In this document: positions 1 through 64,000 of the stretch, piece after piece
Position numbering within the stretch: the stretch's first letter is position 1
How the letters are laid out: each line of letters begins with the position of its first letter
Source: an uncultured Alphaproteobacteria bacterium
GTDB taxonomy: Bacteria > Pseudomonadota > Alphaproteobacteria > ATCC43930 > CGMCC-115725
Direction: 5' to 3'
Assembly (NCBI GenBank): GCA_963789275.1
Contig: CAWBKF010000014.1
Coordinates: 15,240-79,239 of the forward strand
Length of the DNA stretch: 64,000 nt
The notes under the pieces: generated by a model
The model's database searches: none
What the model was told of the DNA's origin: nothing
The model's input: only the letters and a program-made list of their open reading frames with translations
Program-made: the position numbers and the translations under genes

Positions 1-1026
1 GACCGCCTGCTCCTGGTCGGCCTGGGCGGCGAGCTCGCCGGCCTCGGCCGAGGACAGCACCAGGCCCAGCGCATCGCGCAGCCACTGCACCGTCGCGCCG
101 GCGGCGAAGATCGAGCCCTCGAGCGCGTAGTGCCGTGTGCCGCGCCACTGATAGGCGATGGTGGTCAGCAGGCGATGCGTCGAGCGGACCAGCGCCGGCC
201 CGGTGTTGAGCAGCACGAAGGCGCCGGTGCCGAAGGTGGCCTTCACCATGCCGGGCTCGAGGCAGGCCTGGCCGATGAGCGCCGCCTGCTGGTCGCCGGC
301 GACGGCGCGGATCGGCACCGCCGCGCCGAGATGCTCAGGCGCCACCGTGCCGAACTCGGCGGCGGTATCCTTCACCTCCGGCAGCAGCGCGGCCGGCACG
401 CGGAAGAGACGCAGCAGCTCCTCATCCCAGCTGCCGGAGCGGATGTCGAGCAGCAGGGTGCGCGCGGCGTTGGTCGCATCGGTCGCATGGACCGCGCCTT
501 GCGTGAGCCGCCACAAGAGGTAGGTGTCGACGGTGCCGAAGGCCAGTTCGCCGCGCTCCGCCTGCGCGCGCGCGCCGGGAACATTGTCCAGCAGCCAGGC
601 GATCTTGGTCGCCGAGAAATAGGGATCGAGCAGCAGGCCGGTGCGCTCGGCGACGAGATCGCCGCTGCCCTCCGCCTCCAGGCGCGCGCAGAGCTCGGCT
701 GTCCGGCGATCCTGCCAGACGATCGCGTTGTGGATGGGCTTGCCGCTCTTCCGGTTCCAGATGAGCGCGGTCTCGCGCTGATTGGTGATGCCGAGCGCGG
801 CGAGATCGCCGGGCTCCAGCGCGGCCTGGCGCAGAGCCTCTTGCATGGTGGCGAGCGTCGTGCGCCAGAGATCCTCCGGCTCATGCTCGATCCAGCCGGG
901 ATGCGGGTAGATCTGCTTGAACTCCCGCTGCGCGGTGGCGAGCGGCGCGGCATCGGCGCCGAAGACGATCGACCGGGTCGAGGTGGTTCCCTGGTCGACG
1001 ACCAGGACGCAGCGCCGCTCGGTCAC
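1..1026 (-). CDS. glpK: glycerol kinase, N-terminal part (C-terminus runs off the left edge)
   Basis: My own minus-strand translation from GTG at 1026 gives [65 protein letters not shown]. This matches the FGGY/glycerol-kinase N-terminal signature (DQGTTS.R ... GW.EH.P.E.W). It is absent from the ORF track because there is no stop inside the window. GTGA overlap with the stop of the upstream ORF. Confidence 0.85.
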
Positions 1027-1667
1027 GTGAGCTCCCGGTAAAGGCCGAAATTGAAGGCGATCGAGATGCGCAAGCCGGTGCCGCGATAGGGCCGCACCGC
1101 GTGCAGCAGGAAGGACGGGAAGATGAACATCAGCCCCGGCCGCGGCCGGATGGTCTCGGCGCTGCCCGCCGACAGCCCGTCCTCGCCGCCATATTTGAGC
1201 AGCGGCGCATGCATCATCGGCGCGGGACCGCGCGGATCGAAGATCTCGAACTCGCCGCCCAGCGAGGGATCGTCGGCGCAGCCGCCATCGGCCACGTAAT
1301 AGCTTCCCGACCAGAACGAGCCCGGATGGTAGTGGCAGGAATTGGAATCGCCGCCGGCGTTGACGTTGGCCCAGGCCTCGACGTTCCAGTCCGGGCGGAC
1401 CGCGCGGCCTTCGCGGTCGGTGGTCAATTGCGTCACCGCCGAGCGCGCAAAGGCCAGCAGCTCGTCCGCGCGCTTGCCGCCCCAGGCGGCGAAATCGCGC
1501 GTCGAATGCCAGCCGCCGATATTGGAGGCGCCCAAGGTGGGAAATTCGGCCCGCCGGCGCAGGATGATCTCGGCGAATTCGGCGTTGCGCGCCGCGGCAT
1601 CGGGCAGCAGCACTGCCGCCACCGGCGTGGCGAACAGGCCCTTCACCTGGATCTCGATGCGCGACAT
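1023..1667 (-). CDS. 2OG-Fe(II) oxygenase superfamily protein (TIGR02466/PF13759-like)
   Basis: 214-aa ORF. Motifs [15 protein letters not shown] ... [10 protein letters not shown] ... [15 protein letters not shown] ... RISIAFNF fit the His-x-Asp/His 2OG-oxygenase family as I remember it. Sits between glpD and glpK and overlaps the glpK start by 4 nt. Confidence 0.6.
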
Positions 1668-1764
1668 GCGCGACGCTCCCTCCTCCCGGCCGGCGGCGAC
1701 AGGTTGGCCCTGGCTTACCGCTTCAGCCGCCGAAACTCAAACCGCCGCGCCGGCGGCCAGGATA

Positions 1765-3292
1765 TCAGCCGGCGACGATCATGGCGCGCTGCTCGGCCAT
1801 GAAGCTCTCGAGCGCCGCCACCTGGTCGCGCGACAGGCGCAGGCCGAGCTTCGAGCGGCGCCAGACGATGTCGGCCGCCTCTTCCGCCCATTCCTGGCGC
1901 ATCAGATAGAGCACTTCGGCCTCGCTCAGGCCGCCGCCGAAATCGCGGCCGAGCGCCGCCTTGCCCGTGGCCGTGCCGAGGATCGCGCGCGCCCTGGTGC
2001 CATAGGCGCGGGCGAGGCGGCGGCACTGCGTCGCTTCGAGCCAGCGATAGTCGCGCGCGATCCCGCGCCACCAGCGTCTTGAAGCCCTGGACGGGGAAAT
2101 CGCCGCCCGGCAGCGGCGCCTGGCCCGACCAGTCGCGCCGCGCGTTGGCGGAAGCGGGCAGATAGGGCTCGAGCTTCTCGAGCGCATGCTGGGCGAGCCG
2201 GCGGTAGGTCGTGATCTTGCCGCCGAAGATCGAGAGCAGCGGCGCGCCGCGGGCATCGAGCTCGAGCACGTAATCGCGCGTCGCGGCCTGCGCCTCGGTC
2301 GCGCCGTCATCATAGAGCGGGCGGACGCCGGAATAGGTCCAGACCACGTCGGCCGGCGTGATGGTGGCGGCGAAATATTCGCTGGCGGAGCGGCAGAGAT
2401 ACTCGATCTCGGCTTCCGTCGCCTTCACCTGGCCGGGATCGCCGACATAGTCGCTGTCCGTGGTGCCGATCAGGGTGAAGTCGCCCTCGAAGGGAATGAC
2501 GAAGATGATGCGGTCGTCGGCATTCTGGAAGATGTAGCAGCGGTCATGCTCGTAGAGCCGGCGGACCACGATATGCGAGCCCTGGACCAGCCGGACATGC
2601 GCCGGCGCGTTCCGTCCCTGGGTCACCGACAGCACCTCGCCGACCCAGGGGCCGGCGGCGTTGACCAGGACCCGGGCGGCGACGGTCTCGGCCTTGCCGC
2701 CGCGCCGCCGGTCCTGCGCGGTCAGCCGCCAGACCGCGGCGTCGCGCTCGGCGGCGACGATCTTGGTGCGGGTGCGGATGGTGGCGCCGCGCTCCATCGC
2801 ATCGCGCGCATTGAGCGCGACCAGCCGGGCATCCTCCACCCAGCAATCGGAATATTCGAAGCCCAGCGTGTACTGGCCGGGCTTGAGCGGCTTGCCGGCG
2901 ATGTCGGTGCTGAGATCGAGCGTGCGGGTCGCCGGCAGCAGCTTGCGCCCGCCGAGATGATCGTAAAGGAAAAGCCCGAGGCGCAGCAGCCAGGCCGGAC
3001 GCAGGCGCTTGTGATAGGGCAGCACGAAGCGCAGCGGCCAGATGATGTGCGGCGCCATGCGCCACAACACCTCGCGTTCCCTCAGCGCCTCGCGCACCAG
3101 GCGGAACTCGTAGTACTCGAGATAGCGCAACCCGCCATGGATCAGCTTGGTCGCCGCCGAGGAGGTGCCGCTGGCGAGATCCGACTGCTCGCACAGATAG
3201 ACGGAGAGCCCGCGCCCGGCGGCGTCGCGCGCAATGCCGCAGCCATTGATCCCGCCGCCGATGATCGCGAGGTCGTAGATCCCGTCCAACAC
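1765..3292 (-). pseudogene. glpD: FAD-dependent glycerol-3-phosphate dehydrogenase, one frame disruption near 2062-2070
   Basis: N-terminus MLDGIYDLAIIGGGINGCGIARDAAGRGLSVYLCEQSDLASGTSSAATKLIHGGLRYLEYYEF is classic GlpD. After ...GGDFPVQGFKTLVA the conserved C-terminus (DYRWLEATQCRRLARAYGTRA...EVLYLMRQEWAEEAADIVWRRSKLGLRL...) continues in the frame of track ORF 1765..2313. Confidence 0.85.
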
Positions 3293-3473
3293 TGTCTCCT
3301 GAGGCGCCCCGGTAGGATTTCGTTATTTGATTGAAAGAACCATAAATGAATGCAAATCCGAATACAATCGCTGGGCATTGAACCCAAAAAGCGAAAGAAA
3401 GGGGCGGAAAGCCGCCGAGCCGGGTAGCGCTTCGACAGATCCGGGTCGGGTTGGGGGAGCCGCCGGCCCGGCG

Positions 3474-4262
3474 TCAGTCTTCGGGCGGCGCGTCGCCCGC
3501 GCTGGTCTCGATGACCTTCACCCCGTGGGCGAGGCATACCTGGCGCAAGGCGGGCGAGGTGAGGCGGTCGGTGACAAAGGCATGGATCTGCGACATATGG
3601 CCGATGCGGACCGGTGCCGCCCGCTCGAGCTTCATGCGATCGCAGACCAGGATGACGCGGCGGGCGTTGCTGATGATGGCGCGGGAGACATTGACCTCCA
3701 GCGCGTCGAAATCGAGCAGCGAGCCGTCGTCGTCGAGGGCCGAAGCGCCGATCACGGCGGTGTCGACCTTGAACTGGCGGATGAGGTCGACCGCCGCGCT
3801 GCCGACGACCGCGCCGTCGGAGCGCCGCACCGGACCGCCGGCGACGATCACCTCGATCGACGGCAGGCGATAGAGCGTCATCGCCACGTTGAGGTTGTTG
3901 GTGATGACCAGCAGGTCCTGGTGCTTGGTGAGCGCCGCGGCGACTTCCTCGGTGGTGGTGCCGATGTTGATGAAGAGCGAGGATTCGTTGGCGATCAGCG
4001 CCGCCGCGGCAATGCCGATCGCCCGCTTCTCCGGCGCCGCGATGAAGCGCCGCGCCTCGTAGGAGAGATTCTCGACCGAGGACGAGATGATGGCGCCGCC
4101 ATGGGTCCGCGTCAGCACCCGCCGGTCGCACAGCTCATTGAGATCGCGGCGGATGGTCTGCGGCGTGACGTCGTAGCGCGCCGCAAGCTCCTCGACGCTG
4201 ACGCGGCCGACCGTGCGTGCCAGGACGATGATGTCGTTCTGGCGATCATTGAGGGGCTGCAT
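3474..4262 (-). CDS. glpR: DeoR-family transcriptional repressor (glycerol-3-phosphate regulon type)
   Basis: 262 aa. N-terminal HTH (RQNDIIVLARTVGRVSVEELAARYDVTPQTIRRDLNEL) plus a DeoR C-terminal sugar-phosphate sensor region. Located between glpD and the glycerol-type ABC genes. Confidence 0.85.
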   Translation of the reverse strand: MQPLNDRQNDIIVLARTVGRVSVEELAARYDVTPQTIRRDLNELCDRRVLTRTHGGAIISSSVENLSYEARRFIAAPEKRAIGIAAAALIANESSLFINIGTTTEEVAAALTKHQDLLVITNNLNVAMTLYRLPSIEVIVAGGPVRRSDGAVVGSAAVDLIRQFKVDTAVIGASALDDDGSLLDFDALEVNVSRAIISNARRVILVCDRMKLERAAPVRIGHMSQIHAFVTDRLTSPALRQVCLAHGVKVIETSAGDAPPED

Positions 4263-4697
4263 GAGCGAGCATCCCGGGCGTGAGGGGCGCAGAGGCGGAA
4301 TAATGGCGGCCTAACAGCGCGAAAGTCCAGGCTATTTCGCCGCGGCGGCGGGGCTGGCCGATGCCGCTCAGGGTTGCACGATTTTTCTTTATATTTTCGT
4401 TTTGATCATTTACGCTCGCTATTGGTTTCGTATCGCAAAAAGGTAACTAAAGGAGCGAAATGCTCCCGGGGGGAAGGGCGGGTGTCCGTGGACGGTCAAA
4501 GCTCGTCTGCGACGTGCTTGCGGAACGACGCAGCGCGCCGTGGCGGCGCGCCGTTTCGTCGCGCGCTCGGGCTCGCGCCGGGATCGGCACCGATGGAATT
4601 TGACGGCGGCGACGCCTTACGCTCGCCCGCCGCGCTGTCTTATCGTGCCAGCCGGCAGCTTTCCGCAACCCTGCACGACCCAGCGGCAAGAGGGCGC

Positions 4698-5778
<1,081 letters not shown>

Positions 5779-5791
5779 CGGGAACGACATT

Positions 5792-6873
<1,082 letters not shown>

Positions 6874-6874
<1 letters not shown>

Positions 6875-7757
6875 TGGACAAGCCGCTCAACAACCGCGCC
6901 TGGCTGCTGGTCCTGCCGGTGCTGCTCTTCGTCCTGTTCTCGGCGCTGCTGCCGATGATGACCGTGGTGAACTATTCGGTCCAGGACCAGATGGGCGAGA
7001 ACCATTTCTTCTGGAACGGCGACAGCTGGTTTCGCGACCTGCTCAACCCGCATACCGAGATCGGCGCCCGCTTCACCGACGCGCTGCTGCGCAACCTCGC
7101 CTTCTCGGTCACCGCCCTCGTGATCGAGGTGCCGCTGGGCATCGGGATCGCGCTGTGCCTGCCGCGCAAAGGCTGGACGGTCGGCGCGATGCTGGTGGTG
7201 ATCGCGTTGCCGATGCTCATTCCCTGGAACGTCGTGGGGACCATCTGGCAGATCTTCGCGCGCCAGGATATCGGCCTGTTCGGCGCCGCGCTGACCGGGC
7301 TCGGCCTCCATTACAACGACACCCAGGACCCGGTCTCGGCCTGGTGCACGATCGTGATCATCGACGTCTGGCATTGGACGCCGCTGGTCATCCTGCTGAG
7401 CTATGCCGGCTTGCGCGCCATTCCCGACGCCTTCTACCAGGCCGCGCGCATCGACGGCGCGAGCCGCTGGGCGGTGTTCGTCAACATCGAGCTGCCGAAG
7501 CTGCAGAAGGTGCTGGTGATCGCCGTCCTGCTGCGCTTCATGCAGACCTTCATGATCTATACCGAGCCGTTCGTCGTCACCGGCGGCGGTCCCGGCAGCG
7601 CCACGACCTTCCTCTCCATCGATCTCGTGAAGATCGCGCTGGGACAGGTGGATCTCGGCAACGCCGCGAGCATGTCGCTGGTCTACAACCTCATCACCAT
7701 CACGCTCTGCTGGATCTTCTTCACCATCATGACGCAGCTCGACCGCCGGAGGGACGC

Positions 7758-7761
<4 letters not shown>
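6874..7761 (+). CDS. ABC transporter permease (MalF/UgpA-like)
   Basis: 295 aa and multi-TM. EAA-type loop YQAARIDGASRWAVFVNIELPKL. Start overlaps the stop of the ATPase gene. Confidence 0.85.
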
Positions 7762-8567
<806 letters not shown>

Positions 8568-8579
8568 CGGGAGGTCGAC

Positions 8580-8855
8580 ATGCTCAACTGGATGGCCTGG
8601 ACCTGGGAGACGGCGACCTTCTTCTGCTTCATCGCGCTGGCGCTGGTCGTGCTGACCCTGCTGGCGGTCTTTCGGCCGGAGCGGCCGCGCAAGGGGATTC
8701 TGAGGTTTCCCACAATGCGCGGCGATCGGTTCTTCGTCTCGATGCTCGGCGCGGCCTACATCTTCATCGCCTGGATGTGGTTCGGCGGCGGCTCGCTCTG
8801 GTACCCGCTGGCCGGCGCGGCGATGTTCGGCGTCGCCATGTTCGTCTTTGCATAA
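8580..8855 (+). CDS. small integral membrane protein, DUF2160-like (accessory to glycerol-type ABC importers)
   Basis: 91 aa, 3 hydrophobic segments. Sits between the permease and binding-protein genes, as in rhizobial glycerol uptake operons as I recall them. Confidence 0.7.
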   Translation: MLNWMAWTWETATFFCFIALALVVLTLLAVFRPERPRKGILRFPTMRGDRFFVSMLGAAYIFIAWMWFGGGSLWYPLAGAAMFGVAMFVFA

Positions 8856-8912
8856 GTCAAAAACTGCCTGCCGTGCATGGGGCGCGGGGGGTCTTAGGAG
8901 GAGGGAACCACA

Positions 8913-10695
8913 ATGGGCATGAAACGTCGTGATGTGTTGAAAGGCGCTGCGGCAACGGCGGCCGTCGTCGCCGGCGGCGCCGCGATCCTGACCCCGAAAC
9001 CGAGCTATGCGCAGCAGGTCGATGCCGCCAAGAAATGGGTCGAGTTCGGAATTTCAGCCCTCGACGCTCAGCAAAGAGCAGCAGATGGCCGAGATGGAGT
9101 GGTTCATCAAGGCCTCGCAGCCCTTCAAGGGACTGAAGGTCAGCTGCGTCTCCGAAATCCTCAGCATCCACGAGTATGAGTTGAAGACGCTGACCAAGGC
9201 GTTCGCCGATATCACCGGCATCCAGGTCAATCACGAGATGATGGACGAGGGCTTGCTGGTCGACAAGATCGAGGTCGAGATCCAGTCCGGCAAGCCGATC
9301 TACGATTTCTGGATGAACGATTCCGATTTCATCGGCACGCATCCGCGCTACAACGACATCGTCGGCGGCTCCTTGACCGACTTCATGAAGAACGACGGCA
9401 AGGACATCACCAATCCGAACCTCGATCTCAAGGACTTCATCGGCCTGTCGTTTGCGACCTTCACCGACAACAAGCTCTATCAACTCCCCGATCAGCAATT
9501 CGCCAACCTCTATTGGTTCCGTTACGACTGGTTCCAGCGGCCGGAGATCAAGGCGGGCTTCAAGAAGCAGTTCGGCTATGAGCTCGGCGTCCCCGTGAAC
9601 TGGTCGGCTTATGAGGACATCGCCGAGTTCTTCACCAACACCGTCAAGGAAGTCGACGGGCAGCGCGTCTACGGCCATATGGATTACGGCAAGAAGGATC
9701 CCTCGCTCGGCTGGCGCTTCACCGACGCCTGGCTGTCGATGGCCGGCAACGGCGACCGCGGCCTGCCGAACGGGCGGCCGGTGGACGAGTGGGGCATCCG
9801 CATGGAGGACGGCATCCCGCGGGGATCGTCGGTCTCCCGCGGCGGCGACGCCAATGGTCCCGCGGCGGTCTATGCGCTGACGAAATTCGTCGAATGGCTG
9901 AAGAAATACGCGCCGCCCGAAGCCGCCGGCATGGATTTCCTCGAGGCCGGCGCGGTGCCGGGCCAGGGCCATATCGCGCAGCAGATCTTCTGGTACAGCG
10001 CCTTCACCCATGCGCTGTCGCAGCCGGATCTGCCGGTCATGAACAAGGACGGCACGCCGAAATGGCGCATGGCGCCGAGTCCGCACGGCGCCTATTGGAA
10101 AGAGGGCATGAAGCTCGGCTACCAGGACCAGGGCTGCTGGACCTTCCTCAAATACGCCCCCATGGACCACATCAAGGCGGGCTGGCTCTATGCCCAGTTC
10201 TGCGTGTCGAAGACGGTGACGCTGAAGAAATCCGTCACCTCGCTGCATCTCATCCGCGAGAGCGACATCTGGGCACCCGCAATGACGGAGCTGGCGCCCA
10301 AGGTGGGCGGGCTGGTCGAGTTCTATCGCAGTCCCGCACGCAAGCTGTGGACACCGACCGGCGTCAACGTGCCCGAATACGGCAAGCTGGCGCAGGTGTG
10401 GTGGCAGAACGTGTCCAAGGCCATCTCCGGCGAGGCGACGCCGCAGCAGGCAATGGATGCGCTTGCCGCGGCCCAGGATTCGATCATGGCCCGCGTCGAG
10501 AAGTCCGGCGTCCAAGGCAAGCTCGGACCCAAGCTCAACGAGGAGAAGGATCCCGAATACTGGTACGCCAAGGCGGAAAAGGACGGCAACCTCGCGCCGC
10601 AAAGGAAGCTCGCGAATGAGAAGCCGCAAGGCGTCACCATCGACTATGACGAGCTGCTCAAGACGTGGAAGGCCGAGATGCCGCAAAAGCAGTAG
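8913..10695 (+). pseudogene. ABC transporter substrate-binding protein with TAT signal, frame disruption at about 9045
   Basis: AGGAGGAG Shine-Dalgarno then MGMKRRDVLKGAAATAAVVAGGAAILTPKPSYAQQVDAAKKWV. The mature protein continues in track ORF 9007..10695 (SEFQPSTLSKEQQMAEMEWFIKASQPF...). Removing one T from gagTTcgg at 9045-9046 restores a single frame. Confidence 0.8.
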
Positions 10696-10713
10696 GTAGA
10701 GCTTTACGGCACC

Positions 10714-10760
10714 GGGGGACAGGGTCGGCGACGGCCCTGTCCCCCGCTCTCTTGCTTTTT
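10714..10760 (+). terminator. rho-independent terminator after the ABC operon
   Basis: GGGGGACAGGGtCG-GCGA-CGgCCCTGTCCCCC hairpin (10714-10745) followed by a T-rich tail ending in TTTTT (10756-10760), 19 nt after the SBP stop. Confidence 0.55.
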
Positions 10761-10805
10761 GGGCGGCAGCCGATCGCCGTCCGCACTGCTCGCTCCCGGC
10801 GCGAC

Positions 10806-11486
10806 TCAGCCGCGCGCCGTCTTCTTGCGGGGCGCGGCCTCGTGGGCGGCGGCGATCTGGGCTCGGGCGGCGTCGGTCAGGTAGGCGCGATAGAGCGCGA
10901 AGAGCTGCTTGACGCCATCCTGCAGCTCGGCCTCGGTGATGCGGGCGAGGCCGTGGCGCTCCTGCAGATAGTCGAGCCAGTAGCGCGAGATGATCCAGGC
11001 ATTGGCGGCGAGCTCGGAGATCTCCTGCGGGGTGGCGGCGAGCAGCTGGCGCGCCACCATCTCGGCCAGGATGCGCTCGGTGTGGCGATGCGCGCGCTCG
11101 GTGAGCTCGGCGATGCGCTGCGCCAACTCGCTTTCCGCCACGGGATCATAGCGGTGGCGATAGAGGAAGCGGTACTCCCAGATGTCGCGGAAGCTCTGCC
11201 GTGCGTAATCGCCGAAATCGGCGAGTTGCGCGCCGGCGGAGGCGGGCTTGCGCGAGAGGTTGCGCTCGATGCGCTCCTCGAGCTCGGCGAAGAGCTCGGC
11301 GACGAGGTCGTGCTTGGTGCGGAAATGGTACCAGAGATTGCCTTCGCTGATACCGAGGCGGGCGGCGATCTGGGCGAGCGAGACATGCGCCTCGCCGCGC
11401 TCGTTGAAGAGGCCCAGCGCCGCTTTCAGGATCCTGTCCCGCGTCTTCACCGCCGTTGCGCGCTTCACCCAAATCCCGTTTGACAA
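10806..11486 (-). CDS. TetR/AcrR-family transcriptional regulator
   Basis: 226 aa. N-terminal HTH RDRILKAALGLFNERGEAHVSLAQIAARLGISEGNLWYHFRTKHDLV. Divergent from the monooxygenase gene. Confidence 0.85.
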   Translation of the reverse strand: MSNGIWVKRATAVKTRDRILKAALGLFNERGEAHVSLAQIAARLGISEGNLWYHFRTKHDLVAELFAELEERIERNLSRKPASAGAQLADFGDYARQSFRDIWEYRFLYRHRYDPVAESELAQRIAELTERAHRHTERILAEMVARQLLAATPQEISELAANAWIISRYWLDYLQERHGLARITEAELQDGVKQLFALYRAYLTDAARAQIAAAHEAAPRKKTARG

Positions 11487-11540
11487 TTAGGGCGAATAAC
11501 CCTAAAGTAGCCGTAATCCCACCCTAGCCGATGCCTGCCG

Positions 11541-11630
11541 CGTTGCCTAGATTGATCGCCTAGGATTTGTCCGATCGGTGCGGATCAGCTGACGTTGCCG
11601 CGGACGAACTCCCGGCGGTAGCTTGCCTAA
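11541..11630. repeat. REP-like intergenic repeat (family with GTCCGATCGGTGCGG / CCGCGGACGAACTCCC / GCCTAG modules)
   Basis: Shares gtccgatcggtgcgg, ccgcggacgaactccc and ttgcctag blocks with 41676-41777. The ttgcctag block also occurs at 16151-16285, and 53229-53320 carries a related block. Confidence 0.5.
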
Positions 11631-11640
11631 GGGAGGGGGG

Positions 11641-12985
11641 ATGCAGGACCGTCGGGACAAGATCGCTGTGATCGGTGCCGGACCGGTCGGGCTCGGCATC
11701 GCCAAGGCGCTCAGCGCGCACGGCATCGCCTACGACCAGTTCGAAGCCGATGACGATATCGGCGGCAATTGGTATCACGGCGTCTACGATACCGCGCATA
11801 TCATCTCCTCGCGCCGGACGACGGAATTCACCGACTACCCCATGCCGGCGGAGTATCCGGACTTTCCCAGCCGGCAGCAGATGCTCGATTATCTGCGCGA
11901 CTATCGCGCGGCGTTTCGGCCTGCGCGACGCGATCGCGCTCAACACCAAGGTGGTATTGGTGCGGCCGCGTCCGGACGAGCTCTGGGATATCGGGCTGGC
12001 GAGCGGCGAGCAGCGCCTCTACAAGGGCGTGATGGTGTGCAACGGCCATCACTGGTCGAAGCGCTTTCCCGAGTATCCCGGGAGCTTCGCCGGCACCTAT
12101 ATCCATTCCAAGGACTACAAGAGCCCGGCGCAACTCGCCGGCAAGCGCGTCCTGGTGGTCGGCGGCGGCAATTCCGCCTGCGACGTCGCGAGCGAAGCGG
12201 CGCGGGTCGGCGCGCGCTGCGATCTCAGCCTGCGGCGCGGCTATTGGTTCCTGCCCAAGACCATTCTCGGCAAGCCGCTGGTCGAGGCGCTGCCGCCGTG
12301 GATGCCGGTACCGCTGCAGCGGCTGCTGCTGCGCTTCGTGCTCAAGCTGGTCATCGGCGACTACCGGCGCTATGGATTGCCGCTGCCCGACCACAAGATC
12401 TTCGAGCACCATCCGACGATAAACTCGGAGCTGCTGCATTACGTCCGGCATGGCCGCATCACGCCGCGCGCCGATATCGCCCGCTTCGACGGCAGCCGCG
12501 TGGCGTTCGTCGACGGCAGCAGCGAAGAGTACGACACCGTGATCTGCGCCACGGGCTTTCATCTCGACTTCCCCTTCCTGCCGCCGGGGCTGGTGCCGGT
12601 GACCGGCGGGCTCGCCCATGTCTATGGCGGGGCGCTGCTGCCGGGATATCGGCATCTCTATATCATCGGCACGATGCAGCCGCGCTACGGCTTCGGGCCG
12701 CTGCTGACCGAGGGGGCGGAGTTGCTGGCGATGATGGTGGGGCTGCAGGACAAGATGGAGCTGCCGCTCGGCCGCGTGCTGCAGGCGATGGGGCAGAAGC
12801 CGCCGGCCTCGCATCTGGTCAACCCGGGGGCGGCGCTCAGGCAGATGCGGCGGGCGCGCAAGCTGCTGCCGCGTCTGCTGCCGCGGGTGGAGCGCAGGCT
12901 CCGCCGCAAGATCCGCCGCGCGGCGCCGCCGCTCGCCGGCGAGGGGCCGCTCGCCTGGCCCAACGCCGATCTCAGGGTCTATTAG
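11641..12985 (+). pseudogene. flavin-containing (NAD(P)/FAD-dependent) monooxygenase, frame disruption at about 11914
   Basis: GGGAGGGGGG Shine-Dalgarno then MQDRRDKIAVIGAGPVGLGIAKAL...DDIGGNWYHGVY...MLDYLRDYRAAF in one frame. GLRDAIALNTKVVLV...VMVCNGHHWSKRFPEYPG...VLVVGGGNSACD... continues in track ORF 11675..12985. The switch lies at gcgTTTcggc, a T-run. Confidence 0.8.
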
Positions 12986-12990
12986 CCGCC

Positions 12991-13983
12991 ATGAGCTGGC
13001 AGAACATCGTGCTGACGCTGATGCTGCGCTGGCGGGTGAAGCGCCGCTCCGACGCGCCGCCGCAGGTCGCCGAGGCGCGGCGGGTGGCGGCCAAGATGGC
13101 GACGAAGCCGCGCCTGCCGCCGGGCTGGCGCATCCGCGCGGCGACGGCGCCGTTTCCCGGCGAATGGATCGAGCGGGACATCGGCGCCGCGGCCAGGATG
13201 ACGATGAAGCCGGGCCTGCGCGTTGCGGCTGCGGCGGCGCCGCTTTCCGGCAACGGGGGCGAGCGCGACGGCGGCGAGATGCCGAGCACCGCCCGCACGC
13301 TGCTCTACTTGCACGGCGGCGGCTATTACTTCTGCTCGCCCGAGACCCATCGCGTCATCACCCTCGGTCTCGCCGCCGGCGCCGAAGCGCGCACCTTCGT
13401 GCCGGATTACCGGCTCGCGCCGGAGCATCGCTTTCCCGCCGCGGTCGAGGACGCGGTGCGGGCCTATCGCGGTCTCCTCGCGGCGGGGACGCCCGCCGGC
13501 CGCATCGTGGTGGGCGGCGACAGCGCCGGCGGCGGCCTCGCGCTTGCCTTGCTGCTGTCGCTGCGCGATGCCGGCGATCCCTTGCCGGCCGGCGCGGTGC
13601 TGTTCTCGCCCTGGACCGATCTCGCCGCCACCGGCAATTCGATCCTGCGCAACGACCACAGCGACGCGATGTTCCACGGCCGCCGCATCGCCGAGGGCGC
13701 TCGGATCTATCTCGGCGATACCCAACCGACGGACCCGCTGGCCTCGCCGCTCTATGCCGATCTCGCGAAGCTGCCGCCGCTCTTCATCCAGGCGAGCGAC
13801 AGCGAGGTGCTGCTCGATGATTCCACCCGCCTCGCCGACAAGGCGCGCAAGGCCTGTGTCGCCGTCGAGTTCCGCGCCTGGCACAAGCTGCCGCATGTCT
13901 GGCAATTCTTCGCGCGCTTCCTGCCCGAGGGCCGCGCCGCGCTGCAGGAGGCCGCGCAGTTCATCCGGCGGGTGGTGCCGTAG
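12991..13983 (+). CDS. alpha/beta-hydrolase fold-3 esterase/lipase
   Basis: ATG 12991 (MSWQNIVLTL...). HGGG oxyanion motif LYLHGGGYYFCS, nucleophile elbow GGDSAGGG, and a C-terminal His region. This is the 3' third of chimeric track ORF 11623..13983. Confidence 0.8.
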   Translation: MSWQNIVLTLMLRWRVKRRSDAPPQVAEARRVAAKMATKPRLPPGWRIRAATAPFPGEWIERDIGAAARMTMKPGLRVAAAAAPLSGNGGERDGGEMPSTARTLLYLHGGGYYFCSPETHRVITLGLAAGAEARTFVPDYRLAPEHRFPAAVEDAVRAYRGLLAAGTPAGRIVVGGDSAGGGLALALLLSLRDAGDPLPAGAVLFSPWTDLAATGNSILRNDHSDAMFHGRRIAEGARIYLGDTQPTDPLASPLYADLAKLPPLFIQASDSEVLLDDSTRLADKARKACVAVEFRAWHKLPHVWQFFARFLPEGRAALQEAAQFIRRVVP

Positions 13984-13985
13984 CC

Positions 13986-14825
13986 GTGAGACTTGCCAAG
14001 ACCACCGTCGCCGTCGTCACCGGCGCGGGCAGCGGCATCGGCCGCGCCTTGGCGCTGGCGCTGGCGCGCGAGGGCTGCGCGCTGGCGCTCGCCGACAGGG
14101 ATTCGCATACCGTCGCCAACACCGCCGCCGAGGCGAAGAAAGCCGGCGCCGGCACGGTCTCGACCCATGCTGTCGATGTCGCCGATCTCGAAGCGATGAC
14201 GCGGTTCCGCGACGAGGTGAAACAGGCGCACCAATACGTCCATCTCCTGGTCAACAATGCCGGAGTCGCGCTGGTCGGCGAGCTCGAGGAGCTGTCGGTG
14301 GACGACATGCGCTGGCTGGTCGATATCAATTTCTGGGGCGTGGTCTATGGCACGAGGCTCTTCCTGCCGTTGCTGCGCGAGAGCCGCCACGGCCATATCG
14401 TCAACATCTCCAGCATTCTCGGCATCGTGGCCGTAGCCGGGCAGAGCGCCTATGCCGCGAGCAAATTCGCGGTGCGCGGCTTCAGCGAGGCGGTGCGCCA
14501 CGAGCTCGCCGACAGCGGCATCCGCGTCACCACCATCCATCCCGGGGGCGTGCGCACCAACATCGCGCGCCATGCGCGCCTGCCGGCGAAATCCGACCCG
14601 GCGCGGCGCGAGCAGATCGTGAAGGGCTTCGACCGGCTGGCGCGCACCACCCCCGACCACGCGGCGGCGCGCATCGTCCGCGCCATCAAGCGCAACCAGC
14701 AGCGCGTGATCATCGGTTCCGACGCCTGGATCATGGCGGCGCTGCGCTGGCTGATGCCGGTCAATTACTGGCGGGTGGTCGACCGCCTGCTGCCCAAGGA
14801 GCGGCGCAAGATCGGCAAAGGATGA
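13986..14825 (+). CDS. short-chain dehydrogenase/reductase (SDR)
   Basis: TGAGSGIGRA cofactor motif, NNAG, and S...YAASK catalytic motif. Confidence 0.85.
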   Translation: MRLAKTTVAVVTGAGSGIGRALALALAREGCALALADRDSHTVANTAAEAKKAGAGTVSTHAVDVADLEAMTRFRDEVKQAHQYVHLLVNNAGVALVGELEELSVDDMRWLVDINFWGVVYGTRLFLPLLRESRHGHIVNISSILGIVAVAGQSAYAASKFAVRGFSEAVRHELADSGIRVTTIHPGGVRTNIARHARLPAKSDPARREQIVKGFDRLARTTPDHAAARIVRAIKRNQQRVIIGSDAWIMAALRWLMPVNYWRVVDRLLPKERRKIGKG

Positions 14826-14914
14826 CGGCACCGCACGCCCTGGCCCGCCCTTGCCGCCGGCGGCGCGTCACCTATACTCCCGCCGCCCGCCTGTCTTGAA
14901 AGGTCTCTCGCGTC

Positions 14915-16126
<1,212 letters not shown>

Positions 16127-16150
16127 AGAATCAGGTGCTATCCCGACGCG

Positions 16151-16285
16151 AGCGGCTCTCGCGGTTGCTACGCAACCGCTGACGCCGCCACGGACAGACA
16201 ACCCGTTCGATCGCTTCGCGATCGAACCCAGCGGGGCCGACCGCAGAGCGGTCGGCCGGGTTGTCCGCTTCGCGAGTTTGCCTAG
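16151..16285. repeat. REP-like structured intergenic element between convergent argG and the quinone reductase gene
   Basis: Hairpins gcggttgc-tac-gcaaccgc (16161-16179), cgatcgc-ttc-gcgatcg and ggccgaccgc-agag-gcggtcggcc are nested inside ggacagacaaccc...gggttgtcc. Ends in tttgcctag like the other family members. Confidence 0.5.
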
Positions 16286-17205
16286 ATATCGAAAACCAAC
16301 TTGCCGCGCAAATGGCGCGCTTCGCTTACGCGATGCGCTTCGGCGGCGTCGGCGAGCTTGTAATGGGTGATCGGTGGCGGCCGAACGGCGCCGGCCGCGA
16401 CCAGCGCCACCATGCGCTCCAGATGGGCGCGGTCGCGGATGACGTTGGGGCGCAGCGTCGCGACATCCTTGCGGCTCGGCTGGAAGCCCGCCGGCGCCGG
16501 CGCGATCCAGACCAGCCGCCCCCCGGGCTTCAGCACGGCGTAGGAGGCGACTTGCACGGCGCCGCCGACGGTGTCGAACACCACGTCGCAGCCGGAGACC
16601 GTGGCGGCGAAGTCCTCGACATTGTAGTCGATCACCCGGTCGGCGCCGAGACCGCGCACATAAGCGTGATTGGCGGCGCTGGCGGTGGTGATCACCGTGG
16701 CGCCGAGATGCTTGGCGAGCTGGATCGCGAAGCCGGCGACGCCGCCGGCGCCACCCTGGATCAGGATGGTCTCGCCCCGTTTGAGCTGCGCCGTGTCTTC
16801 CAGCGCCCACAGCGCGGTAAGGCTGGTCAGCGCCAGGGCGGCGGCCTCGGCATGGCTGAGACGATCGGGCTTCCTCGCGAGGATCGCCGCCTTGATCGCG
16901 ATCTTCTCGGCATAGGCGCCTTCGACGCCTTGCTCGGTGACGCCGAACACCGCGTCGCCGACCGCGAGATCGCCGACGCCGGCGCCCAGCGCACTGACCA
17001 CGCCGGAGAAGTCGCGGCCGAGGATATGGGGGAAGTGGGTCAGGGTATAGCGGCCGCCGCCGAGCCGTACCTTGTAATCGGCGGCATTGACGCTCGCGGC
17101 GTGGATGTCGACGACCACCTCGCCCGGCCCTGCCACCGGATCCGGCGCCTCGCCATAGCGCAGCATTTCCGGCCCGCCATGCCCAAGCAGCAACACCGCC
17201 TTCAC
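16282..17205 (-). CDS. zinc-type alcohol dehydrogenase / NADPH:quinone oxidoreductase family protein
   Basis: I place the start at GTG 17205 (VKAVLLLGHGGPEMLRYGE...), directly preceded by AAGGAGAAG. MDR-family GxGxxG region ILIQGGAGGVAGFAIQLAK. Confidence 0.85.
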   Translation of the reverse strand: MKAVLLLGHGGPEMLRYGEAPDPVAGPGEVVVDIHAASVNAADYKVRLGGGRYTLTHFPHILGRDFSGVVSALGAGVGDLAVGDAVFGVTEQGVEGAYAEKIAIKAAILARKPDRLSHAEAAALALTSLTALWALEDTAQLKRGETILIQGGAGGVAGFAIQLAKHLGATVITTASAANHAYVRGLGADRVIDYNVEDFAATVSGCDVVFDTVGGAVQVASYAVLKPGGRLVWIAPAPAGFQPSRKDVATLRPNVIRDRAHLERMVALVAAGAVRPPPITHYKLADAAEAHRVSEARHLRGKLVFDI

Positions 17206-17300
17206 GGCCTTCTCCTTCGCAACCTTCCGTTCATGCGGGCGCAGGCTAGCCAAACGCCGCGCAGAGAGCAAAATCCCGCGGCCTCGGGCGACCCGGCGCC

Positions 17301-18321
17301 TCAGCCGGAAACGGTCGTGGCCGCCGCGCCGGCGAGATCGCGGCGGGCGGCGGCGGTGAGCTCGAACGAGCGCAGGCGCGCGGCGTGGTCGAAGATCTGC
17401 GCCGTGATCATGAGCTCGTCGGCGCCGGTGCGCGCGATGAAGGCGTCGAGGCCGCGCCGCACGGTCTCGGGCGAGCCGACCACGGCGCAGGAGAGCGAGT
17501 GCGCCAGCATCGACCGCTCCAGCGGCGAGAGCAGCGCCTCGATGTCGTCGACCGGCGGCGGCAATGGCCCGGGCTGCCCGCGGCGCAGATTGACGAAGGC
17601 CTGTTGCAGCGAGGTGAAGAGACGCCGCGCCTCGCCGTCGGTGTCGGCGGCAAAGACGTTGAGTCCAAGCATGACGTGCGGCGCGGCGGTCTCGCCGGAC
17701 GGGCGGAAGCGGCTGCGGTAGAGCTCGATCGCCGTCATCATCTGGTCCGGCGCGAAATGCGAGGCGAAGGCGAAGGGCAGCCCGAGCGCCGCGGCAAGCT
17801 GAGCGCCGAAGAGGCTCGATCCCAGGATCCAGACCGGTACCGCAAGGCCGGCGCCGGGAACCGCGCGCACGCGCTGGCCGGGCTCGGCCGGCCGGAAATA
17901 GCTCATGAGCTCGACGACGCTGCGCGGAAAATCATCCTCGTCGCCCATCAGCGTGCGCCTGAGCGCGCGGGCGGTGAGCTGGTCGGTCCCCGGCGCGCGG
18001 CCGAGGCCGAGATCGATGCGGCCGGGATAAAGCGCCGCGAGCGTGCCGAACTGCTCGGCGATCACCAGCGGCGCGTGGTTGGGCAGCATCACGCCGCCGG
18101 CGCCGACGCGGATGGTCGACGTGCCACCCGCGACATGGCCGATCACCACCGCGGTGGCGGCGCTGGCGATGCCGGGCATATTGTGGTGCTCGGCGAGCCA
18201 ATAGCGGTTGTAGCCCCAGCGCTCGGCGTGGCGCGCGAGGTCGAGCGTGTTGCGCAGGGCGCTCTGAGGCGTCGCCGCCCGCCACGATCGGCGAAAGGTC
18301 GAGGACGGAGAACGGGATCAT
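17301..18321 (-). pseudogene. LLM-class (luciferase-like) flavin-dependent oxidoreductase, frame disruption near 18260-18268
   Basis: [19 protein letters not shown] in one frame. [47 protein letters not shown]... is my translation of the frame of track ORF 17301..18179 extended upstream. Confidence 0.8.
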
Positions 18322-18349
18322 GAGCGTGGTCTCGGGGCTCGCGCTGCCG

Positions 18350-19141
18350 TCACCACTTGTTCCTGAGCTCGCGGAGCTTCAGGAAGACCGTCTTCGCATC
18401 GGGCTGGTCGGGCAGGTCGGGAAAGGCCACGCGCAGACGGGCGATCACCGAGGGGCTGCTGAGCCGGAAGAACGTGTTGATCTCCTTCTCCAGCTGCAGC
18501 GTGGTCACCAGCGGCTTCGCCGGATTCTGCTGCTTCATCGCCGGCAGCAGCGCCTTCGCCTTGGCATTGTCCGGCTCGCGGTCGAGGGTGAAGGCGAGAT
18601 TGTTCGCGATGTAGTCATGGCCGGGATAGACCAGCGTCGCTTCCGGCAATTTGGCGAGCTGGCCGGCAAACGTGTTGTAAAGCTCGCTGGGGTGGCCGCC
18701 ATTGTGGCAATTGCCGGCGCCGGCGTTGAACAGCGTGTCGCCGCAGAAGAGGGCCGGCGTATCGCCGTGCGCCCGCAGGCAGATATGGCACATGGTATGG
18801 CCCGGCGTATCAAGGCATTCGAGCTCGACCGTCTTGCCGATCCGGATCACATCGCCGGCGCTGAGCCCCCGATCCATGCCCGGGATCTTGTCCTTGGCAT
18901 TCGCATGCGCCAGCACCTTGGCGCCGGTGGCCGCGACCATCTGCGGGTTGCCGCCGGTGTGGTCGCGGTGCTCATGGGTGTTGAGGATCTGGGTGATGGT
19001 CCAGCCCTTCGTCTTGGCCGCGGCCAGGCATTTCTCATGGTCCAGGGGGTCGACGGCCAGCGCCTCGCCGGTTTCGCCGCAGGCGATCAGGTAGTTGAAG
19101 TTGCGATAGGCGTTGGCGGTCCAGATCTGCTCGACGAGCAT
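18350..19141 (-). CDS. gloB: hydroxyacylglutathione hydrolase (glyoxalase II, MBL fold)
   Basis: Start [20 protein letters not shown] at 19141. [11 protein letters not shown] metal motif, GHT and the HAGH C-terminal region. Confidence 0.8.
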
Positions 19142-19234
19142 GGCATGTCCCCATGGTATGCGGCCGAGAAGGGAATGTAGGGTCGCCGCCGGCACTCCGC
19201 CATCCCCGTCGCGGCGCGCAAGCCCGCTGGGCTC

Positions 19235-21271
19235 CTATGCGTCGGCCTCGGCAAGGCCGCGCTCTCGCAGCAGCGCCGCGATACGCGGGGCACGGCCGCG
19301 GAAGGCGATATAGAGCGCCATCGGATCCTCGGTATCGCCGGCGGCATAGATGCGCTCGAGCCGTGCGGCAAGCGCGGGATCGAACAGATTGCCCGTCTCG
19401 GTGAAGGCGGCGAAGCCGTCGGCATCGAGTGTCTCCGCCCAGAGATAAGCATAATAGCCCGCCGCATAGCCGCTGCTGGCGAAGAGATGCTGGAAATGCG
19501 CGGGGCGATGGCGCAGCGGAATCGCGGCGGGCATGCCGATCCGCGCCAGCACTTCGCGCTCGAAAGCCGCGGGATCGAGACTCTCCGCCGCGGGGCTGCG
19601 ATGAAGCGCGAGATCGAACAACGCCGCGGCGGTGTACTCGACCGTAGCGAAACCCTGGTTGAAGTTGCGCGCCGCAAGCAGGCGCCGCTGCAGCTCCTCG
19701 GGGAGCGGCAGACCGGTCTCATAATGCCGGGCGAAGCGCCGCAGGGTCTCCGGTGCCGACATCCAATGCTCGTAGATCTGGGACGGAAACTCGACGAAAT
19801 CGCGCCGCACCGCGGTGCCGGATTGCGAAGGGTAGCGCACCCGGCTGAGCAGCCCGTGCAGCCCATGACCGAATTCGTGGAACAGCGTCTCGGCCTCGTC
19901 GAAGCTCAGCAAAGTCGGCGCGCCCTTGGCGAAATTGTTGTTGTTGACGACGATCGGCGTGACCTCGCCATCGAAGGATTCCTGGTCGCGATAGCTGTTC
20001 ATCCAGGCGCCGGAATGCTTGTCGGGCCGCGCGAAATTGTCGTGGAGAAAGAGGCCGACCGGACGCTCCTCGCGGTCGCGCACCTCGTAGGCGCGCACAT
20101 CCGGGTGATAAAGCGGCAGGTCGCGGCGTTCGATGAAGCCTATGCCGAAGAGCCGCCCGGCGGTATCGAAAGCGGCGCGCACCATGTCGTCGAGCACGAA
20201 ATAGGGCTTCACCTCGGCTTCGTCGAGAGCGTAGCGGGCGCGCCGCAGCTTCTCGGCGTAATAGCGCCAGTCCCAGGGCTCGATCGACGCGTTGAGGCCG
20301 TCCGCCTGCGCCAGCGCCTGCAGCTCCGCCGCCTCGGCGGCGGCCTTGCGCTTGGCCGGCGCCCACACCTCCAGCAGCAAACGCTCGACCGCGGTGGCGT
20401 CCTTCGCCATGGAATCGTCGAGCGCATAGGCGGCGTAATCGTCATAGCCGAGAAGCCGCGCCTGCTCGGCGCGCAAAGCGACGATCTCGCGGATGAGCGG
20501 CAGGTTGTCGTGCTCGCCGGGCAGGGATCCGCGGCGCGTCCAGGCGTCGAACACCGCGCGCCTGAGATCGCGCCGCGACGAGAAGGTGAGGAACGGCTCG
20601 ACCGAGGAGCGGGAGAGCGTGACGACATGAGCCCCGGCGACACCGCGGGCGCGCGCCGCTTCGGCGGCGGCGTCGCGGACGAAGCCCGGCAGCCCCTCGA
20701 GATCGCCTTCGCCCAGCACAAGATGCCACGCCTTCTCGTCATGGAGCACGTTCTGGCCGAACAGCGTCTGCAGCGTGGCGAGGCGCTCGGAGATCGCCGC
20801 CAGGCGCGTCTTCGCCGCCGCCGGCAGCTGCGCACCGTCGCGCACCAGGTTGAGGTGATGCCGCTCGAGGAGGCGGTGCTGATCGGGCGCCAGGCTCAGC
20901 GCGGCGCGGCGCGCGTGGAGATCGGCGACGCGGGAAAACAATCCGGGATCGAGCGCGATGCGCATGCGGTGCTGGGCGAGCTTGGGCGCGTAGTCGCGGG
21001 CGACCGCCTCGAGCGCCGCACTGGTGTTGCTGCCGTTGAGGTTGGAGAAGACGTTGCCCACCCGCGTGAGCAGCCGGCCGCTGCGCTCCATCGCCTCGAC
21101 CGTGTTGGCAAAACTCGGCGTCTCCGCATTCTGCGCGATGGCGGCGATCTCGGCGAGATGCTCCGTCATGCCGCGGTCGAAGGCCGGCGGGAAATGCTCG
21201 GGTCGGATGCGATCGAAGGGCGGCAGGCCGAACGGCGTCGTCCAGCTCTCGAAGAAGGGATTGTCGCTCAT
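19235..21271 (-). CDS. dcp: M3-family peptidyl-dipeptidase
   Basis: 678 aa. Zinc motif LFHEFGHGLHGLL, and N-terminus NPFFESWTTPFGLPPFDRIRPEHF typical of Dcp. Confidence 0.9.
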   Translation of the reverse strand: MSDNPFFESWTTPFGLPPFDRIRPEHFPPAFDRGMTEHLAEIAAIAQNAETPSFANTVEAMERSGRLLTRVGNVFSNLNGSNTSAALEAVARDYAPKLAQHRMRIALDPGLFSRVADLHARRAALSLAPDQHRLLERHHLNLVRDGAQLPAAAKTRLAAISERLATLQTLFGQNVLHDEKAWHLVLGEGDLEGLPGFVRDAAAEAARARGVAGAHVVTLSRSSVEPFLTFSSRRDLRRAVFDAWTRRGSLPGEHDNLPLIREIVALRAEQARLLGYDDYAAYALDDSMAKDATAVERLLLEVWAPAKRKAAAEAAELQALAQADGLNASIEPWDWRYYAEKLRRARYALDEAEVKPYFVLDDMVRAAFDTAGRLFGIGFIERRDLPLYHPDVRAYEVRDREERPVGLFLHDNFARPDKHSGAWMNSYRDQESFDGEVTPIVVNNNNFAKGAPTLLSFDEAETLFHEFGHGLHGLLSRVRYPSQSGTAVRRDFVEFPSQIYEHWMSAPETLRRFARHYETGLPLPEELQRRLLAARNFNQGFATVEYTAAALFDLALHRSPAAESLDPAAFEREVLARIGMPAAIPLRHRPAHFQHLFASSGYAAGYYAYLWAETLDADGFAAFTETGNLFDPALAARLERIYAAGDTEDPMALYIAFRGRAPRIAALLRERGLAEADA

Positions 21272-21511
21272 GGGCGCAGTCTAGCCGAGCGGCCGGCTAC
21301 GCCAAAGGTTAACACCGCGGCGTGCGCCAACCCTCGCAAGCCATTGTTTTAAATCGATTTTTGGTTGTGATTGGACCCGAGATGGTTTCGTCATAGACTA
21401 TTTACCGGTGCGCCGGAGCCGGTCATGCTCGGCCGGCGCCGGCTTTGCAAAAAAGGGCGGCCCGGTGCCGCACCGGCCATGGTCGCCTCGGATTGTCTGG
21501 AGGAGACACCG

Positions 21512-21946
21512 ATGAATGTCGAAGCAATTCTGCGTGGCAAGGGAACCCGCGTCGCCACCGTCTCGCCGCAAGCCAGCGTCGCCGACGCGGTCAGCACGCT
21601 TCAGCGCGAGCGCGTCGGCGCGCTGGTGGTAAGCCGGGAGGGCGGCACCGTCGACGGCATCCTATCCGAGCGCGACATCATCCAAGGCCTGGCCGGACTC
21701 GGCGCCAGCCTGCTCGAGAGCAAGGTGGAGCAGCTCATGACGCGGCGCGTCTTTACCTGCACGCCGCGCGACAACGTCGCCGACCTCGCCGCCGAGATGA
21801 CACAGCGGCGCATCCGCCACATCCCGGTGCTGCGCGACGGCCTGCTTGCCGGCATCGTCAGCATCGGCGACGTGGTCAAGGCGCGTCTCGACGAGATGGA
21901 ATACGAGACGAACTCGCTCAGGAGCTTCATCGCCGGCGCGACGTAA
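21512..21946 (+). CDS. CBS domain pair protein
   Basis: GGAGGA Shine-Dalgarno then MNVEAILRGKGTRVATV. Two CBS motifs (…GALVVSREGGTVDGILSERDI…, …RIRHIPVLRDGLLAGIVSIGDV…). Confidence 0.8.
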   Translation: MNVEAILRGKGTRVATVSPQASVADAVSTLQRERVGALVVSREGGTVDGILSERDIIQGLAGLGASLLESKVEQLMTRRVFTCTPRDNVADLAAEMTQRRIRHIPVLRDGLLAGIVSIGDVVKARLDEMEYETNSLRSFIAGAT

Positions 21947-22036
21947 AGCGCCGTCACAAGCCCGTGAGAGTCGCTTCGCGCGGCATCGGTTGACGCCATA
22001 TCCGTGAGAGCGTCTGCACGGCGATGAGGCGCGGCC

Positions 22037-22528
22037 ATGATGGCTGTCAGGCGGCTTTGCGTGTTGCTCGTGGTGGCGCTGGCGGGTTGCGCCGGCCCAT
22101 CGCCGATCTTCGACGCTATCGCCGGCACCCTCGCGCCGGCGCCACCCGATCAGGCGCGCATTTTCGTCTACCGCGATTTCGAGCCCTATCAGAGCCTCTC
22201 TTGGGTCCCGGTCTTCCTCAATCGCGAGGAGGCCGGCGCCGTCGGCCCCGGCCATGTGATCCTGCGCGATGTGCCGCCGGGCGTGTATCGCATCGAGGCG
22301 AAGAGCGAAGGCCTGTGGCCCGACCAGGCGAAGACGGTGACCGCCATGGCCGGCCAGACGATCTATGCCAAGATCACATCGTTCAAAGGCCTCAACCCCA
22401 CGGTCAGCAGCGGCGGCGCGACCATGACGACCTTCGTGGTGACCCTGACGGATCCCGCCACCGCGCGGCATGAGATCGCCACGCTCTGGTACACGGCAAA
22501 GGCACGCCGGCCGGCGGTCGCGGGATAG
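22037..22528 (+). CDS. lipoprotein, DUF2846-like
   Basis: Signal plus lipobox MMAVRRLCVLLVVALAGC. The rest resembles the DUF2846 pattern (RIFVYRD...GVYRIEAK). Confidence 0.55.
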   Translation: MMAVRRLCVLLVVALAGCAGPSPIFDAIAGTLAPAPPDQARIFVYRDFEPYQSLSWVPVFLNREEAGAVGPGHVILRDVPPGVYRIEAKSEGLWPDQAKTVTAMAGQTIYAKITSFKGLNPTVSSGGATMTTFVVTLTDPATARHEIATLWYTAKARRPAVAG

Positions 22529-22615
22529 CAGCCCGATCCGCGCGAAGCGCCGCCGGCTGGTCTCGGGCGCCGCGTCAGATATGATAGGCGCCCTCCGAGC
22601 CAGCTGGGTTCCCGC

Positions 22616-23887
22616 ATGCGCATCGAGATCATCTGCACCGGCGACGAAGTCCTCACCGGCAAGACCGTCAATACGAATTTCAGCCATATGAGCCAGAAGC
22701 TCGAGGATGTCGGGCTTGCCGTGCGCTGGGGAACCATCGTCGGCGACGACCGCGAGGCGCTGCTGGGCGCCTTCCAGCTGGCGGCGGAGCGGGCCGAGGC
22801 GGTGGTGGTGAATGGCGGCCTCGGCCCCACCGTCGACGATCTCTCGCAGGAGGTCGCCGCCCGCGCCGCCGGCGTCGATCTCGTGCTCGACGAGGCCTGG
22901 CTGGCGCGGATGGAGGAGTTCTTCCGCCGCCGCAGCCGCGTGATGCCGCCCAACAACCGCAAGCAGGCGATGCTGCCGGCGACGGCGGAGCGGCTCGACA
23001 ATCCCGTCGGCACCGCCTGCGGCTTCGCGCTCGACATCGGCAAGGCACGGTTCTTCTTCACGCCGGGCGTGCCGCGCGAGATGCGGCGCATGGTCGAGGA
23101 CCAGGTGGTGCCGCGGCTGCTCGCCCGCAGCGGCCAGCAGACGGTGATCCATCTCAAGCGATTTCATTCCTATGGCCTCGGCGAATCGCATGTCGACACG
23201 CTGCTCGCCGGCATCGAGGCTTTAGCGCCGGGCGGTGGCGTCAAGCTCGGCTTCCGCGCCCATTACCCGCAGCTCGAGACCAAGCTCGCCGTGCGCGGCG
23301 CGAGCCGCGAGGACGTGGCGCTGAAGCTCGAGCCGGTGACGGCCGAGCTGCGCCGGCGGCTCGGCAACTTCATCATTGCCGAGGACGACCAGACGCTCGA
23401 AGGCGTCGTGCTCGCAGCGCTCAGCGCGCGCGGCTGGCCGCTGGCGCTGGTCGAGACATTCACCGGCGGCCAGATCGCGACGCGGCTCGCGGCGCTGCCC
23501 GGCGCCGAGCAGGTACTGCGCCGGGCGGTGGTGTCGCGCGATCTGGCGCAGATTGCTGCCGCGGTGGGCCATGCCGGCCCGTGGTCCGGCGCCCCCGGCG
23601 ACGGCACGCTCGCCGTGGCGGTGGCGCAGGCGGCGCGGCGCGGCGCCGATGCGGCGATCGGCCTTGCCGTGCTGGTCGAGGTCGATGAGGGCGAAGACCG
23701 GATCGATGTCGGCGGCACCATCACCATCGGCATCGCCACCGCCGAGGAGAGTGCCAGCCGGCGCGCGCGGCTGCTGGGCGGGCGCGAGTGGCTTCGCCTC
23801 GGCGCCGTGGAGATGGCGCTCGACTGCCTGCGCCGGCGGCTCCAGGGCCTGCCGTTGAACGAGCGGACCGATTTCGAGAAGGTCTGA
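22616..23887 (+). CDS. cinA: CinA-family competence/damage-inducible protein (MoCF-binding plus nicotinamide-nucleotide amidase domains)
   Basis: MRIEIICTGDEVLTGKTVNTNFSHMSQKL...VVVNGGLGPTVDDLS...NPVGTACGF. 423 aa. Confidence 0.85.
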   Translation: MRIEIICTGDEVLTGKTVNTNFSHMSQKLEDVGLAVRWGTIVGDDREALLGAFQLAAERAEAVVVNGGLGPTVDDLSQEVAARAAGVDLVLDEAWLARMEEFFRRRSRVMPPNNRKQAMLPATAERLDNPVGTACGFALDIGKARFFFTPGVPREMRRMVEDQVVPRLLARSGQQTVIHLKRFHSYGLGESHVDTLLAGIEALAPGGGVKLGFRAHYPQLETKLAVRGASREDVALKLEPVTAELRRRLGNFIIAEDDQTLEGVVLAALSARGWPLALVETFTGGQIATRLAALPGAEQVLRRAVVSRDLAQIAAAVGHAGPWSGAPGDGTLAVAVAQAARRGADAAIGLAVLVEVDEGEDRIDVGGTITIGIATAEESASRRARLLGGREWLRLGAVEMALDCLRRRLQGLPLNERTDFEKV

Positions 23888-23922
23888 TGCCCGGCGCCCG
23901 TGTGACCCGGAACGACGGGCGC

Positions 23923-26900
23923 TCAGGCCAGGGCGGCGGTCTGCGTCGTCGTCAGCGCCGAGATCTGGAAAAAGGTCAGGCTGTTGACCTGGGTGGCGGT
24001 GAACGCCCCGAGCTGGGTGGTGGTGAGCGCTGCGAGCTGGGCCGGGAGGAATCCCGGGAGCTGCGTCGCGGCGATGGCCCCGATTTCCGTCGCGGTCAGC
24101 CCCGCGAGCTGACCCGGCGCGAGCTCGCCGATCCCCGTCGCGGTGAAGCCGCCGAGCTGCGTCGTGCTGAGCGCGCCGAGCTGCGTCGCGGTCAGGCCGG
24201 CGACCTGCGTCGGATTGAAAGCGCTGATTTGGGTCGCCGTCACCGCCGCAAGCTGCGTCGTGTTGAGCCCGCCGACCTGCACCGGCGTCAGCGCTTCGCT
24301 CTCGGTCGTCGTCAGCGAAGAGACCTGCTGCAACGTCAAGCTGATGACCTGGTTGAAGGTAAGCGCGCCGAGCTGCGTCGTGGTGAGCGACGCGAGCTGG
24401 CTCGAGACCAAGCCCGTGAGCTGCGTCGGAGCGATGATACCGACCTCCGTCACGGTCAGGCCACCGAGCTGCGTCGCCGTGAGACCGCCGAACTGCGTCT
24501 GCGGTGAGGCCCGTGAGCTGGGCCGGGCTCAGGGCGCCGATTTGCGTCGCGGTGAGCCTGCCAGTCTGCGTCGCGCTCAGCGCGCCGATCTCGGTCGCCG
24601 TCAGGCCGGTGATTTGCGTCGTCGGGTCGAGAGCGCCGATCTCGGCTCGCGGTGAACCCGCCGATTTGCGTCGCGGAGAGGACGCCAAGCTGCGTCGCGC
24701 TCAAAGCCTCGAGCTGCGTGGTCGAGAGCGCGCCGAGCTGAGGCGCGCTGAGGCCGCCGGCCTGCGTCGTGCTGAGGGCGCTGATCGCGGTGGTGGCGAG
24801 GCCGCCGATTTGCGTCGTCGACAGGGCGCCGAGTTGCGCCGGTGTGAGCCCCGCGGCCTGCGCCGTGGTGAGGACGCTGAGCTCGGTGGTGCTGAACCCG
24901 CCGATTTGCGTCGTTGACAGGGCACCGAGTTGCGTTGCCGTGAGCGCGCCGGCCTCGGTCGCGCCGAGGGCGCCGATCTCGGTCGCGGTCAGGCCACCGA
25001 CCTGCGTCACGGAGAGCGCGCCGATCTCGGTCGCGGTGAGCGCGCCGGCCTGGGTCGCGGTCAGCGCGCCGAGCTGCGTCGCCGTCAGGCCTTTGACCTG
25101 CGTCGTGGTCAGCCCGCCGAGCTGGGTCGCGGTTAGCGCGCCGAGCTGGGTCGAGCTCAGCGAGCCAAGCTGCGCCGCCGTCAGGCCGGGGGATTGCGTC
25201 GTCGGGTCCAACGCGCCGATCTCGGTCGCCGTGAGGCCGCCGATCTCGGTCGTGCTGAGGACGCCGAGCTGGGTCGCGCTGAGCGCGCCGGCCTCGGTCG
25301 CGGTGAGCGCGCCGAGCTGCGTCGCCGTCAGGCCCTGGACCTGCGCCGTGCTCAGAGCGCCGATCTCGGTCGCGGAGAAACCGCCGAGCTGGGTCGCCGG
25401 ATCGAGCGCGCCGAGCTGCGTCGCGGTGAGCGCGCCGAGCTGCGTCGCCGTCAGGCCGCCGATCTCGGTCGCCGTCAAGCCGCCGATCTCGCCCGTGCTG
25501 AGGGCGCCGATTTGTGTCGCCGTGAGCGCACCGGCTTGCGTCGCGGTGAGCGCGCCGATCTCGGTCGCGGTCAGGCCGCCAACCTGCGTCGCGCTGAGGG
25601 CACCGATCTCAGTTGCCGTCAGGGCGCCGGCTTGGGTTGCGCCGAGCTCGCCGATCTCCGTCGCGGTCAGGCCCTCGACCTGCGTCACGGTCAGGCCGCC
25701 AAGCTGGGTCGCGGTCAGCGCGCCGAGCTGCGTTGCGGTCAGCGCGCCCAGCTGCGCCGCGGTCAGACCAGGGCGATTGCGTCGTCGGATCGAACGCGCC
25801 GAGCTCGGTCGTGGTGAGCCCGCCGATCGCCGTCGTGCTGAGCGCGCCGAGCTCGGTCGCGGTGAGCGCGACAGCCTGGGTCGCGGTCAGCGCGCCAAGC
25901 TGCGTCGCCGTCAGGCCTGTGACCTGCGCCGTGCCCAGGGCGCCGATTTGCGTCGCGGAGAGACCGCCGAGCTGCGTCGACGCGCTGAGCGTGCCGAGCT
26001 GCGTCGCGGTGAGCGCGCCGAGCTGCGTCGCCGTCAGGCCGGCGATCTCGGTCGTATCGAGACCGCCGACCTCCGTTGTGGTGAGCGCGCCGATTTGCGT
26101 CGCCGTGAGCGCGCCGGCCTGTGTCGTCGAGAGGGCGCCGATATCGGCCGCCGTCAGGCCGTCGACTTGCGTCGCGGTGAGCGCGCCGATCTGCGTCGCG
26201 GTCAGGACGCCGACCTGCGTCACGCTGAGGCCGCCCAGCTGTGCCGCGGTGAGGCCGTTGACCTGGGTTGTGGTGAGTCCGCCCAGCTGCGTCAGGCCGA
26301 AGCCGCCGACCTGTGTGACCGTAAGCCCGCCGATTTGCGCCGCCGTAAGGGCGCCGGCCTGCGTCGTGACAAGGGCGCCGACCTGGGTTGCGCTGAACCC
26401 GCCGAGCTGCGTCGCGGTCAGAGCGCCGATTTGAGCGGCGGTGAGCGCGCCGGCCTGCGTCGTGGTGAAAGCACCGAGTTCCGTCGCGGTCACGCCCTTG
26501 ACCTGTGCCACGGTGAATGCGCCGATCTGGGTCGCCGTAACGCCGGCAAGCTGCGTCGTGGTGAGGGCGCCGATCTGCGTCGCGATCAGGCCGCCGACCT
26601 GCGCCGCGGTGAGGCCGCCAATCTCGGTCGCGCTGAGCCCGGCCGCCTGCGTCGTCGTCAGCAAGCCGATCTGCGCCGCGGTGAGCGCGCCAGCCTGCGT
26701 CGCGGAGAATCCGCCGAGATCCGTCGCGGTCAGGCCTTCGACCTGGACCGTGCCGAGGGCACCGATCTGCGTCGCGGTCAGCGCGTCGGTCTGCGTCGCC
26801 GTCAAGCTGCCGAATTGCGTCGTGGAGAGGCTGTCGACCTGCGCCGCGGTGAGGCCGCTGATTTCAGTCGTGGTGAGCGCGCCGAGCTGCGTTACGGCAA

Positions 26901-29151
26901 GCGCACCGATTTGCGCCGCGGTGAGGCCACCGGCCTGGGTCGCGGTGAGGCCGCCAACCTCCGTCGTCGTGAGGGCGCCGATCTGCGTCGTGCTGAGCGC
27001 GCCGATCGCCGCCGCCGTGAGGCCGCCGGCCTGCGTCGTGCTGAGCGCCCCAACCTCCGTCGTGGTCAGGCCCTTGACCTGCACCGCGCTCACGGCACCG
27101 ATTTGCGTCGCGGTGAGCCCGTCGAGCTGGGTTTGCGGGTCGAGCGCGCCGAGCTGCGTCGCGGTCAGGCCGCCGACCTGCGTGGTCGTCAGACCGGCGA
27201 TCTCGGTCACGGAGAGCCCGGCGAGCTGCGTCGTCGTCAGCGCGCCGATTTGTGGCGCCGTGAGCGCGCCGGCTTGCGTCGTGCTGAACGCGCCGATTTC
27301 GGAGACGGTCAGGCCCTTGATCTGTGTCGCGGTGAGCGCGCCGATTTGCGATCGCCGTGAGCGCGCCGGCTTGCGTCGTGGTGAGCGCGCCGATCGCGGT
27401 CGCGGTCAAGCCCTTGACCTGCGTCGCGGTCAGCCCCGTGATCTCAGTCGCGGTGAGCGCACCGGCCTGCGTCGCGGTGAACGCGCCAAGCTGCGTCGCG
27501 GTGAGGCCGGTGGATTGCGTCGTCGGATCGAGCGCCCCGATTTCGGTGGCGGTGAAGCCGCCGATCTGCGTCGCCGTGAGTGCGCCGATTTGCGTTGCCG
27601 TCAGGGCAGCGGCCTGCGTGGTGCTGAGCCCGCCAAGCTCCGTCGCGGTCAAGCCCTTGACCTGCGCGGCGCTCAGGGCACCGATTTGCGTCGCCGACAA
27701 CTCCGCCAAGCTGCGTCTGCGGGTCGAGCGCGCCGAGCTGCGTCGCGGTCAGGCCACCGACCTGCGTCGTCGTCAGACCGGCTATCTCGGTCGCGGTGAG
27801 CCCGGTGACCTGCGTCGTGGTCAGCGCACCGATTTGCGTCACCGTAAGCGCGGCGGCCTGCGTCGTGCTGAGCGCGCCTAGCTCCGTCGCGGTCAAGCCC
27901 TTGATCTGCGTCGTGCTGAACGCACCGGTTTGGGTCGCCGTCAGCGCGCCGGCCTGCGTCGTGCTGAGCGCGCCAATAGCGGTGGCGGTCAAGCCCTTGA
28001 CCTGGGTCACGGTCAGCCCGGTGATCTCGGTCGCGGTCAGCGCGCCGATCTGCGTCGTGGTGAAGGCGCCGAGCTGCGTCGCGGTCAGGCCGGGGGATTG
28101 CGTCGTCGGGTCGAGCGCACCGATCGCGGTGGTGGTGAGCCCGCCGACCTGCGTGGTGGTCAGCGCAGCGATTTGCGTCGCCGTCAGGGCGCTGACCTGC
28201 GTGGTGCTGAGCCCGCCAAGCTCGGTCGCGGTCAGGCCCTTGACCTGCGCGGCGCTCAGGGCACCGATTTGCGTCGCCGACAACCCGCCAAGCTGCGTCT
28301 GCGGGTCGAGCGCCCCGAGCTGGGTCGCGGTGAAGCCGCCGACCTGTGTCGTCGTCAGGCCGGTTATCTCGGTCGCGGTGAGCCCGGTGACCTGCGTCGT
28401 GGTCAGCGCGCCGATTTGCGTCGCCGTAAGCGCGCCGGCCTGCGTCGCGCTGAGCGCGCCGAGCTCCGTCGCGGTCAAGCCCTTGATCTGCGTCGTGCTG
28501 AGCGCACCGGTTTGGGTCGCGGTCAGGGCGCCGGCCTGCGTCGTGCTGAGTGCGCCAATAACAGTTCGCGGTCAAGCCCTTGACCTGGGTGACGGTAAGC
28601 CCGGTGATCTCGGTCGCGGTCAGCGCGCCGATCTGCGTCGTGGTGAAAGAGCCGATCTGCGTCGCGGTAAGGCCGGTGGACTGCGTCGTCGGATCGAGAG
28701 CGCTGATCTCGGTCGCCGTGAGCCCACCGATCTGCGTCGTGGTGAGCGCGCCGATATCGGTCGCCGTCAGGGCGGCCACCTGCGTCGCGCTGAAGGCACC
28801 GATCTCGGTCGCGGTCAAGCCCTTGACCTGGCTCGCGCCCAAAGCACCCAGCTGGGTCGCGTCGAGGCCCGCCACTTGCGCCGCCGTGAGGGCACCGAGC
28901 TGCGCCGCGCTCAGGCTGACGAGCTGCCAGGTGGCCAGCGTATCGAAGGCCGTGGCGGTCAGCGCGGCAATGGCCGTGATACTGATCTGAGGAAGCTGAG
29001 TGGTATTGAGTGCGTCCACTTCGGTGGACGTGGCGACGGCAGCTTGCGCGGCGTCGATCGCCTGTACGTCAGTGACAGCGAAGCGCTGTACCGCGGTCGC
29101 CGACAGGCCGGCGAATTGGGCCGGCGTTACATAGGCGATGAGCGAGGTCAT
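23923..29151 (-). pseudogene. giant Thr/Ser-rich octapeptide-repeat protein, paralogue 1, interrupted by at least 6 small indels
   Basis: GGAG lies 8 nt before ATG 29151. The N-terminus MTSLIAYVTPAQFAGLSATAVQRFAVTDVQ... is 71/120 identical (my count) to the intact neighbour. The repeat frame hops through track ORFs 27673..29151, 27444..28478, 26864..27709, 25609..27210, 24456..25688, 23222..24688 (N-terminal part) and 23923..24453. Switch points are near 28562, 27702, 27351, 25770, 24646 and 24505. Confidence 0.75.
27100..28900 (-). repeat. roughly 600-bp (about 25 octads) higher-order repeat, about 3 diverged copies inside paralogue 1
   Basis: Blocks starting at about 27127, 27712 and 28305 (caagctgcgtctgcgggtcgagcgc...) align with each other by eye, with scattered substitutions. 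They are much more diverged than the array in paralogue 2. Confidence 0.6.
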
Positions 29152-29312
29152 TGCATATGCTCCGCGCTCGGAGGGTCAGGCGGCGGCGTTTGCCGCCGCG
29201 AGGCCCGGCTGCGGAAATCCGTTGCCGCCGACACTGCGCCTGCCTCTCGAACCGGCACGCGGGACCGTTGCTCGATCTCGCGCACCCCGCGACCAGGGTC
29301 GCGGCCGACCGA

Positions 29313-32300
29313 TCACACCAGGGAGTCGAGCTGCGCCGTCGACAGGCTCCCGACCTGGGTTGAGTTGAAGCCACCGATCTGGGTGACGGTGAACGTCGCT
29401 AGCTGCGTTGTGGTCAGGCTCTGGATCTGCGCCGTGCCAAGTTCGGTGATCTCGCTCGCCGTCAGGCCCTTGATCTGCGCCGTGGTGAGCGCCTGGACCT
29501 GCGCCGTCGTCAGCGCGTTGAGCGCCGCCGAGCTGAGACTGCTGATCTCGGCCGTGGTGAGGCCGGTGATCTGCGTCGCCGTGCTCAGCGACTGGATCTG
29601 CGCGCTGGTCAGGCCGCCGATGGCGGTCGTCGTCAGCGCCCCGATATCCTGCGAGGTCAGCCCGGTGAGCTGCGTCGCCGCGCTGAACGCGTTGACCTGG
29701 GTCGAGGTCAGGCCCTTGACCTGCGTCGTGCTCAGCGCCCCGATCTGCGCCGAGGTCAGCGCCGCCGTGTTCAGGCTCGGCAGCTGCGCCGCCGTCAGCC
29801 CGGTGACCTGCGTCGCCGTGCTCAGCGCCTGGATCTGCGCCGAGGTCAGGCCGCCGATCTGCGTCGCGTTGAGCGCGCCGATCTGCTGCGAGGTCAGCCC
29901 GTCCACCTGCGTCGCCGTGGCGAGCGCGGTGATCTCCGAGGCGGTGAAGCCGGCGATCTGCGCCGTCGTCAGCGCCCCGATATCCTGCGAGGTCAGCCCG
30001 GTCAGCTGCGTCGCCGTGCTCAGCGCGCCGATCTCGGTCGTGCTCAGGCCCTTGACCTGCGCCGTGCTCAGCGCCCCGATCTGCGCCGAGGTCAGCGCCG
30101 CCGTGTTCAGGCTCGGCAGCTGCGTCGCCGTCAGCCCGGTGAGCTGCGTCGCCGTGCTCAGCGCCTGGATCTGCGCGCTGCTCAGGCCGCCGATCTGCGT
30201 CGTCGTCAGCGCCCCGATATCCTGCGAGGTCAGCCCGGTCAGCTGCGTCGCCGCGCTGAACGCGTTGATCTGGGTCGAGGTCAGACCCTTGACCTGCGTC
30301 GTGCTCAGCGCCCCGATCTGCGCCGAGGTCAGCGCCGCCGTGTTCAGGCTCGGCAGCTGCGCCGCCGTCAGCCCGGTGACCTGCGTCGCCGTGCTCAGCG
30401 CCTGGATCTGCGCCGAGGTCAGGCCGCCGATCTGCGTCGCGTTGAGCGCGCCGATCTGCTGCGAGGTCAGCCCGTCCACCTGCGTCGCCGTGGCGAGCGC
30501 GGTGATCTCCGAGGCGGTGAAGCCGGCGATCTGCGCCGTCGTCAGCGCCCCGATATCCTGCGAGGTCAGCCCGGTCAGCTGCGTCGCCGTGCTCAGCGCG
30601 CCGATCTCGGTCGTGCTCAGGCCCTTGACCTGCGCCGTGCTCAGCGCCCCGATCTGCGCCGAGGTCAGCGCCGCCGTGTTCAGGCTCGGCAGCTGCGTCG
30701 CCGTCAGCCCGGTGAGCTGCGTCGCCGTGCTCAGCGCCTGGATCTGCGCGCTGCTCAGGCCGCCGATCTGCGTCGTCGTCAGCGCCCCGATATCCTGCGA
30801 GGTCAGCCCGGTCAGCTGCGTCGCCGCGCTGAACGCGTTGATCTGGGTCGAGGTCAGGCCCTTGACCTGCGTCGTGCTCAGCGCCCCGATCTGCGCCGAG
30901 GTCAGCGCCGCCGTGTTCAGGCTCGGCAGCTGCGCCGCCGTCAGCCCGGTGACCTGCGTCGCCGTGCTCAGCGCCTGGATCTGCGCCGAGGTCAGGCCGC
31001 CGATCTGCGTCGCGTTGAGCGCGCCGATCTGCTGCGAGGTCAACCCGTCCACCTGCGTCGCCGTGGCGAGCGCGGTGATCTCCGAGGCGGTGAAGCCGGC
31101 GATCTGCGCCGTCGTCAGCGCCCCGATATCCTGCGAGGTCAGCCCGGTCAGCTGCGTCGCCGTGCTCAGCGCGCCGATCTCGGTCGTGCTCAGGCCCTTG
31201 ACCTGCGCCGTGCTCAGCGCCCCGATCTGCGCCGAGGTCAGCGCCGCCGTGTTCAGGCTCGGCAGCTGCGTCGCCGTCAGCCCGGTGAGCTGCGTCGCCG
31301 TGCTCAGCGCCTGGATCTGCGCGCTGCTCAGGCCGCCGATCTGCGTCGTCGTCAGCGCCCCGATATCCTGCGAGGTCAGCCCGGTCAGCTGCGTCGCCGC
31401 GCTGAACGCGTTGATCTGGGTCGAGGTCAGACCCTTGACCTGCGTCGTGCTCAGCGCCCCGATCTGCGCCGAGGTCAGCGCCGCCGTGTTCAGGCTCGGC
31501 AGCTGCGCCGCCGTCAGCCCGGTGACCTGCGTCGCCGTGCTCAGCGCCTGGATCTGCGCCGAGGTCAGGCCGCCGATCTGCGTCGCGTTGAGCGCGCCGA
31601 TCTGCTGCGAGGTCAACCCGTCCACCTGCGTCGCCGTGGCGAGCGCGGTGATCTCCGAGGCGGTGAAGCCGGCGATCTGCGCCGTCGTCAGCGCCCCGAT
31701 ATCCTGCGAGGTCAGCCCGGTCAGCTGCGTCGCCGTGCTCAGCGCGCCGATCTCGGTCGTGCTCAGGCCCTTGACCTGCGCCGTGCTCAGCGCCCCGATC
31801 TGCGCCGAGGTCAGCGCCGCCGTGTTCAGGCTCGGCAGCTGCGTCGCCGTCAGCCCGGTCAGCTGCGTCGCCGTGCTCAGCGCCTGGATCTGCGCGCTGC
31901 TCAGGCCGCCGATCTGCGTCGTCGTCAGCGCCCCGATATCCTGCGAGGTCAGCCCGGTCAGCTGCGTCGCCGCGCTGAACGCGTTGATCTGGGTCGAGGT
32001 CAGACCCTTGACCTGCGTCGTGCTCAGCGCCCCGATCTGCGCCGAGGTCAGCGCCGCCGTGTTCAGGCTCGGCAGCTGCGCCGCCGTCAGCCCGGTGACC
32101 TGCGTCGCCGTGCTCAGCGCCTGGATCTGCGCCGAGGTCAGGCCGCCGATCTGCGTCGCGTTGAGCGCGCCGATCTGCTGCGAGGTCAACCCGTCCACCT
32201 GCGTCGCCGTGGCGAGCGCGGTGATCTCCGAGGCGGTGAAGCCGGCGATCTGCGCCGTCGTCAGCGCCCCGATATCCTGCGAGGTCAGCCCGGTCAGCTG

Positions 32301-34628
32301 CGTCGCCGTGCTCAGCGCGCCGATCTCGGTCGTGCTCAGGCCCTTGACCTGCGCCGTGCTCAGCGCCCCGATCTGCGCCGAGGTCAGCGCCGCCGTGTTC
32401 AGGCTCGGCAGCTGCGTCGCCGTCAGCCCGGTCAGCTGCGTCGCCGTGCTCAGCGCCTGGATCTGCGCGCTGCTCAGGCCGCCGATCTGCGTCGTCGTCA
32501 GCGCCCCGATATCCTGCGAGGTCAGCCCGGTCAGCTGCGTCGCCGCGCTGAACGCGTTGATCTGGGTCGAGGTCAGACCCTTGACCTGCGTCGTGCTCAG
32601 CGCCCCGATCTGCGCCGAGGTCAGCGCCGCCGTGTTCAGGCTCGGCAGCTGCGCCGCCGTCAGCCCGGTGACCTGCGTCGCCGTGCTCAGCGCCTGGATC
32701 TGCGCCGAGGTCAGGCCGCCGATCTGCGTCGCGTTGAGCGCGCCGATCTGCTGCGAGGTCAACCCGTCCACCTGCGTCGCCGTGGCGAGCGCGGTGATCT
32801 CCGAGGCGGTGAAGCCGGCGATCTGCGCCGTCGTCAGCGCCCCGATATCCTGCGAGGTCAGCCCGGTCAGCTGCGTCGCCGTGCTCAGCGCGCCGATCTC
32901 GGTCGTGCTCAGGCCCTTGACCTGCGCCGTGCTCAGCGCCCCGATCTGCGCCGAGGTCAGCGCCGCCGTGTTCAGGCTCGGCAGCTGCGTCGCCGTCAGC
33001 CCGGTGAGCTGCGTCGCCGTGCTCAGCGCCTGGATCTGCGCGCTGCTCAGGCCGCCGATCTGCGTCGTCGTCAGCGCCCCGATATCCTGCGAGGTCAGCC
33101 CGGTCAGCTGCGTCGCCGCGCTGAACGCGTTGATCTGGGTCGAGGTCAGCCCCTTGACCTGCGTCGTGCTCAGCGCCCCGATCTGCGCCGAGGTCAGCGC
33201 CGCCGTGTTCAGGCTCGGCAGCTGCGCCGCCGTCAGCCCGGTGACCTGCGTCGCCGTGCTCAGCGCCTGGATCTGCGCCGAGGTCAGGCCGCCGATCTGC
33301 GTCGCGTTGAGCGCGCCGATCTGCTGCGAGGTCAGCCCGTCCACCTGCGTCGCCGTGGCGAGCGCGGTGATCTCCGAGGCGGTGAAGCCGGCGATCTGCG
33401 CCGTCGTCAGCGCCCCGATATCCTGCGAGGTCAGCCCGGTCAGCTGCGTCGCCGTGCTCAGCGCGCCGATCTCGGTCGTGCTCAGGCCCTTGACCTGCGC
33501 CGTGCTCAGCGCCCCGATCTGCGCCGAGGTCAGCGCCGCCGTGTTCAGGCTCGGCAGCTGCGTCGCCGTCAGCCCGGTGAGCTGCGTCGCCGTGCTCAGC
33601 GCCTGGATCTGCGCGCTGCTCAGGCCGCCGATCTGCGTCGTCGTCAGCGCCCCGATATCCTGCGAGGTCAGCCCGGTCAGCTGCGTCGCCGCGCTGAACG
33701 CGTTGATCTGGGTCGAGGTCAGACCCTTGACCTGCGTCGTGCTCAGCGCCCCGATCTGCGCCGAGGTCAGCGCCGCCGTGTTCAGGCTCGGCAGCTGCGC
33801 CGCCGTCAGCCCGGTGACCTGCGTCGCCGTGCTCAGCGCCTGGATCTGCGCCGAGGTCAGGCCGCCGATCTGCGTCGCGTTGAGCGCGCCGATCTGCTGC
33901 GAGGTCAGCCCGTCCACCTGCGTCGCCGTGGCGAGCGCGGTGATCTCCGAGGCGGTGAAGCCGGCGATCTGCGCCGTCGTCAGCGCCCCGATATCCTGCG
34001 AGGTCAGCCCGGTCAGCTGCGTCGCCGTGCTCAGCGCGCCGATCTCGGTCGTGCTCAGGCCCTTGACCTGCGCCGTGCTCAGCGCCCCGATCTGCGCCGA
34101 GGTCAGCGCCGCCGTGTTCAGGCTCGGCAGCTGCGTCGCCGTCAGCCCGGTGAGCTGCGTCGCCGTGCTCAGCGCCTGGATCTCCGCGCTGCTCAGGCCG
34201 CCGATCGCGGTCGTCGTCAACGCCCCGATCTGCTGCGAGGTCAGCCCGGTGACCTGAGTCGTCGGGCTGAGCTCGCCAATCTCGGTCGAGGTCAGGCCTT
34301 TTGCCGCCGTCACGCTGAAGGCGCCGATCTGCGCCGAGCTGAGCCCACCGATCTGCGACGGGGTCAGGACGCTAAGCTGCGCGGCATTCAAAGTGAAGAG
34401 CTGCCAGGTGGCGAGCGAATCGATGGCGGTAGCGGTCAGCGCAGCGACATCGGTGGTGTTGAGCGCCTGGATCTGCGACGTGCTCAGCGCGTCGACTTCC
34501 GTAGCCGTGGCAGCTGCCGCCTGCGCGGCGCTGATCGACTGAATATCGGTGACGGAGAGATTCTGGATGGCTGTCGTCGACAGCGCCGCGAACTGACTCG
34601 GCGACAGCAGGGTGATAAGCGAGGTCAT
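29313..34628 (-). CDS. giant Thr/Ser-rich octapeptide-repeat protein, paralogue 2 (1771 aa, intact)
   Basis: Uninterrupted ORF with GGAG 8 nt before the ATG. From residue ~7 to the C-terminus it is built of [LF]-[ST]-x-[ST]-[QE]-[ILV]-x-x units (LTSAQIGA, LSTTEIGA, LTTTQIGG...). No signal peptide, no Cys, no non-repeat domain. Third codon positions are GC-rich on this strand. Confidence 0.85.
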   Translation of the reverse strand: MTSLITLLSPSQFAALSTTAIQNLSVTDIQSISAAQAAAATATEVDALSTSQIQALNTTDVAALTATAIDSLATWQLFTLNAAQLSVLTPSQIGGLSSAQIGAFSVTAAKGLTSTEIGELSPTTQVTGLTSQQIGALTTTAIGGLSSAEIQALSTATQLTGLTATQLPSLNTAALTSAQIGALSTAQVKGLSTTEIGALSTATQLTGLTSQDIGALTTAQIAGFTASEITALATATQVDGLTSQQIGALNATQIGGLTSAQIQALSTATQVTGLTAAQLPSLNTAALTSAQIGALSTTQVKGLTSTQINAFSAATQLTGLTSQDIGALTTTQIGGLSSAQIQALSTATQLTGLTATQLPSLNTAALTSAQIGALSTAQVKGLSTTEIGALSTATQLTGLTSQDIGALTTAQIAGFTASEITALATATQVDGLTSQQIGALNATQIGGLTSAQIQALSTATQVTGLTAAQLPSLNTAALTSAQIGALSTTQVKGLTSTQINAFSAATQLTGLTSQDIGALTTTQIGGLSSAQIQALSTATQLTGLTATQLPSLNTAALTSAQIGALSTAQVKGLSTTEIGALSTATQLTGLTSQDIGALTTAQIAGFTASEITALATATQVDGLTSQQIGALNATQIGGLTSAQIQALSTATQVTGLTAAQLPSLNTAALTSAQIGALSTTQVKGLTSTQINAFSAATQLTGLTSQDIGALTTTQIGGLSSAQIQALSTATQLTGLTATQLPSLNTAALTSAQIGALSTAQVKGLSTTEIGALSTATQLTGLTSQDIGALTTAQIAGFTASEITALATATQVDGLTSQQIGALNATQIGGLTSAQIQALSTATQVTGLTAAQLPSLNTAALTSAQIGALSTTQVKGLTSTQINAFSAATQLTGLTSQDIGALTTTQIGGLSSAQIQALSTATQLTGLTATQLPSLNTAALTSAQIGALSTAQVKGLSTTEIGALSTATQLTGLTSQDIGALTTAQIAGFTASEITALATATQVDGLTSQQIGALNATQIGGLTSAQIQALSTATQVTGLTAAQLPSLNTAALTSAQIGALSTTQVKGLTSTQINAFSAATQLTGLTSQDIGALTTTQIGGLSSAQIQALSTATQLTGLTATQLPSLNTAALTSAQIGALSTAQVKGLSTTEIGALSTATQLTGLTSQDIGALTTAQIAGFTASEITALATATQVDGLTSQQIGALNATQIGGLTSAQIQALSTATQVTGLTAAQLPSLNTAALTSAQIGALSTTQVKGLTSTQINAFSAATQLTGLTSQDIGALTTTQIGGLSSAQIQALSTATQLTGLTATQLPSLNTAALTSAQIGALSTAQVKGLSTTEIGALSTATQLTGLTSQDIGALTTAQIAGFTASEITALATATQVDGLTSQQIGALNATQIGGLTSAQIQALSTATQVTGLTAAQLPSLNTAALTSAQIGALSTTQVKGLTSTQINAFSAATQLTGLTSQDIGALTTTQIGGLSSAQIQALSTATQLTGLTATQLPSLNTAALTSAQIGALSTAQVKGLSTTEIGALSTATQLTGLTSQDIGALTTAQIAGFTASEITALATATQVDGLTSQQIGALNATQIGGLTSAQIQALSTATQVTGLTAAQLPSLNTAALTSAQIGALSTTQVKGLTSTQVNAFSAATQLTGLTSQDIGALTTTAIGGLTSAQIQSLSTATQITGLTTAEISSLSSAALNALTTAQVQALTTAQIKGLTASEITELGTAQIQSLTTTQLATFTVTQIGGFNSTQVGSLSTAQLDSLV
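29580..34250 (-). repeat. 573-bp (191-aa) tandem higher-order repeat, about 8 near-identical copies
   Basis: The marker gctgaacgcgttgatctgg recurs at 30255, 30828, 31401, 31974, 32547, 33120 and 33693, an exact 573-bp period, plus a diverged copy at about 29682. Only a few single-base differences separate the units. Confidence 0.9.
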
Positions 34629-34663
34629 CTAATCTTCTCCGCGCTCCAGATTTTCACCGATCA

Positions 34664-34703
34664 CAGAATCTCGTTAGCTATTCCAGAGTCTCGTTAGCTA
34701 TTC
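34664..34703. promoter_or_regulatory. 20-bp tandem direct repeat upstream of repeat-protein gene 2
   Basis: cagaatctcgttagctattc / cagagtctcgttagctattc, one mismatch. It lies 36-75 nt upstream of ATG 34628 in an AT-richer divergent intergenic region. The function is inferred only. Confidence 0.35.
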
Positions 34704-35063
34704 CACGCAGGGTGCGGAGATTAGGCTGTCGTCGATGAAAAAACTCCTAATTCACGCGACAAACAAACGTACTGCGCCCGCACCCGCCGCGGACCTTGCC
34801 GTGGCCGCGCGTCGCAATGGTTTCGTTATGAAAGTCAGCAGGTTACCGACGATCTCTCGAGCGCCAACGCACCGCTCGTCGCCCCTCGCCGCGCGCGTCA
34901 TCACCTTCACACGATCGCGCAAGCGAAGAAAAAACGTCGGAAAACATCGTTACTATTCTTGCGCATCGCGACTTTCTGATCGCCGCGGCATCGTGGTTAC
35001 TAATCATTAAGGCCGACGTGCCAAGCTGGACAAAGTAGAGAGCACTTCCGTGGTGGAGCGAGC

Positions 35064-35171
35064 ATGCCGATACCGGCCGCCTCAGCGCCGAACATTGAGA
35101 ACGTGATTTCCGACGTCCGCTTGCTGTCGGCGCAGGACGCCCCGACCCCGGCGCCTCCGCGAGTCGCATGA
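35064..35171 (+). CDS. possible 35-codon leader ORF coupled to the GT41 gene
   Basis: GGTGGAG lies 5 nt before ATG 35064 (MPIPAASAPNIENVISDVRLLSAQDAPTPAPPRVA). Its TGA overlaps ATG 35168 (ATGA). It could instead be the true GT41 N-terminus separated by an indel. Confidence 0.3.
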   Translation: MPIPAASAPNIENVISDVRLLSAQDAPTPAPPRVA

Positions 35172-37255
35172 CGCCGCTGGGAGCCAGCGCCGCCGAAGTG
35201 ATAGAGCTGCTGCCCGACCGGGCTGCGGGGCGGACGGAAACCATCTTGCCGGCGGTCTTCACTGCGGCCGTGGCGAAAGCGTCAGCGCAGGCGCTCGAGC
35301 CGGGCGACTTGATCACCGCGACCCAGGCGCTCGCCAGCGCCAAACAACCGGCGCTCGTCCAGCAACTCTACAAAAGCTGGCTCGCTCACAACCCGGACCA
35401 TCCGTCGCGACATGTGATCTTGTTCAACTATGGCGTCACGCTCTCCGATGCCGGCGATCTCGCCGCTGCCCGCGACACCTTCCTCGAGGCGATCGCACTT
35501 CAAAAGGATTTCCTGCCGCCCTGCATCAATGTGGGAGTGGTGCTGGAACGGATGGGGGCGACCGACCAGGCGATTGTCCAGTGGTATCACGTGGCGAACG
35601 CCGTCGTTCCCGTCGACGGCAACGCCATCGGCTACAAGACGGTGGCGTTGAAGCAGATCGCGCGAGTGCTCGAGACCGCACGCTACGAGGCGCAAGCCGA
35701 GGATGCGCTGCGGCTGAGCCTGGAGATAAATCCTCATCAGCGGGAGCCGATCCAGCACTGGATCTTCCTGCGCCAGGGCCAGTGCAAGTGGCCGGTGCTG
35801 ACGCCCTGGGCGAACGTGACCCGCCCCCTGCTGATGGAGAGCTTCTATCCCTTGTCGCTGGCCTATTACGCCGATGATCCGCTGTTCCAGCTGGGCACCG
35901 CCAATCAGTACAGCAAGCTCGACGTCGGCAGGCCCGCCATCGCCACTGTCGGCAGCTGGCCGGCACCCCTCCCCACGCAGCAGCGGCGGCTGCGCGTCGG
36001 CTATCTCTCGTCGGATCTGCGCGCCCATGCCGTGGGCTTCCTGACCAGCGAAATGTTCGAGCTCCACGACCGCAAGCAGGTCGAGGTTTTCGCCTATTAC
36101 TGCGGCATCCGGGCCGAGGATGAGACCAAGGCAAGGATCCGACAGGCGGTCGATCACTGGGTCGACATCAACGATCTCAGCGATCACCAGGCCGCGCGCC
36201 GGATCGTCGAGGACGGGATCGACATCCTGGTGGACCTCAACGGCTATTCGAAGGATGCGCGCTCGAAGGTCTTCGCGCTGCGTCCGGCGCCGATCATCGT
36301 CAACTGGCTGGGCTATCCCGGCACGATGGGCAGCCCCTATCACCACTACATCATCGCCGACGACTACATCATCCCGCGCGGCCACGAAATCTACTATTCG
36401 GAAAAGGTGCTGCGGCTGCCCTGCTACCAGCCGAACGACCGCAAGCGCGTCATCGCCGCCGCGCGGCCAACGCGCCGCGAAGCCGGGCTGCCGGAAGAGG
36501 GCACGGTCTATTGCTCCTTCAACGCTACGCAGAAAATCACGCCTGCGGTCTTCGCCCACTGGATGACGATCCTGTCGCGCGTCCCGGACAGCGTGCTGTG
36601 GTTCCTCGCCGGGGCCGCGGACACGGAGGAGCGGCTGCGGCAACTGGCGACGCCGCTCGGCATCGCGCCGGAGAGGCTGATCTTTGCCGCGCGGGCGCCA
36701 AATCCCGAGCACATGGCGCGCTTCGCGCTGGCCGACGTGCTGCTGGATACTTGGCCCTACGGCTCGCACACCACGGCCTCCGACGCGCTGTGGCTGGGCG
36801 TGCCCGTGCTGACGGTCTCCGGCCGCGGTTTCGCGTCGCGCGTCTGCGGCAGCCTCCTCCACGCCGCCGGGCTGGGCGAGCTGGTCTGCAACAGCTTCGA
36901 TGAGTATGTCGAGCGGGCGGTGACGCTCGGCCGCGACAAAGCCGCGCTAAGGAACTACAAGGACCGGCTGATCGCGAACCGCGACGGTTGCACGCTCTTC
37001 GACACGAACTTGCTGGTGCGCAAGCTCGAGGCGCTCTTCGCCCGGATGTGGGAGGATTACTGCCGCGGCGAATTGCCGGTGCCGACGCTGACCAATCTCG
37101 AGCTCTACCACGAGATCGGCACCCAGGAAGACATCGAGTCCTCGGGCGCGCTGTCGTCCGTCGACTATCACGATCGTTATCGCCGGGCCCTCGCCTACCG
37201 CGACAGCCTTTCGCGGCTGCCGGCCGATGGCCGGCTGTGGCCGGGCGGCGGTTGA
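35168..37255 (+). CDS. TPR-containing GT41-family glycosyltransferase (OGT/SPINDLY/HMW1C-like)
   Basis: 695 aa. The N-terminal third is TPR-like (YKSWLAHNPDHPSRHVILFNYGVTLSDAGDLAAARDTFLEAIAL...). The C-terminal part matches the COG3914/GT41 pattern as I recall it: RVGYLSSDLRAHAVGFL, VNWLGYPGTMGSPYHHYIIAD, LPCYQPND, VYCSFNATQKITP, DTWPYGSHTTASDALWLGVPVLT. Confidence 0.8.
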   Translation: MTPLGASAAEVIELLPDRAAGRTETILPAVFTAAVAKASAQALEPGDLITATQALASAKQPALVQQLYKSWLAHNPDHPSRHVILFNYGVTLSDAGDLAAARDTFLEAIALQKDFLPPCINVGVVLERMGATDQAIVQWYHVANAVVPVDGNAIGYKTVALKQIARVLETARYEAQAEDALRLSLEINPHQREPIQHWIFLRQGQCKWPVLTPWANVTRPLLMESFYPLSLAYYADDPLFQLGTANQYSKLDVGRPAIATVGSWPAPLPTQQRRLRVGYLSSDLRAHAVGFLTSEMFELHDRKQVEVFAYYCGIRAEDETKARIRQAVDHWVDINDLSDHQAARRIVEDGIDILVDLNGYSKDARSKVFALRPAPIIVNWLGYPGTMGSPYHHYIIADDYIIPRGHEIYYSEKVLRLPCYQPNDRKRVIAAARPTRREAGLPEEGTVYCSFNATQKITPAVFAHWMTILSRVPDSVLWFLAGAADTEERLRQLATPLGIAPERLIFAARAPNPEHMARFALADVLLDTWPYGSHTTASDALWLGVPVLTVSGRGFASRVCGSLLHAAGLGELVCNSFDEYVERAVTLGRDKAALRNYKDRLIANRDGCTLFDTNLLVRKLEALFARMWEDYCRGELPVPTLTNLELYHEIGTQEDIESSGALSSVDYHDRYRRALAYRDSLSRLPADGRLWPGGG

Positions 37256-37275
37256 GCGCGCCGCAGTCGTGATCG

Positions 37276-38016
37276 CTAGCGCTTGACGACCGTACGGCAG
37301 GAGTAGTCGACGCGGTTGAGCTTCACCGCGATGCCGTGCTTGGCAAAATAGGCATCCACCGCTTCTCTCTGGCCCTTGTAGTGACCGTAATCGTCGATGA
37401 CGAGCACGCCGCCGCGCGAGAGCGGCGGCCAGAATACCTCCATCGAGATCTGCGCGCTCGGAAACCAGTCGGTATCGAGCCGCACGATGGCAAAAGCTGG
37501 CGCGGTTGGCGCACGCGCCGTCTCCTCTACCATGCCCTTGACCAATTTCACCGGGCCGCGGTAACCGGTCGATGCCATGTTGGCAGCCACTTCCTCGACG
37601 CCGACCCGCCCCCACTCCGTGGTCCCATCGGCCTTCACATTGGCCTGCCAGTCATCGATCGCGCGGCGGCCCCAGAGATCGACCTCGTTTTCGGAAGGCA
37701 TCGGATGGCCTTCGAAGGTATCGTAGAGCCAGAGCCCCCGAGAGGTGTCGCCGAGCATCTGCAGCGTCTTGGCGACAAGCATCATCGAGCCGCCGCGCCA
37801 CACGCCGCACTCGACGATGTCGCCGGGCACACCCGCTCTGACGATGTATTCGACCGACTTGTAGAGATCGAACATCCTCTCCACGGAGGTCATCGTGAAG
37901 GAGCGCACCGCGTTGAAGATCGGCGCGAAGTCGCGGTCCATATCGGCATAGCCGGCGACCCGATCCTGCCGTTGCATCAGGTCCTGATAGTCGATCATGA
38001 AGGGCGTTCCATCCAC
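37276..38016 (-). CDS. TylF/MycF-family SAM-dependent O-methyltransferase
   Basis: 246 aa. GDIVECGVWRGGS ... LYDTFEG ... VRLDTDWFPS ... GGVLVIDDYGHYKG is the macrocin-O-methyltransferase family signature. Confidence 0.8.
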   Translation of the reverse strand: MDGTPFMIDYQDLMQRQDRVAGYADMDRDFAPIFNAVRSFTMTSVERMFDLYKSVEYIVRAGVPGDIVECGVWRGGSMMLVAKTLQMLGDTSRGLWLYDTFEGHPMPSENEVDLWGRRAIDDWQANVKADGTTEWGRVGVEEVAANMASTGYRGPVKLVKGMVEETARAPTAPAFAIVRLDTDWFPSAQISMEVFWPPLSRGGVLVIDDYGHYKGQREAVDAYFAKHGIAVKLNRVDYSCRTVVKR

Positions 38017-38070
38017 AGAACTTGATTGTCAACGGCTTGGGATAGCAGTGCTACGGACCCCCTCCCGTTG

Positions 38071-38982
38071 TCACGCCGCGGCCTGGGGGGCCTGCATCGA
38101 CTCCTGGATGGCTTGAATCTCCGCCTGCATGACGGCCGCCATCTGTAGCGCCTGCGCCTTCAAGCGCTCGTAGCGGGCATCAGGCGCGCCGGCGCCGATC
38201 CTCTGTTCGTATTGCGCGTAATCGCTGCTGCGCAGCACGCCGTTGACATAGAGCGAGCGACCCTCGACCAGCGGGTAGTGGCGCAGCAGCATCTCTTTGC
38301 GCCAAGGCGGATCGAGAAATTCCGGCGAGCGGATGATGTCAAAGGCGCAACGGCGGCGGACGATCTGTCCGAGGTCGTAGAAATCGGCCCAGAAGGCCAG
38401 CTCGCGGAGCTCCTGCGTGCCGGGACGGCGGCTGGTGTCGATATGGACATCGGCGAATGAGATGCGGTCGATTAGGCGCACGATGTCGTCCAGCCAGTGA
38501 TCGATGAACCAGTAGGGGAAATAGGGCGGATAGATGAAGCCCATCTTCTTGGCGAGACCATGCGTGATCCCGTTGATCTGCGGGAAGGACGCATTGGCGA
38601 GGTGGTTGTAGACGACGCCGATGTTGTCGGGGAAACGCGCCGCCGCCTCGAGGATCTTGGCGTCGAACCCCGGCGTGATGTGCGGCCCGTAATCCACCAT
38701 GGCGAGATAGACGTCCGCCGGCACCTGGAGCGCGCGATTGTATTTCCCGCCGAGCGAATCCTCGCGTTGCGCGACGACCGGCCGCAAGCGGCGGTCGACG
38801 GGCAAGTGCGGCAGAGCGTCGATCGTCTTCTGGTCGTCGTGATCGACCGAGATCATGAAGATCGTGGTCGGCAGCACGATATTGGGCAGCGTCTCTTGGA
38901 CCGTGCGGAGGAGCAATTCGGGGCGCCCGCGCGTGCACAGGTTGATGGTCAGCGTCAGGTCGCTCACGTGTTCACCCCTCAC
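38071..38982 (-). CDS. hypothetical protein, possibly GT-A-like glycosyltransferase
   Basis: 303 aa. The N-terminus (TLTINLCTRGRPELLLRTVQETL...IFMISVDHDDQKT) looks like a GT2-type Rossmann start with an acidic DxD-like motif. I recognise no firm family. Confidence 0.45.
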   Translation of the reverse strand: MRGEHVSDLTLTINLCTRGRPELLLRTVQETLPNIVLPTTIFMISVDHDDQKTIDALPHLPVDRRLRPVVAQREDSLGGKYNRALQVPADVYLAMVDYGPHITPGFDAKILEAAARFPDNIGVVYNHLANASFPQINGITHGLAKKMGFIYPPYFPYWFIDHWLDDIVRLIDRISFADVHIDTSRRPGTQELRELAFWADFYDLGQIVRRRCAFDIIRSPEFLDPPWRKEMLLRHYPLVEGRSLYVNGVLRSSDYAQYEQRIGAGAPDARYERLKAQALQMAAVMQAEIQAIQESMQAPQAAA

Positions 38983-39166
38983 CGATTGCTAGAAATAGAC
39001 GGCGCCTATCTCCGTTCAGCACCCCGCCGGGCGGCCGCAGCCGTCGCAAAGGTGCGAAACCTTGGGGTGATTGTGGTCGGAGATGGCTAATATTCGATTA
39101 AAAGGCGGGAGATCGGGCCTCACGCGCCAAGGGCCCGGCCATCACCGGCCGAGCCCTCGAAGGAAG

Positions 39167-39242
39167 TGGTGGAGCAGAGGGGGATCGAACCCCTGACCTC
39201 GACATTGCGAACGTCGCGCTCTCCCAACTGAGCTACTGCCCC
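39167..39242 (-). tRNA. tRNA-Ala (anticodon CGC)
   Basis: The reverse complement GGGGCAGTAGCTCAGTTGGGAGAGCGCGACGTTCGCAATGTCGAGGTCAGGGGTTCGATCCCCCTCTGCTCCACCA folds as a cloverleaf. It has the G3:U70 identity pair, anticodon loop TTCGCAA and an encoded CCA. Confidence 0.9.
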
Positions 39243-39365
39243 GCGACGGGCGGCGACTATTGGGCGGGCGGCGGGTGCTGTCAAGGCTCGCGGGCGCCGG
39301 CCTTGCGCCACCGGCGCCGCGCGGCTAGCTTACCGCCGCTTCGCGAGGGGGTTCAGGACGCGCTC

Positions 39366-39671
39366 ATGGGCGGTTTCCTGGTTCCGGTCATCGACGTCGT
39401 CGTCGTGCTGCTGCACCTTTATTGGTGGATCGTCATCATCTCGGCGGTGATGAGCTGGCTCGTCGCCTTCAACGTCATCAACACCCACAGCCGGCCCGTC
39501 GCCATGATCGGCGATTTCCTCTACCGCGCCACCGAGCCGGCGCTCAGACCGCTGCGCCAGTTCCTGCCCAATCTCGGCGGCCTCGACATCTCGCCGATCA
39601 TCCTGCTGCTGATCCTGTGGTTCATCGAGCGCGAACTGATACAGCTGGAGTTCTACGTCGCGCAGCTCTAG
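39366..39671 (+). CDS. yggT: YggT-family membrane protein
   Basis: [39 protein letters not shown]...[18 protein letters not shown]. Start ATG 39366 lies inside track ORF 39303..39671. Confidence 0.8.
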
Positions 39672-39697
39672 GCGCGCCGTTGCTCCCGTTCGCCGCC

Positions 39698-40006
39698 ATG
39701 CCGGACGGTGTGCGGCTCGCCGTGCGGCTCACCCCCAAGGCATCGTCGGCACGGATTGTCGGCCTGATCGAGGATGGCAGCGGCGGGGTCGCGCTCAAAG
39801 TGGCGGTGACGGCGCCGCCCGAAGCGGGCAAGGCCAATGACGCGCTGCTGGCGCTGCTGGCCGAGACGCTCGGCCTCAAGCGGCGCGACCTCCACCTCGC
39901 GCTCGGCGCCGCCGACCGGCGCAAGCTGGTGCACATCGCCGGCGATCCCGCGGCACTGGCCGCCAGGCTCGAGGAAAGGCTCGCTCCATGGTTGAGACAC
40001 GACTGA
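39698..40006 (+). CDS. DUF167 (YggU-like) protein
   Basis: [67 protein letters not shown]. It follows yggT, as is common. Confidence 0.75.
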
Positions 40007-40875
40007 TCGACGGCAAGGCCGCCGCGGAGGCGTTGCGCGCCGGGATCGCCGCCGCCGCCGCAGTGCTCAAGGCGCAGCACGGGATCGTGCCCGGGCTGGC
40101 GGCGGTGCTGGTGGGCGCCGACCCCGCCAGCGAAATCTATGTGCGCAGCAAGGCCAAGGCGACGCGCGCGACCGGGCTCGAGAGCGTCGAGCACCGGCTG
40201 CCCGCCGCCGCCAGCGAGGCGGAGCTGCTGCGCCTCGTCGCAGCGCTCAACGCCGATCCCACGATCGACGGCATCCTGGTGCAACTGCCGCTGCCGCCGC
40301 AGATCGCGCCGCAGCGCGTCATCGAGGCGATCGACCCGGCCAAGGATGTCGATGGCTTCCACCCGCAGAATGTCGGGCGGCTGTGGAGCGGCGGGACGGC
40401 GCTGGTGCCGTGCACGCCCTATGGCTGCCTGATGCTGCTGCGCCAGACGCTGGGCACGCTTGCCGGCGCCGAGGCGGTGGTGCTGGGCCGCTCCAACATC
40501 GTCGGCAAGCCGATGGCGGCGCTGCTGCTCGCCGAGAATTGCAGCGTCAGCCTGGCGCATTCCAAAAGCCGCAACCTGGCGGCGATCGCGCGCCGCGCCG
40601 ACATTCTGGTTGCCGCGGTCGGGCGCGCCGAGCTAGTGCGCGGCAACTGGATCAAGCCCGGAGCCACGGTGATCGATGTCGGGATCAACCGGCTCCCCGC
40701 CGCGGAGGGCAAGAGCCGGCTGGTCGGCGACGTCGCCTTCGCCGAGGCGCAGGGCGTTGCCGGCGCCATCACGCCGGTGCCGGGCGGGGTCGGGCCGATG
40801 ACCATCGCCTGCCTGCTGCGCAACACGCTCATCGCCGCCTGCCGCCGGCGCGGCATCGCCGAGCCCCCGCTCTGA
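39988..40875 (+). CDS. folD: bifunctional methylenetetrahydrofolate dehydrogenase/methenyl-THF cyclohydrolase
   Basis: LIDGKAAAE...[21 protein letters not shown]...[10 protein letters not shown]...GRSNIVGKP...[11 protein letters not shown]. Confidence 0.95.
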
Positions 40876-41031
40876 GGGCTCGCCGCGGGCTCACAAAAAG
40901 ATGACCGGCGGGACAGGCAAGGCGGCGTAGGATTATGGGAACGGCCAGCGCCGCGTCGTCCTATATAATAACTGGAAGACGGGGCGGCCCCTTATCGGGG
41001 ACCGATGGCCCGCAAGCGGAGGGAGAAGCCG

Positions 41032-41657
41032 ATGCGCCGCGTCAAGGAGATCGCCGTTCTGGCTGGCACGCTGGCGCTCGGCGCCTGCGCCGTGGCGCCG
41101 CCCGCCGGCCCCAGCGTCATGGCGCTGCCGGCCAAGGACAAGAGCTTCGCCGATTTCCAGCAGGACGACATGACCTGCCGCCAATATGCCTCGGTGCAGA
41201 CCGGCGGCACCTCGCCGCAGCAAGCGGCCAATGACAGCGCCGCCACCAGCGCCGTGGTCGGCACCGTGCTCGGCGCGGCGGCGGGCGCCGCCATCGGCGC
41301 CGCGGCCGGCAACCCCGCGGCGGGCGCCGCGATCGGCGCCGGCAGCGGCTTATTCCTGGGCGGCGCCAGCGGGCTCGGCGCGGCGGGGTATTCGGCCGCG
41401 GCGCTGCAGCAGCGCTACGACATGAGCTATGTCCAGTGCATGTCCGCCAAGGGCGAGAGCGTCCCGACCGCGCTCGACGCTCCGACGCCCGGCTATGGCT
41501 ACGCCTATCCCCCGGGCTATGCGTACGGCTATCCCTATCCGGCTATCCCTACGGGCCCTATGCGTACTATCCCGGGGCCTACGGCTATTATCCCGGCTAT
41601 GGCTATCCGGCGGTTGGCTTCGTCGGCGTGGGCTTCGGCGGCCGCTTCCGCCGCTGA
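41032..41657 (+). pseudogene. glycine-zipper lipoprotein with Tyr/Gly/Pro-rich tail, frame disruption at about 41540
   Basis: Lipobox MRRVKEIAVLAGTLALGAC and glycine zipper GTVLGAAAGAAIGAAAGNPAAGAAIGAGSG. The tail ...GYAYGYPYP switches to GYPYGPYAYYPGAYGYYPGYGYPAVGFVGVGFGGRFRR (track ORF 41436..41657) at tatCCggc, where one C appears to be missing. Confidence 0.6.
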
Positions 41658-41675
41658 GCGGGGGTGATCTCGTGC

Positions 41676-41777
41676 GGGAGTTTGCCTAGCGGCTCGTCCG
41701 ATCGGTGCGGCTTTCGCGGTTGCAAGGGCAACCGCTGCCGCCGCCGCGGACGAACTCCCTAACGGGAGTTCGCCTAG
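41676..41777. repeat. REP-like intergenic repeat (same family as 11541, 16151 and 53229)
   Basis: agtttgcctag, gtccgatcggtgcgg, hairpin gcggttgc-aagg-gcaaccgc (41716-41735), ccgcggacgaactccc, agttcgcctag. Confidence 0.5.
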
Positions 41778-42418
41778 TGGGCGGCGAGCCGGAACGTCGC
41801 TTCGGTCTTGGCGCGGATCTCGTCGAAGGTGACGCCGGGCGCGAGCTCGATCAGCACCATGCCGCCGCTGCCCTTCTTGTCGATGCTGAAGACGCCGAGA
41901 TCGGTGATCACGAGATCGACGACGCCGGCGCCGGTGAGCGGCAAGGTGCAGCGCTTCAGCAGCTTCGCCTCGTCCTTGGCGGTGTGCTCCATCACCACCA
42001 CCACCTTCTTGACGCCGGCGACGAGGTCCATCGCGCCGCCCATGCCCTTCACCATCTTGCCGGGGATCATCCAATTGGCGAGGTCGCCATTCTCCGCCAC
42101 CTGCATGGCGCCGAGGATCGAGAGATCGATATGCCCGCCGCGCACCATGGCGAAGCTGTCGGCGCTGGAGAAATAGCTGGTGGTCGGCAGCTCCGTCACC
42201 GTCTGCTTGCCGGCATTGATCAGGTCGGGATCCTCCTCGCCCTCATAGGGGAAAGGCCCCATGCCGAGCATGCCGTTCTCGCTTTGCAGCTGCACCGCCA
42301 TGCCGTCCGGGATGTAGTTCGACACCAGCGTCGGAATGCCGATGCCGAGATTGACGTAGAAGCCGTCGCGCAGCTCCTTGGCCGCGCGCGCCGCCATTTC
42401 CTCGCGTGTCCAGGCCAT
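41774..42418 (-). CDS. scoB: 3-oxoacid CoA-transferase subunit B
   Basis: ATG 42418 is preceded by [37 protein letters not shown]...SENGMLG...GAMDLV; 214 aa. Confidence 0.9.
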
Positions 42419-42428
42419 GCCGATCTCC

Positions 42429-43137
42429 TCAGGATGGGCGCTTGCGCACGGTGCGCTGCTCGATGCGCTTTTTCGGATTCGGCGATATGCACGATGCGCT
42501 GCACGAAGATGCCGGGCGTGATGATGTGGTCGGGCTCGATCTCGCCGGGCGCCACGAGATGCTCGACCTCGGCCACCGTCACCTTGGCCGCCGTCGCCAT
42601 CATCGGGTTGAAGTTGCGCGCGGTCTTGCGGTAGACGAGGTTGCCCTCGGTGTCGCCCTTCCAGGCATGGACGATGGCGAGATCGGCGACCAGGCCGCGC
42701 TCCATCACGTATTTCTCGCCGTCGAAGGTGCGGACATCCTTGCCTTCGGCGATGACGGTGCCGACGCCGGTCTTGGTGAAGAAGGCGGGAATGCCGGCGC
42801 CGCCGGCGCGGATGCGCTCGGCCAGCGTGCCTTGCGGGTTGAACTCGAGCTCGAGCTGGCCGGCGAGGAATTGCTGCGCGAAGAGCTTGTTCTCGCCGAC
42901 ATAGGACGAGATCATCTTGCGGATCTGCCGGCTTTCCAGCAGCAACCCCAGCCCGGCGCCGTCGATGCCGGCATTGTTCGAGACGACCGTGAGATTGCCG
43001 ACGCCGGCCTCGCGGATCGCCTCGATCAGCGCCGCGGCGATGCCGCAGAGCCCGAAGCCGCCGGACATGATCATCATGCCGTCGCGCAGCACGCCGGCCA
43101 GAGCGGCATCGGCGCTGGGATATACCTTGTTCGCCAT
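42429..43137 (-). pseudogene. scoA: 3-oxoacid CoA-transferase subunit A, +1 insertion in a homopolymer (T5 at 42469-42473)
   Basis: [34 protein letters not shown]... is typical ScoA. The C-terminus reads [10 protein letters not shown]... but with A4 instead of A5 (minus strand) it becomes [16 protein letters not shown]-stop at 42429, the expected ending just before the scoB Shine-Dalgarno. Confidence 0.85.
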
Positions 43138-43318
43138 GATCGACCTGCTCTTGCGCGGCTTGCGCCGGCGCGTCTCTGCCTCGCCTGCCCCGGCATAGCA
43201 CGTGCGCCGCGCAGAGCCAACACCTCGCGGCGCGAGAGCCTATCCCGGCATGAAGCGGCGGTATCGCGCGCCGGCGATCGATCTGCTAAGCATCGGCCGC
43301 AAGGACAAGGAGGAAAGC

Positions 43319-44080
43319 ATGGAGCTCAAGGGGCAAACGGCGCTGGTCACCGGCGGCGGATCGGGATTGGGCGCGGCCACGGCGCGGGCGCTGGCCAAGG
43401 CGGGCGCCAAGGTCGCCGTGCTCGACATCAACGAGGAGAACGCCAAGAAGGTGGCGGCCGAGATCGGCGGCATCGCGCTGCGCTGCGACGTCGCCGATGC
43501 CAAGAGCGGCGAGGAGGCGGTGGCCAAGGCGCGCGCGGCGCAGGGGGCGGCGCGCCTCCTGATCAATTGCGCCGGCATCGGCATCGGCGCGCGCATCGTC
43601 GGCCGCGACGGGCCGCATCCGCTCGACCAGTTCAGCCGCGTCATCAACGTCAACCTGATCGGCAGCTTCAACATGATGCGGCTCGCGGCCGCCGACATGC
43701 AGAAGCTGGAGCCGCTGGAGGAAGGCGAGCGCGGCGTCATCATCTCCACCGCCTCGGTCGCGGCCTTCGAGGGCCAGATCGGCCAGGCGGCCTATTCCGC
43801 CTCGAAGGGCGGCATCGTCGCGCTGACCTTGCCGGCGGCGCGCGAATTCGCGCCGGCGGGCATCCGCGTCAACACCATCGCGCCCGGCCTCTTCGCGACG
43901 CCGCTGATGGCGAGCCTGCCGCCGCAGGTGCAGGAGAGCCTCGGCAAATCGGTGCCGTTCCCGCAGCGCCTCGGCCGGCCCGAGGAATATGCGCGACTGG
44001 TGCTCGACATCATCGCCAACCCGATGATCAACGGCGAGACCATCCGCCTCGACGGCGCGCTCAGGATGCAGCCGAAATAG
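43319..44080 (+). CDS. SDR, 3-hydroxyacyl-CoA dehydrogenase type-2-like
   Basis: AAGGAGGA then [32 protein letters not shown]...NCAG...S..AYSASKGG... Confidence 0.85.
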
Positions 44081-44085
44081 CCGCG

Positions 44086-44400
44086 CTAGCGCGAACGCTC
44101 CTTGTCGCGGGGCGGCGCGAGCGCGTCGATCGCGTGGGCAAGGCGCAGATCACGCTCCGACAGTCCGCCGGCATCGTGGCTGGTGAGGATGATCTCGACG
44201 CGGTTGAAGACGTTGAACCATTCGGGATGATGATCCATCCTCTCGGCGATCAGCGCCACCTGGCTCATGAAGCCCCAGGCCTCGACAAAGGTGCCGAAGT
44301 GATAGGTCTTGCGGATGGCGTCGCGGTCCTCGACCTCGGACCAGCCATGGAGCTCCTTGATCGCGACCTTGCGCGCCGCGCCGACCAGACGCTCGACCAT
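44086..44400 (-). CDS. phhB: 4a-hydroxytetrahydrobiopterin (pterin-4-alpha-carbinolamine) dehydratase
   Basis: [76 protein letters not shown]. Confidence 0.85.
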
Positions 44401-44465
44401 GCCTCGCCTCCCCGACTGAGCCCTGCTCACGGAGAAGTGGCGGGTCGGAAGCGGGATATCAAGCG

Positions 44466-44861
44466 GTGAGCGCGCCGGCGCTGCCGCCGAGCTTCGGCGA
44501 TCTCGAGGCGATGGCCGAGCGCGCGCTCGGCGATATCCCGGCGGAGCTGAAGCGGCATCTCGGCCGCGTCGTCATCCGCATCGTCGAGTTCCCCGACGCC
44601 GAGACCGAAGCGGAGATGGGCCTCGAGAGCCCCTTCGACATCCTCGGCCTCTATCGCGGCGTGGCGCTGCCGCGCCAGAGCGTGATGGACCCGCGCGCCG
44701 AGCCCGAGCTGATCTTCCTCTACCGCCGGCCGATCCTCGATTACTGGTGCGAGACCGGCGAGGATCTCTACGCCGTGGTGCGCCATGTGCTGATCCACGA
44801 GATCGGCCACCATTTCGGCTTCAGCGACGAGGACATGGAGCGGATCGAGCAGGAGAGCTAG
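44466..44861 (+). CDS. zincin-like metallopeptidase family protein (DUF1025-like)
   Basis: 131 aa with HEIGHHFG zinc motif near the C-terminus. Confidence 0.7.
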
Positions 44862-45463
44862 AGAAGCGCCTGCACGCGTTGCCGCAGTTCCGGCAGCACC
44901 TCGGCGGCGAACCAGGGATTCTGCTTCTCCCACGCGGTGGTGCGCCAGCTCGGATGCGGCAGCGGCAAGGCGGCCGGCAGAAAGTCGCGCCAGGCGCGCA
45001 CCGTCTCGGTCATGCTTTTCTGCCGGCGGCCCTTCAGATAGTAATCGATGGCATAGGATCCCACGAGCAAGGTCAGCTCGATGGCGGGCCAGGCGGCAAG
45101 CAGGCGCGCATGCCAGAGCGGCGCGCATTCGGGCCTGGGCGGCAGGTCGCCGCCTGCCGCGTAGCGGCCGGGATAGCACAATCCCATCGGCAGGATGGCG
45201 ATGCGGCGCTCGTCATAGAAGGTGTCGCGGTCGATGCCGAGCCAATCGCGCAGCCGGTCGCCGCTGCGGTCGTCGAAAGAAAGGCCGCTCGCATGCACCT
45301 TGGTGCCCGGCGCCTGGCTGGTGATGAGGAGCCGCGCCGAGGCGAGGCCGCGCAGCACCGGCCGCGGCCCCAGCGGCAGGTGCGGCGCGCACAGCGCGCA
45401 GCCGCGCACCTCGGCCATGAGGCGGTCGAAGCGGTCTTGCGGGAGCTCGGAGCGTGCGCGCAT
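44858..45463 (-). CDS. uracil-DNA glycosylase superfamily protein
   Basis: CALCAPHLPLGPRPVL...ITSQAPGTKVH...PHPSWR motifs. The start is uncertain (45463 or 45523). Confidence 0.7.
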   Translation of the reverse strand: MRARSELPQDRFDRLMAEVRGCALCAPHLPLGPRPVLRGLASARLLITSQAPGTKVHASGLSFDDRSGDRLRDWLGIDRDTFYDERRIAILPMGLCYPGRYAAGGDLPPRPECAPLWHARLLAAWPAIELTLLVGSYAIDYYLKGRRQKSMTETVRAWRDFLPAALPLPHPSWRTTAWEKQNPWFAAEVLPELRQRVQALL

Positions 45464-45599
45464 GGGAGGAGAGAGCGCGGCTGCAAGCCGGCCCCCTACG
45501 CCGCTGGTGTACACCATTGACAAAAAAAATCAGCGTGCGTCGATGACGCAGGGAACGGCGACCCCCTGATGATAAGCGCGCACCCCTCCGCCGCCAAGG

Positions 45600-46496
45600 C
45601 TAGGCGGCGGTGCCCTGGCGCTCGCGCTCGACCGAGTTGAGCTCGTCGGAGACGGTGGTGCGGTGCATGTCGCGGCGATAGCGTGTGTCGTCATAGGGCC
45701 GGCCGCGATGCATGGTGCAGCGATCGTCCCACATCACGAGATCGCCGACCGCCCAGCGATGGCGGTAGACGAAGCGCTCCTCGGTGGCGAAGGCGATGAG
45801 CTGCTCGATCAGCGCGCGGCCTTCCGCCAGCGGCCAGCCGATGACATGCGAGGCATGGGAGGCGAGATAGAGCGTCTTGCGGCCGGAGCCGGGATGGCGG
45901 CGCACGAGGAGCTGCGGCACCGGCGGCAGCGCGCGCGTGATCTCGTCGTTGAAGTCGGTGAAGCCGATCTGCGCGCGCGAGCGGAAGATGCTGTGCTCGA
46001 CGACGAGGCCGTCGAGCGCGCGCTTCTTCTCGTCCGGCAGCGCGTCGTAGGCGGCGCGCAGATCGGCGAATTCGGTCTCGCCGCCGCTCGGCGGGATCTC
46101 GCGCGCGGAAAGCAGCGAGCAGCGCGCCGGGACGAATTTGAAGGAGCTGTCGGTGTGCCAGAGCTGGTTGCCGCGGTTGAACAGCAGCCGCTTGTCCTCG
46201 GCCGACATGACGCGGCCCTCGGGATCGAGATTGGAGATGTCGGCGATCTCCGGCCGCGCGAGGCGCGCCTTCTTACTGCCGGCATAGTCGGGGCTGGTCT
46301 CGAGCGGGCCGAAATTGAGCGAGAAGGCGATCTGCTGCTCGTCGCTCAGCGGCTGGCCGGGAAACACCAGCACGGCATGGCGGTTGAAGGCGGCGTCGAT
46401 GGCGGCGAGCGCGTCGGGGGCGAGCGGTGCCGCGAGATCGACGCCGGTGATCTCGGCGCCGAGCTGCGGATGGAGCGGCCTGACCGCGATGCCCAT
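45600..46496 (-). CDS. TauD/TfdA-family Fe(II)/2OG dioxygenase
   Basis: GGGAGGG then MGIAVRPLHPQLGAEITGVDL...LWHTDSSF...MWDDRCTMHRG. Confidence 0.85.
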   Translation of the reverse strand: MGIAVRPLHPQLGAEITGVDLAAPLAPDALAAIDAAFNRHAVLVFPGQPLSDEQQIAFSLNFGPLETSPDYAGSKKARLARPEIADISNLDPEGRVMSAEDKRLLFNRGNQLWHTDSSFKFVPARCSLLSAREIPPSGGETEFADLRAAYDALPDEKKRALDGLVVEHSIFRSRAQIGFTDFNDEITRALPPVPQLLVRRHPGSGRKTLYLASHASHVIGWPLAEGRALIEQLIAFATEERFVYRHRWAVGDLVMWDDRCTMHRGRPYDDTRYRRDMHRTTVSDELNSVERERQGTAA

Positions 46497-46624
46497 GAAA
46501 ACCCTCCCGCCCGGCTTTGACGGAAGTATGCCGCCGGCGCCGGCAGCGATCAATCCATTCCGCCGGAACGGCAATAGGCCGGCTGTTGTTTCATGAGACA
46601 TGCGAATGCCATGGAGGAAACCCC

Positions 46625-46780
46625 GTGCTTGGCACAATTCTTCTGGTCATCCTGATCTTGCTGCTGGTCGGCGCCTTGCCGAGCTGGCCCTACAGCGGCG
46701 GCTGGGGCTATTACCCCAGCGGCGGGCTGGGCCTGGTGCTGATCATCGTCATCGTGCTGCTGGTGGCGGGACGAATATAG
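46625..46780 (+). CDS. DUF3309-like small membrane protein
   Basis: GGAGGA then GTG 46625: VLGTILLVILILLLVGALPSWPYSGGWGYYPSGGLGLVLIIVIVLLVAGRI. Confidence 0.6.
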   Translation: MLGTILLVILILLLVGALPSWPYSGGWGYYPSGGLGLVLIIVIVLLVAGRI

Positions 46781-47278
46781 CGGCGCTCAGCCGGCGATCG
46801 CGTCGGCGCGCGCGGCGCGATCGTGTGGCGCTTACTTTCGCCAAATCACCGGGACCAGTGGTGCCCGATGACGTTCAGCAGGACATAGACGACGACCGCC
46901 ATCCCCGGCGGCAGCAGGATGAGCCAGAGCCAGCGGCGGAACAGCAGCCCCGCCACGATGACCAGAAAGCCGCACCCGACCACGGTGAGGTTGACCGATT
47001 CGAACTCCATCATCCGAGCTTGGGCCGGCGCGGTTAATATCCCCTTGCAACGCGTGGAGCGGCGGCTGGCAGGCGCGGCGGCGGCGGCAGCGCGGTGAAT
47101 TGGGCGATGTCGGCAAGACCGAGCCTCGGCCTCGATGGCGCCGATCTGCTGTGCCGCATCTTCGAAGCGGTACAACGCCTGAGGCCGGCGCCGCTCCCGC
47201 ACGGCAGCTATGCCGGCGCTGGTGCCGGCGGCGATTTCGGCTAGACTTCGCACAAAGGATGCCGGAGGAGGAGCCAAA

Positions 47279-47896
47279 ATGATCGTCGAAATGCGGACAT
47301 ACCAGCTCAAGACGCGCAGCCAGCCCGAAGTCATCAAGCGCTTCGGCGAGGCGCTGCCGGCGCGGCTCAAATTCTCGCCGCTGGGGGGATTCTTCTCCAC
47401 CGATGTCGGGCCGCTCAACCGCATCATCCATCTCTGGCCCTATGCCAATCTGGGCGAGCGCGAGCATATCCGCGCCGAGGCGGTGAAGTCGGGCGGCTGG
47501 CCGCCGAAGATCGGCGAGTTCATCGATACGATGGAAGCGAAGATCCTGCTCCCGGCGCCGTTCTCGCCGCCGCTGGAGCCGCGCCAGCTCGGCGGCATCT
47601 ACGAGTTCCGCTCCTACATCTACAAGCCCGGCTCGATGCCGCAGGTGATCCGGAGCTGGAGCGAGGCGATCGGCGAGCGCGTCAAGCTGTCGCCGCTGGT
47701 CGGCGCGTGGTACAGCGAGCTCGGCCCGCTCAACCAATGGGTCCATGTCTGGGCCTACAAGGACGCCGGCGAGCGCCAGCGCATCCGCGAGGAAGCGGTG
47801 AAGCGCGGCATCTGGCCGCCCAAGGGCAGCGGCGAGCTGCTGGTGAGCCAGGAGAACCTGCTGGCGGTCCCGTCGAGCTTTTCGCCGCTGAGGTAG
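47279..47896 (+). CDS. NIPSNAP-family protein (two NIPSNAP repeats)
   Basis: GGAGGAGGA then MIVEMRTYQLKTRS...HLWPYANLGEREHIRAEA...YEFRSYIYKPG...HVWAYKDAGERQRIREEA. Confidence 0.8.
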   Translation: MIVEMRTYQLKTRSQPEVIKRFGEALPARLKFSPLGGFFSTDVGPLNRIIHLWPYANLGEREHIRAEAVKSGGWPPKIGEFIDTMEAKILLPAPFSPPLEPRQLGGIYEFRSYIYKPGSMPQVIRSWSEAIGERVKLSPLVGAWYSELGPLNQWVHVWAYKDAGERQRIREEAVKRGIWPPKGSGELLVSQENLLAVPSSFSPLR

Positions 47897-47955
47897 CGAC
47901 GGACGATCAGCTGGACGCGCCGGACCGATCGCTCTTCTCCGTCTTCCTCACACAT

Positions 47956-48022
47956 CGCCCCTCCCCCCTTGAGGGGGAGGTCGGCCGCGCTCGCGCGAGC
48001 GCGGCCGGGAGGGGGGTAGCCG
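47956..48022. repeat. left terminal inverted repeat of the DUF559 cassette (CCCCTCCCCCC-TTGA-GGGGGAGG plus a 24-bp perfect palindrome)
   Basis: cgcccctccccccttgagggggaggtcggccgcgctcgcgcgagcgcggccgggaggggggtagccgc. Its reverse complement matches 48379-48440 and 52131-52199. Confidence 0.7.
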
Positions 48023-48051
48023 CACGCTCCGCGCCATGCCACGATCGCTCC

Positions 48052-48378
48052 ATGGCATCGTCGCTGGCGCGCAGATTGCGCACGGTCCCGACCGACGCAG
48101 AGATCCGGCTGTGGTCTCGCCTGCGCCGAAAGCAACTCGAGGGATTCCGCTTCCGGCGTCAGCATCCGATGGGGCGCTATGTCGTCGATTTCTTTTGTCC
48201 CGATGCGAGGCTGATCGTCGAAGTCGATGGCGGGCAGCACGCGGAGAGCGCAAGCGATGTCGTGCGCACACGCTGGCTCGAAGCGCAGGGCTATCGTGTC
48301 ATCCGATTTTGGAACAACGACGTTCTGGCGAACACCGAGGGTGTGTTGCTGAGTATTCTTGATGCGCTTCGCGCATGA
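48052..48378 (+). CDS. DUF559 endonuclease-domain protein (Vsr-fold)
   Basis: MASSLARRLRTVPTDAEIRLWSRLRRKQLEGFRFRRQHPMGRYVVDFFCPDARLIVEVDGGQHA...RVIRFWNNDV. Confidence 0.8.
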   Translation: MASSLARRLRTVPTDAEIRLWSRLRRKQLEGFRFRRQHPMGRYVVDFFCPDARLIVEVDGGQHAESASDVVRTRWLEAQGYRVIRFWNNDVLANTEGVLLSILDALRA

Positions 48379-48440
48379 CCCCCCTCCCGGCCGCGCTCGT
48401 GCGCGGCCGACCTCCCCCTCAGGCCTCAGGGGGGAGGGGC
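48379..48440. repeat. right terminal inverted repeat of the DUF559 cassette
   Basis: cccccctcccggccgcgctcgtgcgcggccgacctccccctcaggcctcaggggggagggg. This is approximately the reverse complement of 47956-48022, with a shortened central palindrome. Confidence 0.7.
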
Positions 48441-48556
48441 TAAGCAGGATGCGTTCTGAGGGACGAAACTTCAGCCTTGGCGCGGGAGGGGTGTGGGGGG
48501 AGAATGGGTTGGCTCGGAGAATGCCGAGCGAAGGCCGGGAGCGCTTTCCGGTCGGG

Positions 48557-49261
48557 TCAGCCGGCGATGCCGTCGAGCCAGGCGGCGATCGCACGCTGAG
48601 CCAGCGGCGCCAGCGCTGGCGCCCAATGCTCGGATTCGGCGCGCAGCACCGGCACCGCGAGGCCGGGCGCACCGGCAAGCTCGCAGGCATGGCCGATATA
48701 CCAGCGCTCGAGCTCAGGCGCACTGACCTCGAGATGGAATTGCAGCGCCAGGCCGTGGCGCTGCCAGGCAAAGGCCTGGTGGCGGTAGCGCTCGCTCGCC
48801 GCGAGATGCACCGCGCCCAAAGGCAGGTCGAAGGTATCGCCATGCCAGTGCAGCACCGGCGCGCGGCCGGCAAAGGGCGCCAGCGGCGAGGCGAGGCCGG
48901 CCGCGGTCAAGGTGAGCGGCGCCCAGCCGATCTCCTTGCCGGTGCCGGGATATACCCGCGCCGCCAGCGCCCGCGCCATGAGCTGGCTGCCGAGGCAGAT
49001 GCCGAGCACCGGTAGGCCGCGGGCAAGCCGGCGCTCGATCAGGCTGAGCTCGGCGGCCAGGAAGGGATAGATCTCCTCCTCATAGGCGCCGATCGGACCG
49101 CCCAGCACCACCAGAAGATCGGCCTCGGCGATGTCGGGCGCCCCGAGATCGTCGACCGCCGCATCGCGATAGGAGACGGCATAGCCGCGGCGCTCGAGCA
49201 GCGGGCCAAGCGTGCCGAGATCCTCGAAGGCGACGTGGCGGAGCGCGATGGCGCTGGGCAT
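48557..49261 (-). CDS. class-I glutamine amidotransferase-like protein
   Basis: MPSAIALRHVAFEDLG...LVVLGGP...GICLGSQLMA (Cys nucleophile) ...HWHGDTF...FHLE. Confidence 0.8.
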   Translation of the reverse strand: MPSAIALRHVAFEDLGTLGPLLERRGYAVSYRDAAVDDLGAPDIAEADLLVVLGGPIGAYEEEIYPFLAAELSLIERRLARGLPVLGICLGSQLMARALAARVYPGTGKEIGWAPLTLTAAGLASPLAPFAGRAPVLHWHGDTFDLPLGAVHLAASERYRHQAFAWQRHGLALQFHLEVSAPELERWYIGHACELAGAPGLAVPVLRAESEHWAPALAPLAQRAIAAWLDGIAG

Positions 49262-49272
49262 GCCGCCTCGGC

Positions 49273-50013
49273 CTAGAGCACCGTCAGCATGCCGGCGACC
49301 AGCGGGTGGCGGACGATGTCGCAATCGGCCAGCCGAATGACGGCGATCTCGGGCACGCGCTCGAGGCGGTTCGCGATGTCGGAGAGGCCGGAGAGGCCGT
49401 CGAGCAGGTCGCTCTGGTCGGGGTCGCCGGTCAGCACCATGGTCGAGTGCCAGCCGAGCCGGGTCAGCAGCATCTTGATCTGGCCATAGGTGCAGTTCTG
49501 CGCCTCGTCGATGACGATGAAGGCGTTGTTGAGCGTGCGGCCGCGCATGTAGGCGACCGGCGCGATCTCGATGGCGCCTTCGACGATGAGCTGGCGCACG
49601 CGCTTGCCGCCGATCCGCTCGTTGAGCGCGTCATAGAGCGGGCGGAGATAGGGCGCGAGCTTGTCGTGGAGATCGCCCGGAAGGAAGCCCAGGCTCTCGC
49701 CGGCCTCGATGGCGGGACGGGTCAGCACGATGCGGCCGACCTTGCCGGCCTCCAGCGCCTCGACCGCGGCGGTGATCGCGAGATAGGTCTTGCCGGTGCC
49801 GGCCGGGCCCAGCGCCAGGGTGAGATTGTGCTGCTCCATCGCCTCCATCAGCGCGCGCTGATTGTCGCTTTGCGGCCGCACCTTGCGCAGATAGCTCTGC
49901 TCGCGCGCGGTCTCGCGCTCGACCCCCAGCGGGTGCCAGCCGGGGCCGAAGAGCGACTCGACCTTGCCTTCCGGGGAACGTGCCTGGGCTGCGCGGCTCG
50001 AACGTTTGGCCAT
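49273..50013 (-). CDS. phoH: PhoH-family ATPase
   Basis: MAKRSSRAAQ... Walker A GPAGTGKTYLA, VIDEAQN, and PhoH C-terminal region. Confidence 0.85.
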   Translation of the reverse strand: MAKRSSRAAQARSPEGKVESLFGPGWHPLGVERETAREQSYLRKVRPQSDNQRALMEAMEQHNLTLALGPAGTGKTYLAITAAVEALEAGKVGRIVLTRPAIEAGESLGFLPGDLHDKLAPYLRPLYDALNERIGGKRVRQLIVEGAIEIAPVAYMRGRTLNNAFIVIDEAQNCTYGQIKMLLTRLGWHSTMVLTGDPDQSDLLDGLSGLSDIANRLERVPEIAVIRLADCDIVRHPLVAGMLTVL

Positions 50014-50277
50014 GCCGAATTCCTTCTGAAAAGAGCGGGAACGGACAAGCGAAAACCCGCCGCGCGGGGCGTGGCGGGCAGGAGAAGACGGGGCGTGGAG
50101 GCGGGAGCGGGAGGTCGCCCGGCAGCGAGCCGGGCGGAGGCCGGGGCGGCGGCGACGGGAGGAAAACCCAATAAGCAACGGCATCGACCCCAAGACGATA
50201 CCGGCAATTTTTGGGCCTGTCACTAGGACTTGCCGGTTCCGCACGTGATTTCCCAAGATGTGGTGGGGAGCGATGCG

Positions 50278-51880
50278 CTAGGCTTCCGGCGGCAGCTCGA
50301 CCTTGAAGAGCTCCTTGCCGTCGATGTCGTGGAGCGAGACGGTGAGCGCCGCGGTCGCGCCGTCGATCTTCCCCAAGCCAAAATACTGGCGCCCGTCGAG
50401 GGGCGAGCGGTTCTGCTTCATGTCCTCGGGAATGCTGATAAATTTCTCCTCCGGGCCGAACGTGCGGTCGATCTCGTTGGGGCCGAAGGTGCCGGCGTTG
50501 ATGGGGCCGGCGACGAATTCCCAGAACGGGCTGAACTCGGTGAATTGCGCCGCTTCGGGGCTGTAGCGGTAGGCCGCGGCGTAATGCACGTCGGCAGTGA
50601 CCCAGACGACATTCTTGATGGCGTTGTTTTTGATGAAGGCGAAGAGGCTGGCGAGCTCAAGCTCGCGGCCCGAGGGCGCGCCATTGTCGCCATTGGCCCA
50701 GGCCTCGAAGGTGCCTTTGGGCACGTCGGGGTTGAGGTCGGGGACGACGAGGCTGATCGGCATGTCGCTGGCGACGAGCTTCCAGGTCGCCTTGGAGGCA
50801 AGGAGGCGCTGCTTCAGCCAGACGAGCTGGGCCGCGCCGATGAAGGCGCTGTCGGCGTCGAGCACGCTCTGGCGGTTCGGCGAGTTGGCGCCGCGATAGC
50901 TGCGCTCGTCGAGCATGAAGACGTCGAGCGCGGGACCGAAGGCGAAGCTGCGGTAGACCCGCTCGGGATCGTCGGCGTCGAAGCGCATCGGGTTGTATTC
51001 GAAGAGCGCGCGCTTGGCATAGGCGGCGAGCAGCGAAGCGCTGCGCTGCCGGTCATAGCGCTCGTCGCCGAGGATCTGGCCGGGATACCAGTTGTTGCGC
51101 ACCTCGTGATCGTCCCATTGCACCAGGAACGGCACTTCGGCGGCGAAGCGGCGCTTGTTGTCGTCGAGGAAGTTGTAGGCGAAATTGCCGCGGTAATCGT
51201 CGAGGCTCTGCGCCACCCGCGCCTTCTCCGGCGCGGTCAGGTTCTTCCAGACGCGGCCGTCATCGGTCGTGACCTCGGCGGCGATGGGGCTGTCGGCATA
51301 GATCTGGTCGCCGGAATGGATGAAGAAATCGGGATTGGCGCGGCGCATCGATTCATAGATGCGGTAGCCGCCGATCTCGGGGTTGATGCCCCAGCCCTGC
51401 CCAGCCCTCGTCGCCGGAAAACGCGAAGGTGATGCTCTGCTGCGTCAGCGGCGCGGTGCGCAGCCGGCCGGTCGCCGGCGCGCTCAGGGTCTTGAGATCG
51501 CCGAGATCCTGGAAGACGACACGGTAGAACAGCGTCGCGCCCGGCGGCAGGCCCGAGAGATCGAGCCGCGCGGTAAAATCGCTGTCGTCGAGCGCGGCGG
51601 GGCCGGTGATGCGCCGGGCGCCGATGAAGCTCTCATTGGCGGCGACCTCCACCAGCATGCGCGCCGGGCGGTCGGCCTTGCTCCAGATCACGGCGCGGCT
51701 GTCGGTGACGTCGCCGCTCATCACGCCGCAGGGCAGCACCGGCCGCGCCCGCTCCGAGGTGATGATGGCGGGGGCGGCGGGCGTCTCGGCGAAGGCGCGC
51801 GGGATGACGAGGCTGCCGGCGGCGCCACCGAGGAAGGCGCGGCGGCCGAGCCGCCGGCGCGGGGCGAGGATACGGGGCAT
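50278..51880 (-). pseudogene. phoD: alkaline phosphatase D with TAT signal, frame disruption near 51390-51410
   Basis: MPRILAPRRRLGRRAFLGGAAGSLV (twin-arginine) ...ITFAFSGDEGWAG in track ORF 51353..51880. GQGWGINPEIGGYRIYESMRRANPDFFIHSGDQIYAD... follows in the frame of 50278..51348. Confidence 0.85.
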
Positions 51881-51943
51881 CGCGACCTCCTGCGGCGGGA
51901 CTCTTCATCCGGCGCCGCCGCTTCCTTCTCTAACCTGCGACCG

Positions 51944-51971
51944 CGTCACGATGATGACAAGGGGATGACGG
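51944..51971 (-). promoter_or_regulatory. putative Pho box upstream of phoD
   Basis: The minus strand reads CCGTCAT-CCCC-TTGTCAT-CATC-GTGACGC, that is 7-bp direct repeats at 11-bp spacing resembling CTGTCAT-N4-CTGTCAT, about 65 nt upstream of the ATG. A further TTGTCAT lies at 52012-52018. Confidence 0.45.
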
Positions 51972-52023
51972 CGCGGTGGCGGGGGGTAACGCCATGGCGC
52001 AGCGCTGCGACATGACAATCTTG

Positions 52024-52199
52024 CCCCTCCCCCCTTGAGGGGGAGGGTGCCCGAGGCTGAAAGCCTCGGGCAGGTGGGGGGTGCGTGCGACGTGCATTGC
52101 AATAGAATCCCACGGCGCGGAGCGTGCGCTCACCCCCCTCCCGTCAGCGCCCGCTCGCGCGGGCGCTGCCGACCTCCCCCTCAAGGGGGGAGGGGCAGG
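52024..52199. mobile_element. gene-less miniature (MITE-like) derivative of the DUF559 cassette
   Basis: The two terminal repeats (52024-52082 and 52131-52199) are in inverted orientation and separated by only ~48 bp. That spacer still matches the leader (cgcacgctccgcgcc-g/a-tg) and the tail (attct..tg..gc.cgc) of the full cassette, in reverse orientation. Confidence 0.6.
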
Positions 52200-52233
52200 A
52201 TAGCGGGCGCATGCGTTGGAGCGGCGAGCGGGA

Positions 52234-53212
52234 TCAGGAGGCGGAGCGCGTGTCGGTCCAGGAGCCGAGCGCGGACAGGAAGGGCGAGTACTCGCGCAGG
52301 CGCCAGCGCAGCGGGCAGGGCGTGGTCGGCGGTGACGCGCTCCGACACGTGGAAGCGCAGCAGGCGCTGGGCGCCGACAAAGCGCGCAACTTCCGGGCCG
52401 TCCCAGAGGATCTCGGCGGTGGCGGCGATCTGCACGAGTGCCGCCGGTGGCGAAATCGATGAAGATCAGGCCGCAGCGCGGGTTGAGCAGCGAGATTGCC
52501 GAGCGTGTTGTAATAGGAATTGCCGGTGAAATCCGGCACGGTGAGCGTGTGCTCGTCATCGATGCGCACGAAGCCCGGCGGGCCGCCGCGATGGGAGGCG
52601 TCGACGCCGTGGCTCGGCGCGCCCTGCACGCTGCCGAGCGCACTGGCGATGAAGAAAGTGTCGGCGGCGGCGACGAGCGCGCGCTCGGCGGCGCCGAGCC
52701 AGCGCCCGCGCCGCACCGCGCCGGGCGCCGGCGCGTCGGCACCGGCTGACGCTCCAGTCGCGCGCCTGGATGTATTTCGGGCAATTGCCGAAGGACTGGA
52801 TGACGGCGATGTCGAAGCCGGCGGGACCCGGCGCGCGCACGAGGCCATTAGCGCGGTTGCGCCGGCGGGTCGCGAAATCGATGCCGAGCGCGCCGATATC
52901 GCCGCCGTCGCGCAGGAAGGCGCCCAGCGGCGGCGGCGCGGCGACGCGCAGCGTGCGCTCGTCGGGGGTCGAGAGAAAGCCCGGCGCGCCGGCGGCGATC
53001 GACGCCCAGGGCTGGCCGTCATCATCGACCGTGCCGAGCACGAGAAACGGCAGATGCGCGAAGAAGTCGCGATGCTGCTGCGGCATCGCATTGCGCAGCA
53101 CGTGGCGGCCCGCCGCCTCCATGCGCTCGCGCACGCCGAGGCGCTCTTGCACCTGCTGCTCGCCGGGATGGAAGGGCGAGCCGGGGAAGGACCAGCCGGG
53201 AAGCGGTGGCAT
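52234..53212 (-). pseudogene. pyridoxamine-5'-phosphate-oxidase-like FMN-binding protein, at least 4 frame disruptions
   Basis: AAGGAGG then MPPLPGWSFPGSPFHPGEQQVQERLGVRERMEAAGRHV... The conserved sequence then hops between three frames near 52745, 52500, 52440 and 52300 (…FIASALGSVQGAPSHGVDASHRGGPPGFVRIDDEHTLTVPDFTGNSYYNTLGNL / LLNPRCGLIFIDFATGG / LVQIAATAEILWDGPEVARF… / LRWRLREYSPF…). Confidence 0.6.
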
Positions 53213-53228
53213 GGCGAGCCTCCTTCTG

Positions 53229-53320
53229 AGCCGAGCGCTCTCGCGGTTGCATTGCGCAACCACTGTCGCCGCTACCCGGACCGAATTCCCGGGGCGGAGA
53301 GCCCGCGAGGGAATCGCCGC
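53229..53320. repeat. REP-like intergenic repeat (same family)
   Basis: ctcgcggttgcattgcgcaaccac hairpin followed by cggaccgaattcccgg, compare ccgcggacgaactccc in the other copies. Confidence 0.45.
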
Positions 53321-53323
53321 GAG

Positions 53324-53936
53324 CTATTTAATCAAACCCTCGGCCTTCAGCGCCTCTTGCACCTTGGGACGCGATCCGACGCGGGCGATGTAGGCGGTGA
53401 CATTGGGATAGCCGGAGAGATCGATGTCCTTGAACTTGGTCCAGTTGAGGATGGTGAAGCAATAGGCGTCGGCGACGGTGAAGGTGTCGCCCATGAGGTA
53501 CTGCTTGCCGGCGAGCTTCTTGTCGAGAAAAGTGAATTTGCCGGCGAGGTTCTCCTTGGTGATCTTGACGTACTCATCGGGCGTGGTGGCGCGGAACAGC
53601 GGCGCGAACACCTTATGCAGATCCGAGGTGACGAAGTTCAGCCATTCCTGCAGATGGTAGCGCGCCATGGTGCCGTTGGCCGGCGCGAGCCCGCTTCGCC
53701 GGCTTCTGGTCGGCAAGGTACTGCACGATGGCCGGGCCCTCGGTCAGCACCTCGCCGCTGTCGAGCTGCAAGGTCGGCACCTGGCCCTTGGCGTTGACCG
53801 CGAAGAAATCCGCGTCGCCCGGCTTCACCTTCTTCGCCGCGAGATCGACGCGGTCGAGCTCGATGGGAATCCCCGCCTCGCGCGCGACGATATGCGGCGA
53901 GAGCGAGCAGGCGCCGGGCGAATAATAAAGCTTCAT
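53324..53936 (-). pseudogene. glutathione S-transferase (beta class-like), frame disruption at about 53690
   Basis: [32 protein letters not shown]...[28 protein letters not shown], then [28 protein letters not shown]... in track ORF 53324..53716. Deleting one A from gcgAAgcg restores the frame. Confidence 0.85.
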
Positions 53937-53960
53937 GATCTTCTCCTCATGGTGATGATG

Positions 53961-54386
53961 CTATTTGCTGTGGGCGGTGATGAAGGCGCTGACATCGGCG
54001 AGCGAGCGGCGCTGCAGCTGCGCCTCGAACGCCGCCTCGGCCGGGCCGATGACCGCATCGAGCGCGCCCTGGATGTGGCGGCCGACGGTGCAGCGCGGAT
54101 CGGGCTCGGCATGGACGGCGAGGCGGTGCTCGTCCTCCATGTCGACGGCGCGGTAGACCTCGAGCAGCGTGATCTTGCCCGCCGGCCGCGCGAAGTGCGC
54201 GCCGGCAACGCCGGGCGACGTGCGCACCAGCCCGGCATGGGACAGCATCGCCAGCACGCGGCGCACGAAGCTGGCATTGGTGCCGACGCTGCCGGCGATG
54301 AGCTCCGACGTGATCCGGTCGGCGCCAAGGCGGTCGATCAAGGCCAGCGCATGCACGGCAACGGAAAAGCGGGTGGCACGGCTCAT
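53961..54386 (-). CDS. Rrf2-family transcriptional regulator
   Basis: MSRATRFSVAVHALALIDRLGADRITSELIAGSVGTNASFVRRVLAMLSHAGLV. The start is taken at the internal Met of track ORF 53961..54422. Confidence 0.8.
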   Translation of the reverse strand: MSRATRFSVAVHALALIDRLGADRITSELIAGSVGTNASFVRRVLAMLSHAGLVRTSPGVAGAHFARPAGKITLLEVYRAVDMEDEHRLAVHAEPDPRCTVGRHIQGALDAVIGPAEAAFEAQLQRRSLADVSAFITAHSK

Positions 54387-54431
54387 AGCTGTACCTGTAT
54401 CAGACGCAGGTTCAGGGGTCAAGAGAGAAGA

Positions 54432-54646
54432 AGCTGTCAGCTGTCAGCTATCAGCTGTCAGCCGCGGCAGAGCGGTTTCGAGCAGATCGAATCACCATCC
54501 ACGCTTTCCCCGCGAAAAGCGGGGACCCAGGGCGACCGACGTGCGGTTGCTCCTGGGCCCCCGCCTTCGCGGGGGCGACGATAATGTTTCGGTATTCGCC
54601 GACCTCTAGCTGACAGCTGACAGCTGACAGCTGATAGCTGATAGCT
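54432..54646. repeat. composite element E1: inverted heptamer arrays (AGCTGTC x4.5 / CAGCTGA-TAGCTGA x5.7) flanking a three-hairpin core
   Basis: Arrays at 54432-54463 and 54607-54646 are reverse complements of each other. The core contains ccccgc-gaaaa-gcgggg, cccagg...cctggg and cccccgc-cttc-gcggggg. The core recurs inverted at 57451-57569. Confidence 0.8.
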
Positions 54647-54649
54647 CTC

Positions 54650-55657
54650 TTACGCCTCACTCTTGAACGGCCGGGCCAACAGGCCGGCGATGGCTTGGTC
54701 GATGGCGGCGCCGTGGTGGAGGATGGCGTCGATGGCGGCGGTGATCGGCATGTCGATGCCGAGGCGCAAGGCGAGCGCGGCGGCGGCCGCCGCCGAGGTC
54801 ACGCCTTCGGCGACCGAGCGGCGCTCGGCGAGGATGTCGGCGAGCGCCCTGCCCTCGCCCAAAGCCACGCCCAGCGACTGGTTGCGCGATTGCGGGCCGG
54901 TGCAGGTGAGGACGAGGTCGCCGAGACCGCAGAGCCCCATCAAAGTCTCGGGCCGGCCGCCCTTGGCGCGGGCAAGCCGCACCATCTCGGCAAGCCCGCG
55001 GGTGATCAGCGCGGCGCGCGCATTGTCGCCGAGGCCGCGACCCCGGACGATGCCGCAGGCGATCGCCAGCACGTTCTTGACGGCGCCGCCGATCTGCGCG
55101 CCGATGAGATCGTCGGCGAGATAGGGGCGGAAGCTGCGCGTGCCGAGTGCCACGATGAGGCGCTCGCCGAGCGCGCGATCGCCACTGGCCAGCGTCACCG
55201 CGGTGGGGAGCCCGCGCGCCACCTCGCCGGCAAAGGTCGGGCCCGACAGCACCGCCAGCGGCGCCGCGGGCAGCATTTCGGCCACCACTTCGGTCATCAG
55301 CGCGCCGCTGCCTTCCTCGATGCCCTTGACGCAGATCACCAGCGGCAGCCCCGCCGGCAGATGGCGCGCCAGCACCGTGGCGAGCGCCCGCAGATGCTGC
55401 GCCGGGGCCACCAGCAGCAGCGCGTCGACGCCGCGCGCGGCCTCGCCGAGCTCGGTGGTCGCGACAATGCCGGGATCGAGCGTCACGCCGGGCAGGAAGA
55501 GCGGGTTGACGTGGTCGCGGTTGATCGCCGCCACCACCTCGGCCTCGCGCGCCCAGAGCACCACCTCGCGCCCGGCACGGCGCAAGGTGAGCGCCAGCGC
55601 GCTGCCCCAGGCGCCGCCGCCGATGATGCCGATGCGATGGAAGAAGTCGTCAGTCAT
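54650..55657 (-). CDS. gpsA: NAD(P)H-dependent glycerol-3-phosphate dehydrogenase
   Basis: [29 protein letters not shown]...KGIE...GALKNV-type motifs. 335 aa. Confidence 0.9.
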
Positions 55658-55707
55658 CAGTTGTCAGTCGTCAGTTACTGACAACTGATAACTGATAACT
55701 GACGACT
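55647..55707. repeat. head-to-head heptamer arrays forming an imperfect 28-nt-arm palindrome over the gpsA start
   Basis: gtcgtca gtcatca gttgtca gtcgtca gtta ctgacaa ctgataa ctgataa ctgacga c. The arms differ at 3 positions. The gpsA ATG (55657-55655) lies inside the left arm. Confidence 0.75.
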
Positions 55708-55710
55708 TAT

Positions 55711-56241
55711 CTACTTTACCAGCTCGGCGCCGGCGTGGCAGCTGGCGCCGTCCTGGCTGCCGGTGCCGCCGCTGCAGCCGATGGCGCCGATGATCTTGCC
55801 GCCCTGCACCAGCGGGAAGCCGCCTTCCGAGGCGATGACGCCGTCGAGCGACAGCAGATAGGGATGGCCGCCATCGACCGCCTTCTCGAAGATCTTGGTT
55901 TCGCGGCGGAAAGTCGCCGCCGCGCGCGCCTTGTGCTGGGCGATGGCGATGGAGGCGTTCTGCGCCCCGTCCATCTTCTCGAAATAGATCAGCTCGCCCG
56001 CCGGACCCACGACGGCGATGTTCATCTTCCAATTATGCTTCTTGGCCTCGGCCTCGACCGCGGCGGCGAGGCGCTTGGCGTGATCGACGGTGATCGGCAT
56101 GCCGTAGGGAATGTCGAACGGCATCTGCTCCGGCACCTCGGATGCCGGCGCCGGCGCCGCCGGCTGTTGCGCCAGCGCGCCGCCGGAAATGCCGGCAAGG
56201 CAGGCGAGCGCGGTCACCAGGCCAAATCTGTCTCTACGCAT
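55711..56241 (-). CDS. GlcG/HbpS-like (DUF336) haem-binding protein with signal peptide
   Basis: MRRDRFGLVTALACLAGISGGALAQ then ...NIAVVGPAGELIYFEKMDGAQNASIAIAQHKARAAA...GGFPLVQGGKIIGAIGCSGGTGSQD. Confidence 0.8.
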   Translation of the reverse strand: MRRDRFGLVTALACLAGISGGALAQQPAAPAPASEVPEQMPFDIPYGMPITVDHAKRLAAAVEAEAKKHNWKMNIAVVGPAGELIYFEKMDGAQNASIAIAQHKARAAATFRRETKIFEKAVDGGHPYLLSLDGVIASEGGFPLVQGGKIIGAIGCSGGTGSQDGASCHAGAELVK

Positions 56242-56312
56242 GTTTCCTCCCCCGTTCGGTCGTTGCGATTGCCGGCGATCCTAGCTTCGACCGCCGCTGA
56301 ATGCCACCGCAC

Positions 56313-57380
56313 TCACGCCTTGACGCCGGCGCCGCGGGCGGGCGCGGCGTCGGGGTCGAGCGGCCAGCGCGGGCGCGGCGCGAAATCGAGACCGTCGACG
56401 AGGCCGAGGCGCAGGCGCTCCAATCCCGCCCAGGCGATCATCGCGCCATTGTCGGTGCAGAGCGCAGGCGACGGCGCGACGAAGGCCAGGCCGTGCGCGC
56501 CGGCGAGCGCGGCAAGCCGCCAGCGCAGCGGCGCATTGGCGGCGACGCCGCCGGCGACGACGAGGCACTTCCCCGCGGGCCAGCCGGCGCGGAAGAGGGC
56601 GATGGCATGCGCGGTGCGGTCGATGAGGCAGTCGCCGATCGCCGCCTGGAGCGCTGCCGAGAGGTCGTCAGCATCGCCTTGCGCGAGCGCGCCCGTTTCA
56701 TCGGCGAGCGCCTCCGCCTGCCGGCGCAGCGCCGTCTTGAGGCCGGAGAAGGAGAAGTCGCAGCCCGGCCGTCCCAGCAGCGGGCGCGGCAGGGGAAAGC
56801 GCGCGGCATCGCCGGTGCGGGCCGCGCGCTCGATCGCGGGGCCGCCGGGATAGCCCAGCCCCAGCAGCTTCGCGCCCTTGTCGAAGGCCTCGCCGGCGGC
56901 ATCGTCGATGGTGGTGCCGAGCCGGCGGTAGCGGCCGACCCCCTCGACCACGAGGAGCTGGCAATGGCCGCCCGAGACCAGCAGCAGCAGGTAGGGAAAA
57001 TCGCCATCCGCCTCGAGCCGCACGGAGAGCGCATGGCCTTCGAGATGGTTGACCGCGATGAAGGGGATGCCGCGGGCGAGCGCGATCGCCTTCGCCTCCA
57101 TGACGCCGACGAAGACGCCGCCGATGAGCCCCGGCCCGGCCGTGGCGGCGACGGCGGCGAGATCGCGCATGCCGATGCCGGCATCGGCAAGCGCGCGGGC
57201 GATGACGCCGTCGAGATGGTCGAGATGGGCGCGCGCCGCGACTTCCGGCACGACGCCGCCATAAGGGCGATGCTCGGCAAGCTGCGACAGCACGACATTG
57301 GCGCGGATGCGCTCGCCGGCATCGCTCACCACCGCCGCCGCCGTCTCGTCGCAGCTCGTTTCGATGCCGAGGAGGAGCAT
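56313..57380 (-). CDS. tsaD: tRNA N6-adenosine threonylcarbamoyltransferase
   Basis: [18 protein letters not shown]...[13 protein letters not shown]...VNHLEGHAL...LLVSGGH. Confidence 0.95.
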
Positions 57381-57406
57381 GGGGGAGGGTAGCGGAGTGA
57401 GCTCTA

Positions 57407-57686
57407 AGCTGTCAGCATCGATCAGCTGTCAGCTATCAGCTGTCAGCTAGAGGGGGGGGCGAAGACGGAACCATCACTGTCGCCGCCGCGAAAGCGGGGG
57501 CCTAGAAGCAACCGCACGTCGGTCGCCCTGGGTCCCTGCTTTCGCAGGGAAAGCGTAGATGGTCTAGCGCGGCTGATAGCTGATAGCTGATAGCTGATAG
57601 CTGATAGCTGATAGCTGATAGCTGACAGCTGATAGCTGACAGCTGATAGCTGACAGCTGATAGCTGACAGCTGATAGCTGACAGCT
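57407..57686. repeat. composite element E2: heptamer arrays (about 6 units left, about 16.7 units right) flanking the same three-hairpin core, inverted relative to E1
   Basis: Left array 57407-57450. Right array 57570-57686 is cggctga, then (tagctga)x7, then alternating cagctga/tagctga. The reverse complement of the core aligns with the 54463-54606 core by eye. It occupies most of the tsaD-hemC divergent intergenic region. Confidence 0.85.
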
Positions 57687-57728
57687 TCTTCCCCTTCCCT
57701 CGCCGCCTGCAACGGCCTAAAGACCGGC

Positions 57729-58667
57729 ATGGCGGCTTCTCTTCTGCGCATCGGCACTCGCGGCAGCCCGCTGGCGCTGGCCCAGGCGGCGGAGCTGGCG
57801 AGGCGGCTGGCGGAGGCAGGCCGGAACTGGCGGCGCCGGGGGCGATCGAGACGGTGGTGATCAGGACCAGCGGCGATGCGGCGACGCGACGCCTTGCCGA
57901 TATCGGCGGCAAGGGCCTCTTCACCAAGGAGATCGAAGAGGCGCTGCTGGCCGGGCGGATCGATCTCGCCGTCCATTCGCTGAAGGATCTGCCGACCTTC
58001 CTGCCCGAGGGGCTGGCGCTCGGCGCGCATTTGAAGCGCGAGGACCCGCGCGACGCCTGGTTCTCGCCGAAGGCCGAGCGACCGAGCGCGCTGCGGGCCG
58101 GCGCGCGCATCGGCACTTCCTCGCCGCGGCGCGAGGCGCAGCTGCGCCATGCGCGACCCGATGTCGCGATCGTGCCGCTGCACGGCAATGTCGAGACCAG
58201 GCTCAGGAAGCTCCAAGCGGGCGAGGTCGACGCGACCTTGCTGGCGGTGGCTGGGGTCAAGCGCCTCGGCCTCGCGCGGCACATCACCGCCATCCTCTCG
58301 CCCGACGAGATGCTGCCGGCGGCGGCGCAAGGCGCGATCGGCGTCGAGATCCGCGCCGATGATGCCGCGTCGCAGGCGCTCGCCGCGGCGATCGACGATG
58401 CCGAGACCGCTGCGCGGGTGACGGCGGAGCGCGCGGTGCTGGCGGCGCTGGGCGGCTCGTGCCGCACGCCGATCGCGGCGCTGGCGGAGACCGGCGCCGA
58501 CGGCACGCTGCATCTTCGCGCGATGATCATCCGACCCGATGGCAGCGAGCGCTTCGTCGCCGAGCGGCGCGGGCCGGTCGGCCGCTGCCGCCGCGCTCGG
58601 CCATGACGCCGGCGGCGAGCTGCGCCGGCGCGCCGGGCCCGGCTTCTTCGCGGAAGACCCCGCGTGA
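57729..58667 (+). pseudogene. hemC: porphobilinogen deaminase (hydroxymethylbilane synthase), two frame disruptions (about 57818 and about 58575)
   Basis: MAASLLRIGTRGSPLALAQAAELARRLAEAG (frame 0). PELAAPGAIETVVIRTSGD...HSLKD...GTSSPRR...GSCRTPIAA (track ORF 57854..58606). AAAAALGHDAGGELRRRAGPGFFAEDPA-stop (frame 0). The first switch is at ggCCgg (one C short), the second at gtcGGcc (one extra G). Confidence 0.85.
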
Positions 58668-59401
58668 AGGCGCTGGTGACGCGGCCGGAAGCGGATGCGG
58701 CGCCGCTGGCGCGCGCGCTGGCCGAGCGCGGCATCGAGACGCTGCTGGCGCCACTCATCAGCATCGAGCCGGTGCCGGACGCGGCAAAACGCCTTGCCGA
58801 TGCGATGATCGGCGCGCAGGCGCTGCTCTTCACCAGCGCCAATGGCGCGCGGATGTTCGCAAGCGCCTCGGCGCGGCGCGAGCTGCCGGTGCTCGCCGTC
58901 GGCGACGCCACGGCGGCGGCGGCGCGGCTCGCCAATTTCCGCAGCGTCGCCAGCGCCGGCGGCGATGTCGGGGATCTCGCGGCGTTGGCGGCGGCGCGGC
59001 TCGCGCCGGCGCACGGCGCGCTGGTGCATGTCGCCGGCAGCGTCACCGCCGGCGATCTCGCGGGGGCGCTCGAGGCCGAGGGCTTCCAGGTGCGGCGCGC
59101 GGTGATCTATGAGGCGCGGCCGGCGCGCGCGCTGGCGCCGGAGACCGCGGCTGCGCTTGCCTCGGGCGCGGTCGGGCTGGCGCTGTTTTTCTCTCCCCGC
59201 ACCGCCGCCCTCTTTGTTAGGCTGGCCGGCGACGCTGGGCTGGCGGAGTCCTGCCGCGCGATGACGGCGCTCGCCTTGAGCCCGGCGGTGGCGGAATCGC
59301 TGGCGGCGCTGCCATGGGCCCGCGTGCTGATCGCGGGCGCGCCGACTCAGGCGGATCTGCTGGCGGCGCTCGACGCCTATCGGAGCAAAGGAGCGGCATG
59401 A
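58664..59401 (+). CDS. hemD: uroporphyrinogen-III synthase
   Basis: GTGA overlap with the restored hemC stop. MKALVTRPEADAAPLARALAERGIETLLAPLISIEPV...FTSANGARMF... Position after hemC. Confidence 0.75.
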   Translation: MKALVTRPEADAAPLARALAERGIETLLAPLISIEPVPDAAKRLADAMIGAQALLFTSANGARMFASASARRELPVLAVGDATAAAARLANFRSVASAGGDVGDLAALAAARLAPAHGALVHVAGSVTAGDLAGALEAEGFQVRRAVIYEARPARALAPETAAALASGAVGLALFFSPRTAALFVRLAGDAGLAESCRAMTALALSPAVAESLAALPWARVLIAGAPTQADLLAALDAYRSKGAA

Positions 59402-60480
59402 CGGAGCACCAGGGCGATGCCGGGCCGGAGCCCGCGCCGGAATGGATCCGGCAGGGGCCGCAGACCATCGAGGCGCCGCCGGCCGCCGCGGCGCCGAAGC
59501 GGCGGCGCGGCCGGCGGCTCGGGACAGCGCTGATCCTCATCGTGCTGGTGGCGGCGGCGGTGGCGAGCGCGCCCTATTGGACGAGCCTGCTGCCTTGGGC
59601 TTCGCCGGGCGAGCCGAACCAGACGACGGCGGCGCTCGAGCGGATCGACCAGCGGCTCGGCGATCTTAGGGAGCGCGAGACGGCGCTGGAGCAGCGGCTT
59701 TCCGGGGTCGAGCACCAGCTCGCGAGCCAAGCCTCGTCGGGCGCGGCACAAGAGCAGGCGGCGGCGCTGCGCCAGCTTGCCGATCGCCTTTCCGCGCTGG
59801 AGCAGCGCGCGCCGCCGTCGCCCGACACGGCGCCGCTCGCCGATCTCACGGACACCACGAGCAAGCTCAATGCCGGCCTGGCGGAGCTCGGGGCGCGGCT
59901 CGACAAGCTCGAGGCGCACAACGCCGAGGCCGCCGGCGGTCGCGGCGACGCTTCGCTGCTGCTGGCGCTGGGACAGCTGCGCGGCGCGCTCGACAGCGGC
60001 CGGCCCTATGCCGGCGAGCTCGCGACGGTGAAGATGCTGGCGCAAAGCCGGCCGGAGCTGGCGCCGCCGCTCGCGGCGCTGGCGGGAAATGCTACGAGCG
60101 GCATCGCCAGCCTGCCGGCGCTGACGCAGCGCTTCACGCAGGAGGTGGCGCCCGCCTTGCTGCGCGCGCCGGCGCCGCCGGAGAGCGAGGGCATCGCCGA
60201 CCGGGTCATGGCGCGGCTGCGCTCGCTGGTCGTGATCCACCGCATCGGCGACAAGGCCGATCCCGTCGAGAGCGCGGTGGAGCGCGCCGAGGCGGCGCTC
60301 GAGCGCAACGACCTAGCATCCGCCATCGCGGCGCTGGAGATGCTGCCGCCGCGCGATGCCGCACTCGCCGATGACTGGCTTGCCGCGGCACGCCAGCGCG
60401 TCGCCGCGAGCCAAGCGCTCGACCGGCTCGATGCCGGCATCGGCGACAAACTCACCGCGCCGGCCGCGGCGGCGCAGTGA
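59398..60480 (+). CDS. COG4223/mitofilin (Mic60)-like membrane protein
   Basis: ATGA overlap with the hemD stop. One TM (LGTALILIVLVAAAVASAPYW), a coiled-coil-like Ala/Leu/Gln/Glu-rich middle, and a C-terminal mitofilin-like region (...RLRSLVVIHRIGD...AVERAEAALERNDLASAIAALEMLP...WLAAARQRVAASQAL). Confidence 0.6.
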   Translation: MTEHQGDAGPEPAPEWIRQGPQTIEAPPAAAAPKRRRGRRLGTALILIVLVAAAVASAPYWTSLLPWASPGEPNQTTAALERIDQRLGDLRERETALEQRLSGVEHQLASQASSGAAQEQAAALRQLADRLSALEQRAPPSPDTAPLADLTDTTSKLNAGLAELGARLDKLEAHNAEAAGGRGDASLLLALGQLRGALDSGRPYAGELATVKMLAQSRPELAPPLAALAGNATSGIASLPALTQRFTQEVAPALLRAPAPPESEGIADRVMARLRSLVVIHRIGDKADPVESAVERAEAALERNDLASAIAALEMLPPRDAALADDWLAAARQRVAASQALDRLDAGIGDKLTAPAAAAQ

Positions 60481-61896
60481 TGCGCACGCTTCCCGCCATC
60501 ATCGTCATCGCCGCGCTGGTCGCGGGCGCGGCCTATCTCGCCGCCGAGCCCGGCAGCGTCGTGCTCACCTGGCAAGGCCGGCACATCTACACCAGCGTCG
60601 CGCGGCTCGCGCTCGGCATCGTGCTGCTCGCCATGCTGGCGGCGGCGCTCTTCCATCTGCTGCGGAAGCTCCTGGGCGGCCCCCGCGCGTTCATGCGCGG
60701 GCGGCGCGAGAAGCGGCGGCGCGAGGGCTATCGCGCGCTGACCCAGGGCATGGTGGCGGTGGCGGCGGGCGATGCCGAGGAGGCGCAGAAATTCGCGCGC
60801 AAGGCCGATGTGCTGCTGGCGGAGCCGCCGCTGACCTTGCTGCTCTCGGCGCAGGCGGCGCAGCTCAGCGGCGACGAGCAGGCGGCGGCGCGGTATTTCA
60901 CCGCGATGCTGGAGCGGGCGGAGACCGAGTTCCTGGGCCTGCGCGGCCTCGTCATGCAGGCGCTGCGCGGCGGCGACGAGCGCGCGGCGCTGGGCCTCGT
61001 CGAGCGCGCGCGCCGCCTCCGGCCGCGCACGCCCTGGGTGGTGACGAGCCTCTTCGAGCTGCAGGCGCGCGCCGGCAAATGGTACGAGGCGGAACAGACG
61101 CTCATCGAGGGGGTGAAGCGGAAGGCGCTGCCCGAAGCGGCGACGCACCATCACCGCACGGTGCTGCTGCATGAGCGCAGCCGCGCCGCGGAAGCCGAAG
61201 GCGCGCAGCCGCAGGCGCTGCAGCTCGCGGCGAAGGCGCATGGCGCGGAGCTGGGGTTTGCGCCGGGCGCGGTGCATTACGCGACGCTGCTGCGCGTCGG
61301 CGGCCGCACCAAGCATGCGGCGCGCGCGCTCGAGGCGTCGTGGCGCGTCGCACCCCATCCCGACATCGCCGCAGGCCTGGGCCGCGCTCTTCGCCGAGGC
61401 GACGCCGGTCGAGCGGATGAAGCAAACCGACCGGCTCGCCGCCGCCAATCCCGACCATGCCGAGAGCCGGCTCGCGCAAGCGCGGGCGGCGCTCGACGCG
61501 CGGCTCTGGGGCGAGGCGCGCCGCCATCTCGAAGCGCTGGGTGCGAAGCTCGGCGAGGGCGCGGCGCCGTTGAGCCCGCGGGTCTGCCGGATGATGGCCG
61601 AACTCGAAGAGGCGCAGCACGAGAACATGCCCGCGGCGCGGGCGTGGCTCGGGCGGGCGGCGACGACGACGGCGCTCGATCCCGCCTGGCTCTGCGGCGC
61701 CTGCGGCGCGGAGAATGCCGGCTGGAGCGCGGTCTGCCCGCATTGCCGCGCCTTTGCCAGCCTCGCCTGGCGGATGCCCGGCGGCAGCGCGCGGCTGCTG
61801 CCGGCGCAAGCGAGCCTGATGCCGCCGGTGGCGGTGCCGGCGCCGTGGCCCGCCGCCGAGACGACGATCCTGCCGCCGGCGGCGAAGACGGGGTAG
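60477..61896 (+). pseudogene. hemY: HemY-like TPR membrane protein, frame disruption at about 61370
   Basis: MMRTLPAIIVIAALVAGAAYL...LTQGMVAVAAGDAEEAQKFARKA... up to ...RVAPHPDIA. Then QAWAALFAEATPVERMKQTDRLAAANPDHAESRLAQARAAL...WLCGACGAENAGWSAVCPHC continues in track ORF 61171..61896. The start is GTG 60477 or ATG 60480. Confidence 0.75.
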
Positions 61897-61957
61897 CGCG
61901 CGGCGCGGTTGACGCCCGGCGACGGCCGGCTGTAAGGTCCGCCGCCCGCAGGGGTAA

Positions 61958-62032
<75 letters not shown>

Positions 62033-62189
62033 GCGTAAAGTTTCTGCTGACGCTGGACTATTCGAAGGTCGGGACGCGGTTGGGCGCAACCGTGGCAGGT
62101 GTGCACCCACGAAGCTTTGGCTCGACAGGCCATAGGCCTTTCACTAGTTTTGAGGTCCCCTCATTAGCTGTTTCCGATCGGAAGTCGGT

Positions 62190-64000
62190 ATGGCCACGAA
62201 CGCCTTTGTCGCCTACCCCTCTAGCCCCGCAGACTTAGTGGCCGCCATTCGGGCGGCGGTTGGGCTTGCGAATAAAGCTTGGGGCGACGATGCGGTCCAT
62301 GGCTGGGAGGAGAACCTTGTCGCGAGTCGGTTTGTGACCGATCCGATTTTTTCCGAGATCCAGCGGCGTGAATTGTTGATCGCCGATATTACTGTTGTCA
62401 ATTTCAACGTGACTTACGAGATCGGGTATGCAATCGGACAGCGCAAATCTTTCCGGCTCATCATCAACGGATCGCTACAAGGCGACGAGAAGCTGCGCCG
62501 CGATATCGGGATTTTCACTACCCTCGGATTCCAGCGGTACGCCAACCACGACGAGCTCTACGACATTATCCTCGCTGCGGAGCATCTCACCCCGCTCAAT
62601 GTCGATTTCCCACTCAACAAGCTGGCTCCGATCTATTACCTGGGAACCTCGAACCAGAGCGGAGCCTTGCTGCACATTTATGCGCGCCTGAAAAAGACGA
62701 AGTATCGGCTACGTGAGTTCAATCCGCATGAGCAACCGTGGCTAAATGCCAGCGAGGCCATTGAGCATGTCGCCTCGTCTGCCGCTGTGGTCGTGCCTTT
62801 GCTGTCAGAGCACCAGATAGGCTGGCAGGTCCACAATATTCGAGCGGCGTTTGTGATCGGTTTGGCGCACGGCTTGGGTGTCCGGTGCCTCGCCTTGCAG
62901 TCGGCCGACGGGCCGGTTCCGTTGGACGTGCGGGACGCGGTCAAAACTTACCGTAGCAACCAGCAGATCGAGGAGCATATCGCTGACGTGCTTCCGGCGA
63001 TAGTTGAAAAGGTGTACGGCGACATTGCGCCCATCATCCTCTCGCAGGATATACTGAGCAGAACCGACATCGGCGAGGCGATGGCAGAAAATGAGACTGG
63101 AACGCTGCGCAATTATTTTTTGCAGACCTCTGAGTATCAAAGCGTCCTCAGAGGTAATGTTCGTCTCGTGTTGGGACGGAAGGGCTCGGGCAAGACGGCT
63201 CTCTTTATGCAGGCCCGCGATCGTTGGAAGCCGGGCAAAGCCAATGTCGTTGTTGACCTAGCACCGGAAAATTACAGACTGTTAAAACTACGAGATGCCG
63301 TAACGGCTTATTTAGCAGAAGGATCGCGGGAAGAGCTGCTTACGGCGATGTGGGAGTATCTACTGCTCCTTGAAATTGTTAGTAAAATTATCGATGAAGA
63401 TTACGAACTGCATCTCCGCGACCACGAGCTTGTGGGTCCATACCAGGACTTAGCCCGTCAGTATAAGGATGGCGATTACGCGGAAGGCGCCGATTTTTCA
63501 GAGCGGCTCGTCAACCTAATTGATCGACTGGTTGAGCGATATGAAAATCGCTACGGCACCTCTGCCCAACGGCAGCTGTCATCCAAGCAGGTTCTTGAGC
63601 TTCTGTACGAGCATGACATGAAGGCACTCCGAGGTGCGCTGAGCAATTACTTAGAACATAAAGATGTCGTCGTCGTGCTGTTCGACAACCTCGATAAGGG
63701 CTGGGCGAGCCAAGGACTTAAACCAGAAGATGTGGTCATAATCCGCGCGCTGGTTAGCGCCAGCGATCGAGTTGTCAAATACCTACAGCGAGCGGGGGAC
63801 GAGGCATTCGTCACAATCTTCCTTCGCAATGACGTTTACGAGTTTCTGGTCGATCTCACGCCGGATCGAGGCAAACACTCAAATGTGTCAATCGACTGGC
63901 GCGATACTCAGCAACTGAAACTCATGGTGCGGAATCGTCTGCAGGCGAGCAAAATTGCTGAAGCAAAAGAGTTTGAGACCCTCTGGCATCTCATCTGTGA
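62190..64000 (+). CDS. two TIR/nucleoside-2-deoxyribosyltransferase-like modules fused to a P-loop NTPase (3' end beyond the window)
   Basis: My own translation from ATG 62190 gives 603 codons with no stop: MATNAFVAYPSSPADLVAAIRAAV...ELLIADITVVNFNVTYEIGYAIGQRKSFRLII (module 1), PIYYLGTSNQSG...AAVVVPLLSEHQIGWQVHNIRAAFVIGLAHGLGVRCLAL (module 2), Walker A LVLGRKGSGKTALF (residues 326-339), Walker-B-like VVVVLFDNLDKGW (493-505). It is missing from the ORF track because no stop occurs before the edge, and it lies in the AT-richer region next to tRNA-Thr. Confidence 0.75.
   Translation, partial: MATNAFVAYPSSPADLVAAIRAAVGLANKAWGDDAVHGWEENLVASRFVTDPIFSEIQRRELLIADITVVNFNVTYEIGYAIGQRKSFRLIINGSLQGDEKLRRDIGIFTTLGFQRYANHDELYDIILAAEHLTPLNVDFPLNKLAPIYYLGTSNQSGALLHIYARLKKTKYRLREFNPHEQPWLNASEAIEHVASSAAVVVPLLSEHQIGWQVHNIRAAFVIGLAHGLGVRCLALQSADGPVPLDVRDAVKTYRSNQQIEEHIADVLPAIVEKVYGDIAPIILSQDILSRTDIGEAMAENETGTLRNYFLQTSEYQSVLRGNVRLVLGRKGSGKTALFMQARDRWKPGKANVVVDLAPENYRLLKLRDAVTAYLAEGSREELLTAMWEYLLLLEIVSKIIDEDYELHLRDHELVGPYQDLARQYKDGDYAEGADFSERLVNLIDRLVERYENRYGTSAQRQLSSKQVLELLYEHDMKALRGALSNYLEHKDVVVVLFDNLDKGWASQGLKPEDVVIIRALVSASDRVVKYLQRAGDEAFVTIFLRNDVYEFLVDLTPDRGKHSNVSIDWRDTQQLKLMVRNRLQASKIAEAKEFETLWHLIC

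Follow-up and report, generated by a model that had tools for sequence, protein, structure and literature searches.

The locus described here lies in a 64-kb window (the whole stretch of DNA that was analysed) and comprises a block of five genes, with a tRNA-Ala(CGC) gene (39167..39242, minus strand) at its edge. Two giant genes stand in tandem on the minus strand, gene 1 at 29313..34628 and gene 2 at 23923..29151, both built of a Thr/Ser-rich octapeptide, an architecture that a preliminary description of this DNA had correctly perceived. Gene 1 faces a divergently oriented gene (35168..37255, plus strand) for a 695-aa glycosyltransferase of family GT41, which is followed by a gene for a TylF-family (macrocin-type) O-methyltransferase (246 aa; 37276..38016, minus strand) and one for a 303-aa protein with a predicted GT-A glycosyltransferase fold (38071..38982, minus strand). 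The GGAG-N8-ATG context recorded earlier at both giant starts is present inside a shared GAGCGCGGAG, and the 161-bp spacer between the two giants (29152..29312, minus strand) holds its second copy, GAGCGCGGAG-N8-ATG, at the start of gene 2. Gene 1 and the GT41 gene are separated by a divergent intergenic region (34629..35167), which includes a 20-bp direct repeat, CAGAATCTCGTTAGCTATTC, in two copies at 34664..34705. Scans of three intergenic regions for promoters and terminators were uninformative, with no terminator-like or promoter-like site found in the spacer and no sigma-70-like consensus in the divergent region.

Gene 1 is an intact ATG-to-stop open reading frame of 1771 aa, as had been reported, and consists of ALTTAQ repeats throughout, from residue ~4–7 to the last residue (N-terminus MTSLITLLSPSQF, C-terminus ...STAQLDSLV). 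We count ~204 units, 162 of eight residues and 42 of nine, which cover 1674 of the 1771 residues; the earlier estimate was about 220 octapeptide units. The strict form [LF][ST]x[ST][QE][ILV]xx given for them was too narrow, being matched by only 53 units, and the looser motif [LF][STNDA]xx[QE][ILVF] occurs 136 times, compared with 4.2 ± 1.9 times in composition-preserving shuffles. The 191-aa higher-order unit perceived in the protein is real at the DNA level: ~7.9 near-identical copies of a 573-bp unit are arrayed at 29668..34208 (minus strand), with an autocorrelation peak of 0.91 at lag 573 and only 12 mismatches between neighbouring copies, and our recount of its Ser/Thr residues (58 of 191) agrees with the previous one. 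In a relative (locus L084) the unit measures 585 bp and the gene encodes 3368 aa. The giant is composed mainly of Thr (20%), Ala (17%), Leu (14%), Gln (12%), Ser (10%) and Gly (9%), so that Ser and Thr together make up 30%, Pro accounts for only 1%, and Cys, Arg, His and Tyr are all absent from gene 1. An open reading frame of 2153 aa antisense to the giants (27796..34257, plus strand) is not a gene: it spans the spacer between genes 1 and 2, and in many relatives the sense frame runs uninterrupted through thousands of codons where the antisense frames are broken (2738 versus 138 aa in L016), even if an antisense frame also stays long in a few. We attribute this ORF to the repeat and the high G+C content.

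Both genes can be assigned to the Pfam family PF20080 (ALTTAQ_rpt), gene 1 being matched at E = 5e-236 and 762.5 bits (cut-off 26.4) in 63 stretches. The preliminary description had not recognised the family, and the profile check on a slice of ~300 aa that it recommended reveals it readily (130 bits for 300 aa, 121 bits for 200 aa). Its caveat that the repeats might match a characterised family was half justified, as PF20080 is catalogued, while no functional study of it was found; a search for the ALTTAQ name in the literature library used yielded no paper and no published function. NCBIfam contains no family matching gene 1. The HemolysinCabind family PF00353, which stands for the tandem GGxGxDxUx nonapeptides of RTX proteins, is absent at E ≤ 1 and the motif check finds neither a GGxGxD motif nor a cysteine, as had been noted; profile searches also agree with the reported lack of a signal peptide, an autotransporter or TPS domain or any other non-repeat domain, and there is no C-terminal beta-barrel translocator. 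Elsewhere ALTTAQ repeats are joined to SPM (PF26745), RTX, calpain-type or NF038122 metalloprotease domains, SPM being a self-processing module of RTX proteins (PMC7078468). Many catalogued members of PF20080 place the repeats before another domain, whereas the window proteins are all repeat; the GT41-adjacent giants of other phyla score like them. The main new result is the association of the giants with a GT41 enzyme.

Gene 2 resembles gene 1 at the N-terminus (70 of 120 residues are identical by our count, close to the 71 previously given), but it is not the open paralogue of the same size that had been described. As written it contains many in-frame stops, and its repeat frame follows the path 2>0>1>2>0>1>2 through six single-base +1 insertions, which had been overlooked, near positions 28563, 27703, 27353, 25770, 24647 and 24500; with these six bases removed, a clean, stop-free ORF of 1740 aa is obtained. 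One explanation is that gene 2 was inactivated recently and is a genuine pseudogene, which would leave gene 1 as the only functional copy. We consider this improbable, yet deserving of some weight: six frameshifts fall within 5.2 kb while the other window genes that were checked give full-length family matches, all six are insertions outside homopolymers, and one of them is common to an independent contig (L003) that is ~96% identical over gene 2. On the other hand, five of the six insertions are absent from L003, and of the 205 substitutions separating the two sequences 129 (63%) fall at codon position 3 (130 are synonymous and 75 nonsynonymous). These two observations point to gene 2 as a probable live gene that carries assembly errors, a conclusion with which the stop-free frame recovered by removing six bases is also consistent. 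Related assemblies are visibly error-prone, that of L003 included, as its housekeeping genes are broken too. The frameshifts of gene 2 are most likely uncorrected long-read assembly errors in an intact second copy, although six insertions outside homopolymers, one of them also in L003, form a pattern that simple sequencing error does not account for, and simple gene decay does not either. The case also carries a practical lesson: short-read assemblies break on giant ALTTAQ genes and long-read ones gather indel errors in them, so these genes are systematically under-annotated in both.

The most informative feature of the locus is the OGT-like neighbour of gene 1, which the preliminary description had missed. 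Its catalytic domain is matched by PF13844 at E = 1.5e-88 and 297.8 bits (cut-off 25), whereas the TPR_12 profile gives 27.5 bits, under its cut-off of 30.1. Its closest relatives of solved structure are XcOGT from Xanthomonas campestris (XCC0866; PDB 2jlb; 2e-83) and human OGT (1e-80), followed by SPINDLY (1e-55) and, far behind, HMW1C/NGT (1e-8). It shares with XcOGT and human OGT the catalytic-site motifs and the N-terminal TPR region, and its HTTASDALW motif and the His of VGYLSSDLRAH align with identical residues of XcOGT. Among 26 relatives, H287, K456, H534, T535, T536 and D539 are invariant, as are the TPR asparagines N75, N87 and N121. With a catalytic domain, TPRs, the catalytic His, the UDP-binding Lys and the HTT..D motif all present, the protein is predicted to be a GT41 enzyme of OGT type, and its sequence is closer to OGT than to the fucosyltransferase SPINDLY.

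To place this gene pair in a broader context, we gathered loci by GT41 similarity alone (41–75% identity), which gave 80 loci from at least 595 GT41 matches; an exact look-up of the window GT41 sequence returned no encoding contig, and the cluster members P0123 and P0124 were used instead. The hosts include Alphaproteobacteria of several orders, Magnetococcales, Solidesulfovibrio, Geobacter, Opitutaceae, Marinimicrobia, Acidobacteriota, Sulfuritalea, Accumulibacter and Thiothrix. In 58 of the 80 loci an ALTTAQ ORF lies immediately upstream of the GT41 gene on the same strand and ends within 700 bp of it. These upstream ORFs measure between 147 and over 3200 aa (contig ends truncate the shortest), and four of the GT41-adjacent giants were confirmed as PF20080 by profile search. 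Counting ALTTAQ ORFs anywhere in the locus raises the number to 66 of 80, and in 5 of the remaining 14 the upstream sequence available is shorter than 700 bp. By contrast, no ALTTAQ ORF was found around XcOGT-like GT41 enzymes (0 of 80 loci, 971 kb), which rules out XcOGT as a sharer of the partnership and indicates, at the level of gene neighbourhoods, that the coupling belongs to a GT41 subfamily other than the XcOGT type. Starting from ALTTAQ proteins, the association does not hold throughout, as four proteins with other ALTTAQ architectures (P0015, P0074, P0397 and P0398) have no GT41 gene within 6–8 kb. The divergent gene order of the window differs from the co-directional giant-then-GT41 order of the 58 loci. 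Sugar-nucleotide epimerase/dehydratase-type SDR genes occur in 19 loci. A cluster of ORFs near the GT41 genes ('unk746') is an apparent artefact, being antisense to these genes.

Direct adjacency in dozens of distantly related bacteria makes the giant a likely target of the GT41 enzyme. The two might instead be neighbours through shared regulation, or the enzyme might act on flagellin, the secretion machinery or a cytoplasmic protein. In favour of such a scenario, four loci have flagellin genes close to the pair (as typed from L015), several loci carry two or three GT41 paralogues, 14 of the 80 GT41 loci lack a giant, and PMC4683255 reports no native protein substrate for the bacterial OGT homologues that it discusses. 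A particular case is P0061, found in two independent contigs, in which the TPR domain of the coupled GT41 family is fused directly to ALTTAQ repeats: in L087 a 1420-aa flagellin adjoins it, while the very existence of a TPR-ALTTAQ fusion speaks for a direct relationship between the enzyme and the repeats. Considering also that flagellin genes occur in few loci only, that the same-strand upstream giant is found in 58 of 80 loci from several phyla against none of the 80 in the other subfamily, and that the giant is so rich in Ser and Thr, we find it unlikely that the giant is not a substrate.

Further enzymes at the locus may act on the same glycan. The TylF-type methyltransferase is matched by PF05711 (E = 1.7e-40) and by no NCBIfam family, and its gene occupies an equal position in L001, L002 and L084. 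The 303-aa protein has no Pfam or NCBIfam match; its AlphaFold2 (AF2) model (pLDDT 93.1) gives 176 PDB matches at E ≤ 1e-3 in Foldseek, including TarP, PcManGT, ppGalNAc-T and WrtF at E = 1e-8 to 1e-6, and D47, D49, D50 and D97 are invariant. The modelled Rossmann-like fold and the acidic DxD-type motif are those of GT-A enzymes, and the protein is predicted to be a putative glycosyltransferase. Its relatives are sometimes fused to Methyltransf_24 (P0389).

Evidence on export comes from the relatives of the locus. ABC-transporter ORFs that cluster with an HlyB-type representative occur in 17 of the 80 loci and HlyD adaptor ORFs in 11; at least nine loci have an adjacent ABC/MFP pair, and in six the arrangement is ABC-MFP-giant-GT41, an order also seen in the culturable Roseomonas alba HJA6. 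Substrates of type I secretion carry their export signal within the last ~50 residues and depend on an ABC/MFP/TolC system whose genes are often close by. No type I secretion gene was found in the 64-kb window itself. The N-terminus of the giants (M[ST][IV]SSLSxxQI...) opens the repeats directly, with no signal peptide. In gene 1 a few residues (...QLDSLV) follow the last repeat, and the shape of the C-terminus is conserved in 53 of 67 proteins.

The fold of the repeat was approached by modelling residues 101–400 of gene 1 with AF2. The resulting model has a pLDDT of 85.8 (a single residue of the 300 scores under 50) and a pTM of 0.78, values that a low-complexity repeat with a self-similar alignment can inflate by overstating order. 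It contains 31 helices of 4–6 residues and zero strands, Thr/Ser being the residue before each helix (N-cap) and Gln/Glu the third helix residue (N3). Foldseek found nothing in the PDB at E ≤ 1e-3. The best structural match is the mesothelin-type alpha superhelix, and one ALTTAQ giant has a faint Pfam Mesothelin match as well, but the resemblance is weak (E = 2.4e-3, TM 0.32–0.39, rmsd ~10 Å) and mesothelin helices are far longer than the 5–6 residues seen here. In the model, each unit L-[T/S]-x-x-[Q/E]-[I/L/V]-x-x would form one helix of ~1.5 turns, with the N-cap Thr/Ser and the N3 Gln/Glu as a capping box, Leu and Ile/Val in the core and Gly/Ala in the turns, and the stacking of ~200 such units would yield a long alpha-solenoid rod with its surface covered by Thr/Ser hydroxyls. 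A solenoid of 8-residue helices would represent a novel geometry for a repeat protein, one not seen in any solved structure.

Alternatively, the repeats may be a disordered, mucin-like Ser/Thr polymer that the GT41 enzyme still glycosylates and that owes its stiffness to the sugars alone. The low-complexity composition, the lack of a solved structural match and the self-similar AF2 alignment are compatible with this, and OGT-type enzymes do bind extended peptides (PMC5493779). Nevertheless, strict periodicity and conservation in different phyla mark both the hydrophobic residues at positions 1 and 6 and those of the capping box, the confidence of the model is high nearly throughout, and mucin-like regions are usually rich in Pro, which is scarce here, so we regard a disordered polymer as quite unlikely. 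The beta-solenoid of 16- or 24-residue coils with TxT ladders, proposed in the preliminary description by analogy with ice-nucleation and ice-binding proteins, is hardly credible, for although the 8-residue period, the T/S-x-T/S pattern and the hierarchy superficially recall the 8/16/48 hierarchy of ice-nucleation proteins (an analogy only), the structure modelling that it had itself recommended gives a helical solenoid devoid of strands, S/T-x-x-E/Q is a helix capping box found at helix starts in the model, the weak family matches are to helical domains and one LRR domain, and no ice-nucleation family is matched at E ≤ 1 in Pfam or NCBIfam. With the InaZ family of ice-nucleation proteins the giants share the 8-residue period, higher-order units and Thr/Ser richness; InaZ proteins are beta-solenoids of 16-residue AGYGSTxTAxxxSxLx-type repeats, whereas the window giant is helical in prediction, has another consensus and matches no InaZ-type family.

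Taken together, our preferred interpretation, to which we assign a probability of roughly 60%, is that the giants constitute a secreted, O-glycosylated alpha-solenoid fibre with a glycosyltransferase of its own, gene 2 being likely an intact second copy. As the conserved gene order suggests, the TPR-GT41 protein would be a dedicated cytoplasmic O-glycosyltransferase that places sugar on Ser/Thr of the repeats, and in this genome the GT-A-fold transferase and the TylF-type methyltransferase may extend and methylate the glycan. By analogy with the relatives, export may proceed through an HlyB/HlyD-type type I secretion system encoded elsewhere in the genome. Outside the cell the product might serve as a glycosylated fibre, coat or adhesin, a role about which we can only speculate.

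The proposed system shares individual traits with several known ones. In Haemophilus influenzae, HMW1 and HMW1C likewise combine a very large secreted protein with a dedicated cytoplasmic GT41 enzyme (dedication being a prediction in our case). However, HMW1C lacks TPRs, attaches N-linked hexose to NX(S/T) and resembles the window enzyme at no better than E = 1e-8, and HMW1 uses two-partner secretion through a TPS domain, which the window giant lacks. The Gram-positive serine-rich repeat adhesins GspB and Fap1 with GtfA/GtfB also pair a giant Ser/Thr repeat with neighbouring cytoplasmic O-glycosylation, a step that is conjectural here. Those systems employ a GT4 pair, accessory Sec export, a long signal peptide, an LPXTG anchor and disordered SASASAST-type repeats. 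None of these elements occurs in the window system, and no KxYKxGKxW signal peptide, pair of Ser-rich regions around a binding region, LPXTG motif or SecA2/SecY2/GtfAB homologue was found in the giant sequence or among its neighbours. Giants exported by type I secretion (LapA RTX adhesins, FrpC-type clip-and-link proteins) are alike in their size and missing signal peptide, and further parallels are the HlyB/HlyD adjacency in relatives of the window and the occurrence of ALTTAQ repeats before SPM modules (PMC7078468); the window giants differ from them in having no GGxGxD repeats, Ig-like or VCBS domains or retention module.

Since 2008, structural work has used bacterial O-GlcNAc transferase homologues in place of the human enzyme. 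The Thermobaculum homologue shows no detectable in-vitro activity, and mutants in the Synechococcus homologue have phenotypes whose underlying mechanisms are not understood (PMC4683255). Our literature searches on bacterial OGT substrates, on GT41 operons and on GT41 together with type I secretion found nothing relevant, and no description of a type I secretion substrate glycosylated in the cytoplasm by an OGT-type enzyme. The occurrence of the pair in 58 of 80 loci from several phyla gives one large GT41 subfamily a concrete candidate substrate that can be tested. We tentatively suggest, at somewhat less than even odds, that the pure ALTTAQ giants are the long-sought native substrates of this subfamily and represent a new kind of secreted glycoprotein, namely a rod of ~200 units O-glycosylated in the cytoplasm over its full length and exported by type I secretion. 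If true, Gram-negative bacteria would have their own counterpart to mucins and the serine-rich repeat adhesins. Cultured bacteria that carry the pair include Roseomonas alba, Neoroseomonas rubea, Methylobacterium carpenticola, Oryzibacter oryziterrae, Phenylobacterium sp. LjRoot219 and Azospirillum sp. RU38E.

Gene 1, one of the two tandem giant genes (29313..34628, minus strand), is indeed an intact ORF of 1771 aa, open throughout, as the preliminary description had it. That description also held its family to be unrecognised, which proved wrong: a profile search places the protein in Pfam PF20080, 'ALTTAQ repeat' (762.5 bits, E = 5e-236, 63 stretches), and since the family is catalogued, the claim that the protein is unplaceable falls. 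The family is functionally uncharacterised, NCBIfam holds no model for the repeat, and the word ALTTAQ is absent from papers in the literature searched. A representative library of 1.84 billion proteins contains 1318 relatives at E <= 1e-3, many of them 1000–4500 aa long. The commonest partners of the repeat (word-indexed search) are PF26745 'SPM', which begins, like the RTX self-processing module (PMC7078468), with a PLVLDLNGDG-type sequence, a calpain-type protease, the NF038122 metalloprotease and RTX repeats, all of them partners typically found on extracellular proteins exported by type I secretion. The window proteins themselves show none of the defining features of the RTX, ice-nucleation, TPS/autotransporter and SRRP families.

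Divergent from gene 1 lies a gene for a 695-aa TPR + GT41 protein, i.e. an OGT-type glycosyltransferase (35168..37255, plus strand). Its closest solved relatives are the Xanthomonas campestris enzyme XcOGT (2e-83) and human OGT (1e-80), followed by the more distant SPINDLY (1e-55) and, still further, HMW1C/NGT (1e-8); its catalytic-site residues are kept and its OGT-type motifs are intact. We aligned 26 GT41 relatives and retrieved 80 loci by GT41 similarity alone (41–75% identity), representing many alphaproteobacterial orders, Magnetococcales, Solidesulfovibrio, Geobacter, Opitutaceae, Marinimicrobia, Acidobacteriota, Sulfuritalea, Accumulibacter and Thiothrix. In 58 of the 80 loci a six-frame motif scan called an ALTTAQ-type ORF (147 to >3200 aa, the shortest being cut by contig ends) that ends <=700 bp upstream of GT41 in the same orientation, and in 66 it called one anywhere in the locus; among the 14 loci without such an ORF, five have <700 bp of upstream sequence. 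PF20080 was verified by Pfam in four giants, from a Caulobacter MAG, Roseomonas alba, an Acidobacteriota MAG and Solidesulfovibrio. No ALTTAQ ORF occurs in 80 metagenomic control loci (971 kb) around XcOGT-like enzymes; the link (58/80 versus 0/80) is therefore far beyond chance and specific to this, non-XcOGT-like, GT41 subfamily. Seen from the ALTTAQ side it is not universal: four proteins with the repeat in other architectures lack a nearby GT41 gene. The two modules are even joined directly in P0061, a 472-aa protein found in two independent contigs (L087, 5813..7231; L088, 272..1690), in which a TPR domain of the kind found in this GT41 family (32% identity to residues 53–231 of the window enzyme) runs into ALTTAQ repeats; in L087 its neighbours are a flagellin of 1420 aa and a rhamnosyltransferase of the RgpF type. 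In the literature searched this tight partnership of giant and GT41 seems not to have been described before; it provides a directly testable substrate hypothesis for one large group of bacterial OGT homologues.

Several of these loci have further features. Two or three GT41 paralogues stand in a row beside the giant in L017, L019, L020, L044, L050, L057 and L073, pointing to multiple glycosylation steps or specificities. Extra ALTTAQ genes lie downstream of GT41 in L006 (one), L009 (one) and L064 (two), paralleling the tandem pair of the window.

Clustering of ORFs across loci revealed other recurrent neighbours, namely ABC transporters (17 loci; their representative matches HlyB, a subfamily of type I secretion transporters), an HlyD adaptor (11 loci) and a sugar-nucleotide epimerase/dehydratase-type SDR (19 loci). 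The order ABC–MFP–giant–GT41 is found in six loci; in some of them a methyltransferase, another GT41 or another ALTTAQ gene comes next. The GT41-linked giants have no signal peptide at the N-terminus (M[ST][IV]SSLSxxQIxALS...), their repeats beginning within a few residues of Met, and 53 of 67 end 2–9 residues after two last units F..Q...M...Q..A[LY]; the window protein ends in ...QLDSLV.

In the window, the GT41 gene is followed by genes for a TylF-family O-methyltransferase (37276..38016, minus strand) and a 303-aa protein (38071..38982, minus strand) without a family match, which is predicted to be GT-A glycosyltransferase-like: its AlphaFold2 model (pLDDT 93.1) groups in Foldseek with the GT-A enzymes TarP, PcManGT, ppGalNAc-T and WrtF. 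Judging from gene order, the GT41 enzyme would act in the cytoplasm, glycosylating the giant on Ser/Thr residues, in the window genome the glycan would be elaborated by the GT-A-fold protein together with the methyltransferase, and the giant would be exported by a type I system encoded outside the window; more speculatively, it might serve outside the cell as a glycosylated fibre, coat or adhesin. HMW1/HMW1C shares the CAZy family of the window enzyme, but its sugar is N-linked, its enzyme has no TPRs and it is exported by two-partner secretion. The logic of serine-rich repeat adhesins with GtfA/B is the same, but their enzyme family, export route and repeat are different. RTX and LapA-type proteins are type I secretion giants, as the window proteins are proposed to be, but carry calcium-binding repeats absent from the window proteins.

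The repeat of gene 1 comprises ~204 units (162 of eight and 42 of nine residues) covering 1674 of the 1771 residues, with 136 occurrences of the loose unit motif versus 4.2 ± 1.9 in shuffles. The protein is rich in T (20%), A (17%), L (14%), Q (12%), S (10%) and G (9%), and has no Cys, Arg, His or Tyr. Within the gene, ~7.9 copies of a 573-bp unit form an array (29668..34208, minus strand), and as neighbouring copies differ at only 12 positions, this points to recent expansion. The orthologue in a related Stellaceae genome (L084) has 3368 aa and a 585-bp unit, so copy number and unit length change quickly. A 2153-aa plus-strand ORF (27796..34257) was rejected as a gene, as it crosses the spacer between genes 1 and 2 and is a by-product of the repeat; in many relatives the antisense frames are interrupted where the ALTTAQ frame reads on for thousands of codons, and in a few the antisense frame is likewise long.

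AlphaFold2, run on residues 101–400 of gene 1 with a 75-row alignment (pLDDT 85.8, pTM 0.78), predicted only short helices of 4–6 residues, about one per unit, and no strands. In the model Thr/Ser falls just before each helix, Gln/Glu is the third helical residue, and Leu and Ile/Val occupy fixed buried positions; the repeat would thus be a classical S/T-x-x-E/Q capping box. The predicted fold, made on a low-complexity repeat, is an alpha-solenoid of capping-box mini-helices, contradicting the beta-solenoid and the ice-nucleation analogy suggested earlier. Foldseek found no match to the repeat model in PDB at E <= 1e-3, the best being the mesothelin alpha-superhelix (E = 2.4e-3, TM 0.32–0.39). 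In L169 (6001..12756), whose context is planctomycete-like, an ALTTAQ-like giant of 2251 aa has a faint Pfam Mesothelin match, echoing the top of the Foldseek list.

Gene 2 (23923..29151, minus strand), the ALTTAQ paralogue, had been taken for an ORF of the same size, yet its frame is not open as written: it shifts six times, each time by a +1 single-base insertion, none in a long homopolymer. The related contig L003 (ERZ25039540 contig_22196; ~98% identity overall, ~96% across gene 2) lacks five of the six; the insertion near 27703 is common to both, and L003 carries a further one absent from the window. It also contains truncated housekeeping genes, so Flye-style assemblies of this kind are error-prone. 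Indel errors are common in the related long-read-style assemblies L003 and L002, where genes for a luciferase-like monooxygenase, glyoxalase II, an M3 peptidase and a CoA transferase are split or truncated. Gene 2 might be a true recent pseudogene, which we regard as rather unlikely. Of the 205 substitutions relative to L003, 129 fall on the third base of a codon, with 130 synonymous versus 75 nonsynonymous, and deleting the six bases yields a clean 1740-aa ORF of canonical repeats. From these comparisons we conclude that gene 2 has evolved as protein-coding sequence and that the real gene is probably uninterrupted.

The window is part of an 81,549-bp contig in a metagenome-assembled genome of Stellaceae (Alphaproteobacteria); its ArgG, FolD, CinA and M3-peptidase sequences cluster with proteins labelled 'Stellaceae bacterium'. 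G+C around the locus is ~0.68–0.72, and the surrounding genes checked are mostly housekeeping or general metabolism (argG, folD, hemC/hemD, tsaD, gpsA). The same five-gene block, edged by tRNA-Ala(CGC) (39167..39242), occurs in four other contigs of related organisms, three of which (L001, L002, L004) break off inside the repeat gene. Alanine in gene 1 is encoded by GCG in 264 of 303 cases (234 of 488 across seven housekeeping genes) and glutamine always by CAG (207/207); the closeness of tRNA-Ala(CGC) to such a gene may be a coincidence. The divergent region common to gene 1 and GT41 carries two tandem copies of the 20-bp sequence CAGAATCTCGTTAGCTATTC (34664..34705), 36–77 nt ahead of the start codon of gene 1, which could be a regulator binding site. 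An ORF of 562 aa (9007..10695, plus strand), in a stretch where G+C is lower (~0.63), has coding-like GC3 and matches nothing in Pfam. After tRNA-Thr(CGT) (61958..62032) G+C falls from ~0.75 to 0.54 (61958..64000), which could mark the edge of an integrated element. A Mitofilin (MICOS Mic60-like) domain occurs in a protein of 388 aa encoded in the hemC–hemD–hemY cluster (59314..60480, plus strand).

Follow-up and report, generated by a model that had tools for sequence, protein, structure and literature searches.

A conserved gene pair of ALTTAQ-repeat proteins and OGT-type GT41 glycosyltransferases in Alphaproteobacteria, a candidate dedicated O-glycosylation system

RESULTS

Gene content and boundaries of the locus

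The window, i.e. the whole 64,000-nucleotide stretch of DNA from an uncultured alphaproteobacterium analysed here, carries at 23.9-39.2 kb a block of repeat-protein and glycosylation-related genes, with the following features (coordinates, strand, description and basis):

22616-23887, plus strand, cinA, boundary of the block
23923-29151, minus strand, ALTTAQ-repeat gene 1, broken by six +1 frame changes (24-nt repeat, motif density)
29313-34628, minus strand, ALTTAQ-repeat gene 2, intact, 1771 aa, candidate acceptor (Pfam PF20080 ALTTAQ_rpt, E 1.2e-54)
34629-35167, no strand, 539-nt intergenic region separating the divergent ALTTAQ gene 2 and GT41 gene (coordinates)
35168-37255, plus strand, TPR plus GT41 (OGT/XcOGT-type) protein glycosyltransferase, 695 aa (PF13844)
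37276-38016, minus strand, TylF-family SAM-dependent (sugar) O-methyltransferase, 246 aa (PF05711)
38071-38982, minus strand, 303-aa glycosyltransferase-like protein with predicted GT-A fold, family unnamed (AlphaFold2 and Foldseek)
39167-39242, minus strand, tRNA-Ala(cgc), boundary landmark with its 3′-end facing the block (ARAGORN and Rfam)

Both boundaries, cinA and the 3′-end of tRNA-Ala, were found where the original prediction had placed them, and gene 2 and the GT41 gene do lie on opposite strands as it had described, with 539 nt in between; the GT41 start given there (35064) precedes the first ATG (35168) by about 100 nt. No sigma-70-like site was found in the intergenic region 34629-35167. 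The GT41 and ALTTAQ genes of the window are divergent and not an operon, whereas in most other genomes they are co-directional and about 100 nt apart. A tRNA-integrated genomic island was also considered and rejected: no repeat of the tRNA-Ala 3′-end longer than 14 nt was found within 23.9-39.2 kb, leaving the candidate island without a far-boundary direct repeat, the block contains no att-type repeat, and no integrase occurs among the window ORFs.

ALTTAQ-repeat proteins are predicted to fold as a helical solenoid

Gene 1 consists of 24-nt (8-aa) repeat units and has the same N-terminus as gene 2, and Tandem Repeats Finder detected periods of 24, 48 and 96 nt over 24440-28817. Along this gene the ALTTAQ motif density changes frame in the order 1>2>0>1>2>0>1, with every switch resembling a 1-nt insertion. 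The intact gene 2 belongs to the PF20080 ALTTAQ_rpt family, with scores of 182 and 122 bits at its two ends where the cut-off is 26.4 bits, and has a codon third-position GC (GC3) of 0.97. Its protein contains 30.5% Ser plus Thr, agreeing with the roughly 30% noted at the outset, and is devoid of Cys, Tyr and His. In the AlphaFold2 model (pLDDT 89.6) it forms a solenoid with 5-residue helices every 8 residues, in which the Thr/Ser found at the second octad position and the Gln/Glu at the fifth would fit a helix capping box. Much of the Ser/Thr is therefore probably structural, acting as helix N-caps in the predicted solenoid, and so Ser/Thr richness by itself is no sign of glycosylation. Some proteins with ALTTAQ repeats, e.g. 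ones that also have a metalloprotease or SPM domain, lack a GT41 neighbour.

The GT41 enzyme is of the OGT/XcOGT type

The Pfam Glyco_transf_41 profile (PF13844) matched the 695-aa ORF with 297.8 bits (E 1.5e-88) against a cut-off of 25 bits, and TPR_12, TPR_2, TPR_8 and TPR_14 matched its N-terminus, each scoring below its own cut-off, so that the predicted 695-aa GT41 protein with N-terminal TPRs is a real ORF. Its orthologues, 693-696 aa long, can be aligned with it end to end, and most of them likewise have TPR families recorded. In comparison with PDB chains, the nearest solved structure was XcOGT (2jlb, E 2e-83; 284 bits), followed by human OGT (273 bits). H287 aligns with H498 of human OGT and H218 of XcOGT, K456 with K842 and K388, respectively, and the phosphate-binding HTT motif (GSHTT) of both enzymes is conserved; in the TPRs, N87 and N121 correspond to position-6 residues of the human OGT repeats. 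Across 40 orthologues there is no variation at H287, N452, K456, H534-T535-T536 or the two TPR asparagines N87 and N121. The enzyme thereby displays both hallmarks of the OGT/SPY branch, i.e. the N-terminal TPR superhelix with ladder asparagines and the catalytic His/Lys with the H-T-T motif, and is, judged by sequence and structure-database comparison, a bacterial relative of human O-GlcNAc transferase of the OGT/XcOGT type.

The enzyme had been labelled HMW1C-type as well, which raises the reading that it is an HMW1C-like N-glycosyltransferase acting on the N-x-S/T sequons of the repeat proteins. Gene 2 does encode 11 such sequons, and there is weak similarity to N-glycosyltransferases (NGTs), the PDB NGT chains scoring 34-38 bits (8j30 and 3q3e at 36-38 bits). 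The NCBIfam NGT equivalog NF049992, however, gave only 37.2 bits against a cut-off of 1000, far below the scores obtained with XcOGT and human OGT, and the sequons are few in number and those singled out earlier as sites (LNATQ, FNSTQ) show no conservation, the C-terminal FNSTQ being replaced by NAFT or DAFT in orthologues. The HMW1C assignment was accordingly replaced by the OGT/XcOGT one, and N-glycosylation is disfavoured as highly improbable.

ALTTAQ and GT41 genes form a near-obligate pair

The gene-neighbourhood survey that had been suggested was run in both directions. In the forward direction, the 80 closest GT41 loci (50-76% identity) were collected from GTDB species genomes, with hosts including Azospirillum, Telmatospirillum, Magnetospirillum, Roseomonas, Methylosinus, Methylocystis, Pseudolabrys, Phenylobacterium and Caulobacter, and nearly all of them had, beside GT41, an ALTTAQ ORF whose length ranged from several hundred aa to over 3,300 aa. 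A GT41 orthologue was present in 108 loci in the pooled tally, and at least 93 of these have an adjoining ALTTAQ gene: in 84 it immediately precedes GT41 on the same strand, in five the two genes are divergent and in four it lies downstream. The predicted gap in the 84 same-strand loci has a median of 101 nt and is at most 300 nt in 82. For the reverse direction, metagenomes were scanned solely with the ALTTAQ C-terminal motif L[ST]TTQG[NH]AFT, which yielded 29 true ALTTAQ C-termini, and GT41 was adjacent in 28 of the 28 having enough flank. Hence the expected co-occurrence holds strongly for ALTTAQ with GT41, a near-obligate gene pair across Alphaproteobacteria in both directions, but not for the GT-A and TylF genes, which accompany GT41 in only 2-4 of the 108 loci. 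Adjacency in many genomes and from both anchors is what a gene pair of a dedicated glycosyltransferase and its giant substrate should display.

Conserved gene pairing is the kind of evidence that linked HMW1C to HMW1. The bacterial substrates of the OGT-type GT41 class are, to our knowledge, mostly unknown, and the pairing in about 100 other genomes names a likely natural target for such an enzyme.

The surroundings of the pair were inspected for other potential substrates and for export genes. Flagellar genes lie within 10 kb in 24 of the 108 loci (within 3 kb in 19), comprising flagellin, FlaF, FlbT, FlgE, FlgK and FlgL in at least four different syntenic contexts, which makes flagellin a possible GT41 substrate. 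GT41 could then be a flagellin or broader protein O-glycosyltransferase, with ALTTAQ merely a co-regulated neighbour, and FlmG, which has the same TPR plus GT-B layout, modifies flagellins in the cytoplasm (PMC7591256). Yet FlmG is a 596-aa protein presented as a new class and not termed GT41 (PMC7591256), the window contains no flagellar genes and so does not resemble an FlmG-type locus with adjacent flagellin genes, and ALTTAQ adjacency is far more conserved than flagellar adjacency; we regard this explanation as unlikely. As for export, ABC and HlyD genes flank the ALTTAQ-GT41 pair in seven of the 108 loci and a betaproteobacterial ALTTAQ protein adjoins a C39-ABC/MFP pair; no type I secretion system (T1SS) genes were found within the window. 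The absence of Cys from the ALTTAQ proteins also speaks for export.

Conserved adjacency indicates functional coupling and leaves its direction unsaid, and the Ser/Thr positions can be explained structurally, so the ALTTAQ protein might instead be a partner or scaffold of GT41, e.g. a TPR-bound rod that localises or regulates the enzyme. Its length, between 241 and over 3,300 aa depending on the locus, is easier to reconcile with a fibre or substrate than with a stoichiometric regulator, and the precedents known to us of a giant repeat protein with an adjacent glycosyltransferase (HMW1/HMW1C, SRRP/GtfAB) are all enzyme-substrate pairs. A scaffold role therefore seems quite improbable to us, and a substrate role of the ALTTAQ protein is preferred.

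A variable GT-A/methyltransferase slot next to GT41

The 246-aa ORF is a member of the TylF/MycF family (PF05711, 139.4 bits, E 1.7e-40; cut-off 23 bits), with O-methyltransferase 4cdz/5i10, MycF and NovP as the nearest solved structures and its VRLDTDWFPS aligned with LRLDGDLYES of 5i10/4cdz, the metal-binding Asp segment. The family had been recognised correctly, but the gene does not follow GT41 as described: it lies on the minus strand, convergent with GT41 across a 20-nt gap. The 303-aa gene is located 54 nt upstream of TylF, also on the minus strand, so that both converge on GT41. No Pfam or NCBIfam family, and thus no named GT family (GT2 or similar), matched its product, and the sole profile match was a weak PHROG glycosyltransferase (E 7.7e-4). 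Its AlphaFold2 model (pLDDT 95) retrieved TarS, TarP, ppGalNAc-T2 and PcManGT by Foldseek with probability 1.0 (E 6e-8 to 1e-5), and D47, D49, D50, D97 and D161 are invariant; 248 homologues of the protein were found. A Rossmann-like fold with acidic nucleotide/metal-binding residues, as in GT-A enzymes, is thus predicted, and the likeness noted earlier for the N-terminus extends over the whole protein.

The GT-A and TylF genes beside GT41 are confined to the close clade of the window; in locus L001 a TylF orthologue of 85% identity occupies the same position. The GT-A/TylF family is mainly phage-borne: the 303-aa family occurs on 42 IMG/VR phage contigs, with members near capsid and portal genes, and the GT-A>TylF pair itself is present on L125 (58%/58% identity), L126, L130 and L165/166. 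These contigs carry neither GT41 nor ALTTAQ, so the acceptor there must be something else. GC content is 62.6-63.7% in the two window genes, whereas the repeat gene, cinA and folD reach 71-73%. All this, together with their strand opposite to GT41 and the absence of the pair from at least 104 of the 108 GT41 loci, would suit an independent, phage-derived and moron-like cassette that was inserted near tRNA-Ala by chance and acts on another target, such as an envelope polysaccharide or protein. Against it, all five clade relatives keep, in exactly the slot between GT41 and yggT-folD, a non-orthologous GT-A-type enzyme with SAM methyltransferase(s) despite gene replacement; in two of the five the slot genes run in the direction of GT41 at close spacing, those of L167 starting 11 nt after it; and the block has neither an att-type repeat nor an integrase. 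We consider the independent cassette a serious contender, though somewhat short of an even chance.

In addition, 23 of the 108 loci have a methyltransferase of the FkbM, Methyltransf_11 or TylF family no more than 3 kb from GT41, some of the FkbM enzymes being fused to TPRs, and 13 have an SDR sugar dehydratase/epimerase within this distance. These methyltransferases and the slot enzymes of the five relatives make a tailored or methylated glycan plausible. The proposal of a methylated glycan thus gains support in its general form, and less in its particular one, since the TylF/GT-A pair itself is rare at GT41 loci and phage-borne.

DISCUSSION

Taking the above together, we lean, with somewhat more confidence than doubt, towards an O-glycosylation system that works in the cytoplasm, is dedicated to an ALTTAQ fibre protein of helical-solenoid form and is equipped with a swappable glycan-tailoring cassette. 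Two genes would form its core, one for the ALTTAQ-repeat protein and one for an OGT-type GT41 dedicated to it in the cytoplasm. Within GT41, the short TPR superhelix at the N-terminus, with N87 and N121 placed where the 'Asn ladder' of OGT lies, would bind the unfolded repeat polypeptide, and the GT-B domain would move a sugar from a nucleotide-sugar, most likely UDP-HexNAc or UDP-hexose, to accessible Ser/Thr residues in octads of the form L-[T/S]-[S/T/A]-[A/T]-Q-I-x-x. Once modified, the protein would assume the shape of a long rod made of 8-residue helix-turn units and be exported, likeliest via a type I secretion system encoded elsewhere. GT-A and TylF, which have phage-borne relatives, would be a tailoring cassette specific to this lineage that adds a second sugar and O-methylates the glycan. 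What the gene identities, the conservation of catalytic residues and that of the pairing establish is the framework of this model; acceptor, sugar, route of export and cassette role are its proposed parts.

In a wider and distinctly more tentative reading, which we think possible but doubtful as a whole, ALTTAQ and GT41 make up a widespread, undescribed alphaproteobacterial surface-fibre system, in which a rod of 8-residue helix-turn units, a fold with no close solved counterpart, is heavily O-glycosylated by an OGT-type enzyme and its glycan diversified by phage-exchanged GT-A/methyltransferase cassettes. For phages, the benefit of carrying such cassettes might lie in altering a fibre that serves them as receptor.

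Several known systems resemble parts of this locus. In Haemophilus, as here, a cytoplasmic GT41 is encoded beside a giant protein, whose substrate role is a candidate one in our case; HMW1C, a GT41 N-glycosyltransferase, modifies the HMW1 adhesin many times before export. HMW1C, however, is NGT-type with an all-alpha AAD domain, while the window enzyme is OGT/XcOGT-type with TPRs, and the present locus has neither conserved sequons nor a two-partner secretion gene, its ALTTAQ acceptor family being unrelated to HMW1. The Gram-positive serine-rich repeat (SRR) adhesins with GtfA/GtfB likewise combine a Ser/Thr-rich repeat protein with an initiating O-glycosyltransferase of the cytoplasm, and their strain-variable extra glycosyltransferases, which extend the glycan, can be likened to the variable GT-A/methyltransferase slot. 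They differ in using GT4 rather than GT41 and in having an accessory SecA2/Y2 system, and SRR regions are disordered whereas ALTTAQ repeats are predicted to be folded helical units. TylF, MycF and NovP methylate deoxysugars on antibiotics; the window TylF shares with them the Pfam family and an alignment that includes the LD-x-D metal-binding segment, but is paired with a GT-A protein and has homologues on phage genomes.

FlmG of Caulobacter shares the TPR plus GT-B layout, and the ALTTAQ-GT41 pair lies beside flagellin loci in Caulobacterales and other lineages. The TPR N-domain of FlmG picks the substrate and its GT-B C-domain transfers pseudaminic acid to flagellins, which are O-glycosylated in the cytoplasm prior to export (PMC7591256). 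It is nonetheless a separate class, and the constant neighbour here is the ALTTAQ protein.

XcOGT of Xanthomonas campestris (XCC0866; PDB 2jlb, 2vsy) is the nearest solved structure to the window GT41: both enzymes have a short TPR region and a GT-B domain, lack the intervening domain of metazoan OGTs, and have the catalytic His/Lys and the HTT motif in common. We know of no established native substrate of XcOGT, whereas the window subfamily (at least 50% mutual identity) has a nearly constant candidate substrate gene adjoining it. Should the wider reading above prove true, ALTTAQ would be the first native substrate of bacterial OGTs of the XcOGT kind that is genetically paired with its enzyme.

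Gene organization of the repeat-protein block

Five genes were located between cinA and tRNA-Ala(cgc) in the window, two of which encode giant repeat proteins of the Pfam family ALTTAQ_rpt (PF20080):

22616-23887 (+), cinA, left boundary
about 23.9-29.15 kb (23923-29151) (-), ALTTAQ gene 1, 24-nt repeat, N-terminus the same as that of gene 2
29313-34628 (-), ALTTAQ gene 2, intact, 1771 aa, GC3 0.97, PF20080 E 1e-54
35168-37255 (+), TPR + GT41 gene, 695 aa, Glyco_transf_41 E 1.5e-88
37276-38016 (-), TylF-family methyltransferase, PF05711 E 1.7e-40
38071-38982 (-), 303-aa protein with a GT-A fold predicted by AlphaFold2, without a Pfam or NCBIfam match
39167-39242 (-), tRNA-Ala(cgc), right boundary

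The two ALTTAQ genes are arranged in tandem on the minus strand, and gene 2 is divergent from GT41 at a distance of 539 nt. The original prediction had placed the block between cinA and tRNA-Ala, and both this placement and its gene identifications were borne out, except for the strand of TylF and the 303-aa gene, which are separated by 54 nt and converge on GT41 from the minus strand. In gene 1, six reading-frame changes were found, all +1 and each at an apparent single-base insertion (near 28565, 27700, 27350, 25775, 24645 and 24480), while the 5.3-kb gene 2 beside it is intact; gene 1 is either a pseudogene or affected by consensus error in the repeats. Split ALTTAQ ORFs were also observed at five loci from other genomes (L038, L050, L056, L062 and L088). 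A 2153-aa open frame at 27796-34257 (+) with a GC3 of 0.93 runs antisense to the repeat genes; it was rejected as a shadow ORF, one that annotation could mistake for a gene.

The GT41, TylF and GT-A genes have GC contents of 62.6-66.1%, versus 71-73% for the repeat gene, cinA and folD. A tRNA-integrated island was rejected because no att-type copy of the tRNA-Ala 3′ end was found within the block, and no integrase was found either. On the right, synteny at yggT-folD is kept in relatives, and the block has probably been resident for a long time, with turnover in its accessory slot. Elsewhere in the window, the stretch 62033-64000, directly after tRNA-Thr(cgt) (61958-62032), contains only small ORFs, and its GC content of 51-58% lies below the near-69% average of the window; an integrated element truncated by the end of the window may have its edge here.

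The GT41 enzyme is OGT-type

The best solved relatives of the GT41 enzyme were Xanthomonas XcOGT (E 2e-83), human OGT (E 4e-80) and SPINDLY (E 2e-55), and the metazoan intervening domain is absent, as in XcOGT. HMW1C-type N-glycosyltransferases reached only 34-38 bits, and the NGT equivalog model gave 37 bits where its cut-off is 1000. By sequence similarity the enzyme is therefore OGT-type, and the HMW1C-type option of the original prediction was dropped. Across 40 aligned orthologues, the catalytic H287 and K456 (the OGT His/Lys), N452 and H534-T535-T536 were invariant, and so were N87 and N121, which align with positions of the TPR ‘asparagine ladder’ of human OGT. With these catalytic and ladder residues invariant, GT41 appears to be catalytically competent and capable of peptide binding.

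ALTTAQ genes pair with GT41 across genomes

In a forward survey that covered a single genome for each GTDB species, the 80 closest GT41 loci were collected, of which one showed 76% identity and the others 50-57%. By tBLASTn and motif scan, an ALTTAQ ORF adjoined GT41 in nearly all 80, with lengths from several hundred to >3,300 aa and many extending beyond the locus end; when all ORFs were clustered, only the repeat gene and GT41 were conserved across the whole set. A reverse survey, independent of GT41, scanned metagenomes by DNA pattern for the ALTTAQ C-terminal motif L[ST]TTQG[NH]AFT and yielded 33 matches, i.e. 29 true ALTTAQ C-termini and four chance matches. A GT41 orthologue was adjacent in 28/28 C-termini with enough flank, the 29th having just 405 nt.

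Pooling gave 108 loci holding a GT41 orthologue. ALTTAQ lies directly upstream of GT41 on the same strand in 84 (median predicted gap 101 nt; ≤300 nt in 82 of the 84), is divergent from it in five, the window and its closest relatives included, and lies downstream on the same strand in four. No ALTTAQ ORF passed the filter in the remaining 15, several of which are short of flank; at L076 and L077 ALTTAQ was absent despite full flanks. The co-occurrence of repeat protein and GT41 that the original prediction had put forward for a neighbourhood survey was thus confirmed in both directions. Carriers belong to Rhodospirillales, Acetobacteraceae, Hyphomicrobiales, Caulobacterales and Magnetococcus, along with a small number of MAGs that bear the labels of other phyla.

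The pairing is restricted to one ALTTAQ subfamily. An ALTTAQ protein with the same conserved N-terminus and a C-terminal NF038122 metalloprotease domain (L123:7012-11689) has no GT41 neighbour, and a betaproteobacterial ALTTAQ fused to an SPM domain (PF26745; L122:10001-11682) occurs without GT41, beside type I secretion (C39-ABC/MFP) and sugar-nucleotide genes. Around the pair itself, ABC and HlyD type I secretion genes were found in 7 of 108 loci, and none in the 64-kb window.

In 24/108 loci, from at least four syntenic contexts, the pair has flagellar genes (for flagellins, FlaF, FlbT or FlgE/K/L) no more than 10 kb away, an adjacency too frequent for chance, which keeps alive the alternative that GT41 is directed at flagellin. 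However, GT41 is neighboured by ALTTAQ far more consistently than by flagellar genes, and the flagellin glycosyltransferase FlmG belongs to a different enzyme class from GT41 (PMC7591256). The pair sits in or beside flagellar clusters at L023, L026, L028, L030, L031, L033, L037, L040, L042, L063, L068 and others. A 657-aa protein beside Phenylobacterium flagellins was considered as an FlmG/GT41 relative and rejected as unrelated, its match being a beta-propeller lipoprotein. For the repeat protein as acceptor, genomic context strongly supports a predicted system of ALTTAQ and a dedicated cytoplasmic glycosyltransferase.

The ALTTAQ protein is predicted to form a solenoid rod

The gene 2 product consists of 20% Thr, 17% Ala, 14% Leu, 12% Gln and 10% Ser, lacks Cys, Tyr and His, and is built on the octad consensus L-[T/S]-[S/T/A]-[A/T]-Q-I-x-[A/G]. 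AlphaFold2 modelled the part encoded at 33879-34628 (-) as a solenoid rod with one 5-residue helix per octad (pLDDT 89.6), for which Foldseek returned no close fold (best PDB match mesothelin, TM 0.32). In the model, Thr/Ser at octad position 2 precedes each helix and Gln/Glu at position 5 lies three residues into it, forming a capping box; the Ser/Thr richness would therefore be partly structural, and the exposed hydroxyls are more likely those of positions 3-4. N-glycosylation at N-x-S/T sequons, which the original prediction had considered, was rejected given the low NGT score, the mere 11 sequons in gene 2 and the lack of conservation of the flagged sites in orthologues.

Across loci the protein ranges from 241 to >3,300 aa with unchanged termini. 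The natural 241-aa form (L167:186-911 (-)) has the N- and C-termini of the 1771-aa window protein, is encoded divergently from a 73%-identical GT41, and would offer a handy minimal candidate substrate for experiments.

A variable tailoring slot beside GT41

The window TylF aligns with MycF, NovP and 4cdz, the LD-x-D segment included. The 303-aa protein has invariant aspartates; 248 homologues of it were found, and the nearest structures to its GT-A model (pLDDT 95) were PcManGT, TarS, TarP and ppGalNAc-T2. The exact TylF and GT-A pair occurred only in close relatives (L001, 85-86%, and L168, 82-86% identity). The GT-A family was also detected on 42 IMG/VR viral contigs (L125-L166; 28-58% identity), with the GT-A>TylF order retained on five of them and a Methyltransf_11 gene adjoining GT-A on six; several phage contigs carry capsid and portal genes nearby, and the phage-contig occurrence also covers loci L081-L086. 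No GT41 or ALTTAQ was found on the IMG/VR contigs bearing the family, and the 303-aa protein had no match among GenBank cultured phages, the phage link coming only from metagenomic viral contigs. Going by where its members were found, the family is mainly phage-borne, which together with the few relatives holding the exact pair argues for an independent mobile cassette.

Against such independence, in 5/5 members of the window clade the slot from GT41 to yggT-folD holds a GT-A-type enzyme and SAM methyltransferase(s) of different ancestry:

Content of the slot in the window clade
Window and L001: GT-A protein, TylF
L168: GT-A protein, SASA esterase, TylF, methyltransferase-like protein
L167: GT2-like/SEC-C protein, Methyltransf_24; co-directional with GT41, first gene 11 nt behind it
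L087: 544-aa protein with a C-terminal Methyltransf_24 domain (N-terminal half glycosyltransferase-like by eye only, no Pfam match), TylF, Methyltransf_11; also an FkbM-TPR fusion

That non-orthologous genes of like function have replaced one another repeatedly suggests that the slot is a variable module for glycan tailoring, in which the chances that the window's own GT-A and TylF pair participates are about even. The expected co-occurrence with TylF was borne out only in part, since some methyltransferase lies within 3 kb of GT41 in 23/108 loci (FkbM 17, Methyltransf_11 6) and TylF itself in only 4; SDR sugar dehydratase/epimerase genes lie within 3 kb in 13/108. FkbM domains fused to TPRs and a ~450-aa C-terminal region of no known family adjoin GT41 at L031:12129-14429, L087:1519-3879 and five more loci, and these fusions may be protein-directed methyltransferases; a degenerate GT41 domain in them was rejected for want of meaningful similarity. 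The results point to glycan-tailoring genes common to these loci and phages.

Relation to known systems

Knowledge and crystal structures of bacterial O-GlcNAc transferase homologues date back to 2008, yet to our knowledge natural substrates have been identified for only a few of them, e.g. a pilin of a cyanobacterium and certain proteins of Yersinia. With its conservation in about a hundred genomes, the pair singles out one particular candidate substrate for a bacterial OGT-type enzyme and gives the ALTTAQ family, with its unusual predicted architecture, a first functional handle; the substrate question is testable in cultivable species, e.g. of Azospirillum, Methylosinus, Magnetospirillum and Phenylobacterium, or with the two genes co-expressed in E. 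coli. A full-text literature search found no paper mentioning ALTTAQ, PF20080 or its pairing with GT41; the original prediction, too, knew of no described alphaproteobacterial system of this kind.

For XcOGT we know of no substrate, whereas here a candidate substrate gene adjoins GT41. Synechococcus Ogt modifies a pilin and Yersinia HmwC several proteins, and both differ in this from the ALTTAQ-GT41 pair. HMW1/HMW1C and the serine-rich repeat adhesins are established cases in which a dedicated cytoplasmic glycosyltransferase is encoded beside the giant repeat protein that it modifies, and ALTTAQ and GT41 would share the gene-pair logic of these systems.

What the first reader, a model, noticed from the sequence alone, without database searches (positions are those of the whole stretch)
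62033..64000. Abrupt drop in GC after tRNA-Thr; first island gene is a tandem TIR/NDT-like plus P-loop NTPase fusion missing from the ORF track
Immediately after the CCA end of tRNA-Thr(CGU), the sequence changes from the very GC-rich host style to a visibly AT-richer one. This is the classic signature of an island integrated at a tRNA 3' end.

An unbroken ORF of more than 603 codons starts at 62190. I translated it by hand because the track omits ORFs without an in-window stop.

- Residues ~5-95 and ~147-237 each show the flavodoxin-like pattern shared by bacterial TIR-like and nucleoside 2-deoxyribosyltransferase-like domains. That pattern is a beta-strand start (FVAYP / IYYLG), then a later hydrophobic strand followed by an acidic or polar residue and a G-rich helix cap (ADITVVNFNVTYEIGYAIGQRK / VVPLLSEHQIGWQVHNIRAAFVIGLAHGLG).
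- Walker A is GRKGSGKT (nt 63174-63197).
- A Walker-B-like VVVVLFDNLD lies about 165 residues later, a long A-to-B spacing as in KAP-like or Sll1717-like ATPases.

Fusions of nucleotide-processing or NADase-type effector domains to NTPase sensors are typical of anti-phage defence proteins.

No integrase is visible in the 2 kb available.
Basis: partly seen in the sequence, partly recalled or inferred. Interest (0 to 1): 0.8.

Follow-up and report, generated by a model that had tools for sequence, protein, structure and literature searches.

The report
tRNA-linked islet with candidate defence gene
Right after a threonine tRNA gene, the GC-rich chromosome gives way to a small, AT-richer foreign insert whose first gene encodes a widespread, untested single-protein candidate antiviral system: a nucleotide-cleaving-type domain fused to an ATPase switch of a family with one experimentally proven anti-phage member.

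Summary
tRNA-Thr(CGU) lies at 61958-62032. GC falls from about 0.75 to about 0.54 straight after it. An ORF opens at 62190 and runs off the window (603 codons; 774 aa in full).

The protein has three parts:
- D1 (aa 1-140) is an NDT/DNPH1/TIR-like domain. E77 aligns with the DNPH1 catalytic Glu and is kept in 206 of 207 relatives.
- D2 (aa 141-293) is a second α/β domain of the same topology. It has no catalytic Glu and no detectable homology.
- The rest (aa 294-767) is a "P-loop ATPase, Sll1717 family" module (NCBIfam, 287 bits against a cutoff of 75) with a Cdc6/Orc1-like fold.

The validated E. coli anti-phage protein DS-41 also passes that family's cutoff. Relatives add SIR2, caspase, CHAT, PNP or phosphoesterase domains in front of D1, and three of five of these lose the D1 Glu. 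The gene has no conserved neighbour. It is AT-richer than its flanks in 70 of 72 genomes and occurs on plasmids and inside prophages.

In a 98%-identical contig the insert is 6.75 kb, has no integrase and carries two IS3 copies. It is bounded by a 415-bp direct repeat that contains a second tRNA-Thr.

Verdict: a real islet carrying a probable ATPase-gated N-glycosidase defence protein, a new variant of a known kind. Its function is inferred, not shown.

The parts
61620..62034 (+). Left copy of a 415-bp direct repeat (3' end of the hemY-like gene plus the whole tRNA-Thr). It brackets the islet in the 98%-identical contig L081.
   Evidence: Window 61620-62034 matches L081 16596-17009 at 96% as well as its orthologous position. 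The repeat finder families D1 and D2 in L081. Three-way alignment shows homology ending 2 nt after the CCA end and starting at the IS3 end. The right copy lies outside the window.
61958..62032 (+). tRNA-Thr(CGU). Its 3' end marks the left boundary of the islet.
   Evidence: ARAGORN. Rfam tRNA scores 74 bits on the identical copy in L081. There is only one copy of its 3' 25 nt in the window.
62033..62189 (+). 157-bp leader between the tRNA and the ORF, where the composition shift begins. GGAAG lies 5-9 nt before the ATG.
   Evidence: Sequence. GC profile. No sigma-70 consensus promoter or terminator found.
62190..64000 (+). First 603 of 774 codons of the D1-D2-Sll1717-ATPase protein. The ORF runs off the window.
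   Evidence: Translation. It is 100% identical to the 774-aa P0001. AlphaFold model mean pLDDT is 83.5.
62190..62609 (+). D1 (aa 1-140): NDT/DNPH1/TIR-like domain and putative N-glycosidase effector. Invariant E77 is at nt 62418-62420, within the motif NFNVTYEIGYAIG.
   Evidence: Profile against PDB sequences hits DNPH1 at E=4e-5 with E77 on the GYELG Glu, and ThsB1/DUF1863 at E=0.05. Foldseek hits DNPH1 (TM up to 0.63), NDT 7o62 and the SARM1 TIR domain, plus viral NDTs. PADLOC TIR effector E=3e-4. PF05014 gives weak hits in 19 of 34 homologues. E77 is kept in 206 of 207 basal relatives.
62610..63068 (+). D2 (aa 141-293): second five-stranded alpha/beta domain plus a long linker helix. It has no Glu at the E77-equivalent position. 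Its own invariant polar set is E181, H215, N216, R218, D246, R248 and D249. Its role is unknown (pseudo-dimer partner or ligand site).
   Evidence: Same strand-helix order as D1 in both models, with N-terminal pTM 0.85. hhalign of D1 against D2 aligns only the equivalent motif, probability 7%. No PDB or Pfam sequence hit. It is more conserved than D1 (58% against 49% column identity) and is retained in all architectural variants.
63069..64000 (+). N-terminal two thirds of the Sll1717-family P-loop ATPase module (aa 294-603 of 294-767). It includes the invariant AENE motif (nt 63084-63095), Walker A GRKGSGKT (63174-63197, K335), an all-helical insertion (aa 361-488, nt 63270-63653) and Walker B VVVVLFDNLD (63666-63695).
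   Evidence: NF047389 scores 195 bits on the window part and 287 bits on the full length, against a cutoff of 75. Invariant columns. Foldseek hits Cdc6/Orc1, TnsC, RuvB, Avs5 and RPP1. Weak Pfam hits to AAA_16, AAA_22 and ATPase_2.

Best explanation
The last 2 kb of the window is the start of a small, horizontally acquired islet. In a 98%-identical strain it is about 6.75 kb long and sits immediately after tRNA-Thr(CGU).

Its first gene encodes a stand-alone, 774-aa candidate anti-phage (conflict) protein. The proposed mechanism is as follows.
1. The C-terminal Sll1717-family P-loop ATPase has a Cdc6/Orc1-like AAA+ core with a 130-aa helical insertion, a lid and a winged helix. It acts as the infection-sensing switch.
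2. On triggering, ATP-dependent conformational change or oligomerisation activates the N-terminal D1 domain.
3. D1 is an NDT/DNPH1/TIR-like N-glycosidase that uses E77 as its catalytic residue. It is probably packed against the degenerate D2 domain as an intramolecular pseudo-dimer.
4. D1 then cleaves the N-glycosidic bond of NAD+ or another nucleotide, which starves the phage or arrests the cell.

Shown here: the tRNA boundary, the compositional break, the domain folds, family membership, the invariant Glu and Walker motifs, the modular variants, the mobile distribution, and the repeat-bounded structure in the near-identical contig.

Inferred: defence function, the trigger, oligomerisation, the substrate, and the route of insertion.
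For: **Islet**
- tRNA position and GC break.
- In L081 (98% identity) the low-GC segment runs from the tRNA to a second hemY'-tRNA-Thr copy. The 415-bp direct repeat is 96-99% identical, and groES/groEL follow.

**ATPase family**
- NF047389 scores 287 bits (E=2e-85) over aa 294-767.
- Walker A, Walker B and sensor residues are invariant in 34 homologues.
- Foldseek returns Cdc6/Orc1 at E=4e-5, plus TnsC, RuvB, Avs5 and RPP1.
- The validated single-gene defence protein DS-41 (PMC13092281) scores 92 bits against the same family model, whose cutoff is 75. It aligns collinearly with this family.

**D1 as effector**
- DNPH1 profile hit at E=4e-5 with the Glu aligned.
- Structural hits to DNPH1, NDT and the SARM1 TIR domain.
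- E77 is kept in 206 of 207 basal proteins. It is replaced by I, A or Q in three of five variants that carry an extra SIR2, caspase or PNP domain.

**Conflict-system signature**
- The added domains are known immune effectors: SIR2_2, EACC1-type caspase, CHAT, PNP_UDP_1, and a DS-8/DS-9-like phosphoesterase.
- No conserved neighbour in 80 loci.
- The gene is AT-richer than its flanks in 70 of 72 loci, with a median of -9 GC points.
- It is present on 15 plasmids at full length.
- It lies inside prophage structural modules.

**Precedent**
- NDT-like and TIR-like NADase effectors are already known in defence: Retron-Eco1 (PMC13276650) and the DUF4062 system Swarozyc (10.64898/2026.05.01.722283).
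Against: - No experiment addresses this protein or any D1-D2-bearing member.
- PADLOC v2 has no model for it. The only hit is a weak, partial TIR match.
- D1 does not reach any Pfam threshold in this protein.
- D1 lacks the DNPH1 general acid: D80 aligns with I53.
- D1 and D2 are retained even when another effector is added, and D2 is more conserved than D1. They may therefore have a non-effector role.
- DS-41 defends without any such N-terminal domain.
- Immediate neighbours are mostly ordinary genes. Only a few are RM or integrase genes, so defence-island enrichment is weak.
- No integrase is present in the islet, and no island-free allele of the same species was found.
Confidence: 0.6

Rival explanations
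1. It is the same defence protein, but D1-D2 is not the killing effector. Instead it is a nucleotide- or ligand-binding regulatory or assembly module, for example sensing a nucleotide pool change or a phage product. The output is executed by the Sll1717 ATPase and winged-helix part itself, as must be the case for DS-41, or by appended domains where present.
For: - DS-41 (502 aa) belongs to the same ATPase family and protects without any N-terminal enzymatic domain.
- D1-D2 is retained in variants that carry SIR2, caspase, CHAT, PNP or a phosphoesterase.
- D2 is more conserved than D1 and has its own invariant polar residues.
- D1 lacks the DNPH1 general acid.
Against: - The Glu that is catalytic in DNPH1, NDT and TIR enzymes is kept in 206 of 207 basal proteins. 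It is lost only where another effector is present. This pattern is what a redundant catalytic effector would show.
- W39 is lost in the same three variants.
Confidence: 0.2
2. This rival concerns the route of insertion. The islet was not placed by a tRNA-targeting integrase. It entered by homologous (Campbell-type) recombination of a circular DNA that carried a hemY'-tRNA-Thr segment, or by IS3-mediated rearrangement. On this view the tRNA adjacency reflects the homology segment rather than an att site.
For: - The direct repeat is 415 bp, covering the whole tRNA plus 340 bp of hemY. That is far longer than a typical att core.
- Its inner edge abuts an IS3 end within 5 bp.
- The 6.75 kb contain no tyrosine or serine recombinase, only two identical IS3 copies with rve DDE transposases.
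- Only 4 of 60 homologous loci have a tRNA within about 2 kb of the gene.
Against: - The outer repeat boundary falls 2 nt after the CCA end, as with integrase-made junctions.
- An integrase could have been lost, or displaced by the IS copies.
- Two other contigs carry phage-type integrases downstream of the identical tRNA-Thr.
- In L027 a family member sits 220 bp after a tRNA-Asn.
Confidence: 0.4
3. It is not an immune gene. It is a housekeeping or niche-specific nucleotide-salvage or signalling ATPase that happens to be AT-rich and mobile.
For: - DNPH1 and NDT relatives are metabolic enzymes.
- Many neighbours are ordinary metabolic or regulatory genes.
- There is no PADLOC system hit.
Against: - Distribution is patchy across many phyla with no synteny.
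- The gene is carried on prophages and plasmids.
- SIR2, caspase, CHAT and PNP domains are stacked on the same core in relatives.
- It shares ATPase family membership with a validated anti-phage protein.
Confidence: 0.07

Closest known systems
DS-41 (AAA2, WP_033812887.1), a single-gene E. coli anti-phage system from DefensePredictor (Science 2026, PMC13092281)
   Same: - It belongs to the same NCBIfam subfamily. DS-41 scores 92 bits on NF047389, whose cutoff is 75.
- It shares the AENE motif before the P-loop, Walker A GxxGxGKS/T, Walker B hhhhDxLD, and the W..L and PR.L motifs in the same order.
- It is a single-gene system.
   Different: - DS-41 is 502 aa and has no D1-D2 module.
- Identity is about 20%.
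- This protein scores only 41 bits on the DS-41 equivalog model, whose cutoff is 370.
- The DS-41 mechanism is not described in the text I read.
Avs/AVAST and other bacterial NLR-like STAND proteins with TIR or SIR2 effectors (for example EfAvs5, PDB 9jap)
   Same: - A single polypeptide with an N-terminal enzymatic effector followed by an NTPase switch.
- Effector domains are exchanged among relatives.
- Foldseek lists Avs5 and the plant NLR RPP1 among the ATPase matches.
   Different: - No PADLOC Avs or NACHT model matches.
- The best fold matches are Cdc6/Orc1-type AAA+ proteins.
- There is no C-terminal TPR, WD40 or LRR-type sensor array; the protein ends in a lid and a winged helix.
- A 130-aa helical insertion lies between Walker A and Walker B.
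- Extra effectors are added in front of D1-D2 rather than replacing it.
DNPH1/Rcl and nucleoside 2-deoxyribosyltransferases (Pfam PF05014)
   Same: - Same fold (Foldseek probability up to 1.0, TM up to 0.63).
- The motif VADIT..NFNVTYEIG aligns with VAEVTQPSLGVGYELG, which places E77 on the DNPH1 nucleophile Glu104 (residue numbering from my own knowledge of the human sequence).
   Different: - It is below Pfam thresholds.
- The DNPH1 general acid D80 aligns with I53.
- There is no GSIRGG-type phosphate loop after strand 1 (by inspection).
- It is fused to D2 and an ATPase instead of forming a free homodimer.
NDT-like effector of Retron-Eco1/Ec86, and TIR-like NADases (ThsB; the DUF4062 system Swarozyc)
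   Same: - These are NDT/TIR-like Glu enzymes used as abortive-infection effectors that deplete NAD+ (PMC13276650; 10.64898/2026.05.01.722283).
- ThsB1 and DUF1863 appear as weak profile hits at E=0.05.
   Different: - They are controlled by RT-msDNA filaments, by partner proteins or by the phage portal, not by a fused Sll1717 ATPase.
- No Pfam DUF4062 or DUF1863 hit was found here.
- The substrate of D1 is unknown.
KAP P-loop NTPases
   Same: Long spacing between Walker A and Walker B, and a hhhhDxLD-type Walker B.
   Different: - KAP_NTPase is not among the Pfam hits at E<=1.
- The insertion (aa 361-488) is charged and helical, with no transmembrane-like stretch (by inspection).

Membership tests
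NCBIfam NF047389 'P-loop ATPase, Sll1717 family' | HMM score at or above the curated cutoff (75 bits), with end-to-end coverage of the 454-position model | tested here: met
   The window part scores 195.3 bits over aa 294-601, model positions 1-292. The full-length P0001 scores 287.4 bits over aa 294-767, model positions 1-452 of 454.
NCBIfam NF047389 'P-loop ATPase, Sll1717 family' | Intact Walker A (GxxGxGKT) and Walker B acidic residues | tested here: met
   G329, R330, K331, G332, G334, K335, D499, N500 and D502 are invariant in 34 homologues.
DS-41 anti-phage protein (NF053860 equivalog) | Score at or above 370 bits on the equivalog model | tested here: not met
   41.2 bits, confined to aa 298-370. 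It is a relative within the wider Sll1717 family, not an equivalog.
Nucleoside 2-deoxyribosyltransferase / DNPH1 superfamily (PF05014) | Pfam model hit at the gathering threshold | tested here: not met
   No PF05014 hit for this protein at E<=1. There are weak hits (best 2.9e-6) in 19 of 34 homologues.
Nucleoside 2-deoxyribosyltransferase / DNPH1 superfamily (PF05014) | Flavodoxin-like alpha/beta fold superposable on solved members | tested here: met
   Foldseek hits DNPH1 (probability 1.0, TM 0.54-0.63) and NDT 7o62 (TM 0.52), plus viral NDTs (TM 0.43-0.54).
Nucleoside 2-deoxyribosyltransferase / DNPH1 superfamily (PF05014) | Catalytic Glu nucleophile in the (G)YE(L/I)G motif | tested here: met
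   E77 aligns with the Glu of GYELG in DNPH1. It is kept in 206 of 207 basal relatives.
Nucleoside 2-deoxyribosyltransferase / DNPH1 superfamily (PF05014) | General-acid Asp (DNPH1 D80) and a 5'-phosphate-binding loop | tested here: not met
   D80 aligns with I53. No GSIRGG-like loop follows strand 1 (sequence).
TIR domain NADases (TIR_2, ThsB/DUF1863, CAP12-type) | Profile match to a TIR family model | tested here: inconclusive
   PADLOC TIR effector E=3e-4 over 43 residues. TIR_2 hits 1 of 34 homologues. ThsB1 and DUF1863 E=0.05. SARM1 TIR TM 0.49-0.53.
TIR domain NADases (TIR_2, ThsB/DUF1863, CAP12-type) | NAD+ cleavage activity dependent on the conserved Glu and on oligomerisation | not testable with these tools
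   This needs enzyme assays.
STAND / NLR-like immune NTPases (Avs, NACHT, NB-ARC) | Match to NACHT, NB-ARC or Avs models, and a C-terminal repeat sensor | tested here: not met
   There are only sub-threshold hits to AAA_16, ATPase_2 and nSTAND_NTPase5 and no PADLOC Avs or NACHT hit. The model ends in a lid and winged helix with no repeats. The fold is nearest to Cdc6/Orc1.
KAP P-loop NTPases | PF07693 match and a transmembrane insertion in the P-loop domain | tested here: not met
   PF07693 is not among the Pfam hits at E<=1. The insertion at aa 361-488 is predicted to be soluble helices.
tRNA-linked genomic island | Starts at the 3' end of a tRNA gene with a compositional break | tested here: met
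   The boundary lies 2 nt after the CCA end.
tRNA-linked genomic island | Direct repeat of the tRNA 3' part at the far end | tested here: met
   Seen in L081 (98% identical to the window, not the window itself). A second complete tRNA-Thr lies within a 415-bp repeat, 7.16 kb downstream.
tRNA-linked genomic island | Integrase gene of the element | tested here: not met
   L081 has no tyrosine or serine recombinase between the repeats, only two IS3 copies (HTH_Tnp_1 plus rve).
tRNA-linked genomic island | Empty site in close relatives | tested here: inconclusive
   The junction pattern gave no hit. The 67 contigs with the same tRNA show conserved hemY-tRNA linkage but come from other taxa, with varied downstream genes.
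Known defence systems in PADLOC-DB v2.0.0 | Significant match to a system protein model | tested here: not met
   There are only two weak partial hits (TIR effector 3e-4, AbiEi 2e-3).

The most novel reading that the evidence does not exclude
Sll1717-type ATPases would be a distinct, widespread lineage of single-protein immune switches. They would be Cdc6/Orc1-like rather than STAND or KAP, and their ancestral output would be an intramolecular D1-D2 pseudo-dimer. In that pseudo-dimer, D1 is a new kind of N-glycosidase and the highly conserved, Glu-less D2 is a ligand-sensing or gating half-site. The substrate might not be NAD+. By analogy with DNPH1 it could be a (modified) deoxynucleotide such as hmdUMP. 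The winged helix would sense phage DNA or replication intermediates. Later members stacked SIR2, caspase, CHAT, PNP or phosphoesterase domains on this scaffold and let D1 decay.
Probability: 0.25. Interest if true: 0.7.

Novelty: new variant of a known kind. Interest (0 to 1): 0.55.

Why it matters
**Scale.** The D1-D2-ATPase architecture is common. A capped search gave more than 1,100 clusters at 90% identity. The ATPase module alone gave 1,329 clusters at 50% identity. Members span Proteobacteria, Acidobacteriota, Bacteroidota, Cyanobacteria, Verrucomicrobiota, CPR, plasmids and prophages. Public annotation calls them only 'hypothetical' or 'Sll1717 family'.

**New links made here.** This work connects the family to a validated anti-phage protein (DS-41). 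It also shows an evolutionary pattern in which the catalytic Glu is lost once another effector is appended.

**What this enables.** It gives a concrete, testable mechanism and a short list of point mutants. If the mechanism is confirmed, it would add an NDT/TIR-like effector controlled by a Cdc6/Orc1-like ATPase to the catalogue of nucleotide-depleting immune systems. It would also help annotate thousands of genes.

**For this genome.** The finding marks a small IS-ridden islet next to tRNA-Thr, not a large integrative element.

Tried and rejected
- **Source contig.** An exact look-up of the full protein P0001 found no contig on record. The genome-contig scan returned only relatives at 41% identity or less, so the source genome is not among the species representatives. 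Cluster member P0121 gave the 98%-identical contigs that I used instead.
- **Empty site.** A junction pattern joining the tRNA end to the groES-side flank found nothing in metagenome contigs. A scan with the 3' half of the tRNA gave 67 contigs from other taxa, none with groES or the gene downstream.
- **Literature.** 'Sll1717' occurs in no searchable paper.
- **D2 homology.** There was no PDB sequence hit and no Pfam hit, even at E<=1, in 28 members. hhalign against D1 gave a probability of only 7%. I therefore do not call D2 a TIR/NDT domain.
- **Two-domain fold matches.** Foldseek hits of the N-terminal pair to GT-B glycosyltransferases, EngA and periplasmic binding proteins have TM below 0.3 and rmsd above 14 Å. 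I treat them as generic tandem-Rossmannoid resemblance and reject them as homology.
- **Conserved partner gene.** None was found. The largest neighbour cluster covers 7 of 80 loci at varying distance and orientation.
- **KAP and AbiEi.** KAP membership is rejected because there is no Pfam hit and no transmembrane insertion. The PADLOC AbiEi hit (2e-3 over the P-loop) is dismissed as generic P-loop similarity.
- **Promoter or terminator in the leader.** None was found by consensus scan.
- **hhalign of the family against single-sequence DS-41.** The probability was low (9%) although the alignment was collinear. The relationship rests instead on the NCBIfam scores and on an HMM comparison (E=1.1e-5 for one target).


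Full report
**1. Observation**

ARAGORN places tRNA-Thr(CGT) at 61958-62032 on the + strand. In 300-nt windows, GC is 0.74-0.80 between 58 and 62 kb and drops to 0.49-0.61 from 62.0 kb to the window end. The last 2-kb bin (0.544) is the lowest of the 32 bins, which otherwise range from 0.63 to 0.76.

Translation from the ATG at 62190 gives 603 codons without a stop. The ORF listing omits the ORF only because it runs off the end. The one error is that the Walker A lysine is K335, not K334.

**2. The whole gene and its family**

A database search returns a 774-aa protein (P0001) that is 100% identical over the 603 residues. It also returns more than 1,100 homologue clusters, mostly 765-790 aa long and 40-45% identical. 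An alignment of 34 of them has 57% mean column identity, and the invariant residues fall in three blocks.

NCBIfam assigns aa 294-767 to NF047389, 'P-loop ATPase, Sll1717 family'. The full-length score is 287 bits (E=2e-85) and the window part scores 195 bits, against a cutoff of 75. Pfam gives only sub-threshold AAA_16, AAA_22 and ATPase_2 hits. PADLOC v2 has no model for the protein. 'Sll1717' occurs in no searchable paper.

**3. Structure**

The full-length AlphaFold model has mean pLDDT 83.5. Its C-terminal half is closest to Cdc6/Orc1 (E=4e-5). TnsC, RuvB, the SIR2-STAND protein Avs5 and the plant NLR RPP1 rank further down. This describes an AAA+/STAND-like core, lid and winged helix. 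A 130-residue all-helical insertion lies between Walker A and Walker B, and there is no C-terminal repeat array.

The N-terminal 293 residues, modelled alone (pLDDT 85, pTM 0.85), form two five-stranded α/β domains with the same strand-helix order.

**4. D1 (aa 1-140)**

- A profile of D1 hits DNPH1/Rcl among PDB sequences at E=4e-5. The motif VADIT..NFNVTYEIG aligns with VAEVTQPSLGVGYELG, so E77 falls on the DNPH1 nucleophile. ThsB1 and DUF1863 follow at E=0.05.
- Foldseek gives DNPH1 (probability 1.0, TM up to 0.63), a bacterial NDT (TM 0.52) and the SARM1 TIR domain (TM about 0.5). It also gives viral NDTs.
- PF05014 is weakly hit in 19 of 34 homologues.
- The DNPH1 general acid D80 is not conserved; it aligns with I53.

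D1 is therefore an NDT/TIR-like domain with the catalytic Glu. It is not a bona fide DNPH1 or NDT.

**5. D2 (aa 141-293)**

D2 has no PDB or Pfam sequence match. hhalign aligns it with D1 only at the equivalent strand-helix motif (probability 7%), and the E77 position is hydrophobic there. D2 is nevertheless more conserved than D1 (58% against 49% column identity). It has its own invariant polar residues: E181, H215, N216, R218, D246, R248 and D249.

'Tandem TIR/NDT-like' is thus shown for D1 and is only plausible for D2. Because NDT and DNPH1 enzymes are obligate dimers (my own knowledge), I infer that D1-D2 is an intramolecular pseudo-dimer with one active site. This is not tested.

**6. Link to a validated system**

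The NCBIfam model for DS-41 weakly hits the region around the P-loop. DS-41 (AAA2, WP_033812887.1, 502 aa) is a single-gene system shown to protect E. coli in the DefensePredictor study (PMC13092281).

The 399 residues of DS-41 recoverable from the supplement score 92 bits on the Sll1717 family model, above its cutoff of 75. They also align collinearly with this family across the AENE motif, Walker A, Walker B, and the W..L and PR.L motifs. The ATPase module here therefore belongs to a family with an experimentally validated anti-phage member. It is not a DS-41 equivalog (41 bits against 370).

**7. Modular variants**

An exhaustive search with aa 294-603 finds 1,329 clusters at 50% identity. 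Most have the ATPase starting near residue 295. Five long representatives (1,047-1,147 aa) carry an extra N-terminal domain:
- SIR2_2;
- caspase (NCBIfam 'EACC1-associated type');
- CHAT;
- PNP_UDP_1;
- a metallophosphatase resembling the DS-8 and DS-9 anti-phage phosphoesterases.

All five still contain D1 and D2. In three of them (SIR2, caspase, PNP) the E77-equivalent is I, A or Q, and W39 is also lost. By contrast, 206 of 207 proteins with the basal architecture keep Glu.

This is the pattern expected if D1 is the catalytic output in the basal form and becomes dispensable once another effector is attached. It also shows that D1-D2 has a retained structural or regulatory role. The sample of extended variants is small.

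**8. Genomic behaviour**

- In 80 loci from species-representative genomes of many phyla, no neighbouring gene is conserved. The largest neighbour cluster covers 7 of 80 loci at variable position.
- The 143 immediate neighbours hit 147 Pfam families. The most recurrent family occurs in only three. They include a few type IIG RM enzymes, PIN, ResIII and integrase genes among ordinary genes.
- The gene is AT-richer than its flanks in 70 of 72 loci, with a median of -9.2 GC points. The GC drop seen in the window is therefore a family trait.
- Full-length members occur on 15 plasmids and on about ten IMG/VR contigs.
- In L157 the gene lies between head-tail adaptor and major head genes. In L153 it lies just after the tail fibre J gene. 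These are moron-like positions.
- tRNA adjacency is occasional. L027 has a tRNA-Asn 220 bp upstream, and L048 has a tRNA-Gln just downstream.

**9. The islet beyond the window**

Contig L081 is 98% identical to window 53.8-64.0 kb. Reading along it, the order is:
1. hemC-hemD-hemX-hemY;
2. tRNA-Thr;
3. the 774-aa gene;
4. an IS3-family element (1,447 bp);
5. 986 bp with an unannotatable 177-aa ORF;
6. an identical IS3 copy in inverted orientation;
7. five bases later, a 415-bp copy of the hemY 3' end plus a complete second tRNA-Thr (96-99% identical to the first);
8. a tRNA-like remnant;
9. groES-groEL.

The low-GC or foreign segment is therefore about 6.75 kb and is bracketed by direct repeats that contain the tRNA. 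Its outer boundary lies 2 nt after the CCA end. It contains no tyrosine or serine recombinase.

Two origins are consistent with this. One is a decayed integrase-made island. The other is Campbell-type homologous or IS-assisted insertion of a circle carrying a hemY'-tRNA-Thr segment. I cannot decide between them. The hemY-tRNA-Thr linkage is conserved in about 25 metagenomic contigs from related taxa, with varied downstream genes and two integrases. No island-free allele of the same species was found.

**10. Mechanism, with likelihoods**

The most likely reading (about 0.6) is a stand-alone immune protein. The Sll1717 ATPase and winged helix sense infection and, through ATP-dependent rearrangement or oligomerisation, switch on D1. 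D1 uses E77 to cleave the N-glycosidic bond of NAD+ or another nucleotide.

The main rival (about 0.2) keeps the defence role but makes D1-D2 a regulatory or ligand-binding module. Its support is that DS-41 works without D1-D2 and that D1-D2 is retained alongside added effectors. A non-immune role is unlikely (about 0.07).

The folds, motifs, family membership, modularity, mobility and islet structure are shown. The trigger, oligomerisation, substrate and phenotype are inferred.

**11. Novelty and score**

The gene is annotated but uncharacterised. The architecture belongs to the known kind 'enzymatic effector fused to an NTPase switch'. It differs in three ways:
- the ATPase lineage is Cdc6/Orc1-like Sll1717 rather than NACHT, NB-ARC or Avs;
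- it has a tandem D1-D2 module;
- effectors are stacked rather than swapped.

I rate it a new variant of a known kind, with interest 0.55.

Noticed in passing
window 61354-61373 (hemY-like gene, 60480-61896): Relative to the intact 471-aa gene in the 98%-identical contig L081, the window copy switches reading frame near 61354-61373 (tblastn gives two segments in frames 3 and 1). This could be a real frameshift or an assembly error.
   Followed up: partly
window 57476-57655, against L081 3818-5466: The tsaD/hemC intergenic region is 180 bp in the window. In L081 it is replaced by about 1.65 kb carrying a DDE_Tnp_1 transposase. L082 has yet another IS (Transposase_20) nearby. The IS content therefore differs between near-identical strains.
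   Followed up: partly
L081 17120-17174: A tRNA-like remnant (Rfam tRNA 27.3 bits, just under the gathering score of 29, model positions 10-63) lies 113 bp after the second tRNA-Thr copy and before groES. It may be the scar of an earlier element.
   Followed up: no
window 34500-39500, next to tRNA-Ala(CGC) at 39167-39242 (-): A 5-kb stretch has GC 0.57-0.66, against 0.70-0.73 on both sides, and ends at a tRNA-Ala gene. It may be a second tRNA-linked insert.
   Followed up: no
L081 12711-14157 and 15144-16590: Two 100%-identical IS3-family copies (HTH_Tnp_1 plus rve) lie in inverted orientation. They flank 986 bp that hold a 177-aa ORF with no Pfam hit, in a composite-transposon-like arrangement. 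A short repeat family (GGGGTCAGAG...) sits at their ends.
   Followed up: partly
L157 5986-8334 and L153 5965-8313 (IMG/VR contigs): Family members sit inside phage structural gene clusters. In L157 the gene is between head-tail adaptor and major head genes. In L153 it is just after tail fibre J. In both it is AT-richer than the phage.
   Followed up: partly
Enterobacterial plasmids (for example NZ_CP136050.1 88038-89240; CP057556.1 4605-5543): About 200 Klebsiella, Escherichia, Enterobacter and Citrobacter plasmids encode distant ATPase-only relatives. They are 21-23% identical over aa 274-689 and are annotated as 'hypothetical' or 'ATP-binding protein'. Their relation to DS-41 was not examined.
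   Followed up: no
L081 16596-17009 against window 61620-62034 and L081 9430-9845: At several polymorphic sites the right-hand repeat copy agrees with the window's left copy rather than with L081's own left copy. This suggests gene conversion between copies or recombination among strains.
   Followed up: no
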